Source of the DNA: Chloroflexota bacterium
GTDB taxonomy: Bacteria > Chloroflexota > Dehalococcoidia > JACQUA01
Direction: 5' to 3'
Length of the DNA stretch: 32,000 nt
Assembly (NCBI GenBank): GCA_016210565.1
Contig: JACQUA010000270.1
Span: 19,996-51,995 of the forward strand
Part shown: piece after piece, positions 1 to 32,000 of the stretch
How the letters are laid out: every line of letters begins with the position of its first letter
Numbering within the stretch: position 1 is the stretch's first letter
The notes under the pieces: model-generated
Told to the model about the DNA's origin: nothing
The model's database searches: none
What the model saw: the letters and a program-made list of their open reading frames with translations, nothing else
Made by a program: the position numbers and the translations under genes

Positions 1-1
1 C

Positions 2-469
2 ATCAATGAGGGTGAACAGCGAGTTTTTTATGTAACTGGCGACAACACTACCTCATCCCTTCTGGAATTGGAAGAGAGAGTGACCGAAAAGTTTACCGAC
101 TTTACCGATGACAGGGGGATTTTGCATAAGGCATCTGATTTTGATATTATGTCAGTTATCAAGGTTAGAACGATACGTCTAGATAAGTTTGTCGATGAGG
201 CCGGTATTTCCGAGATACATTATTTAAAAATAGATACTGAGGGCAACGATCTCAACGTGCTGAAGAGTTTAGGCGAAAAATCTAATATAGTGTGGGCTTT
301 CGAAATCGAGGTTTGGAACGAGAAGCCCACTTTGTTTAAGGGTTCAGCCTGCGGTGACGAATGTTTGGATTATGTTGAATCGAAGGGGTTCTCGGTGGTC
401 GAGAAATTCATTCATGGCAGAGGAAAAACCGCCGATTTGCTCTGTGTTCGTAATTCGTTACTCAGGTGA
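2..469 (+). CDS. FkbM-family methyltransferase, C-terminal fragment (truncated by left window edge)
   Basis: Frame is open to base 2 (INEGEQRVFYVTGDNTTSSLLELEERV...), with FkbM-like 'IRLDKFVDEAGISEIHYLKIDTEGNDLNVLKSLG'. The listed start at 68 is only an internal TTG. Confidence 0.85.
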   Translation: MNEGEQRVFYVTGDNTTSSLLELEERVTEKFTDFTDDRGILHKASDFDIMSVIKVRTIRLDKFVDEAGISEIHYLKIDTEGNDLNVLKSLGEKSNIVWAFEIEVWNEKPTLFKGSACGDECLDYVESKGFSVVEKFIHGRGKTADLLCVRNSLLR

Positions 470-488
470 AATGAGAGAATCATAGCTC

Positions 489-1391
489 TTGGCTCAGATC
501 ACGATGCCTGTAGAATATGGCCGAGGTACTCCGGCCGCGCCGGTCTACCTGATTGGCGGCGAAGGCTATATCGGCTCCCTACTGCAAACTTTCTTACCCA
601 GGAATAACCTGATCAGGGTTGGCAATCCCAGAAAACAGTACGCCGACCCCGGTGTGCTTACCAACCTGCCTTCCAGGGTGCTGCCAAATTCTCGTTGTAT
701 CCTTCTGGCTGCGTTGACGGGGGAGAAGGCCTGCGAAGAAGACAGGAAGCTGGCCGACGAAACCAACGTTGAACTCGTGAAGAGAGTTTGCGAATTGGGT
801 TTTAGTAGAATCATCTTTGCTTCTACAACTTCGTTGTACGGTGTGACTGATTCTTATGCCAGCGAGCAAAGCCCGTTGCGAATAACTTCGTATTATACCG
901 AGACAAAACTCCGAGCCGAAGAAATAGTACTGGGCGCAAACGCCGGTAATATCGTTGCCAGACTGGCTATAGCCATTGGGGTCTCGCCGAAGATGGATTG
1001 GACACAACTCACCAACGTCCTGGTAAAGAGTGGCCTTGAAGGCCAACCCCTGGCAATATACGGTCCACATTCATTCCGACCCTACTGCGATGTCTATGAT
1101 ATTTCCAGGGGGCTGTTGCTGTTGCTCGACCGCTTCGATCTCGATGGCCGGGTCATAAATGTTGGCAGCACCGCTCTGAACTGCACCAAGCTGGACCTTG
1201 TCGAGAACCTGCAGAAATTGATTCCGAGCCTCAAGTACACTCTTTCAGGAGACGTGGACAAGAGAAGCTACAAGGTTTCGTTTGCCAAATTTGAGCAAAT
1301 GTATCAGTGCGCTTTGACTTTAAAAGATTCCTTCGCTCGCTTGATAGACTGTCATCGAGCGAACTTTGCCCCACGTGGAGCGGGAAGATAA
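489..1391 (+). CDS. NAD-dependent epimerase/dehydratase family protein (extended SDR)
   Basis: Glycine-rich 'LIGGEGYIGSLL', 'FASTTSLYG', 'YYTETKLRAEE' (YxxxK) and 'RPYCDVYDISRGL'. Start could be TTG 489 or ATG 504. Confidence 0.85.
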   Translation: MAQITMPVEYGRGTPAAPVYLIGGEGYIGSLLQTFLPRNNLIRVGNPRKQYADPGVLTNLPSRVLPNSRCILLAALTGEKACEEDRKLADETNVELVKRVCELGFSRIIFASTTSLYGVTDSYASEQSPLRITSYYTETKLRAEEIVLGANAGNIVARLAIAIGVSPKMDWTQLTNVLVKSGLEGQPLAIYGPHSFRPYCDVYDISRGLLLLLDRFDLDGRVINVGSTALNCTKLDLVENLQKLIPSLKYTLSGDVDKRSYKVSFAKFEQMYQCALTLKDSFARLIDCHRANFAPRGAGR

Positions 1392-1393
1392 AC

Positions 1394-2320
1394 ATGAAAA
1401 TAATCGTCCTGGGCGGCCATGGTTTTGTGGGTCAGAGCGTTATGGAAGAACTCCAGAATAAGAGGTGCAGTCCGATTGCACTTTCGCGCAGAGACGGGTT
1501 TGATTTGTTGAATTATGAAGCGGCCAGGGCCAGGTTGGTTGAGCTCTGTCCGGACGTAATTATCAATTGCGCCGCCCACTCTGGCAGCCTCCATTACGTT
1601 ACTGAATTCGCAGCCGATGTTGTCCACGATAACATGCAGATGATTCTAAACACTTATAAATTAGTTTCGGAAGTTTGTCCTCGAGCCAGGGTTATTAACC
1701 CGATGTCCAATTGTTCTTATCCTGGAGCCGCCACGATTCATAAAGAATCGGAATGGTGGGACGGGCCGGTGCATGACTCGGTATTGGCGTACGGTAACAC
1801 AAAAAGGCTGCTCTATGTGGTTTCCAGATGTTATCAAATGCAGCGTGGCATTTCATCAATCAATTTTTTGGTGCCCAACTGCTACGGTCCCGGCGACCAC
1901 ACCGACCCCAACAAGACACACGCACTGGATGGAATGATTATCAGAATGCTGCAATCAAAAAGGGAGGGGCAAAGGGAGTTTGAGATATGGGGTACGGGGC
2001 TGCCAATGCGAGAATGGATATACGTCAAGGACCTGGCGCAGATGCTGTGTGACGCCGTGAGCCTGACAGAAGATCTAGTTTATCCCATAAATATTGCCCA
2101 GAACAAAGCCCATTCAATAAGAGAGACTGCCGAAATGATTGCGTCACTAATCGGCTACAATGGTAAGCTCGTCTTCAACACCAAGTACCCGGATGGCGCC
2201 CCGGTGAAGATTCTGGACGATCGGCTTTTCCGTGAAAGATTTCCAGAATTTCAGTTTACGGACATTGCCCAGGGGCTCAGGGAAACGGTCAAGTATTACC
2301 AGGCAAAATTGGAGGCCTAG
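1394..2320 (+). CDS. NAD-dependent epimerase, GDP-L-fucose-synthase-like (extended SDR)
   Basis: ATG at 1394 begins 'MKIIVLGGHGFVGQSV'. Also 'VPNCYGPGDHTDPNKTHALDGMIIRMLQSKREGQREFEIWGTGLPMREWIYVKDLAQ'. The listed ORF start 1307 overlaps the previous gene. Confidence 0.88.
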   Translation: MKIIVLGGHGFVGQSVMEELQNKRCSPIALSRRDGFDLLNYEAARARLVELCPDVIINCAAHSGSLHYVTEFAADVVHDNMQMILNTYKLVSEVCPRARVINPMSNCSYPGAATIHKESEWWDGPVHDSVLAYGNTKRLLYVVSRCYQMQRGISSINFLVPNCYGPGDHTDPNKTHALDGMIIRMLQSKREGQREFEIWGTGLPMREWIYVKDLAQMLCDAVSLTEDLVYPINIAQNKAHSIRETAEMIASLIGYNGKLVFNTKYPDGAPVKILDDRLFRERFPEFQFTDIAQGLRETVKYYQAKLEA

Positions 2321-2322
2321 AA

Positions 2323-3249
2323 ATGAACGTACTCGTTACAGGCGGCGCCGGATATGTTGGCACCAGCCTGGTCCCCCTACTCCTTGAAAGGGGTTATAAA
2401 GTGCGAGTGTTTGATAACCTGATGTTCGGGGGAGCGCCGGTACTGCCGTTCTTTAGAAACCAGAACTTTCAGTTTATTAACGGCGACATCCGAAACAAGG
2501 ATGATATCGTACGCGCTATGAAGGATCAGGACATTGTTGTTCACCTGGCGGCGATTGTTGGCTACCCAGCTTGTCGCAAGGAGCCTATCCTGGCCGAGCA
2601 GGTCAACATCGGCGGCGTTGACAACTTGATCGGGGGTGTCTCGAAAGACCAATTAGTCTTGTTTTCTTCAACGGGGAGCAACTACGGTTGCGTTGAAGGC
2701 ATTTGCACGGAAGAAACCCCTCTAAATCCCTTGAGTTTATATGGTCAGACAAAGACTGTAGCCGAGAGACGACTACTCGAGAACTCTAACGCAATTGTTT
2801 ATCGCTTTGCCACCGCGTTCGGCATTTCCCCACGCATGCGGCTTGACCTTCTCATCAACGACTTCGTCTACAGGGCGCTTACTGAAGGTTATCTGGTCGT
2901 TTATGAAAGCCAGTTCAGGCGAACGTTCATTCATGTGCACGACATGTGCCGGGCCTTCTTGTTCGCAATCGACCACGCAGATAAGATGGCCGGGCAGGTA
3001 TACAACGTTGGGTCTGAAAAGATGAACCTCAGTAAGCGCGACGTTTGTGAACAAATTGCAGCGAAGATCAATTGTCATGTTCATTACGCAGACGTGGGAG
3101 AAGACCAGGACAAGCGAGACTATGTCGTCAGTTACCACAAGATAAACAGTCTAGGCTATCAGACAACTGTAACCGTTGATGAGGGCATCGATGAGCTGAT
3201 CAGGGCGCTCCGGGTGGTACAAATCAAAACGCCGTATTCTAATGTCTAA
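2323..3249 (+). CDS. NAD-dependent epimerase/dehydratase family protein
   Basis: 'MNVLVTGGAGYVGTSLVPLLLERGYKV', 'FSSTGSNYG', 'LYGQTKTVAER', 'FATAFGISPRMRLDLLINDFV', 'RRTFIHVHDMCRA'. Starts 2 bp after the previous stop. Confidence 0.9.
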   Translation: MNVLVTGGAGYVGTSLVPLLLERGYKVRVFDNLMFGGAPVLPFFRNQNFQFINGDIRNKDDIVRAMKDQDIVVHLAAIVGYPACRKEPILAEQVNIGGVDNLIGGVSKDQLVLFSSTGSNYGCVEGICTEETPLNPLSLYGQTKTVAERRLLENSNAIVYRFATAFGISPRMRLDLLINDFVYRALTEGYLVVYESQFRRTFIHVHDMCRAFLFAIDHADKMAGQVYNVGSEKMNLSKRDVCEQIAAKINCHVHYADVGEDQDKRDYVVSYHKINSLGYQTTVTVDEGIDELIRALRVVQIKTPYSNV

Positions 3250-3756
3250 TAAAGACGCACTAAATAATGACGAATAGGCTCACACAAAGGCACAAAGGGA
3301 TCGTTGGGAGGGGACGTGGCGAGACAACACCATACTTGTTTCAGTGTCTCCGTATTCTTTGCGTCTCTGTGTCTTTGTGTGAAACCGTATCCCCCCGTAA
3401 TATTCTGATCCTTACCCACATTTGCAGGGCTGGACACAGAGCGTCTCTTGAAATGTGGAACATAGGCGCAGCCAATAGTTTGATTGCTCCAGGCGAGGTT
3501 GCGGATAACCGGTACCACAGGCGTCCCTGCCTGTGAGCGCTGGATCTTGAACAAGGCAAACTTAATCCGTTGGTGACGAATGGCAAGCCTCCAATTCGTT
3601 CCGGATACGGTCATTGGCACAAGAAGGCGCCGTACAAGATCCAAGTCTCGCAGGCACGGAGGCCTGCGGTACCGGTCCTCTGTGTCCAGCCCGAGATGTG
3701 GGACACGATCAGCGTAATATTACCCCGATGCGACATTTATTACTGCGTTTGTATTA
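3247..3756. mobile_element. Large fold-back / MITE-like non-coding element with imperfect inverted arms and apparent nested insertions in the left arm
   Basis: Outer arms 3247-3278 vs reverse complement of 3725-3756: about 24/32 identical. Middle arms 3397-3441 vs 3678-3723 share GTAATATT, CTGATC, CCCACAT and GGGCTGGACACAGAG. Inner arms 3508-3549 vs 3635-3676: about 35/42 identical. No convincing ORF. Confidence 0.75.
3279..3385. repeat. Sub-element with its own inverted ends (CTCACACAAAGGCACAAAGG ... CTGTGTCTTTGTGTGAAA) nested in the left arm of the fold-back element
   Basis: Bases 3279-3300 match the reverse complement of the 3363-3384 region with few mismatches. This block is absent from the opposite arm. 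Confidence 0.6.
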
Positions 3757-3763
3757 GTAGGCG

Positions 3764-4909
3764 TTGGCTGTCGTGAAAATCGGGATACTGGAACTCCTGG
3801 AACACCATATATTCTTGTATTCATTGGCGTCGGTGGCCAGGAGAAGCGGCGCTGACGTGACCATATTCACCACTGAAACCCTATACGCTCGCGTTGCCCC
3901 ACTATTCAAGGCAAGGGTCGAAGACTACAGGTGGGTCATACGGGGTCGAAATGAAAGACTCTGGTCCGTCTTGAAACGTGTTGAGAGAATAGCTGAGACA
4001 GAGCTGGACTTGCTGATCGTTAACACACTGGAGGGCAGTGCACTGTACTGGCTCGTGCACTCCGCGTTTGCCCCAAACTGCAAGACCCTCCTGGTAACCG
4101 GTCGGATTACGGACTGGTTTGAGAACAAGTATCGGCTGGCTAAACCGTGGGACGTCGTCGGCTTCCTCAATAACAACGTTGCACATTTCGTCGCCAGGAG
4201 AATGATGCCCCGATTTGACGGGATAGTTGTCCACACCAGAGCCATGCAAGATTATGCCCTGGCGCACGGCTATACGAAAGACATAGTGCTGCTTCCCTAC
4301 TCAATATATGAAGAGAATGGGTCCCCGGCCAACAATGGCAAAAAAGTTAAGTTCGTCGTTACGGGTTCGATCGACGATTGCCGCCGCAATTACGATGGGT
4401 TGCTGGACGGTTTTGAAAAACTATCGAGTTCTGGCAGGGAAAAGGTATGTCTCACTTTGCTTGGTTGGCCAGCCAGCCGGTACGGACGAAGGATTATTGA
4501 CCGGTGCCGCCGGTTGAAGGAAGGTGGGCTCGACGTTCGGTTCTATGATGAGTTCATACCGGAAGAGAGTTTCATGGCAGAAATGGCCTCGGCGGATGCG
4601 CTGATCAATCCGGTCCGGTTGACGAACTATCGCGGCGGAATCTTTATGAGTGGTCTGGTGGAAGCCATCAGGCACGCTAAGCCGGGTATCTACCCCGCGG
4701 GCTACGTTGTTCCCGAAGAGCTTCTGTCCAGCTCACTGTTCTACAGCGGTATTGAGCAATTGCCCTGCCTGATAGAGGACACCATTCTAACTGACGGCGG
4801 AGTCTTTCAAGAATTGTCCCGCAATGCAATAGTGAACGCACAGAAATATTCTCTGCAGGCGGTAGCGGATTACTTCAAGACCACCGTGCTGGAGCGTATG
4901 CTCCGGTGA
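3764..4909 (+). CDS. Putative GT-B fold glycosyltransferase
   Basis: 381 aa, 'VKFVVTGSIDDCRRNYDGLLDGFEKL', 'VCLTLLGWPASRYG', 'ASADALINPVR...SGLVEAIRHAKPGIYP' resemble a GT4-like C-terminal domain. TTG start. Confidence 0.55.
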   Translation: MAVVKIGILELLEHHIFLYSLASVARRSGADVTIFTTETLYARVAPLFKARVEDYRWVIRGRNERLWSVLKRVERIAETELDLLIVNTLEGSALYWLVHSAFAPNCKTLLVTGRITDWFENKYRLAKPWDVVGFLNNNVAHFVARRMMPRFDGIVVHTRAMQDYALAHGYTKDIVLLPYSIYEENGSPANNGKKVKFVVTGSIDDCRRNYDGLLDGFEKLSSSGREKVCLTLLGWPASRYGRRIIDRCRRLKEGGLDVRFYDEFIPEESFMAEMASADALINPVRLTNYRGGIFMSGLVEAIRHAKPGIYPAGYVVPEELLSSSLFYSGIEQLPCLIEDTILTDGGVFQELSRNAIVNAQKYSLQAVADYFKTTVLERMLR

Positions 4910-4926
4910 GGCCTATCCAATGATCC

Positions 4927-5811
4927 TTATTGCAAAGGCAACTCATGCGGCAACCCTCCCGTCACAAGGTCATTGTACCGACTGTGCTCGAAAAAGTGAC
5001 ATGCATAAATCCGGTGGTACCAGGGCTCCACAACTTCTGCTGAAACCAAATGGTAGGGAATCCCTAACTTTATGTTCCTGTGGGTCTGATTGAACTCATT
5101 TATTGCCAGTCTCTCTCCAGTGTAATCGTTGAATAGCTCTATCTCTGTCCCGATGATATCATCAAAGTAGCAGAATACGCGAGGCAAGTAGTATTTTTCA
5201 CCACGTTCGAGCATACTCAGCGCCATAACCGTGGACGAATATAAATCGAAATCATATGATATGGCGCCAATCGGCGCAGGGTTAAACTTTTCGAAAAAGG
5301 ACTTTCCCGCATCTGTAATATCTCCAAGGACAAGCTTTGCGCTTTTCAATTTTGCTTGAAGTTTAGGGATATCCATCTCATAAAAACCCTCTTTGTAGCA
5401 ATATGGCAAGTCTCGATAGTCCGATGGTTCAGGCAGTCCTCTGCCAGTATCAAAACCAAAAATGTCAATGTCCACCGAACACAACTTCGATATTTGCCGA
5501 GCATGTTCTTCAAGATTTACCAGTCCGTTCCCACCAGCCACACCGAACTCCAAGACGCTTATTCGTGGATATCCCAATTTCTTTGCCAGAACAGCCGCGT
5601 TGTAAACGATGTATCCATACCACGGGCGGTCCACAGCTCCTATTTTTACGCGTTGCTCATAGTTACCGATCTTGAAACGTCGGATAAGTCCTTTTGCTAT
5701 TGTACGAAGCGGATATGGGTCGAGAATTAATCCCTCGAATTTCCGTAGCATCGCTTTTCTCCCTCGGGTGAATATTGTGAAACGCTGTATTAGCAGTACC
5801 GGGAGAGCCAT
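4927..5811 (-). CDS. Class I SAM-dependent methyltransferase-like protein
   Basis: 'ISVLEFGVAGGNGLVNLEEHARQIS...VDIDIFGFDTGRGLPEP', 'KLVLGDITDAG', 'PIGAISYDFDLYSSTVMAL'. Start may be the internal M at 5751. Confidence 0.55.
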   Translation of the reverse strand: MALPVLLIQRFTIFTRGRKAMLRKFEGLILDPYPLRTIAKGLIRRFKIGNYEQRVKIGAVDRPWYGYIVYNAAVLAKKLGYPRISVLEFGVAGGNGLVNLEEHARQISKLCSVDIDIFGFDTGRGLPEPSDYRDLPYCYKEGFYEMDIPKLQAKLKSAKLVLGDITDAGKSFFEKFNPAPIGAISYDFDLYSSTVMALSMLERGEKYYLPRVFCYFDDIIGTEIELFNDYTGERLAINEFNQTHRNIKLGIPYHLVSAEVVEPWYHRIYACHFFEHSRYNDLVTGGLPHELPLQ

Positions 5812-5861
5812 GGTTAGTGACCATTAGCCCCGCGCCCCCGCCAGCGCAAGCTGGCCGTTTC

Positions 5862-6962
5862 TCAGGGACTTGTCTTTCCGCCAATGCCTTCGACTATTCT
5901 CTCGAACTCGCCCAGAGACTTCGGGAACAGTATCGGCGAGCGGCTTTGCCGGAGCAGGTAGTCCCTCAGATATCTCCTCGTTTCTTCATCTTTGAGGGGG
6001 ACCATGTCCATCAGGGAAACGGCCAGCCCTCTTTCCACGTTAGCGAGCGCCATTGAAGCAAAGTCCAGATACATCTTCACATTATCATGGTACAAGAACT
6101 CGGCAGGTACAAAGTCGGGCAGAACCCGGCCAAATCCCACCGTAACCCGGCGGTCGGTGGAAGCAGGATGATATTTGATAGCCACCCTATCTTCGGGGAA
6201 GTGCCTGGCCAGGACCTGGAAGACCCCATCCAATATCTTTTTGTAGGCCTGGGTATCCCTGACGTAATCATGTTCTACCAGGTCCTCATCAAAGTAGGCG
6301 ACACTGTAATCACTGACATCGAAAATCTTGAACTGGCTCAGGTCAAAACCCTGAAGCATGCTGTTACTTTCCTCCGGGCCGATAATCCTGTCGACCTTTT
6401 CCTGCAGGAACTTATCCGACAGCCCCGGGACTTTCAGACCCGCAGGGTGCATGGCCAACTCCGTGTGGCGCCCGTAAACCAGTTTGCACCTGGCTAAGTA
6501 CGCCAGGTCGTCAATGTTCGCCGCAACAACTGTTTGCATCGACAATGCATCGTTAAGTCGATCCGGCATGAAGGTGAGTCTGTTGTGTCTGCCGAGCTTC
6601 CGTAACAGGTAGATCAGGCTGGCGTTAAAATACCGGCTGAAGAAGAAGACCTCGGCGCCCCTGAACCGGGCGAAGTTCCGGCTAAAAACGCGCGCCAGGT
6701 ATCGCGATTCTCCTATCATGTCGGGGACGAACCAGAACGCCTTGGCAATCCTGCTGCGTACCGTGGCTATACGCCAGATGTACCCATCAAGGTAGACGAG
6801 CTGAAGAGAATTGTCAAATGCCTTTTCGTTGGCAAGCTGGAGGAACTGAAAAAGGTCGCGGTCGCCGGTAACTGTCACGGTTATCCGGTGCTTGTCTTTG
6901 TGTTGCATGGCTACGTAGAGGGCGTTCTTTATCTGCGGATAGGCGTCGCAGAAGATCACCAC
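5862..6962 (-). CDS. Putative glycosyltransferase, possibly polysialyltransferase/GT52-like; otherwise hypothetical
   Basis: 'VVIFCDAYPQIKNALYVAMQHKDKHRITVTVTGD', and 'VAIKYHPAS' resembling an HP motif. The 7019 start reads through a low-complexity repeat, so a GTG at 6962/6959 is more likely. Confidence 0.4.
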   Translation of the reverse strand: MVIFCDAYPQIKNALYVAMQHKDKHRITVTVTGDRDLFQFLQLANEKAFDNSLQLVYLDGYIWRIATVRSRIAKAFWFVPDMIGESRYLARVFSRNFARFRGAEVFFFSRYFNASLIYLLRKLGRHNRLTFMPDRLNDALSMQTVVAANIDDLAYLARCKLVYGRHTELAMHPAGLKVPGLSDKFLQEKVDRIIGPEESNSMLQGFDLSQFKIFDVSDYSVAYFDEDLVEHDYVRDTQAYKKILDGVFQVLARHFPEDRVAIKYHPASTDRRVTVGFGRVLPDFVPAEFLYHDNVKMYLDFASMALANVERGLAVSLMDMVPLKDEETRRYLRDYLLRQSRSPILFPKSLGEFERIVEGIGGKTSP

Positions 6963-6975
6963 CTCAGACGGAGGT

Positions 6976-7010
6976 TTCACCGCAGAGGACGCAAAGGGTC
7001 GCAGAGGACT
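6976..7010. repeat. Short direct-repeat element CACCGCAGAGGACGCAAAGGGTCGCAGAGGA
   Basis: Internally repetitive CGCAGAGGA; of the type widely seen as intergenic low-complexity repeat. Confidence 0.5.
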
Positions 7011-7073
7011 GTTACTCACCTGATGCTTCCCCGTGGGCGTTCCCCTGCATCCTTTCCGGCGAACTGTCTTCCG

Positions 7074-7718
7074 TCATTCATCATCTCTCCTCCCCTGGAC
7101 GACCTTCGCGGGAGTCCCACCCACCACCACGTTATCCGGGATATTTTCCAGGACCACCGAGCCGGCCCCCACCACGGTGTTCTGCCCTATGGTTACCAGC
7201 TCCTTGACCACGGATCCGATCCCGACGAGAGCGCTGTTGCCCACCTTGACGGCGCCGGCCAGAGAGCACCCGGGACCGACATGGGCGTGGTCTCCAATCT
7301 GATTGTCGTGTTCGATTATGGCCCCGGTGTTGATAATCACGTTATCCCCGATCCTCACCCCGGTGCTTATTATGGCTCCCATGGATACGGTTACCCCGTG
7401 TCCGAGCCGGGCGCTCGGAGCGATCGACGCCGTCGGGTGAATCGCATTTATCAGCTCCAGGCCCATCCCCCGGAGCTTCTCAAAATGGGCCGCCCTGATG
7501 TCGTTCATGCTTACAGCGACGATCGCGCCCTTGACCCCGCGTTCCATCAGACCGGGTATGACCGAATGGTCCCCGACGATGGGAATGCCCTTGATGTTAG
7601 CGCCCGGTTTGGGGACCTCGTTGTGGACGAAGGCCACGATCTCCACATTGCGGTCATAGCTCAATATCTCGTAGAGAATCCTGGCCTGGCCCCCGGCCCC
7701 GATGATGATTGTTTTCAT
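7074..7718 (-). CDS. NeuD/PglD-family sugar O-/N-acyltransferase (left-handed beta-helix)
   Basis: 'MKTIIIGAGGQARILYEILSYD', hexapeptide repeats 'GVTVSMGAIISTGVRIGDNVIINTGAIIEHDNQIGDHAHVGPGCSLAG', 'VVGGTPAKVV'. Confidence 0.9.
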   Translation of the reverse strand: MKTIIIGAGGQARILYEILSYDRNVEIVAFVHNEVPKPGANIKGIPIVGDHSVIPGLMERGVKGAIVAVSMNDIRAAHFEKLRGMGLELINAIHPTASIAPSARLGHGVTVSMGAIISTGVRIGDNVIINTGAIIEHDNQIGDHAHVGPGCSLAGAVKVGNSALVGIGSVVKELVTIGQNTVVGAGSVVLENIPDNVVVGGTPAKVVQGRRDDE

Positions 7719-7732
7719 TGCTGTAAAAATGT

Positions 7733-7890
7733 CACCCTGAGCCGAAACCCTGAGTGAAGCGAAGGGGCCGGCGAAGGGTCTTTTATCTGGCGCCCCGCCT
7801 TGAAAGAACTTGTCCTGAGCGGAGCGAAGGATTCTTCGACTATCCCGATTCTATCGGGACTACGCTCGCTACGCTCAGAATGACAGATGC
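7733..7890. repeat. Composite intergenic repeat of the CCTGAGCGAAGCGAAGGA type with hairpin TCCCGAT-TCT-ATCGGGA
   Basis: 'CACCCTGAGCCGAAACCCTGAGTGAAGCGAAGGGG...CTTGTCCTGAGCGGAGCGAAGGATTCTTCGAC' then a perfect 7-bp stem at 7843-7859 and 'CGCTACGCTCAGAATGACA'. A fragment recurs at 12779-12804. Confidence 0.75.
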
Positions 7891-7901
7891 CCCAGCCGTT
7901 C

Positions 7902-8642
7902 TCATTGTTCCTGTCTCACAGGCGGGGACGCCTGTGGCACCGACTGGATTGCCCCGCTTTCGAGGGCGGCGTCGGATTCTGCCAGGCGCTCGGCATCGGC
8001 GGCGGCCCCGTTGATTTTCAGGATCCTGGCAGGGACGCCCACCGCCACGGCGTTCTCAGGGACATCGTTGAAGACCACCGCCCCGGCGCCAACCGTGGCG
8101 CCTTCGCCAATCGTTAGCCGTTGCGCCACGGTCGCCCGAATGCCCACGTGGGCGTACCTCTTGATGGTCACTTTGCCCGCCAGCTTGGCCCCGGGGGAAA
8201 GGTGGGTGTGGTCTTCAATCACGTTGTCATGGTCGATGATGACGCCGGTATTTATGATGACATTGTTGCCGATGGTGGTCCCGGCGTTCACCATGGCGCC
8301 CGAGGCGATCACCACGCCTTCCCCCATTTCGACGCCCCGGGCAATGATGGACCTCGGATGAATGGCGTTTTCCAGCCTGAGGCCCAGCCCCCGCAAGCGG
8401 TTGAAAACCTCCGCCCTTACCCGGTTGTTGCCCACGGCGATGATGGCCGCGTCCAGCTTGTGCCTGGCGACCAGTTCGGGCAGGGAACCCGTACTTCCCA
8501 GGACCGGAACGCCGTCCACGACCTTGTGGTGGGAATCCCGGTCGTCGTCAACAAAGCGGATGAGCTTGACGTTCAGGTTATACCGCAGGATGTCCAGCAC
8601 CACTCTGCCGTGCCCTCCGGCCCCAACGATGACAATGTTCAT
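7902..8642 (-). CDS. NeuD-family sugar acyltransferase (second copy)
   Basis: 'MNIVIVGAGGHGRVVLDILRYN', 'NVIINTGVIIDHDNVIEDHTHLSPGAKLAGKVTI', 'AVGVPARILK'. C-terminal tail is repeat-derived. Confidence 0.9.
   Translation of the reverse strand: MNIVIVGAGGHGRVVLDILRYNLNVKLIRFVDDDRDSHHKVVDGVPVLGSTGSLPELVARHKLDAAIIAVGNNRVRAEVFNRLRGLGLRLENAIHPRSIIARGVEMGEGVVIASGAMVNAGTTIGNNVIINTGVIIDHDNVIEDHTHLSPGAKLAGKVTIKRYAHVGIRATVAQRLTIGEGATVGAGAVVFNDVPENAVAVGVPARILKINGAAADAERLAESDAALESGAIQSVPQASPPVRQEQ
7917..7936. repeat. Palindromic element CACAGGCG-GGGA-CGCCTGTG (family A)
   Basis: Perfect 8-bp stem with 4-nt loop, lying inside the 3' end of the second NeuD-like gene. Confidence 0.8.
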
Positions 8643-8792
8643 GTCAAAAAGTTGTCAGCATCCAGCCAACAGCTTTCAGCCTCCGAATCCCCGTAGCCGG
8701 CGGCTGGCTTGATAGCTAATAGCTGACAGCCGATAGCCGGCAGCCTCTTTTGCATTTTGGTTTGTCATTTAGATTTTTGACTTTTGGTTTTC

Positions 8793-9950
8793 TCAATAGG
8801 TGATCTTCTTCTGGAGAAGTTCGGGCGTACACTGCGTACTGCTCAGAACCTGGGCGATTCTCCCGCCGGCCTTGCCATCGCCGTACGGGCTCTCGCACTT
8901 TCCGACCTCGGCGAGGAACTTCTCGTCGGCCATCGCCCTTTTTATCGCTTGCACTATCTCTTCCTTCCCGTAGCCCACATCAATAACGTTCTTGCCCCGC
9001 TCCCTGCCTTCCTGTCGCGTCCCGATATTTACCGCTGGAACACCGAAAGATGGAGCATCGATTATCCCGCTGCTCGAATTTCCCACCAGTACCTTGGCGA
9101 GCTTCATCAAGCCCAGATACTCTGCCCTGGGTAAGCTGGGAATAGCTCGCAGAACCGGAAAGCGTTTCTCGTATTCCCTGATTACTTCTATCATCTCCCT
9201 TCCACCGGCGTCTGAGTTTGGATACAGCGCGATGGCAGGGTAACCCGTAGCGATAACCGCTTCCAGCGTTTGCGCCATCTGGTCGCCCGCATTCTCCACC
9301 TCGGTGGTTACCGGATGTTGCACCACCAGAACAGGGGGCTTCGACGGATCTATGCCCAATTTCTCAATCAGGACCTCGTCCGGGACCGGCTTCTCGTTCA
9401 AGATAGCATCGAGGGCCGGCGACCCGACCATGTGGATTCTCCATTCGTCCTCACCCATCTTGAGTATTCTTTCGGCGCTCCTGGGCGTGCCCGGGAAATG
9501 AATGTGCGCAAACTTGGTTATGGCATGGCGGGCATACTCATCCAGGCCACCCCTGGAACTGTCCCCACCGTGAATATGGGCCACGGGGATGTTCATGTAA
9601 GCGCTGGAGATGGCCCCTGCCAGGGGTTCTACCCGGTCGCCCAGCACCAGTACCACGTCTGGCCGCAAGTGCCTCCAGGTCTGGGCCATGCCCAGAATCC
9701 CCAGGCCGACTGATTTCGCCATCGCCTCCGAGGTGTCGCTACTGAGAAGCATATCTACCTCGGCTGCGATCGGAAAGCCGTCATTCTCTATGTCTCTGAC
9801 CGTATGGCCAAACTCACGGGAAAGATGCATTCCAGTCACTACCACTGATAACGACAGTTCCGGTCTCGCCTGGATGGCCCTCAAAACTGGAAGAAGTATG
9901 CCGTACTCTGCCCTGGTCCCGGTCACTACAGCAATCTTTCTCATCTTCAC
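8793..9950 (-). CDS. neuC: UDP-N-acetylglucosamine 2-epimerase (hydrolysing), NeuC family, canonical motifs
   Basis: 'VVTGTRAEYGIL', 'LVLGDRVEPLAGA', 'HIHGGDSSRGGLDEYARHAITK', 'VQHPVTTE', 'LVGNSSSGI'. Start at 9950 or 9941. Confidence 0.92.
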   Translation of the reverse strand: MKMRKIAVVTGTRAEYGILLPVLRAIQARPELSLSVVVTGMHLSREFGHTVRDIENDGFPIAAEVDMLLSSDTSEAMAKSVGLGILGMAQTWRHLRPDVVLVLGDRVEPLAGAISSAYMNIPVAHIHGGDSSRGGLDEYARHAITKFAHIHFPGTPRSAERILKMGEDEWRIHMVGSPALDAILNEKPVPDEVLIEKLGIDPSKPPVLVVQHPVTTEVENAGDQMAQTLEAVIATGYPAIALYPNSDAGGREMIEVIREYEKRFPVLRAIPSLPRAEYLGLMKLAKVLVGNSSSGIIDAPSFGVPAVNIGTRQEGRERGKNVIDVGYGKEEIVQAIKRAMADEKFLAEVGKCESPYGDGKAGGRIAQVLSSTQCTPELLQKKITY

Positions 9951-10996
9951 CCTATTCCGGCCCGGGTTATGATTTCGCCAGACTCTATCTTCTTCTTCGC
10001 CCTTCTGCCCACAACCGAATCCAGATACCGCGGCGCCAGTCCGGTGCCGGGCCTCTTGATATCCAGCATTTCCCGGGTGATCGCGGTCCCCGCCGGGATG
10101 TCCACGCGGGCAACGATGCTCCGCCGCACCGCCTTCCGGTTCTCTTTTTCTTCCCGGCTCAGACGCTTTATCCCGTCGCCCACGGCCCGTTCCACACCCC
10201 TGACGGCCTTCACCATTTCTTTCAATTCACCGGGGTCCAGCGAGGCCCGGTGGTCGGGGCCGGGGAATGTCTTGTCCAGGGTAAAATGCTTTTCGATGAC
10301 GCACGCCCCCAGGGCCGCCGCCGCTATGGGAGCATAGATGCCCACGGTGTGGTCAGACAGCCCGGCAGGCAATCCAAAAGTCCGTCTCAGGGTCTCTATC
10401 ACCCCGAGGTTGGCGTCTTCCAGCTTTGCCGGATAGCAGGAGACACAATGAAGCAGCACGATGTTCTTCGTTCCCTGGCTCCGGAGCACCTGTATGGCTT
10501 CCCCTATCTCATCCAGTGTGGACATGCCGGTGGAGAGAATGACGGGTTTTCCGCTGGCGGCGATGTGCTTCAACAGGGGCAGGTTGGTTATCTCGCCGGA
10601 GGGAATCTTGAATGCCGGCACGCCGAGGGCGCAAAGCAGATCGACGCTTCCCGCGTCGAATGCGGTGGAAAGGAACACGATGCCCCTTTTCCGGGCGTAG
10701 GCCGAAAGGCGTTTGAAATCCCCCGGCCGGAGTTCGAGTCTCTTGAGCATGTCGAGCTGGGCTTCATCTTCGCGGGTGGTCTGCTTCTGGTAGGGGGCCT
10801 TCCCCGCGGAGGCGGTGACTATTTCCTCGGCCTGAAAGGTCTGGAATTTGACGGCGTCGGCGCCTGCTTCAACGGCAGCGTCGATGAGCTTCATGGCCAG
10901 GTTGACGTCGCCGTTGTGATTGACCCCGGCTTCAGCGATGATGAAGCAGGGTTGGCCTTCCCCAACGGGTCTGCCGGCGACATTGAAGAACAACAA
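9947..10996 (-). CDS. neuB: N-acetylneuraminate synthase family protein, canonical (NeuB plus SAF domain)
   Basis: 'IIAEAGVNHNGD', 'AVKFQTF', 'KIPSGEI', 'VILSTGMSTLDEI', 'LLHCVSCYPAK', 'LSDHTVG', 'EKHFTLDKTFPGPDH', 'DIKRPGTGL'. 4-bp ATGA overlap with neuC. The 11125 ORF start reads through repeats; TTG 10996 is one plausible start. Confidence 0.92.
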   Translation of the reverse strand: MLFFNVAGRPVGEGQPCFIIAEAGVNHNGDVNLAMKLIDAAVEAGADAVKFQTFQAEEIVTASAGKAPYQKQTTREDEAQLDMLKRLELRPGDFKRLSAYARKRGIVFLSTAFDAGSVDLLCALGVPAFKIPSGEITNLPLLKHIAASGKPVILSTGMSTLDEIGEAIQVLRSQGTKNIVLLHCVSCYPAKLEDANLGVIETLRRTFGLPAGLSDHTVGIYAPIAAAALGACVIEKHFTLDKTFPGPDHRASLDPGELKEMVKAVRGVERAVGDGIKRLSREEKENRKAVRRSIVARVDIPAGTAITREMLDIKRPGTGLAPRYLDSVVGRRAKKKIESGEIITRAGIG

Positions 10997-11007
10997 CGCC
11001 CCGGTAC

Positions 11008-11063
11008 GACGGGCATCTTGCCCGTCGGCCGGTTCGAGGGGCCGCACGGGCGGGACGCCCGTG
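11008..11063. repeat. Two adjacent palindromes: GACGGGCA-TCT-TGCCCGTC (11008-11026) and CACGGGCG-GGA-CGCCCGTG (11045-11063)
   Basis: Two perfect 8-bp stems with 3-nt loops read directly from sequence. Confidence 0.85.
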
Positions 11064-11138
11064 CTACGGTTGGTGCGTGTCCGCCGCTGAGGCTTACGTC
11101 TTTGTGTGGTTACGTGAATTGGCATTGGTTTGGTTCAA

Positions 11139-11308
11139 CTCTCACAGGCACGGAGGCCTGTGGTACCGGTTCGGCTCTCACAGGCACGGAGGCCTGTGGT
11201 ACCGGTTCAGCTCTCACAGGCACGGAGGCCTGTGGTACCGGTTCGGCTCTCGCAGGCACGGTGGCCTGTGGTACCGGTTCGGCTCTCGCAGGCACGGTGG
11301 CCTGCGGC
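11139..11308. repeat. Tandem array, 36-bp period, 4 full units plus a partial fifth; each unit contains a CACAGGC...GCCTGTG-type hairpin
   Basis: Units begin at 11139, 11175, 11211, 11247 and 11283, consensus CTCTCACAGGCACGGAGGCCTGTGGTACCGGTTCGG. Confidence 0.93.
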
Positions 11309-11321
11309 GCTGAGTGTTCGT

Positions 11322-11383
11322 GGTGGGTTCGCGCACCCGCCACCCCCATCTTGCCAACCCCCGTGCGCTTAACCCACCCTACG
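11322..11383. repeat. Family B dispersed element, GGTGGGTTCGCGCA...GCGCTTAACCCACCCTACG
   Basis: Ends GGTGGGTT/AACCCACC are inverted; near-copies at 12805-12863, 12911-12970 and 23777-23837. Confidence 0.8.
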
Positions 11384-11450
11384 CCTGGATCGTTGGCGAT
11401 TGGAACATTCGTCATTGAATCGTCATTCGGATTTCGTCATTCGTCATTTC

Positions 11451-12767
11451 TCAATTCAGCCTCTTGAAACTGGAATGGGCCACCGGGCCGTGGGGCAACT
11501 GTTCCAGCCTGTTGTCCCTGACATAGGGTACCAGCTCACCCAGGGTCTGGTCCAGAGCGCCCAGGTAAGCACTGACCTGCTCCCTGGTATGGGCGTAGGT
11601 GGCATAGAATGCCTTTGACGACAGGAAGCCCCTGTGGAGCATCCTCTCGGTGATGATCGTATGCAGCAGGGGACTGCCGGGCGCCTTGATTTCCCAGTGC
11701 CCGAGCGGGGGGATGCCCGAAACGTCGACGGGCAGGCCGTGTTTCTCCGCCAGGCCCCGCCATCCCGCCTGCACCTGGTTGCCTATCTCAACGAGATGGG
11801 CGCTGACATTCAGCCGCCGGTGCTTGTTCAGGGTGGCCAGCGCCGCCGCCGGGCCGATCCGGTCCGTCCAGAAGGTGCTGGAGATGAAGGAGGTTTGGGC
11901 AGCCTGCATGACGCCGGCCTTCCCGAAAATGGCCGCCATGGGATAGCCGTTGCCCAGGGACTTGGCCAGTACGGCCACGTCCGGCTCGACGCCCAGTTTC
12001 AGATGGATGCCGCCGGGGGCCATCCGCAGCCCCGAGGTCACTTCGTCAAAGACCAGCGGGACGCCGCTCTCCCTGGTCTTCCGCCGGATGGTCTCCAGGA
12101 AACCCTTTTTCGGCCAGTAGTTCCTGACCGGTTCCATCACCACCGCGGCGAGCTCGCGCGAATGCTTGTTAAACAGGGACTCGAACCCATCCAGGTCGTT
12201 GTACGGAAAGGGGACCGCCGTATCCCGCAGGCCCCTGGGCACACCCTTCGGCTCCAGTCCCGGCAGCAGTTGCCCGTCCAAAGCCGTTGATTCCGCCAGG
12301 TTAGCCGAGAGATACCAATCGTGCCATCCGTGGTAGCCGCAAAACAGTATCCTGTCTTTACCCGTGGCGGCCCGCGCTATCCTGACGGCCACCGCCATGG
12401 CCTCGCCGCCGGTCCTGGCGAATCGCGCCATCTCGGCCCAGGGGTGAATCTCGCATAGGAGTTCGGCCAGCTCCACCTCTTCCGGCGCATTCAGCGTGGA
12501 CATATTGCCGGCCCTGATGGCGCCGGTAACGGCTTCATCCACGTCGGGGTCGGCGTGGCCCAGGGTGCAGGCGCCGACTCCGGAAATAGACATGTCTAAA
12601 TACCTTTTGCCGTCCAGATCCCAGACTTCCGAACCCTTCGCCCTGGAATAGTAGGCCGGCCACCGGTCCGGGAGGAAAAGCTCGGCGCGTTTCGAAAGTA
12701 GCTGGCCTCCCCCGGGGATCAGCTTTTTGGCCTTATTCCACAGTTCAGCCCCGGTATTGAGGTTCAT
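11451..12767 (-). CDS. Class III PLP-dependent aminotransferase, glutamate-1-semialdehyde 2,1-aminomutase-like
   Basis: 'EVWDLDGKRYLDMSISGVGACTLGHADP', 'FARTGGEAMAVAVRIARAATGKDRILFCGYHGWHDWY', 'LVFDEVTSGLR', PLP-lysine context 'VAVLAKSLGNGYPMAAIFG'. Confidence 0.9.
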   Translation of the reverse strand: MNLNTGAELWNKAKKLIPGGGQLLSKRAELFLPDRWPAYYSRAKGSEVWDLDGKRYLDMSISGVGACTLGHADPDVDEAVTGAIRAGNMSTLNAPEEVELAELLCEIHPWAEMARFARTGGEAMAVAVRIARAATGKDRILFCGYHGWHDWYLSANLAESTALDGQLLPGLEPKGVPRGLRDTAVPFPYNDLDGFESLFNKHSRELAAVVMEPVRNYWPKKGFLETIRRKTRESGVPLVFDEVTSGLRMAPGGIHLKLGVEPDVAVLAKSLGNGYPMAAIFGKAGVMQAAQTSFISSTFWTDRIGPAAALATLNKHRRLNVSAHLVEIGNQVQAGWRGLAEKHGLPVDVSGIPPLGHWEIKAPGSPLLHTIITERMLHRGFLSSKAFYATYAHTREQVSAYLGALDQTLGELVPYVRDNRLEQLPHGPVAHSSFKRLN

Positions 12768-12804
12768 TGCTCTCTCCTGTCACCCTGAGCCGAAACCCTG
12801 AGCC

Positions 12805-12863
12805 CGTAGGGTGGTTAAGCGCGACAGGGTGGTGTTGACGGGGGTGGTTGCGCGAACCCACCC
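12805..12863. repeat. Family B dispersed element, reverse orientation
   Basis: CGTAGGGTGGTTAAGCGCGACAGGG...GTTGCGCGAACCCACC. Confidence 0.75.
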
Positions 12864-12910
12864 TATGCACGGCAAGGCTCCATTTTGGATTTCACATTCG
12901 TCATTTCAGC

Positions 12911-12970
12911 GGTGGGTTCGCACAGCCACTCCCGTTCCCCACCACCCCTCTGTGCTTAACCCACCCTACG
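12911..12970. repeat. Family B dispersed element, forward orientation
   Basis: GGTGGGTTCGCACAGCC...GTGCTTAACCCACCCTACG; forms an inverted pair with 12805-12863. Confidence 0.78.
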
Positions 12971-12974
12971 CGGT

Positions 12975-13949
12975 TTATTTTCCTTCTATCTGATGCAGCA
13001 GTTGCAGAACTTTGATGTCCTCTTCCAGGGAGTTGGGAAAGGTCCCCCGGCCGGCCACGGCATCCAGAAACGACCGGATTTCATCGATGTACATGTTCTC
13101 GGTTATGTTCCGGTTGTAGCCCTCCGCGCTCAGCCCCTGAGGGTAAGTGTAGTGAATCCAGCTCTGGCTGGCCGCGTCATACAGATTGACCACGGCTTCA
13201 TCCCAGCGCCACAGTACCTGTCCCCTTTCCATGTTCAGCACCAGGCTCCTCGTGGCGTACCTGGAGACGACGTCGATGGTCATGCTGCCGTAGGAACCGC
13301 CGAAATCCATGGCGACCACGTAGGTATCGTCGATGTCGGCGCCAACGTCCATGGTCTTCCCGAAGAGCCCTTTGACGCTCCGGGGAAAACCGACGACATC
13401 GACCAGCCAGGTAAGCTCGAAGGGAATGATCTCCCGGCAGCCCCCGGTCTCTTTCTGGCCCACGTAGAAGTCCTTGACGGCTTCCCAGGGATGCCAGTCC
13501 GGCAGGTACTGGCCGGAATGATAGGTGAAATTGGTCACCCTGCCGTACTGGCCGCCTTTCACAATTCCCTTGATATCGCGTATCGCCGGGTGGAACCTCA
13601 GGGTGCACGAAGGGGCGATCAGGACCTTCTGCTTCCGGGCGAGCTCGTCCAGGGCGGCCAGGCCATCCAGGATCACGCTGGCTTCCACGAAGGCCGGTTT
13701 CCCGTGCCCCAGGGCGGTGCGGAGGCACTGGTTGTGCTTGTCCGGAGGGGTCGAAATAATCATCGCGTCCGCGCTATCGAGGACCTGGCTGTCCAGGCCG
13801 CCCACCACCCGGACGTTGTATTTCTCCTTGACCTCGCTCCTTCTATCCTCCCTGAGGTCAAAACCCACGATATTCTGGATTCCCAGGCTTTTCAGGCACC
13901 GCACCCTTCGTTTGCCCATGGAGCCCAGCCCCATGATCAGCACGTTCAT
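12975..13949 (-). CDS. Gfo/Idh/MocA-family oxidoreductase
   Basis: 'MNVLIMGLGSMGKRRVRCLKSLG', 'ADAMIISTPPDKHNQCLRTALGHGKPAFVEASV', C-terminal 'YIDEIRSFLDAVAGRG'. Confidence 0.88.
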   Translation of the reverse strand: MNVLIMGLGSMGKRRVRCLKSLGIQNIVGFDLREDRRSEVKEKYNVRVVGGLDSQVLDSADAMIISTPPDKHNQCLRTALGHGKPAFVEASVILDGLAALDELARKQKVLIAPSCTLRFHPAIRDIKGIVKGGQYGRVTNFTYHSGQYLPDWHPWEAVKDFYVGQKETGGCREIIPFELTWLVDVVGFPRSVKGLFGKTMDVGADIDDTYVVAMDFGGSYGSMTIDVVSRYATRSLVLNMERGQVLWRWDEAVVNLYDAASQSWIHYTYPQGLSAEGYNRNITENMYIDEIRSFLDAVAGRGTFPNSLEEDIKVLQLLHQIEGK

Positions 13950-14755
13950 TGTGTCTTGCCCTGTCGCCATCGGATCTTTTGTTCCTTCTTCTCTATGCCT
14001 TTCAGGTATTGCTCGTTGACTTCCCTGGTTATCTCGTTCAGTTCCGGATTGCGGTTGAACACGCCCACGATCTCTTTGAGGCTGAAGACCTTGCCCGGAA
14101 CGTGCAGCCTGGCAAAGACCTCCTGGAACACCTTGAAGTCCTCCTGGTAATCCAGGGTCAATCTGATGTCGGGGCGGGCCAGCTCCGGATCGTCGACCGG
14201 CACCGTTTCGACTTTGAACAGGCCGCTATCCGTGAAGTAGCGGCCCCAGACCTCGGTGTCGCTTTCGGCCTTCATCTCGCAGACCTTTTTGAGGGCGGCG
14301 ATCTTCAGGCCCACGCAGGCTATTCCCAAGGGCAACCCGTCGGTCTTGACCATGTCGGCCCCGGTGTCGATGAGCTTCTGGATGGTCTTATCAATGTAAA
14401 CGGGGTCGCACAGGATGTCGTCCCCGTCCACGGCCGCCATAAGCTCAATGCCGTATTTCGACGCGGCGCCCAGGAACCTTTCCAGCTTGTCGTCTTCGCT
14501 GCCCCGAAAGCCTTCGATGCCGTTCTTCCGGGCGATCTCCGCCAGGACGGCGTCATCGGGGTGCGTCGAGGTGCAGAGCACGACAAGGTCGGGGAGCCTG
14601 GCCGTCTTCAGCCGGTCGATAAGGTGCTCGATCGTGGTCCGGCCCAGGATTTGAAGCAGGGCTTTCTTCGGCAGCCGGGTCGATTTCATCCTCACCGCTA
14701 TGAAAATAGCGGACTTCGGGCGTTTCTCGTTTCTCTCAGTGACTACACGTGCCAT
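13946..14755 (-). CDS. Cytidylyltransferase-family protein (SpsF / CMP-KDO synthetase-like), copy 1
   Basis: 'AIFIAVRMKSTRLPKKALLQILGRTTIEHLIDRLK', 'VVLCTSTHPDDAVLAEIARKNGIEGFRGSEDD', 'AAVDGDDILCDP'. Confidence 0.85.
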   Translation of the reverse strand: MARVVTERNEKRPKSAIFIAVRMKSTRLPKKALLQILGRTTIEHLIDRLKTARLPDLVVLCTSTHPDDAVLAEIARKNGIEGFRGSEDDKLERFLGAASKYGIELMAAVDGDDILCDPVYIDKTIQKLIDTGADMVKTDGLPLGIACVGLKIAALKKVCEMKAESDTEVWGRYFTDSGLFKVETVPVDDPELARPDIRLTLDYQEDFKVFQEVFARLHVPGKVFSLKEIVGVFNRNPELNEITREVNEQYLKGIEKKEQKIRWRQGKTQ

Positions 14756-14788
14756 CTATTTCCTGCACTTTTCCGCCGGGACCGGCTG

Positions 14789-14957
14789 TAGTCGCTGACC
14801 ATACCCCACATCGAGGGCTGGACACGCGGGAAAATAAGGGGTGGCGCCCCGATGCATCGGGGCCTGCGCATGCCATGTGAGCTTTAACCTTCATAATCGT
14901 AGCTCGGTGTTGTCTAATTGTCTCGCTGGCTCCGCCTTGCGGAGCGCCACCCCCCGT
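14789..14957. repeat. Repeat-rich intergenic block: partial homolog of the 3247-3756 fold-back arm, 16-bp palindrome and 10-bp inverted pair
   Basis: CCCACATCGAGGGCTGGACAC (about 14805-14825) resembles CCCACATCTCGGGCTGGACAC of the 3.5 kb element. CCCCGATGCATCGGGG perfect palindrome at 14847-14862. GGGGTGGCGC 14838-14847 pairs with GCGCCACCCC 14944-14953. Confidence 0.6.
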
Positions 14958-14965
14958 AAATCGGT

Positions 14966-16078
14966 TCACAGTAGCTTGTCCCATGTGATTGGAACGTCCT
15001 CCTTGATGTCTACGGCGGCAGTCCTGCCGGGAATGAATTTGCTTTCATCGGGATAAACGCCATCGTCGGCCCGCTTGAAAGCGATGTCCTCAGCGGTTAT
15101 CCTGGTCCCTTTTCTTATGAGCCTCGCCGCCACGGTCCGCTTGCGCGATACCTGCCGGTAGCGCTGTTCTCCGGACGAGAGCGGTCGAAAAGAAGAAGAA
15201 CCGAAGGACTTCTCGACCTCCCGTATCTGGGCGACCAGCTTCTTGAACTCATCCGGGTTAAGGGCGGACTCGAAGTCCTCGCCCTTCAGGCTCCGGTCAT
15301 GGGTCAAATGCTTTTCGATGGCGCTGGCGCCGAAGCCCAGGGCGACCAGGGGCAGGGCAAGGGCCTGGTCAGAATCGGCGTCCACGTGGTCCGCCAGCCC
15401 CACCGGCAACCCGAAGGTCGCCTTCAGCGTCGGGATCAGCCGGAGATGGGTGTCTTCAATCCTGGTGGGGTATAGCTGGATCCCGTGAAGCAGGATGATG
15501 TCGCTCGTGCCCAGTTGCCTGATGAGACTGACGGTATTCTCTATTTCTCCCAGCGTGGCGCCCCCGATGCGGAGTATGACCGGTCTCTTTGTCCGGGCCA
15601 CCTCGGAGACCAGGTCCTGCTGGACGAAGCAGGCGGCGGCGACAACGTAGGCGTCGGCGCCGAGTTGCTCGCACAGCCTCAGGCTGGGGATATCGTTGGG
15701 CATGGCGCAGACGGCCAGCCCCAGGCTCCTGGCATAGGGGAAAATCTCTTGCCAGTCGCCGGGCCTGAGATTGGCCCGCTCCATGTATTCATAGATGCTT
15801 TCCTTCTTTTCCTCGCCCGATGTCGTTTTCCCCGCCGTAGAACCGTAGTCCTTCACCATGTAGTCCTTCAGGCTGGTGAGGTGGACGCTGACGGCATCGG
15901 CGCCGGCGCCGGCGGTTGCCTTGATGATGGTCCTGGCCTTTTCGGCGGAGCCGTCGTGGGACCAGGCCATCTCGGCGATGACAAACGCCGGCTGTCCATC
16001 GCCGACCAGCCTGTTTCCTAGCTTGATCTGAGACAATTGTTTCCTTTCTGTGTTCCAACCGTAGGGTGGGTTACCCAT
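14966..16078 (-). CDS. Divergent NeuB-family (N-acetylneuraminate/SpsE-like synthase) protein with SAF domain
   Basis: 'FVIAEMAWSHDGS', 'ILLHGIQLYPT', 'GLPVGLADHVDADSD', 'EKHLTHDRSLKGEDFESALNPDEF', C-terminal 'RKRTVAARLIRKGTRITAEDIAFKR'. Exact start uncertain. Confidence 0.82.
   Translation of the reverse strand: MGNPPYGWNTERKQLSQIKLGNRLVGDGQPAFVIAEMAWSHDGSAEKARTIIKATAGAGADAVSVHLTSLKDYMVKDYGSTAGKTTSGEEKKESIYEYMERANLRPGDWQEIFPYARSLGLAVCAMPNDIPSLRLCEQLGADAYVVAAACFVQQDLVSEVARTKRPVILRIGGATLGEIENTVSLIRQLGTSDIILLHGIQLYPTRIEDTHLRLIPTLKATFGLPVGLADHVDADSDQALALPLVALGFGASAIEKHLTHDRSLKGEDFESALNPDEFKKLVAQIREVEKSFGSSSFRPLSSGEQRYRQVSRKRTVAARLIRKGTRITAEDIAFKRADDGVYPDESKFIPGRTAAVDIKEDVPITWDKLL
16061..16075. 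repeat. Partial family B end (GTAGGGTGGGTTACC)
   Basis: Matches the reverse of the TTAACCCACCCTAC end; lies at the start region of the divergent NeuB gene. Confidence 0.5.
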
Positions 16079-16095
16079 CTGCCTTCCAGCCTGTC

Positions 16096-16932
16096 TCACG
16101 CACCGGTTTCCGGGGCGCCTGGCCAGGGGCAATAACTCTCTCCCAGGCCCTGCTCGATCAACTTCCAGCGGGCCTTTCGAATCTTATCTTCGATGCTCTT
16201 CCAGTAGTCGGCATGGACGCCCCGGTTGATTTCGAGAAGCCAGGGATGGCTGTCAAGAAACGCCACCACGTCTTTAAGCCGGAAAACAGAACCCGGAACG
16301 TACAACGCGGCAAAGATTCCCTGGAACAGCCTGAGGTCCTCGGCATAGTCCAGGGTAAGCCTGAAGCCCGGACGCCTTAACATGGGGTTATGGGGCTCCA
16401 GGGTCTTGACCCGGAAGAGCCCCGTGTCGGTGAAGTATGGCTCGAAGACCTCGGTATCGCTTTCCAGCTTGATGTCGCAGACTTTTCTCAGGGCTGCGAC
16501 CCTGATACCACGGCAGGCCGTGCCCAGGGGCAGGTCCTTCCATCTCACCAGGTCGGTGCCGCCGATGATAAGCGTCTTCAGCGTCCTGTCGATAAGCCCG
16601 GGACCATAGAAAATGTTGTCCCCGCCTACGTTAATCACATAGTGCACATCATATTTCGTGGCGGCGTCCAGCAGTCTCCGGAGCACGTCGTCCTCGCTGC
16701 CCCGGAAGGCCTCGATGCCGTTCTTTACGGCGATGTCTGCCAGGACGGCGTCGTCGGGATGGGTGGAGGTGCAAAGCACGATGAGGCCGGGCAACCTGGC
16801 CAGCTTCAGCCGGTCAATGAGGTGCTCGATCACGGGTTTGCCCTGGATTTCGATCAGGGCTTTTCGTTCCAGCCGGGTCGATTTCGTCCTGGCCGTAACA
16901 AAGATTGCGGACTTCTGCGATCTATCTGCCAT
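16096..16932 (-). CDS. Cytidylyltransferase-family protein (SpsF / CMP-KDO synthetase-like), copy 2
   Basis: 'AIFVTARTKSTRLERKALIEIQGKPVIEHLIDRLKLARLPGLIVLCTSTHPDDAVLADIAVKNGIEAFRGSEDD', clearly paralogous to 13946-14755. Confidence 0.83.
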   Translation of the reverse strand: MADRSQKSAIFVTARTKSTRLERKALIEIQGKPVIEHLIDRLKLARLPGLIVLCTSTHPDDAVLADIAVKNGIEAFRGSEDDVLRRLLDAATKYDVHYVINVGGDNIFYGPGLIDRTLKTLIIGGTDLVRWKDLPLGTACRGIRVAALRKVCDIKLESDTEVFEPYFTDTGLFRVKTLEPHNPMLRRPGFRLTLDYAEDLRLFQGIFAALYVPGSVFRLKDVVAFLDSHPWLLEINRGVHADYWKSIEDKIRKARWKLIEQGLGESYCPWPGAPETGA

Positions 16933-16958
16933 GTTGTTGCTGGGTTTTTCTTTTCTAG

Positions 16959-17001
16959 CCCCGAGGCATCGGGGTACCACAAGCCACCGTGCCTGTGAGA
17001 G
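16959..17001. repeat. CCCCGAGGCATCGGGG near-palindrome followed by an inverted, degenerate family A unit
   Basis: 16959-16974 resembles the 14847-14862 palindrome. 16975-17001 reverse-complements to CTCTCACAGGCACGGTGGCTTGTGGTACC. Confidence 0.65.
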
Positions 17002-17238
17002 GTGGCAAGCTACCAGGCCCGTTCTTTTCTAGCCAAGCGTCAGGCATACTATAACCGGATACGTTTCTTTTATCAACTTCTGGAAAAAGGGAGACACCGA
17101 AACCCTCCCTGCATCGGCCCCGCACCTCGCCCTGACGGACCATCCGCTCCTCACCCTGCTTCGGCAATCTTGCTTGTGATATCCGCCGTCCGATGGTAGA
17201 CTAATGAGCAACCTTTGGGGAAAGCGAGTATTCAGCTC

Positions 17239-18282
17239 ATGAAAGCGCAATTTGTTGACACTGTCAAAGAGCCTTATCTCATTGCAGAGACGGCGTATAA
17301 CCATGAAGGCGATCTGCGCTATCTTTATCGGATGATAGACGATATCGCCGCGCTGAAGGCCAACGCCATCAAGTTCCATATGCTATTAAACCTGGAAAGC
17401 TATTTGACCGCAGACCACCCTCATTTCCCCCTTTTCCGCAAGTGGATGTTTCCCCGGGAGGAGTGGAACCGGATCATTGACCGTTGCAAAGAAAAACAGT
17501 TGGAGGTGGTTGCGCTCTGCGACGACGTGGACAGCATCGAATACATTGTCCGTGAGGACACGCCGGTAGACGCCATAGAGCTTCATGCCACCGGGCTGAA
17601 CGATTACTTTCTGCTCGAGGCGGCCGCGAAATATGAAGGGCAGGTCATTCTGGGCATAGGGGGATCGACTCTGGACGAGATTCAATATGCCGTCAGTTTG
17701 CTGAGGCAGAGGAACAAGAATGACATATTGTTGATGTATGGTTTCCAGAGCTATCCTACCCTGTATTCGGACATCAATTTGTTGAAGATGGCAAAGATTA
17801 GAGACCTGTTCGACCTGCCGGTCGGCTACGCCGACCACACCGCGTTTGACGATCCCCGCAACGAGACCGTCAGCGTCATGGGCGCCATGATGGGCTTTCA
17901 CATTCTCGAAAAGCATTACACGCCTGACTACGGGAAAGAAAGGATAGACTACCATTCAGCGGTGGGCGCGGACGCCATGAAACGAATAAAGGAGCTGATG
18001 AAGCTGGCGCTGACGGTCCGGGGAGATGGCCATCTGGGTATGAGCGGGCCGGAACTGGAATACGGCAAGACAGGTTTCATGAAGAAGGCCATCGTGTCCA
18101 GGGACGCCATAAGACAGGGAGACAAGCTGTCGCTAGACAATCTGTGGTTCAAAAGGACAAAAGATGAAAGCACGATCAAGCAGAGCCAGTTGCTCCAACT
18201 CGTTGGTCTGGAAGTCACGCGGGACATCGGCCAAAACGAACTAGTGGATTTTGGCAGCGTCAAAAAGCCGGAGAGAAGCTAA
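17239..18282 (+). CDS. Divergent NeuB-family protein with SAF domain, second divergent type
   Basis: 'LIAETAYNHEGDLRYLYRMIDD', 'AIKFHMLLNLESYL', 'VILGIGGSTLDEIQYAVSLL', 'LLMYGFQSYPT', 'VGYADHTAFDDP', 'LEKHYTPD', 'LWFKR'. ATG 17239; the listed 17215 start is a TTG. Confidence 0.82.
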   Translation: MKAQFVDTVKEPYLIAETAYNHEGDLRYLYRMIDDIAALKANAIKFHMLLNLESYLTADHPHFPLFRKWMFPREEWNRIIDRCKEKQLEVVALCDDVDSIEYIVREDTPVDAIELHATGLNDYFLLEAAAKYEGQVILGIGGSTLDEIQYAVSLLRQRNKNDILLMYGFQSYPTLYSDINLLKMAKIRDLFDLPVGYADHTAFDDPRNETVSVMGAMMGFHILEKHYTPDYGKERIDYHSAVGADAMKRIKELMKLALTVRGDGHLGMSGPELEYGKTGFMKKAIVSRDAIRQGDKLSLDNLWFKRTKDESTIKQSQLLQLVGLEVTRDIGQNELVDFGSVKKPERS

Positions 18283-19280
18283 ACTGCGGCAGATCTGAGG
18301 AGCGCCCTTATTTCCTGCTTGCTAAGCAGCCTGGAGGTCTCTGACGTAAGCATCTTGACCGGCCGATCATGTACCCTGGGCTCCCCGGTCAACAAATCAT
18401 GCTGTATGATATACATTTGTTCGTTCTCTTCCGCGTACCAGGTTTCTTGTTCTGTCATGAGCTCCTCATGCAATTTCTCGCCAGGGCGTGCGCCGATTAT
18501 CTTTATCTTAATCTCATCCGCCCGGTATCCCTGTTTTGGGGCCTGTTCTTCGATGACTGCTTGAGCGAGATCTATGATGCGCACAGATGGCACTTTCAGG
18601 ATGAATATCTCCGCCCCCGTGGCTATTTCAGCAGCGCTCATAACTAGCTGGGCGGCTACATCGCTGGTCATTATGAATCTGGTCATGTCCTCATGGGTAA
18701 TAGTGACCGGCCCCCCCTGTTCGATCTGTTTGCTGAACACTTGAGCAACCGAGCCGGCAGAATCAAAAACGTTTCCGAACCTGACGCTGGACAACACTGT
18801 TTTTTTTGACCCTTTGTAATAGTTGGCCGCTGTAACAAGGCGCTCACCCAACAGCTTGGTCGCCCCCAGCGTGCTGATGGGGCTGCAAGCCCTGTTGGTA
18901 CTGACGTTAACGACGCTCGCGACGTTCTGAGCCAGGGCTGCATCGACGATATTTTGAGTCCCAACCACATTTGTCTTGACCGCTTCGAACGGGTTGTATT
19001 CACAGGCGCCCATGTGCTTCATGGCCGCGGTGTGGAAGACGATGTCGATGTTCTCCATAGCCATTGCCAGGCGTTCCTTGTCCCTGATGTCCCCGACCAG
19101 GTACCTTGTGTTGGCGTACTCTCGCAACTCTTGCTCCAGATGGACCAGGGCCTGCTCGCCGTTGCCAAGTATTCTGACCACCTTAGGCCCGTGCTGCAAC
19201 ACTTTACGCACTATTTTAGCGCCGATTGACCCGGCCCCCCCCGTAACCAGAACTGCTTTATTCCTGAAGTAGTCGCTCAT
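18279..19280 (-). CDS. CapD/PseB/LegB-like nucleotide-sugar 4,6-dehydratase family protein
   Basis: 'AVLVTGGAGSIGAKIV', 'VFHTAAMKHMGACEYNPFEAVKTNVVGTQNIVDAA', 'STNRACSPISTLGATKLLGERL', 'SSVRFGNVFDSAGSV', 'GARPGEKLHEELMT'. Confidence 0.87.
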   Translation of the reverse strand: MSDYFRNKAVLVTGGAGSIGAKIVRKVLQHGPKVVRILGNGEQALVHLEQELREYANTRYLVGDIRDKERLAMAMENIDIVFHTAAMKHMGACEYNPFEAVKTNVVGTQNIVDAALAQNVASVVNVSTNRACSPISTLGATKLLGERLVTAANYYKGSKKTVLSSVRFGNVFDSAGSVAQVFSKQIEQGGPVTITHEDMTRFIMTSDVAAQLVMSAAEIATGAEIFILKVPSVRIIDLAQAVIEEQAPKQGYRADEIKIKIIGARPGEKLHEELMTEQETWYAEENEQMYIIQHDLLTGEPRVHDRPVKMLTSETSRLLSKQEIRALLRSAAV

Positions 19281-19327
19281 TTCGTTCCCCCTGGTCGATT
19301 CCTTTAGTGCGGGGAGAGCCGCCGTTC

Positions 19328-20473
19328 CTAGTACGACAGCCTCTTCTGAATCAGGGTATGGTCCTCAAGGTCCACGCTCTTCAGAATCTCAGCAATCCTC
19401 GCAGAAGCCTTCCCGTCCCCGTAAGGGCTGGTACAGCTCGCCAGCCTCTCCCGGAATTCGGCGTCGCAAATGGCTTTCGTGATGGCTTGGAATATGTCCT
19501 GGGAGTCATATCCCGCGTTGATGACGTTCCCGGCCTGCATTCTTCCCTGCTGGCGGGTTCCGATATTGACGGCGGGAAGATGGAGGGCAGGCGCCTCTAC
19601 AATTCCGGAACTGGAGTTGCCTACCAGCACGCTGGCCACCTTCATCAGACTCCCGTAAACCTCGAATGGCAGGTTCTTGTGAGCCTGAATCCTGGTCTTC
19701 TCGATTTCACGAATTATCCTGCGCCCACCCGCATCGACATTGGGATAGATGAGGATAGCCTGCACGCCGGTCTTCTTTACCGCGTCGAGAGTCAGCATGA
19801 TTTGCCCGGTGGCCTCGTCAGCTTCGGTGGTTACTGCGTGCTGCAAAACGACGATTAGCGGTTGGGACAAATCTAGATCGAATTGTCGGGCAAGCGTCTC
19901 CGGTCTCACGAAATCCATGTTGAGCAAGGCGTCCAGCGAAGGACAGCCGACGTTGAACACATATCGTGGGTTTTCGCCCATTCTGATGAGCCGCTCCGCA
20001 CTTGCCCGATTCGTTGCAAAGTGAAGATGGGCAAAGCGAGTAGTTGCGTGGCGGAGACTTTCGTCTATGCTGCCGGTCAGTTCGCCACCCTCGATGTGTG
20101 CAACCGGAATGTTCATGTGGGCCGCGGCCACGGCCGCCGCCAGGTGGGCGCCCAGGTCAAACCCCACCAGCATAATATCAGGCCGCATGTCCTCGAGGAC
20201 GTCGGTGAATTCGACCAAACCCCGGCCCAGGGCCCTGGCCATGTCGGCCCCACTATCTTTATCGCTGCCCGAAGACATAGGTACTCGGGCCGCAATGGGA
20301 AAGCCGTCATTCTCAATGAGATGAACTGTAAGCCCCAGCTCCGGTAGGAGATGATGGCCGGCAACTATTAGTCGCAAGTCAAATGCCGGGCTTTCAATAA
20401 TCTTCCGGAGGACCGGCCTGAGCTTGCTGTAATCAGCCCTTCTTTCGGTCAGGGCGCAGATTCGTCTTACCAC
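19328..20473 (-). CDS. NeuC/LegG-family hydrolysing 2-epimerase-like protein with divergent N-terminal motifs
   Basis: 'HIEGGELTGSIDESLRHATTRFAHLHF', 'VVLQHAVTTEAD', 'VLVGNSSSGIVEAPALHLPAVNIGTRQQGR', but N-terminal 'ALTERRADYSKL' and 'LVGFDLGAHLA'. Confidence 0.83.
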   Translation of the reverse strand: MVRRICALTERRADYSKLRPVLRKIIESPAFDLRLIVAGHHLLPELGLTVHLIENDGFPIAARVPMSSGSDKDSGADMARALGRGLVEFTDVLEDMRPDIMLVGFDLGAHLAAAVAAAHMNIPVAHIEGGELTGSIDESLRHATTRFAHLHFATNRASAERLIRMGENPRYVFNVGCPSLDALLNMDFVRPETLARQFDLDLSQPLIVVLQHAVTTEADEATGQIMLTLDAVKKTGVQAILIYPNVDAGGRRIIREIEKTRIQAHKNLPFEVYGSLMKVASVLVGNSSSGIVEAPALHLPAVNIGTRQQGRMQAGNVINAGYDSQDIFQAITKAICDAEFRERLASCTSPYGDGKASARIAEILKSVDLEDHTLIQKRLSY

Positions 20474-21534
20474 CGGTCACCCCGGGCGCGCTTGCCCGCG
20501 GCAAAGTCCTGCCGGCTTATCAGGGTGTCAGAGTCAATGTTCCGGCTGGCCCTTCGTCCCAGGATCTTGCCCAGGTGTACCGCCGGAATCCCGGTACCCG
20601 GCCTCTTGACCCACGTATTGTCGACGGTGAAGCGCTCTCCTTTTTTTATGTCTTTGATGGCGACCACACTGGCATAGGCGAAATCGATGGTGGGTTTTTC
20701 TTCACTCAAGATGGTTTTATGACCGCCGAGAGACTGATGGATGGCTTTGCTGCCGTTTACCAGGTCCTTCAACTCCGCAGGCGTCATGGAGATCGGTACG
20801 TCCGGCCCCGGCCATCTCCTGCTTGAGGTAAAGTGCTTCTCCAGTATACTGGCTCCCAAGGAAATGGCGGCAAAACAGGTGTAGTTACCGAGAGAATGGT
20901 CGCTGAGACCCAGGACAGCTTCAGGAAACCGCGATTTCAGGTCCGCCAGCGCGCCCAATCTGACTTTATCGTAGGGCGTTGGATACATGGACGTACAATG
21001 AAGCAAGGCATAGGGCGCCCCGGCCCTTTCTAAAATACCGACACTCCTGGCGATGCTCCCTAGATCATTCATTCCGGTGCTGAGAATGACGGGCTTTCGG
21101 AACGAAGCGATATGTTCCACCAGGGGGTAATTATTGCACTCTCCGGAGCCAATCTTGTACGCTACAACCCCCAATCTCTCTAACCGGTCGGCGGCTGCCC
21201 TGGAAAACGGCGTGCACAGGTAGATCATGCCCATCTTCTCCGCGTATTGTTTTAGCTTTCTTTCTTCCTCCTCGGTGAGGCTGCACCTTTCCATGATAGC
21301 GTAAATCGATTCTGTGGCGTTCCCGGGGATAATCTTTTTGGCTTCCGGGACCATTTCGTCTTCAACAACGTGTGATTGGAATTTGACGCATTCGGCGCCG
21401 GCGCGATGAGCATCCGCAATCATCTTCTTTGCTTTCTCAAAGCTACCTTCGTGGTTGATACCTATTTCAGGGATGACAAACGGGGGGTGGTCCTCCCCAA
21501 TGGTCCGATGTGCAATTTGAATCTCAGGTTTCAT
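20467..21534 (-). CDS. neuB: N-acetylneuraminate / legionaminate synthase (canonical NeuB family, SAF domain)
   Basis: 'MKPEIQIAHRTIGEDHPPFVIPEIGINHEGS', 'CVKFQSH', 'KIGSGE', 'VILSTGM', 'LLHCTSMYPTPY', 'LSDHSLG', 'EKHFTSSRRWPGPDVPISMTPAEL', 'WVKRPGTGI'. ORF start 21609 overlaps the next gene. Confidence 0.9.
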   Translation of the reverse strand: MKPEIQIAHRTIGEDHPPFVIPEIGINHEGSFEKAKKMIADAHRAGAECVKFQSHVVEDEMVPEAKKIIPGNATESIYAIMERCSLTEEEERKLKQYAEKMGMIYLCTPFSRAAADRLERLGVVAYKIGSGECNNYPLVEHIASFRKPVILSTGMNDLGSIARSVGILERAGAPYALLHCTSMYPTPYDKVRLGALADLKSRFPEAVLGLSDHSLGNYTCFAAISLGASILEKHFTSSRRWPGPDVPISMTPAELKDLVNGSKAIHQSLGGHKTILSEEKPTIDFAYASVVAIKDIKKGERFTVDNTWVKRPGTGIPAVHLGKILGRRASRNIDSDTLISRQDFAAGKRARGDRW

Positions 21535-21538
21535 GATT

Positions 21539-22369
21539 TCACCAGCAGGTCCATCCGCCGTCGACAACCAGGTTATGGCCGGTAACGTAGGTTGATGCGT
21601 CAGAGGCAAGAAATATGACCGCCCCGTTTATTTCATCGGGCCTTGCCTTTCGTCCCAGAGGCGTCCTCTCACCATAATTCCTGACAAAAGTTTCATTCTC
21701 GTCTTTCTGGAAGATGCCGCCAGGGGATATAGAGTTCACTCGAATGTTGTCTTTCCCATAATACGCCGCCAGGTATCGGGTGAAGTTTATCAATCCCCCT
21801 TTGGCGGCATTGTACACACCGTGGGCATGAACTTCCATTGTGTCCTTATCAGGAGTCACGTATATCTTGCCAAGATTGGCGCCCCTGTATATTCTCTGGT
21901 CGTTACCAACTATGCCGTAGTGCGAGGCAATGTTTACTATTGAGCCTCTTTGCTGCTTCACCATGATGGGGATGAAGCTCTGGATGGTCAAAAAGGGTAT
22001 GGTCAGATTTCCCAGCAGGCCCACATTCCATCCCTCTAACGACACTTCTTCGAACGGCCGGTAATAGTCCGGAGGCCTCAGCGTTGACATGTTGATAAGA
22101 ACGTCAACATCCTGTTCCTTTTTCAGAATCAGTTCTCTGGCCTTGACAATCTCTTCTTTATTGGTGCAGTCGACCCTTAACAGGCGAAACTTATTTTCGT
22201 ACTTCTCCTTGAGCTCGACTATTTCTTGAGATTCGGTGGTGTTGATGTCAAGAACGTACAACACAGCGCCGAATTCAAGAATCGCCCTCGAAAACTTCCT
22301 ACCTAAATACCCGTTGCCTCCCACCAATACCACGACCTTGTTGTCCAATCTGAACGCGGAGTCTCCCAT
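21539..22369 (-). CDS. Classical SDR-family oxidoreductase (PtmA-like in context)
   Basis: 'KVVVLVGGNGYLGRKFSRAIL', 'YNAAKGGLINFTRYLAAYYGKDNIRVNSISPGGI', 'AVIFLASDASTYVTGHNLVVDGGWTCW'. Confidence 0.88.
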   Translation of the reverse strand: MGDSAFRLDNKVVVLVGGNGYLGRKFSRAILEFGAVLYVLDINTTESQEIVELKEKYENKFRLLRVDCTNKEEIVKARELILKKEQDVDVLINMSTLRPPDYYRPFEEVSLEGWNVGLLGNLTIPFLTIQSFIPIMVKQQRGSIVNIASHYGIVGNDQRIYRGANLGKIYVTPDKDTMEVHAHGVYNAAKGGLINFTRYLAAYYGKDNIRVNSISPGGIFQKDENETFVRNYGERTPLGRKARPDEINGAVIFLASDASTYVTGHNLVVDGGWTCW

Positions 22370-22407
22370 ATTGTTTGATTTCCTGTGACGCGCCGTGGAC
22401 ACAAACG

Positions 22408-23655
22408 CTAACCACCGAAGTGTTTGATCGTCTTTCTCAGGGCCTCCACTTTCGGTTCCGCCTCCTGGGTACTGCTGTAGTTATTGACAAACTGCATCAC
22501 CTTTGGCTGAATCGCCTCGGCGGTGGGACAAAGGCCTTTTTCGTACCTGACTTTGCCTTTGTACAACGGGCAGTGAACAGGACACCCTTTGCCGTAGAAA
22601 TTGCCGGTCTGATAGACCGTTTCCAAATATACTACCGACCAGGCGGCGTATATGCCATCGCCGCCGAACTCAATGTATTTTTTTCTGAATTCTTTCCATG
22701 GTATTCCTATCTGCTGTCCCTCAAACCTTGCCGCATAGGTCCAATAGGCATTGGTATAGCCTTCGGGTACATATTGGGGGATCAGCCACCCGCACCCCTT
22801 TATGGCGTCAGCGTACATTGCCGCGATCTTCTGCCTCAGACCCACAAAGAACTCGGCCTTTTCCAGTTGGGCAAGGCCCACCGCGGCCGCAACCTCCGGC
22901 ATCCTGTAGTTCCAGGCAAACATGTCATGTCTCTTGAAATCGGGGTCCTGGAAGATGTCTTTGTCCAGCTTGATTCTGCCCTCGCCGGCGCCGATGGTGC
23001 AGAATCCCTGGGAGCCATGTTTTCGGACCTTCCTGGCCAATTGTTCGTCGCTGGCCGTGACCATCCCGCCATCGCCGGTGGTCAGGTGTTTTGAATTCTC
23101 GAAACTGAAACTCGCCATATGTCCGATTGAGCCAGTCGTCCTACCTTTATAAGTGGCCAGGACTGCCTGGGCATCATCCTCTATGACCGCGAGATTATGC
23201 TTCCCGGCCAGTTCCATCAAGGGGTCGAAATCGGCCGGCAGGCCGTACAATGACACCGGAATGATTGCTTTGGTTCGCGATGTGATCTTTCGTTCAACAT
23301 CTTTCGGGTCTATGTTAAAAGTATCCTCAGAAACATCCGCGAAGACAGGCACGGCATTCTGGTGCAGTACCACGTTTGCGGTCATTATGACGCCGAAGGC
23401 CGGCACAATTACTTCGTCTCCGGGGCCCACGCCGGCAGCCGCCAGGCACGAATGCATTGTCGATGTGCCGGAGTTGAAGCAAACGCCATACTTCGCCCCG
23501 ACCTTTTCGGCAAATCTTTTTTCAAATCTCTGGCACATGCTTCCCGCGGTCGCTGCCGCGAAGCCGGAGTCCAGGACTTCCTTTATGTATTTCAGTTCTC
23601 TTTCGTCAAATCGCCACCCCTTGTTTTCGATCACGTTGTGTGCTCCTTTTAGCAT
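22408..23655 (-). CDS. DegT/DnrJ/EryC1/StrS-family PLP aminotransferase
   Basis: 'YGVCFNSGTSTMHSCLAAAGVGPGDEVIVPAFG', 'VIEDDAQAVLATYKG', PLP-lysine 'ASFSFENSKHLTTGDGG'. Start placed at MLKGAHNVIENKGW. Confidence 0.9.
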   Translation of the reverse strand: MLKGAHNVIENKGWRFDERELKYIKEVLDSGFAAATAGSMCQRFEKRFAEKVGAKYGVCFNSGTSTMHSCLAAAGVGPGDEVIVPAFGVIMTANVVLHQNAVPVFADVSEDTFNIDPKDVERKITSRTKAIIPVSLYGLPADFDPLMELAGKHNLAVIEDDAQAVLATYKGRTTGSIGHMASFSFENSKHLTTGDGGMVTASDEQLARKVRKHGSQGFCTIGAGEGRIKLDKDIFQDPDFKRHDMFAWNYRMPEVAAAVGLAQLEKAEFFVGLRQKIAAMYADAIKGCGWLIPQYVPEGYTNAYWTYAARFEGQQIGIPWKEFRKKYIEFGGDGIYAAWSVVYLETVYQTGNFYGKGCPVHCPLYKGKVRYEKGLCPTAEAIQPKVMQFVNNYSSTQEAEPKVEALRKTIKHFGG

Positions 23656-23680
23656 TGATCGCGTCAATGTACAGTTCCAT

Positions 23681-23705
23681 ATTATAGCAGACTCTTCGTC
23701 AACCT
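23681..23705 (-). promoter_or_regulatory. Tentative sigma70-like promoter for the DegT gene at 22408-23655
   Basis: Reverse strand carries perfect TATAAT at 23686-23681, with TTCGAA 18 nt upstream as a weak -35. Confidence 0.3.
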
Positions 23706-23776
23706 TCGAAATACTGCAAATAGGGGATTCTCCGTGCAACCTGGCTTCGTTGACATTGTGGTTTGTCGTGACTGAT

Positions 23777-23837
23777 GGTGGGTTCGCGCAGCGGCCCTCA
23801 CCCCCGACACCACCCCGCTGCGCTTAACCCACCCTAC
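23777..23837. repeat. Family B dispersed element
   Basis: GGTGGGTTCGCGCAGCGG...GCTGCGCTTAACCCACCCTAC. Overlaps the stop codon of the 23824-25821 CDS. Confidence 0.8.
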
Positions 23838-25821
23838 CTTGCTTTCCAGGCCCGGGTGCTTCGGCTATCATCCGTTTCATGAGACTCACTACTCTGTAGG
23901 ACGCCCGGCCGTCCGGCTCGCCGGCCCATTCCCGGACGAACCGGTCCCTGCCGGCCTTGAGCTTCGCCCGGGTCGCCTCGTCAAACAGCGCCCGGTGGAT
24001 GGCCGGCCCGATGTCTTCCTTGCGGTAAACGCCCACAGCGGCGCTCTCTTGCGCGTAGGGGACGGACACCGGAGTTCCCGCCAGGTTGATCACCACCACC
24101 GGCTTACCAATCATCATCGCTTCCAGGGCAACGGTGGAGTACCTGACGATGATAAGCTCGCACCGGCTGATCACGGCGTACAAGTCGATATCCTTGACCA
24201 CGTGAATCCTCGGGTCACAGTACCGGCGAGCCGTCCCGTCGTAAGGCTCGATGCCTTCACCGGGATGAACCTTCACCACCAATTGGACATCGCTTGTTTT
24301 GAGGACGGCATCTATCACGCCAGTCAGCGCTTCCACCGTTTCACTAACAGCCAAATTCTCGGTGGCGAACACAACGATTGGCTTACCGGGATCGATGCCA
24401 GCCCTTGTAAGAACCTGGTCGTCTCGCTCCTTGTCTCTATAAAACAAAAGGTCGAAATGCGCTATCCCGGTCACAACTACTCTGTCCGGGCGAACTCCGC
24501 TTTCTATGTAAATGTTCCTTACTACTTCGCCCATGGTGGCAATTCTATCCGCGTGCAGGTGCCTCATGTACGAGGGGGCGTTATCAGTCTCCAGGACAGC
24601 GCTGCAAGCTAAGGTCGGAATATTATCTTTTCTGGCGAGCGCCGCTGCCATCTGTTGGGGGAAATATCCGTCCGGCATCAAACATACTATGTCCGGTAAT
24701 ATCGCCTTTATCAGCCTCTCGGTAAACATGATCGAGTAAATTGCCTCGAAACAGAGGCGCGGCAGTTGGGCTAGCAGGACCGCGGTACACAGGGATTCCG
24801 CCGAGAACCGGTCTGCCCCGGCGCGGGTGCCGGCATTGTCACGAAATGAACTGATATGCTTTCTGAGCCTGAGGAAGAGGGGGACGGCTTTCATCAACTC
24901 GAAGGGTAAGGAGATCGCTGCAAGCAAGCGGGATCGCCTGGAGACCCCGGTGTTATGGTCCTGGAAAAAAGCGACCAATCCTGGTTCATAAAGACCAACG
25001 TAAGGGATTATCCCGTTTCGAATGCATTCATTGCAAATAGCCCGCGCCGGTCTGGCATACAGCGCGGTGGAAACGATGAAGAGGGCTTTCTGCTTCCCCT
25101 CGTCTCCTGGTGCTGTACGAGCCGGATTAACCTTCTTGAACAGTCCCCGGAAGCGGCGTCCAGCAAACCCCGGTGCGTTCCGGAAGAACGAATACCCCAG
25201 GGCCGCAGCTTGCAAGCACCGGCGCGCCGGCGAACGAAACTTCTGGTACGCGGGCAAATACGTGGCCGTTGTGATCTCCGCCGAGGCAATCGCTGGAAAC
25301 CAGACAGTGTACGGCTTCGTAAGCACAAGAATGAGGGCTTTACAGTCTTGCGCTGTCATCTGCAGGCACAAGTTAGATAACCTTATCGCAAAAACGTAGC
25401 TTGCAAGGTCGTGCTCCAGGTTCAGAAAGCTTATGCCGGAATACTGTAATGAGTCAACGTGCTCCGCAGAAGCATGCAACAAATCGGACAGCTCATACGC
25501 CTTTCCCCAGCACGATTCGTCATCTGCACTGTAGTGGCGGTTAATTTCGTAAAACGCCTCACTGGCGATCCCGCCCAGTTCCAGCCTTTTTCGCGTTCCC
25601 TCGTCAACGCAGAAAACTCTGACGTTGTCCCCAAATCGTTTCCTGCTTCTTGAAACAAGCTGGCCGACCTTATCTTCAATCGCCGTTTCATCAACGAACT
25701 TGCAGATGAAAACTTTCATGATTACCGCTGGTTTCTGCCGCCACAGCGCCCGGAACAGTCGCGCCCTCAGGGACCTGGCTCTTATTGTTTCTGAGGTGGG
25801 CCATCGTCTCCGGACTTTCAC
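23824..25821 (-). CDS. Two-part surface-carbohydrate protein with C-terminal GT-B / CDP-glycerophosphotransferase-like domain
   Basis: 665 aa; C-terminal 'VVVTGIAHFDLLFY', 'VVKVHPGEGIEPYDG', 'CELIIVRYSTVALEAMIMIGKPVVVINL'-type region (read as ALEAMIGKPVVVINL), 'REDIGPAIHRALFDE'. The ~350 aa N-terminal part is not recognised. Confidence 0.55.
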   Translation of the reverse strand: MKVRRRWPTSETIRARSLRARLFRALWRQKPAVIMKVFICKFVDETAIEDKVGQLVSRSRKRFGDNVRVFCVDEGTRKRLELGGIASEAFYEINRHYSADDESCWGKAYELSDLLHASAEHVDSLQYSGISFLNLEHDLASYVFAIRLSNLCLQMTAQDCKALILVLTKPYTVWFPAIASAEITTATYLPAYQKFRSPARRCLQAAALGYSFFRNAPGFAGRRFRGLFKKVNPARTAPGDEGKQKALFIVSTALYARPARAICNECIRNGIIPYVGLYEPGLVAFFQDHNTGVSRRSRLLAAISLPFELMKAVPLFLRLRKHISSFRDNAGTRAGADRFSAESLCTAVLLAQLPRLCFEAIYSIMFTERLIKAILPDIVCLMPDGYFPQQMAAALARKDNIPTLACSAVLETDNAPSYMRHLHADRIATMGEVVRNIYIESGVRPDRVVVTGIAHFDLLFYRDKERDDQVLTRAGIDPGKPIVVFATENLAVSETVEALTGVIDAVLKTSDVQLVVKVHPGEGIEPYDGTARRYCDPRIHVVKDIDLYAVISRCELIIVRYSTVALEAMMIGKPVVVINLAGTPVSVPYAQESAAVGVYRKEDIGPAIHRALFDEATRAKLKAGRDRFVREWAGEPDGRASYRVVSLMKRMIAEAPGPGKQGRVG

Positions 25822-26924
25822 CCGGAGGTTGTCCCCGCGTTCAGGACGCGGGAGCGTATTTGGTCGAAGTCTCGCCGGTACTTGGAGGACCGGGGCGGTC
25901 CTGAACAGTACCCGTTTGCGTACCCGGAACCGATGAGCTGTATGCGCAACGTTTCCAGCACCCTGCCGGCCGCGGCGCGGGGATTCAGCCCACTCAGAAG
26001 ACGGGGAATCTTCCCCGGCCCGGATTTCCTCCCGGTTTCTGCCGGACAGTATCTTCTCATGTAGGCCGACATGGCGTTATCAACGACTCTTCCTGCCCCG
26101 TTTAAATCCAGACGGGACTGTTTGCTGAGATGAACTGACAGGCATGTTCGGAATTTGGCATATTCCTCATCATATACCCCCGCTTCAAGGGCATCTCTCA
26201 GGGTTGGCCAGAATCCGGGTGTGATTGAATCGCCGACATAACATCCAGCTCTGATTGATCCACTGTCCCGAGCGTCATAGAAAACATCCAAACATTTTAG
26301 CTTGCTATAGATAATGGCAAGCATGGAGGGCAAGAGCTCTCCGAAGAAGACGGGATCGACCCCGGACTTCAACAGTTCTCCATAAACCATTTTCAGAAGC
26401 TCGGTTCGGTGAACAGCATAAATGGTCGGATGCGAGTAATTCGTCAGATGATGATGGAACCGGGCCGTCGAGTCAGAAGAGGTAATGGATTCATGGGAGT
26501 AAACAGGCGCCCACCAGAATACTTGTTTCCCATTTTCGCCTTCCTCTAAGTGGAAACTGATATAGTGTCCATGAGCAACGGCAAAGCCTGGGTTCTTTTC
26601 CAAAAAGCCCATCGATGCTCTTACGCCGTTTGGTATGACAAAATCATCATCGGCAGCGAAAAGGCAATACTTTTCTTCAGCGTGCTCTACCGCATCAGCC
26701 ATCTTATGGTGGGGGTTGATCTTTGTGGAATAATTATCAAGATATTGAATGCTCAGACCCGAAATTGATGAGATCGTTTTCCTATTTGCTGGTTTAATCT
26801 CATTGGAACTAGAATCGGCTACAATTATGTTGAAATCTTTCGCGTGATCAGCGTAGTAGCCCAAAGCGCGGCGCAGATAGTCCGGACGGTTAAAGGTGGG
26901 GATGATGAGGTTGCAAATCGCCAT
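25818..26924 (-). CDS. Family-2-like (TIGR00180-type) glycosyltransferase
   Basis: 'NLIIPTFNRPDYLRRALGYYADHAKDFNIIVADSSSNE', 'EEKYCLFAADDDFVIPNGVRASMGFLEKNPG'. Confidence 0.8.
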   Translation of the reverse strand: MAICNLIIPTFNRPDYLRRALGYYADHAKDFNIIVADSSSNEIKPANRKTISSISGLSIQYLDNYSTKINPHHKMADAVEHAEEKYCLFAADDDFVIPNGVRASMGFLEKNPGFAVAHGHYISFHLEEGENGKQVFWWAPVYSHESITSSDSTARFHHHLTNYSHPTIYAVHRTELLKMVYGELLKSGVDPVFFGELLPSMLAIIYSKLKCLDVFYDARDSGSIRAGCYVGDSITPGFWPTLRDALEAGVYDEEYAKFRTCLSVHLSKQSRLDLNGAGRVVDNAMSAYMRRYCPAETGRKSGPGKIPRLLSGLNPRAAAGRVLETLRIQLIGSGYANGYCSGPPRSSKYRRDFDQIRSRVLNAGTTSG

Positions 26925-28079
26925 TCAGTGCTTCCTCAGCAGTATTTTCTTGAGACAATCACAGATATATTCTACATCCGACTCGGTAAGGTTAGCCGCC
27001 GAGGGAAGACATAACCCGTAGGGAGAGATTTCATACGACACCGGATTTATTTTCCGCATATTCCTGCCGCTGCAATACCGGGCATAGGCGGGCATCGAGC
27101 TTACCGGATAGAAGAAGGGTCTCCCGTCGATGTTGTCTTCTTTCAGCTTGCGTATTAGCTGTTCTTTCCTCAGGCCATATTCTTTACTGATCATTGCCGT
27201 CGCCACCCAGAAAGTGCTCCGCGTGTTCCTGGCTTCGAAGTTCAACCGCATGCCGTCCAGGTCCTTAAGCCTTTCGGAATACCAGCGGAGGGCTCGCCTC
27301 TTTTGTTCCACCAGCTCATTAAGCCTTCGTAGTTGCGCCAGGGCGAGCGCCGCCTGCATATTTGTCCACTGATAGTTGAAACCGATTTCCTCCGACCAGA
27401 ACGTCTTAACTTTGTATTCCGCCATTCCATGATGGCGCAGCTTCCTGGCTCTCTCATAAATCCGTCTATTGTTCGTGGCCAGCATTCCTCCCTGGCCGGC
27501 CATCATAAGCTTGGTGGCATTAAAGCTGAAGAGGGAGATTTTCCCAAAAGTTCCGGCCTTCTGGTTCTTGTACTCTGCACCCATGGCCTCGGCCGCGTCC
27601 TCGATTATGGGAACTGCGTGCCGGCGCGCAATGCTCCTGATTTCTTCCATCCTGGGCATCGTCCCGTAGAGATCAACCACTACCACTGCCCTGGTCTTTC
27701 CGGTTATCGCTCTCTCGAAGGAGTCCGGATCCAGGCACCAATCGTTTCGGTCAATATCGGCAAACACAGGCGTCGCCCCAACGTAATGGATTGGGGCGGC
27801 CGATGCCACCCAGGTGATGTCGGGTACTATGACTTCATCCCCGGGCCCGATATTTAATGCCAGCAGCGCCAGGTGGATGGCATCGGTGCAGTGGGCGGTT
27901 GGCAGACAATACTTCATGCCCGTATAAGAAGAGAACTCTTTTGTGAATTGGTCAATGTGCATATTCCTGTTTTCATACCAGCCATACCTCACTGCCTCGG
28001 TAACGAGCCGGACTTCTTCATCGGTTATGAATGGACCTTGAGATGGTATCCGGGCTCTTGTGCTGCCGTTATCTACCAT
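26925..28079 (-). CDS. DegT/DnrJ/EryC1/StrS-family PLP aminotransferase
   Basis: 'GWYENRNMHIDQFTKEFSSYTGMKYCLPTAHCTDAIHLAL', 'PIIEDAAEAMGAEYK', PLP-lysine 'LFSFNATKLMMAGQGG'. Confidence 0.9.
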   Translation of the reverse strand: MVDNGSTRARIPSQGPFITDEEVRLVTEAVRYGWYENRNMHIDQFTKEFSSYTGMKYCLPTAHCTDAIHLALLALNIGPGDEVIVPDITWVASAAPIHYVGATPVFADIDRNDWCLDPDSFERAITGKTRAVVVVDLYGTMPRMEEIRSIARRHAVPIIEDAAEAMGAEYKNQKAGTFGKISLFSFNATKLMMAGQGGMLATNNRRIYERARKLRHHGMAEYKVKTFWSEEIGFNYQWTNMQAALALAQLRRLNELVEQKRRALRWYSERLKDLDGMRLNFEARNTRSTFWVATAMISKEYGLRKEQLIRKLKEDNIDGRPFFYPVSSMPAYARYCSGRNMRKINPVSYEISPYGLCLPSAANLTESDVEYICDCLKKILLRKH

Positions 28080-28091
28080 GCTGTGCGTCCC

Positions 28092-28871
28092 CTATCTATC
28101 ACCGTCAGCGTATTCCAGGCTGACACGTGCGTACACCTTTTTACCATTGTCTACGAAATAAGCGGAAGGATGCGGTGGAAATGTCCGTGCTCTGAGAAGA
28201 TTAATCAATTCTCTGGCCGTGTATTTCTTGTCCAAATCGATTACGTCCAGTTTCCGTAAATCTTTGGCAAGGTGAGAAGTTGCTTTGTTTTCGTTTTGCT
28301 CGGTCCGGTTTGGTTTTCCGTCTCTGATATCTGGCCAGGTTCTCTTGAACAATTCCACACTTTCATGTACGCTTTTGTTATATACTGTCTCTCCGGTATC
28401 GATAGGTTCCACTGCTATCATGGTCTGTGCGATGATATCGCCCGTATCCGTGCCCTCATCTATGTAATGCAGCGTTACGCCCGCGGGCGTTCCGTCAACT
28501 ATAGCCCATACATTGGGGTTCTTGCCGCGATTGTATGGTAGGTATGCCAGGTGTACATTAATGCAACCGTAGAGGGGTATTGCGAGTAGTTCAGGTTTGA
28601 GTAGAAGTCCCCAGAAAACACTCAGGATTATGTCTGGTTTCAGCTTCCTGATATCATCCAGGCATGTCCCTCTTTGGATTTCATCTCCATCAAAGATTTT
28701 ATTCCGTGGCAAGCCCAGCGCCTGGACGATCTTGTTCGTATAGCCCCTGTTAAGATAGCCCTCCATACGTGGGGGATGAACAGCCAGTCCCACTATGTTC
28801 TCGCTTTTTCCTTTCAGATATTTAGCAATTTCGTGGCCTGCCCAATAATCCGCCATTAGCAATATTCTCAT
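28092..28871 (-). CDS. Methionyl-tRNA-formyltransferase-like sugar N-formyltransferase
   Basis: 'GCINVHLAYLPYNRGKNPNVWAIVDGTPAGVTLHYIDEGTDTGDIIAQ' contains the Asn-His-Asp catalytic pattern of formyltransferases. Confidence 0.82.
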   Translation of the reverse strand: MRILLMADYWAGHEIAKYLKGKSENIVGLAVHPPRMEGYLNRGYTNKIVQALGLPRNKIFDGDEIQRGTCLDDIRKLKPDIILSVFWGLLLKPELLAIPLYGCINVHLAYLPYNRGKNPNVWAIVDGTPAGVTLHYIDEGTDTGDIIAQTMIAVEPIDTGETVYNKSVHESVELFKRTWPDIRDGKPNRTEQNENKATSHLAKDLRKLDVIDLDKKYTARELINLLRARTFPPHPSAYFVDNGKKVYARVSLEYADGDR

Positions 28872-28877
28872 ACTTTC

Positions 28878-29954
28878 CTACTCCCGATTCCACATCAAAT
28901 CTTCTGACAAATATCCATTCTTCAATAGATTTTCCATCTTTTGCAGTCGATAGAAATTAACATTATTAAAATGCGCCTCGGTTAGCGGCAATCCCTTGAA
29001 GCAATCTGTCATTTCCCGTATTCCATTCTTAACCGACCAGTCACACCGAAATCCCGGGAAGGTCTTCTTTATCAGTTCAAAGGAGACTTTGTAGGTCCGC
29101 GTGTCAACACCATCCTGGACCTTTCTGTCTTTAACCAGATCCAGGCCGTTGGAGTTGTCATTGATGTTCCGCAAGAATGTAATTTCACTGCCCGGGACCG
29201 CGTCCTTTACCATCCTGGCAAGATCAATTATCTGGTAGTTTGCCTGAGCGTCGCCTACGTTCAAAACCAATGGTCTATCCTGCTCGAGATCGTAATCAAT
29301 ACCGTACCGGATAGCTTTACACATATCCTGAATATGAACAAATGGTCTCCAGGCTTTGCCGTCGGAATTCAGAATGATTCTTTTCGTCGCTACGGCCATC
29401 CCGGCAAACATATTTATCACTAAGTCAAAGCGCATACGCGGCGACAACCCGAAGGCGGTGGCAAATCTAAGCATGACCGGGGAAAAATCTTTATCGCCCA
29501 TCTCCGCGAGGTCGTTTTCGATTTGCAGTTTGTTCAAAGAGTAGCCGGTCTGGGGGTTCGTTGGCGATTGCTCAGTCAGGACTTGCTGGCCTCCCGCCCC
29601 GTATACCGAACAGCTTGACGCAAAAACGAACCTTATGCCCCTGGACTTACACAGTTTGGCGATGGCGATGGTGTATTTCCTCACCGGATCATAGACTTTC
29701 TCCCGCGGCAAAGACTCAAGTGGATCATTGGATATGGCGGCCAGGTGCACTACCGCATCCACTCCCTTCAAATCGTCGCCGCCAAAATTCCTCATATCCT
29801 TAAATATCGTTTTCTCTTCTTTCGGCGGGTAGAGGCAGCAGTCCCTGAAGAAACCGGTATCGTAGCCGGTACACTCATAGTTGTTATCAGCCAGGTAGGG
29901 CATGAGCACACTGCCAATATATCCAAGAGACCCGGTAACCAGGACCTTTTTCAT
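28878..29954 (-). CDS. NAD-dependent epimerase/dehydratase family protein
   Basis: 'KKVLVTGSLGYIGSVLMPYL', 'FASSCSVYG', 'GYSLNKLQIE', 'RFATAFGLSPRMRFDLVINMF', 'RPFVHIQDMCKAI'. Confidence 0.88.
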   Translation of the reverse strand: MKKVLVTGSLGYIGSVLMPYLADNNYECTGYDTGFFRDCCLYPPKEEKTIFKDMRNFGGDDLKGVDAVVHLAAISNDPLESLPREKVYDPVRKYTIAIAKLCKSRGIRFVFASSCSVYGAGGQQVLTEQSPTNPQTGYSLNKLQIENDLAEMGDKDFSPVMLRFATAFGLSPRMRFDLVINMFAGMAVATKRIILNSDGKAWRPFVHIQDMCKAIRYGIDYDLEQDRPLVLNVGDAQANYQIIDLARMVKDAVPGSEITFLRNINDNSNGLDLVKDRKVQDGVDTRTYKVSFELIKKTFPGFRCDWSVKNGIREMTDCFKGLPLTEAHFNNVNFYRLQKMENLLKNGYLSEDLMWNRE

Positions 29955-29960
29955 TTTTTC

Positions 29961-30890
29961 TTAATCCCTGACTTTCTCTGAAAGTTTCAGCGGCGCGTCT
30001 AGATAGTAGTCAATAGTCTTTTGAATGCCTTCCTTTATGCCTGTTCCCGGCACCCAGCCGAGGTCGGTCTTGATTCTCGAGATGTCTGCCCAGAAGTTAG
30101 CGGTTGGACCACTGGCGGGCTGCTCCGGCGCCTTGCCCTCGTATGGCAAGCCGAGGCTTGCACGGACAGTCTCCACAATCTCCTGGACGCTGGTGGAACT
30201 GCCCGACCCGATATTGTAGACGCCGTTCTTCTTCGGGCCATTGGTAATTGCCGAGATCGCCCTGGCTACATCTTCCACATAAACAAAATCATTTCTGGCC
30301 AGGGGGGTCTTTAGCTCAGGTCTTTCACCCTTCCGCGCACAGTCAATGATGTAAGGTATGAGAGACGCTTTTCGATGTCCCGGGCCGTAGACATAGAACA
30401 GCCTGGTCCAAACAAAGCCCATGCCACGTTCTCGGGCAAGCTCCTTTCCTAACCAGTGCAAGGCATTCTTGGCGGCGGCAAAGGCGTTGGATGGTTTTAG
30501 CACCGCATCTTCGCTGACTTTTCCGGTCTGCTGCCCGTATTCCCAGCAACTTCCGCTACAGATGACAGACTTGCATCCCGACTCCGCTAACATGGTTAGC
30601 AAACTCAAGCCATAATTGAGGTTTTTTACGCTTGTTTCAGCGTCATAATTGGGTATACCTTCCCATGCCAGGTGAACAGCCACCTCAGGGCTGAACTGTC
30701 CGACCTCATCTTGCCACTTTCCAATATCCGAGAGGTCACCCTGTACCGTGTCAACTTTCGGCATCACCGGCAAAGAGCGAGCGTTTCCCGGTTGCCGGGA
30801 CAGCAAAAGCAGAGCGTTTCCTCCGCTCTGTAATTCTTTTACCACACGACTCCCGACAAAACCCGTGCCACCAGTTACGAAAATTCTCAT
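29961..30890 (-). CDS. NAD-dependent epimerase/dehydratase family protein
   Basis: 'MRIFVTGGTGFVGSRVVKEL', 'CSGSCWEYG', 'RLFYVYGPGHR', 'RNDFVYVEDVARAI'. The Tyr-x3-Lys position reads 'NAFAAAKNALHW' (Tyr replaced by Phe). Confidence 0.8.
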   Translation of the reverse strand: MRIFVTGGTGFVGSRVVKELQSGGNALLLLSRQPGNARSLPVMPKVDTVQGDLSDIGKWQDEVGQFSPEVAVHLAWEGIPNYDAETSVKNLNYGLSLLTMLAESGCKSVICSGSCWEYGQQTGKVSEDAVLKPSNAFAAAKNALHWLGKELARERGMGFVWTRLFYVYGPGHRKASLIPYIIDCARKGERPELKTPLARNDFVYVEDVARAISAITNGPKKNGVYNIGSGSSTSVQEIVETVRASLGLPYEGKAPEQPASGPTANFWADISRIKTDLGWVPGTGIKEGIQKTIDYYLDAPLKLSEKVRD

Positions 30891-30928
30891 GCTATTACTT
30901 CAATATATGATTAATCTGTTTCACAGAA

Positions 30929-32000
30929 TCATATTCTATCTGCAAGGAACTCGTCGAACTTAGAAACCATGTAATCAAGCATCTCACGAGTCAGTCCCGG
31001 GTAAACACCTACCCAGAAGGTATTTCCCATGGCGTAATCCGTTTTATCCACACCTCCAACGATTCGGCATCTTATGTCCCGATAAGCTGGCTGTTTGAGA
31101 ATATTTCCGGCAAAAAGTAACCTGGTCAAGATTTTGTTGGACTCAAGGAATACTACTAACTCGTTTCTTGAAAAACCGGCCTTCTCTTTTATGGTTAAGG
31201 GGAAACCAAACCAGCTCGGCTCGGCCTTTTGGTCCCAAGAGGGTAAATAAAAGACATCCTCATATTTTTTAAAATGTAAATACAAATATTCGAAATTCCG
31301 GCGTCGAGCCGAGATGAAGTCGTCTAATTTCTCCAATTGCGCCAGTCCGATTGCCGGTTGCAGGTCAAGAGCCTTCAAATTGTAGCCTATATGTGAATAG
31401 ATGTACTTGTGGTCATAACCGAAAGGCAACTGCCCCAATTGCCAGTTAAATCTCTTCCCACAGGTATCATCATGGCCGGGTCGACACCAGCAGTGTCTTC
31501 CCCAGTCTCGAAACGAACGCAAAAGTTTTGTGAGCAGCGGGCTATTGGCAGCTAAAAGCCCTCCTTCTCCCATGGTGATATGGTGTGGAGGGTAAAAGCT
31601 GAAAGTAGAGATATCGCCGAAGCTGCCAACAAGCCTGCCATTATATTTTGACCCCAGCGCATCACAAGTGTCCTCAATTAGAAACAATCCATTCCTTTCA
31701 CAGAACTGCATTATGGTATCTAGATCAAACGGATTACCGAGAGCATGCGCGATAAAGACCGCCCTGGTTCTCTCGCTGAGTGCCTCTTCCAATTTCGCGG
31801 TATCAATATTATAAGTCCCTATTTTTATATCCAGGAAAACAGGAACCAGGTTATTTTGAATGATAGGATTTACCGTAGTCGGAAAGGCTGCCGCCACACT
31901 GATGACTTCGTCACCAGGTCTGAGACGTTTCTCGCCCAGTTCCTCCGAAGTTAGTACACAAACAGCAAGAAGATTAGCCGATGAGCCGGAGTTAGTCAGA
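30929..32000 (-). CDS. rfbH: RfbH/E1-type CDP-4-keto-6-deoxyglucose-3-dehydratase (5' end beyond right edge)
   Basis: '[14 protein letters not shown]' (His in place of the PLP Lys), '[46 protein letters not shown]'. Frame stays open past 31897: '[45 protein letters not shown]'. Confidence 0.93.

Follow-up and report, generated by a model that had tools for sequence, protein, structure and literature searches.

Two side-by-side nonulosonic-acid modules, each with a canonical and a non-canonical NeuB-family protein, in a Chloroflexi surface-glycan island

Our analysis shows that the 32,000-nucleotide stretch of Chloroflexota DNA studied here (the window) comprises two nonulosonic-acid modules of legionaminic/neuraminic type, lying side by side in the mosaic surface-glycan island of a Chloroflexi metagenome-assembled genome. 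This follows from the context of a divergent NeuB-fold clade, which is tied to the lone cytidylyltransferase of clusters that also hold a canonical synthase. The unit is thus a pair of one canonical and one non-canonical NeuB, and the window has two of these pairs, not four independent synthases. Many bacteria and archaea cap their surface glycans, flagella and S-layers with nonulosonic acids (sialic, legionaminic and pseudaminic acids and their isomers), sugars that influence how phages and the immune system recognise the cell and how the cell adheres. To our knowledge, genome surveys score every NeuB homologue as a synthase.

A Pfam search with PF03102 found four NeuB-family ORFs, N1 to N4, between 9947 and 21534, with matches far better than chance would give (E-values: N1 3.5e-100, for the 9947-11125 ORF; N2 1.5e-54; N3 3.9e-32; N4 2.7e-75). 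The original prediction of four NeuB-family synthase genes within less than 12 kb is borne out in that all four match this family, and the motifs it quoted, canonical only in N1 and N4, were each found in the translations. It had placed N2 at 14966-16078; the end at 14966 stands, but the start is more likely at 16036, giving a protein of 356 aa that matches NCBI protein P0001 and the orthologues. The genes of the island are as follows.

7074..7718, minus strand: NeuD/PglD-family sugar N-acetyltransferase, module A (TIGR03570 200.8 bits, cutoff 160.8; Pfam PglD_N and Hexapep)
7902..8642, minus strand: second NeuD/PglD-family acetyltransferase, module A (TIGR03570 233.5 bits; Pfam matches)
8793..9950, minus strand: NeuC_a, NeuC-type hydrolysing UDP-GlcNAc 2-epimerase (TIGR03568 449.7 bits, cutoff 235.9; Pfam Epimerase_2)
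9947..10996, minus strand: N1, canonical nonulosonic acid synthase, SpsE/LegI-like (full canonical residue set; motifs AEAGVNHNG, VKFQ, STGM, LLHCVSCYP, SDH, KRPGTG)
11451..12767, minus strand: class-III (GSA-aminomutase-like) aminotransferase (Pfam Aminotran_3)
12975..13970, minus strand: GFO/IDH/MocA oxidoreductase, like PtmF in family and cluster position (Pfam; conserved order N2-CTP-GFO-AT3)
13946..14755, minus strand: CTP_a, SpsF-type cytidylyltransferase directly 3' of N2 (Pfam CTP_transf_3 1.3e-13; best PDB match 6oew, "Cytidylyltransferase")
14966..16036, minus strand: N2, non-canonical NeuB-fold protein (K53S, Q55H, T110M, K129V, S132A, E134C, S154R, S213A; motifs AEMAWSHDG, VSVH, RIGG, LLHGIQLYP, ADH, KRADDG)
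16096..16980, minus strand: CTP_b, SpsF-type cytidylyltransferase, divergent from N3 (Pfam CTP_transf_3 6.6e-15; best PDB match 6oew)
17239..18282, plus strand: N3, non-canonical NeuB-fold protein (Q55H, T110L, K129E, G131H, S132A, E134G, S154G, S213A; motifs AETAYNHEG, IKFH, GIGG, LMYGFQSYP, ADH, KRTKDE)
18279..19280, minus strand: PseB/PglF-like UDP-GlcNAc 4,6-dehydratase, module B (Pfam Polysacc_synt_2 1.5e-95; TIGR03589 298 bits, under cutoff)
19328..20473, minus strand: NeuC_b, NeuC-type hydrolysing 2-epimerase (TIGR03568 394 bits, cutoff 235.9)
20467..21534, minus strand: N4, canonical synthase, N. meningitidis NeuB-like (full canonical residue set; motifs PEIGINHEG, VKFQ, STGM, LLHCTSMYP, SDH, KRPGTG)
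21539..22402, minus strand: short-chain dehydrogenase, like PtmA in family and cluster position (Pfam adh_short_C2; order N3-CTP-GFO-SDR in related loci)
22408..23739, minus strand: DegT/LegC-family sugar aminotransferase (TIGR04181 "LegC family" 221 bits, under cutoff; Pfam DegT)
23824..25821, minus strand: candidate nonulosonic acid glycosyltransferase (C-terminal ~150 aa match the BFO_1060 glycosyltransferase family and TIGR04396)

The window thus holds exactly two NeuC genes, two cytidylyltransferases, and two canonical and two non-canonical NeuB genes, and a GC3 step near 17 kb divides it into two blocks, in keeping with two modules. Four NeuB copies occur in one of 161 related loci, which is the window itself, in agreement with the expectation that such a number is unusual. 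Against NCBIfam TIGR03569 (equivalog cutoff 399.65), N1 scores 466 bits, N4 lies just under the cutoff with 379.6, and N2 and N3 reach 226 and 147; against TIGR03586 (cutoff 340.25), N2 (207 bits) and N3 (112 bits) are both under the cutoff. Weak DAHP-synthase matches were seen for N1 and N2. Pairwise identity among the four proteins is only 21-38%, so that they are neither recent duplicates nor pseudogenes but ancient, deep paralogues. A tight recent-duplication clade, an outcome that had been considered beforehand, is thereby ruled out.

All six legionaminic-type functions (4,6-dehydratase, aminotransferase, N-acetyltransferase, hydrolysing 2-epimerase, synthase and cytidylyltransferase) are encoded between 7074 and 23739. 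The class-III aminotransferase, which has GSA aminomutases and aminoglycoside C-6' aminotransferases among its PDB relatives, is syntenic with N2-type genes in many genomes, and homologues of the candidate glycosyltransferase often lie directly 5' of N2 or N3 genes. The PtmF of legionaminic acid clusters carries an oxidoreductase annotation (PMC4481668).

N1 has B. subtilis SpsE (1vli, 228 bits) as its best solved relative, while N4 is 56% identical to N. meningitidis NeuB (NmNeuB; PDB 1xuu, 426 bits). Since each also adjoins its own NeuC-type 2-epimerase (N1 with NeuC_a, N4 with NeuC_b), it is plausible that the window makes more than one nonulosonic acid. To this extent the proposal that one locus makes several such acids holds, but its extension to four synthases is unsupported.

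Roles of active-site residues were taken from PMC11339185, which cites Gunawan 2005; the PEP phosphate-binding serines S132, S154 and S213 are described there as fully conserved from bacteria to mammals. We mapped the residues on the four window proteins and on 240 family members (120 each of the N2 and N3 families), and further on 135 NeuB-like ORFs of related loci as well as on 210 ORFs. At the three serine positions N1 and N4 have S/S/S, N2 has A/R/A and N3 has A/G/A. The PEP-carboxylate lysines K53 and K129, each 100% lysine in 107 canonical ORFs, are K/K in N1 and N4, S/V in N2 and K/E in N3. From the catalytic acidic triad, E25 and E234 are present in all four proteins; position 134, where the only published variation is E134D (PMC8208679), is cysteine in N2 and glycine in N3.

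The sugar- and acetamido-binding residues persist in N2 and N3, which retain E25, E234, D247, Y186 and the acetamido-binding R314, the last found in all four proteins. N1-N4 all have the metal ligands H215 and H236, which at least 99% of the aligned N2-family (120) and N3-family (120) members share; these histidines are those of "SDH" and "EKH", and the histidine of "LLHC" is not a metal ligand. New residues have become fixed as well: the N2 family gained a conserved arginine or lysine at position 154 and a histidine at 55, and H55, Q184 and, in N3, H131/E129 are invariant across more than 100 sequences.

Pfam detects the SAF domain in N1, N2 and N4, with no match in N3. AlphaFold models of N2 (pLDDT 92) and N3 (pLDDT 87) superimpose on NmNeuB (1xuu) with TM-scores of 0.82 and 0.80 over 343-356 columns (N3 343), so that barrel and SAF domain are both present. 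That the divergent pair keeps this architecture, as had been predicted, is therefore backed by Pfam and the model for N2 and by the model for N3.

In a neighbor-joining tree, in which long-branch attraction is possible, all divergent types, N2 and N3 included, separated from the canonical synthases in 100 of 100 bootstraps. The clade has hundreds of orthologues across bacteria and archaea; a literature search found no description of it. Its markers, A27, G182, Q184, a replaced S213 and A251, are all carried by N2 and N3. For each of the two there are over 120 clusters of orthologues (50-76% identity), with dN/dS of 0.03-0.25 among orthologue pairs, so that both are conserved proteins under purifying selection; the possibility that the divergent pair are pseudogenes lacking constrained orthologues is thus ruled out. 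K129 survives, with an acidic or polar side chain at position 134, in the N2b and fusion types and in one member, L132 5919; a basal member retains K53, K129, S132 and D134 together. The former observation suggests that the clade ancestor was probably a true PEP-dependent synthase, and some present members may still be.

The strongest regularity of the clade is its genomic position. In 70 of 82 loci a member lies directly 5' of an SpsF-type cytidylyltransferase, which is the downstream neighbour in 32/38 N2-type, 29/33 N3-type and 9/11 N2b-type loci. This cytidylyltransferase is usually the sole one in a legionaminic-acid-type cluster that also holds a canonical synthase: among the 43 loci with full flanks, 38 have only one cytidylyltransferase and in 35 a canonical synthase shares the locus. 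The order N2-CTP-GFO-AT3 is conserved in many genomes, also as N2-CTP-GFO-AT3-N1-NeuC-PglD, and related N3 loci have N3-CTP-GFO-SDR. Clusters without a separate N2 or N3 gene show the order CTP-N1-NeuC-PglD-DegT; in three of these loci (L061, L064, L068) the CTP gene is itself a fusion, whose N-terminal 330 aa are a divergent-clade NeuB domain. With a further case (L135), divergent NeuB and cytidylyltransferase are fused into one protein in four unrelated genomes. In the window, N2 lies directly 5' of CTP_a, and N3 adjoins CTP_b but is divergently transcribed.

Our best guess from residues and gene context is that N2 and N3 perform a PEP-independent step coupled to CMP activation. Each module combines a canonical PEP-dependent synthase and its NeuC-type 2-epimerase (N1/NeuC_a; N4/NeuC_b) with one member of the ancient clade (N2; N3) beside an SpsF-type cytidylyltransferase. 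The prediction that N2 and N3 are further independent synthases fared poorly in this respect: they lack the PEP phosphate pocket, Glu134 and an aldose supplier of their own, and their clade sits beside, or fused to, the cytidylyltransferase. We consider the chances about even that they are non-PEP partner enzymes of the cytidylyltransferase, which would share a pathway with the canonical synthase and carry out no canonical PEP condensation. Their ligand would likely be a carboxylate without phosphate, most plausibly the open-chain nine-carbon acid itself, whose configuration could be altered before CMP activation, for example by retro-aldol/aldol or elimination/hydration chemistry at C3-C4; alternatively, they might carry out a condensation in which the donor, pyruvate for instance, bears no phosphate. 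The products of the locus would then be two CMP-activated acids, or variants thereof, not four. More tentatively, the clade could represent a new metal-dependent, PEP-independent activity in the alpha-carboxyketose synthase fold, tied and sometimes fused to CMP-nonulosonate synthetase, be it remodelling of the nine-carbon acid before activation (e.g. C4 epimerisation by either of these routes) or use of a non-phosphorylated donor. Clade members that keep K129, N2 loci without a canonical synthase and the lack of co-directionality between N3 and its cytidylyltransferase are points against a partner-enzyme role.

It is rather unlikely, yet deserves consideration, that N2 and N3 continue to make alpha-keto acids from PEP, bound in a remodelled pocket, and take other aldoses, the locus then making three or four ulosonic acids. 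In favour of this, neither the metal ligands nor E25, E234, D247 and R314 vary, the basal clade member has kept K53, K129, S132 and D134, and a synthase might naturally become fused to the enzyme that acts after it. In N2, the new Arg/Lys154 together with H55 could bind phosphate; such a new site would likewise count against a partner-enzyme role. Further, a canonical synthase is absent within 10 kb in 5 of 22 N2 loci with full flanks, for example in Azospirillum soli and in Legionella moravica (GT2-GT2-MBL-N2-CTP-GFO-AT3-CN_hydrolase-SDR-Wzm-Wzt), and such autonomous clusters, of the form rSAM-N2-CTP-GFO-AT3 or N2-CTP-GFO-AT3-SDR, are easier to explain if N2 itself is the synthase. Against this stand the replacement of all three phosphate-binding serines and E134 in both proteins, the loss of both PEP-carboxylate lysines in N2, the fact that the four NeuB genes of the window are matched by just two NeuC-type aldose suppliers and two cytidylyltransferases, and the 38 of 43 related loci in which a single cytidylyltransferase accompanies an already complete six-enzyme pathway with a canonical synthase.

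We regard it as improbable that N2 and N3 are non-catalytic pseudoenzymes, whose task would be to anchor the cytidylyltransferase as a scaffold or to control it as regulatory subunits or, in a variant of this idea, to form the domain-swapped NeuB dimer together with the canonical synthase and provide R314 in trans. Loss of the PEP-binding and catalytic residues, gene overlap and fusion with the cytidylyltransferase, and retention of R314, which works across the dimer interface in NmNeuB (PMC8208679), would fit. The invariant metal histidines, E25, E234, D247 and Y186 do not, nor do dN/dS values down to 0.03-0.07, and the newly fixed residues speak for a changed rather than a decayed active site. 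An assembly or binning artefact joining fragments of different genomes is highly improbable: the source is a metagenome-assembled genome and GC3 steps at about 17 kb (0.75-0.80 vs 0.61-0.68), splitting two blocks, but two sequencing runs, each assembled on its own, gave contigs that match positions 12952-19989 (from N2 through CTP_b, N3 and the dehydratase into NeuC_b) at 100% identity, a third contig spans the SDR and N4 into NeuC_b, and the order N2-CTP-GFO-AT3-N1-NeuC-PglD is kept in other genomes.

Our analysis shows that a large, ancient NeuB-family branch is without the PEP phosphate pocket and genetically tied to the activation step. A PEP-independent partner role would mean that neuB copy number overestimates how many nonulosonic acids an organism makes, and that many legionaminic-type pathways have an unrecognised seventh component. 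PEP independence would also constitute a new reaction for a well-studied enzyme fold that is an antibiotic target; a new activity of the kind outlined might supply, in hundreds of environmental bacteria and archaea, the missing step towards nonulosonic acid isomers of obscure origin. The function is directly testable, as orthologues exist in the cultured Legionella moravica, L. bononiensis, Azospirillum soli, Skermanella stibiiresistens, Kiloniella litopenaei and Ca. Nitrosotalea devanaterra.

Compared with canonical NeuB/LegI/PseI/SpsE synthases (NmNeuB, 1xuu/1xuz), of which N1 and N4 are ordinary members, N2 and N3 share the TIM barrel plus SAF/antifreeze-like fold, the metal histidines and the five retained residues named above, but lack S132, S154, S213, E134 and K129 (N2 also K53) and form a separate clade with its own fixed position directly 5' of the cytidylyltransferase. 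With legionaminic clusters (C. jejuni ptm/leg, Plesiomonas shigelloides, the B. subtilis sps operon), the window and related loci share the 4,6-dehydratase, DegT aminotransferase, NeuD/PglD acetyltransferase, NeuC-type epimerase, synthase and SpsF/LegF-type cytidylyltransferase, the PtmF (GFO) and PtmA (SDR) families and sometimes PtmE; the described clusters have neither a second, non-canonical NeuB beside the cytidylyltransferase nor a class-III aminotransferase after an N2-type gene.

Glycan loci with multiple NeuB homologues and multiple cytidylyltransferases, as in the window, are found in C. jejuni and Leptospira interrogans. The window's extra copies differ in their remodelled donor site, a distinction drawn against the C. 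jejuni NeuB paralogues, which are canonical too, and one Leptospira sequence, L. borgpetersenii NeuB (6ncs), whose motifs are canonical as far as the alignment shows them. C. jejuni has three neuB genes (Linton 2000, as cited in a later paper); the L. interrogans cluster has two synthases, two CMP-synthetases and extra aminotransferases, and multi-neuB loci have been read as making several nonulosonic acids (PMC3438082).

After the NeuB family, the next-best structural matches of N2 and N3 are the KDO8P and DAHP synthases of the alpha-carboxyketose synthase superfamily (TM 0.55-0.60), which have no SAF domain and use a different aldose. These enzymes, too, need conserved lysines for PEP binding.

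Four open reading frames of the window, part of a Chloroflexi metagenome-assembled genome, match the NeuB family in Pfam (E-values 3.9e-32 to 3.5e-100), in agreement with the original prediction, and are 21-38% identical to each other.

NeuB-family proteins of the window, with scores against TIGR03569 (cutoff 399.65 bits) and closest solved relatives
N1, 9947-10996, minus strand: canonical synthase; 466 bits, above the cutoff; B. subtilis SpsE
N2, 14966-16036, minus strand: divergent copy; 226 bits; B. subtilis SpsE (1vli, 131 bits)
N3, 17239-18282, plus strand: divergent copy; 147 bits; L. borgpetersenii NeuB (6ncs, 95 bits)
N4, 20467-21534: canonical synthase; 380 bits, just under the cutoff; N. 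meningitidis NeuB (NmNeuB, 56% identity)

SpsE is genetically required for legionaminic acid in B. subtilis. N2 and N3 are claimed by no other curated family, and the public annotation of these proteins reads 'N-acetylneuraminate synthase family protein', 'sialic acid synthase SpsE' or 'N,N'-diacetyllegionaminate synthase'. P0001 and P0121 are the NCBI entries with the same sequences as N2 and N3, respectively; an exact-sequence look-up of N2 with both candidate starts returned no match on record. Pfam detects the SAF domain in N1, N2 and N4 and not in N3, and the AlphaFold models of N2 (pLDDT 92) and N3 (pLDDT 87) superpose on both domains of NmNeuB (TM 0.82 and 0.80, respectively). The barrel plus SAF architecture is thus kept in both divergent copies, as had been proposed.

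All motifs named in the original prediction were read in the translations, which carry the canonical forms in N1 and N4 and the announced departures in N2 and N3. We assigned residue roles, in NmNeuB numbering, from the complex as described in PMC11339185, which cites Gunawan 2005, and the putative catalytic triad from PMC8208679.

Active-site residues of NmNeuB, all kept in N1 and N4, and their states in N2 and N3
PEP phosphate (S132, S154, S213 plus N184): A, R, A and Q in N2; A, G, A and Q in N3
PEP carboxylate (K53, K129): S and V in N2; K and E in N3
Putative catalytic acids (E25, E134, E234): E134C in N2; E134G in N3
Metal (H215, H236): kept in N2 and N3
ManNAc contacts (D247, Q55, Y186, R314): Q55H in N2 and N3

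N2 further shows T110M, and N3 shows T110L and G131H. None of this is specific to the window: among 120 relatives per protein the same states make up the consensus, and the new residues H55 and Q184, together with E129 and H131 in N3, are near-invariant. Since E25, H30, Y186, D214, H215, E234, H236, D247, K313 and R314 are retained in both proteins, set against the residues lost, the metal and acetamido-sugar half of the site is preserved and the PEP half rebuilt.

The only catalytic-residue variation in the largest published NeuB phylogeny is E134D (PMC8208679). Several neuB genes are reported for C. jejuni (Linton 2000, as cited elsewhere), and Leptospira has two synthases and two CMP-synthetases (PMC3438082); unlike N2 and N3, the one Leptospira NeuB sequence compared (6ncs) shows canonical residues wherever the alignment covers a motif. 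Our literature search found no paper on the divergent clade, its altered site, fixed position or fusion, and no PEP-independent NeuB homologue. The object of interest is a non-canonical, cytidylyltransferase-coupled NeuB clade.

Both divergent copies are genuine, ancient and broadly distributed. N2 and N3 each have more than 120 orthologue clusters (50-76% identity), whose hosts include Chloroflexi, Dehalococcoidia, Bdellovibrionota, Alpha- and Gammaproteobacteria and, among archaea, Hadarchaeota, Thermoplasmatota, Nitrosopumilaceae, Heimdallarchaeota and Altiarchaeota. Legionella moravica, L. bononiensis, Azospirillum soli, Skermanella stibiiresistens, Kiloniella litopenaei and Ca. Nitrosotalea devanaterra are among the cultured carriers. 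No N2-type gene was found on plasmids, every PLSDB match being canonical and below 34% identity. Decay into pseudogenes is out, given intact reading frames, orthologues in the hundreds and dN/dS values between moderately close orthologues of 0.03-0.25 (N2-type) and 0.10-0.23 (N3-type).

A distance-based neighbour-joining tree was computed for 210 NeuB-like ORFs, taken from the window and from 160 related loci sampled with the N2 and N3 motifs as seeds. In it N2, N3, a third non-canonical subtype (N2b) and three intermediates group in a single clade that excludes the canonical synthases. Its bootstrap support is 100/100 in an 84-taxon subsample, as is that of N2 and of N3. The separate clades and low pairwise identity of N1-N4 dispose of a recent tandem duplication. 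The clade is marked by G27A, C182G, Q184, loss of S213, a hydrophobic residue for T155, and S251A. N2b (L048-L060; for example L048 10001-11020) has K53Q, T110C, Y186F and S213Q, keeps K129, D134 and S154, and its gene, too, immediately precedes that of a cytidylyltransferase. Because a basal member (L132 5919) retains K53, Q55, K129, S132 and D134, the ancestor was probably a normal synthase whose donor site decayed or was altered stepwise. Another NeuB-like type (L028 11871-13463, L033 17577-18749) has a changed metal ligand, H236P, and E at position 55; the L028 ORF bears a 180-aa N-terminal extension besides.

Genomic context is our most informative result. An SpsF-type cytidylyltransferase lies immediately downstream of the divergent NeuB in 70 of the 82 cases in which the contig extends far enough (N2 32/38, N3 29/33, N2b 9/11). 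Where at least 8 kb are available on either side (43 loci), this cytidylyltransferase is the only one in 38 loci, and a canonical synthase is present in 35. Gene labels, obtained with phmmer against the window proteins and checked against precomputed Pfam matches in six loci only, give three typical orders (CTP, cytidylyltransferase; GFO, GFO/IDH/MocA oxidoreductase; AT3, class-III aminotransferase; PglD, NeuD/PglD acetyltransferase; DegT, aminotransferase; SDR, short-chain dehydrogenase):

N2-CTP-(GFO-AT3)-N1-NeuC-PglD-DegT-dehydratase
N3-CTP-N1-NeuC-PglD-DegT-dehydratase
dehydratase-DegT-(PglD)-NeuC-N1-PtmE-N3-CTP-GFO-SDR

The divergent NeuB is thus a seventh component, on the 5' side of the cytidylyltransferase, of a legionaminic-type pathway whose six enzymes are otherwise all there. 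Three clusters seemingly lacking a divergent gene, and L135, encode a single protein of 574-588 aa in which an entire NeuB domain of the divergent clade, with both barrel and SAF, is fused to an SpsF-type cytidylyltransferase, in each case directly upstream of the canonical synthase gene:

L061 (Dehalococcoidales), 1321-3075: fusion
L064 (Micrarchaeota), 994-2760: fusion
L068 (Thermoplasmata), 4059-5801: fusion
L135, 3219-4943: fusion

That the two are fused in four lineages far apart from each other speaks for joint action of divergent NeuB and cytidylyltransferase.

In many genomes a radical-SAM/SPASM gene, without counterpart in the window, lies directly 5' of N2-type genes (L003 8936-9910, L005 8263-9270; also L029, L031, L032, L035, L039 and L043). 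Fusion of radical-SAM was seen with a cytidylyltransferase domain only (L006 5553-7340); one to canonical NeuB, suspected from long ORFs in Planctomycetes, was discarded when no radical-SAM domain turned up in a search at domain level. Legionella moravica DSM 19234 has an apparently self-contained ABC-transporter-type polysaccharide cluster (L024 6901-18437; GT2, GT2, MBL-fold hydrolase, N2-type, cytidylyltransferase, GFO, class-III aminotransferase, carbon-nitrogen hydrolase, SDR, Wzm, Wzt), and neither canonical NeuB nor NeuC is encoded within 10 kb.

As the phosphate pocket is lost clade-wide and the carboxylate lysines in some branches only, the ligand of the former PEP site is probably a carboxylate without phosphate. 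We put the chances at even or slightly better that N2 and N3 do not carry out the canonical PEP reaction. Given the coupling to the cytidylyltransferase, and a canonical synthase being present, we prefer a model in which N2 and N3 would act on the open-chain nine-carbon acid once it has been synthesised and before it is activated with CMP. Such a site would suit a metal-assisted retro-aldol/aldol or elimination/hydration at C3-C4, which could invert C4; another option would be condensation with pyruvate in place of PEP. This specific chemistry, read from residues and gene neighbours, is tentative and less likely than not. Unexplained CMP-C10 ulosonic acids occur in Magnetospirillum gryphiswaldense (SugarBase preprint); a Magnetospirillum orthologue is absent from the named matches, leaving a link to these compounds without support.

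It seems rather unlikely that N2 and N3 are still PEP-dependent, using a rebuilt pocket and other aldoses, an explanation favoured by the gain of R154 and H55 and by autonomous clusters of N2, cytidylyltransferase, GFO and AT3 genes in Legionella and Azospirillum with no canonical synthase within 10 kb. A role as non-catalytic partner is improbable, in view of the invariance of both the metal site and the new residues.

The window itself very probably comprises two modules, each pairing a canonical synthase with a non-canonical partner:

16980 down to 7074, minus strand: module A; CTP_b (cytidylyltransferase), N2, CTP_a (cytidylyltransferase), GFO oxidoreductase, class-III aminotransferase, N1, NeuC_a (2-epimerase), two NeuD/PglD acetyltransferases
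17239-23739: module B; N3, PseB/PglF-like dehydratase, NeuC_b (2-epimerase), N4, SDR, LegC-family aminotransferase

Except for CTP_b, the order of module A is conserved in L005, L025 and L003; module B is followed by a candidate nonulosonic acid transferase. CTP_b and N3 are separated by a 258-bp divergent intergenic region, across which GC3 steps from 0.75-0.80 (genes at 7074-16980, PglD_a through CTP_b; NeuC_a 0.67) to 0.61-0.68 (17239-25821, N3 through a 665-aa protein), with 0.47-0.63 in the outer genes. This step suggests two blocks of different history, and the gene island looks mosaic. Four NeuB genes occur only in the window (1 of 161 loci); two occur in 66 loci and are common here, in a sample chosen for divergent copies. 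The original prediction that one locus may make several nonulosonic acids or related alpha-keto acids is partly supported, the fourfold count being accounted for instead by the juxtaposed modules. An artefactual arrangement is highly improbable, as two contigs from independent assemblies match 12952-19989 exactly, which excludes a binning artefact and largely rules out an assembly chimera.

The GFO oxidoreductase and class-III aminotransferase (11451-13970), the latter related to aminoglycoside C-6' aminotransferases, lie near the two NeuD-type acetyltransferases (7074-8642); speculatively, these enzymes could add an extra acetamido group at the free-acid level. The candidate nonulosonic acid transferase is the 665-aa protein (23824-25821), which matches the BFO_1060 glycosyltransferase family and TIGR04396 at its C-terminus and whose homologues are frequently encoded immediately 5' of N2/N3 genes. 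A second sugar pathway (26925-30890 and 30929-32000) comprises a DegT aminotransferase, a sugar N-formyltransferase and two epimerase/dehydratases; an RfbH-like gene continues beyond the end of the window, which truncates it, and is no pseudogene. A 116-aa ORF overlapping the N3 start (17029-17379, minus strand) has no family match and is probably not a gene. Neither Pfam nor NCBIfam recognises the two ORFs at 4927-7019 (294 and 385 aa); proteins homologous to the 385-aa one are encoded repeatedly beside the acetyltransferases of related clusters (L003, L061 and L086).
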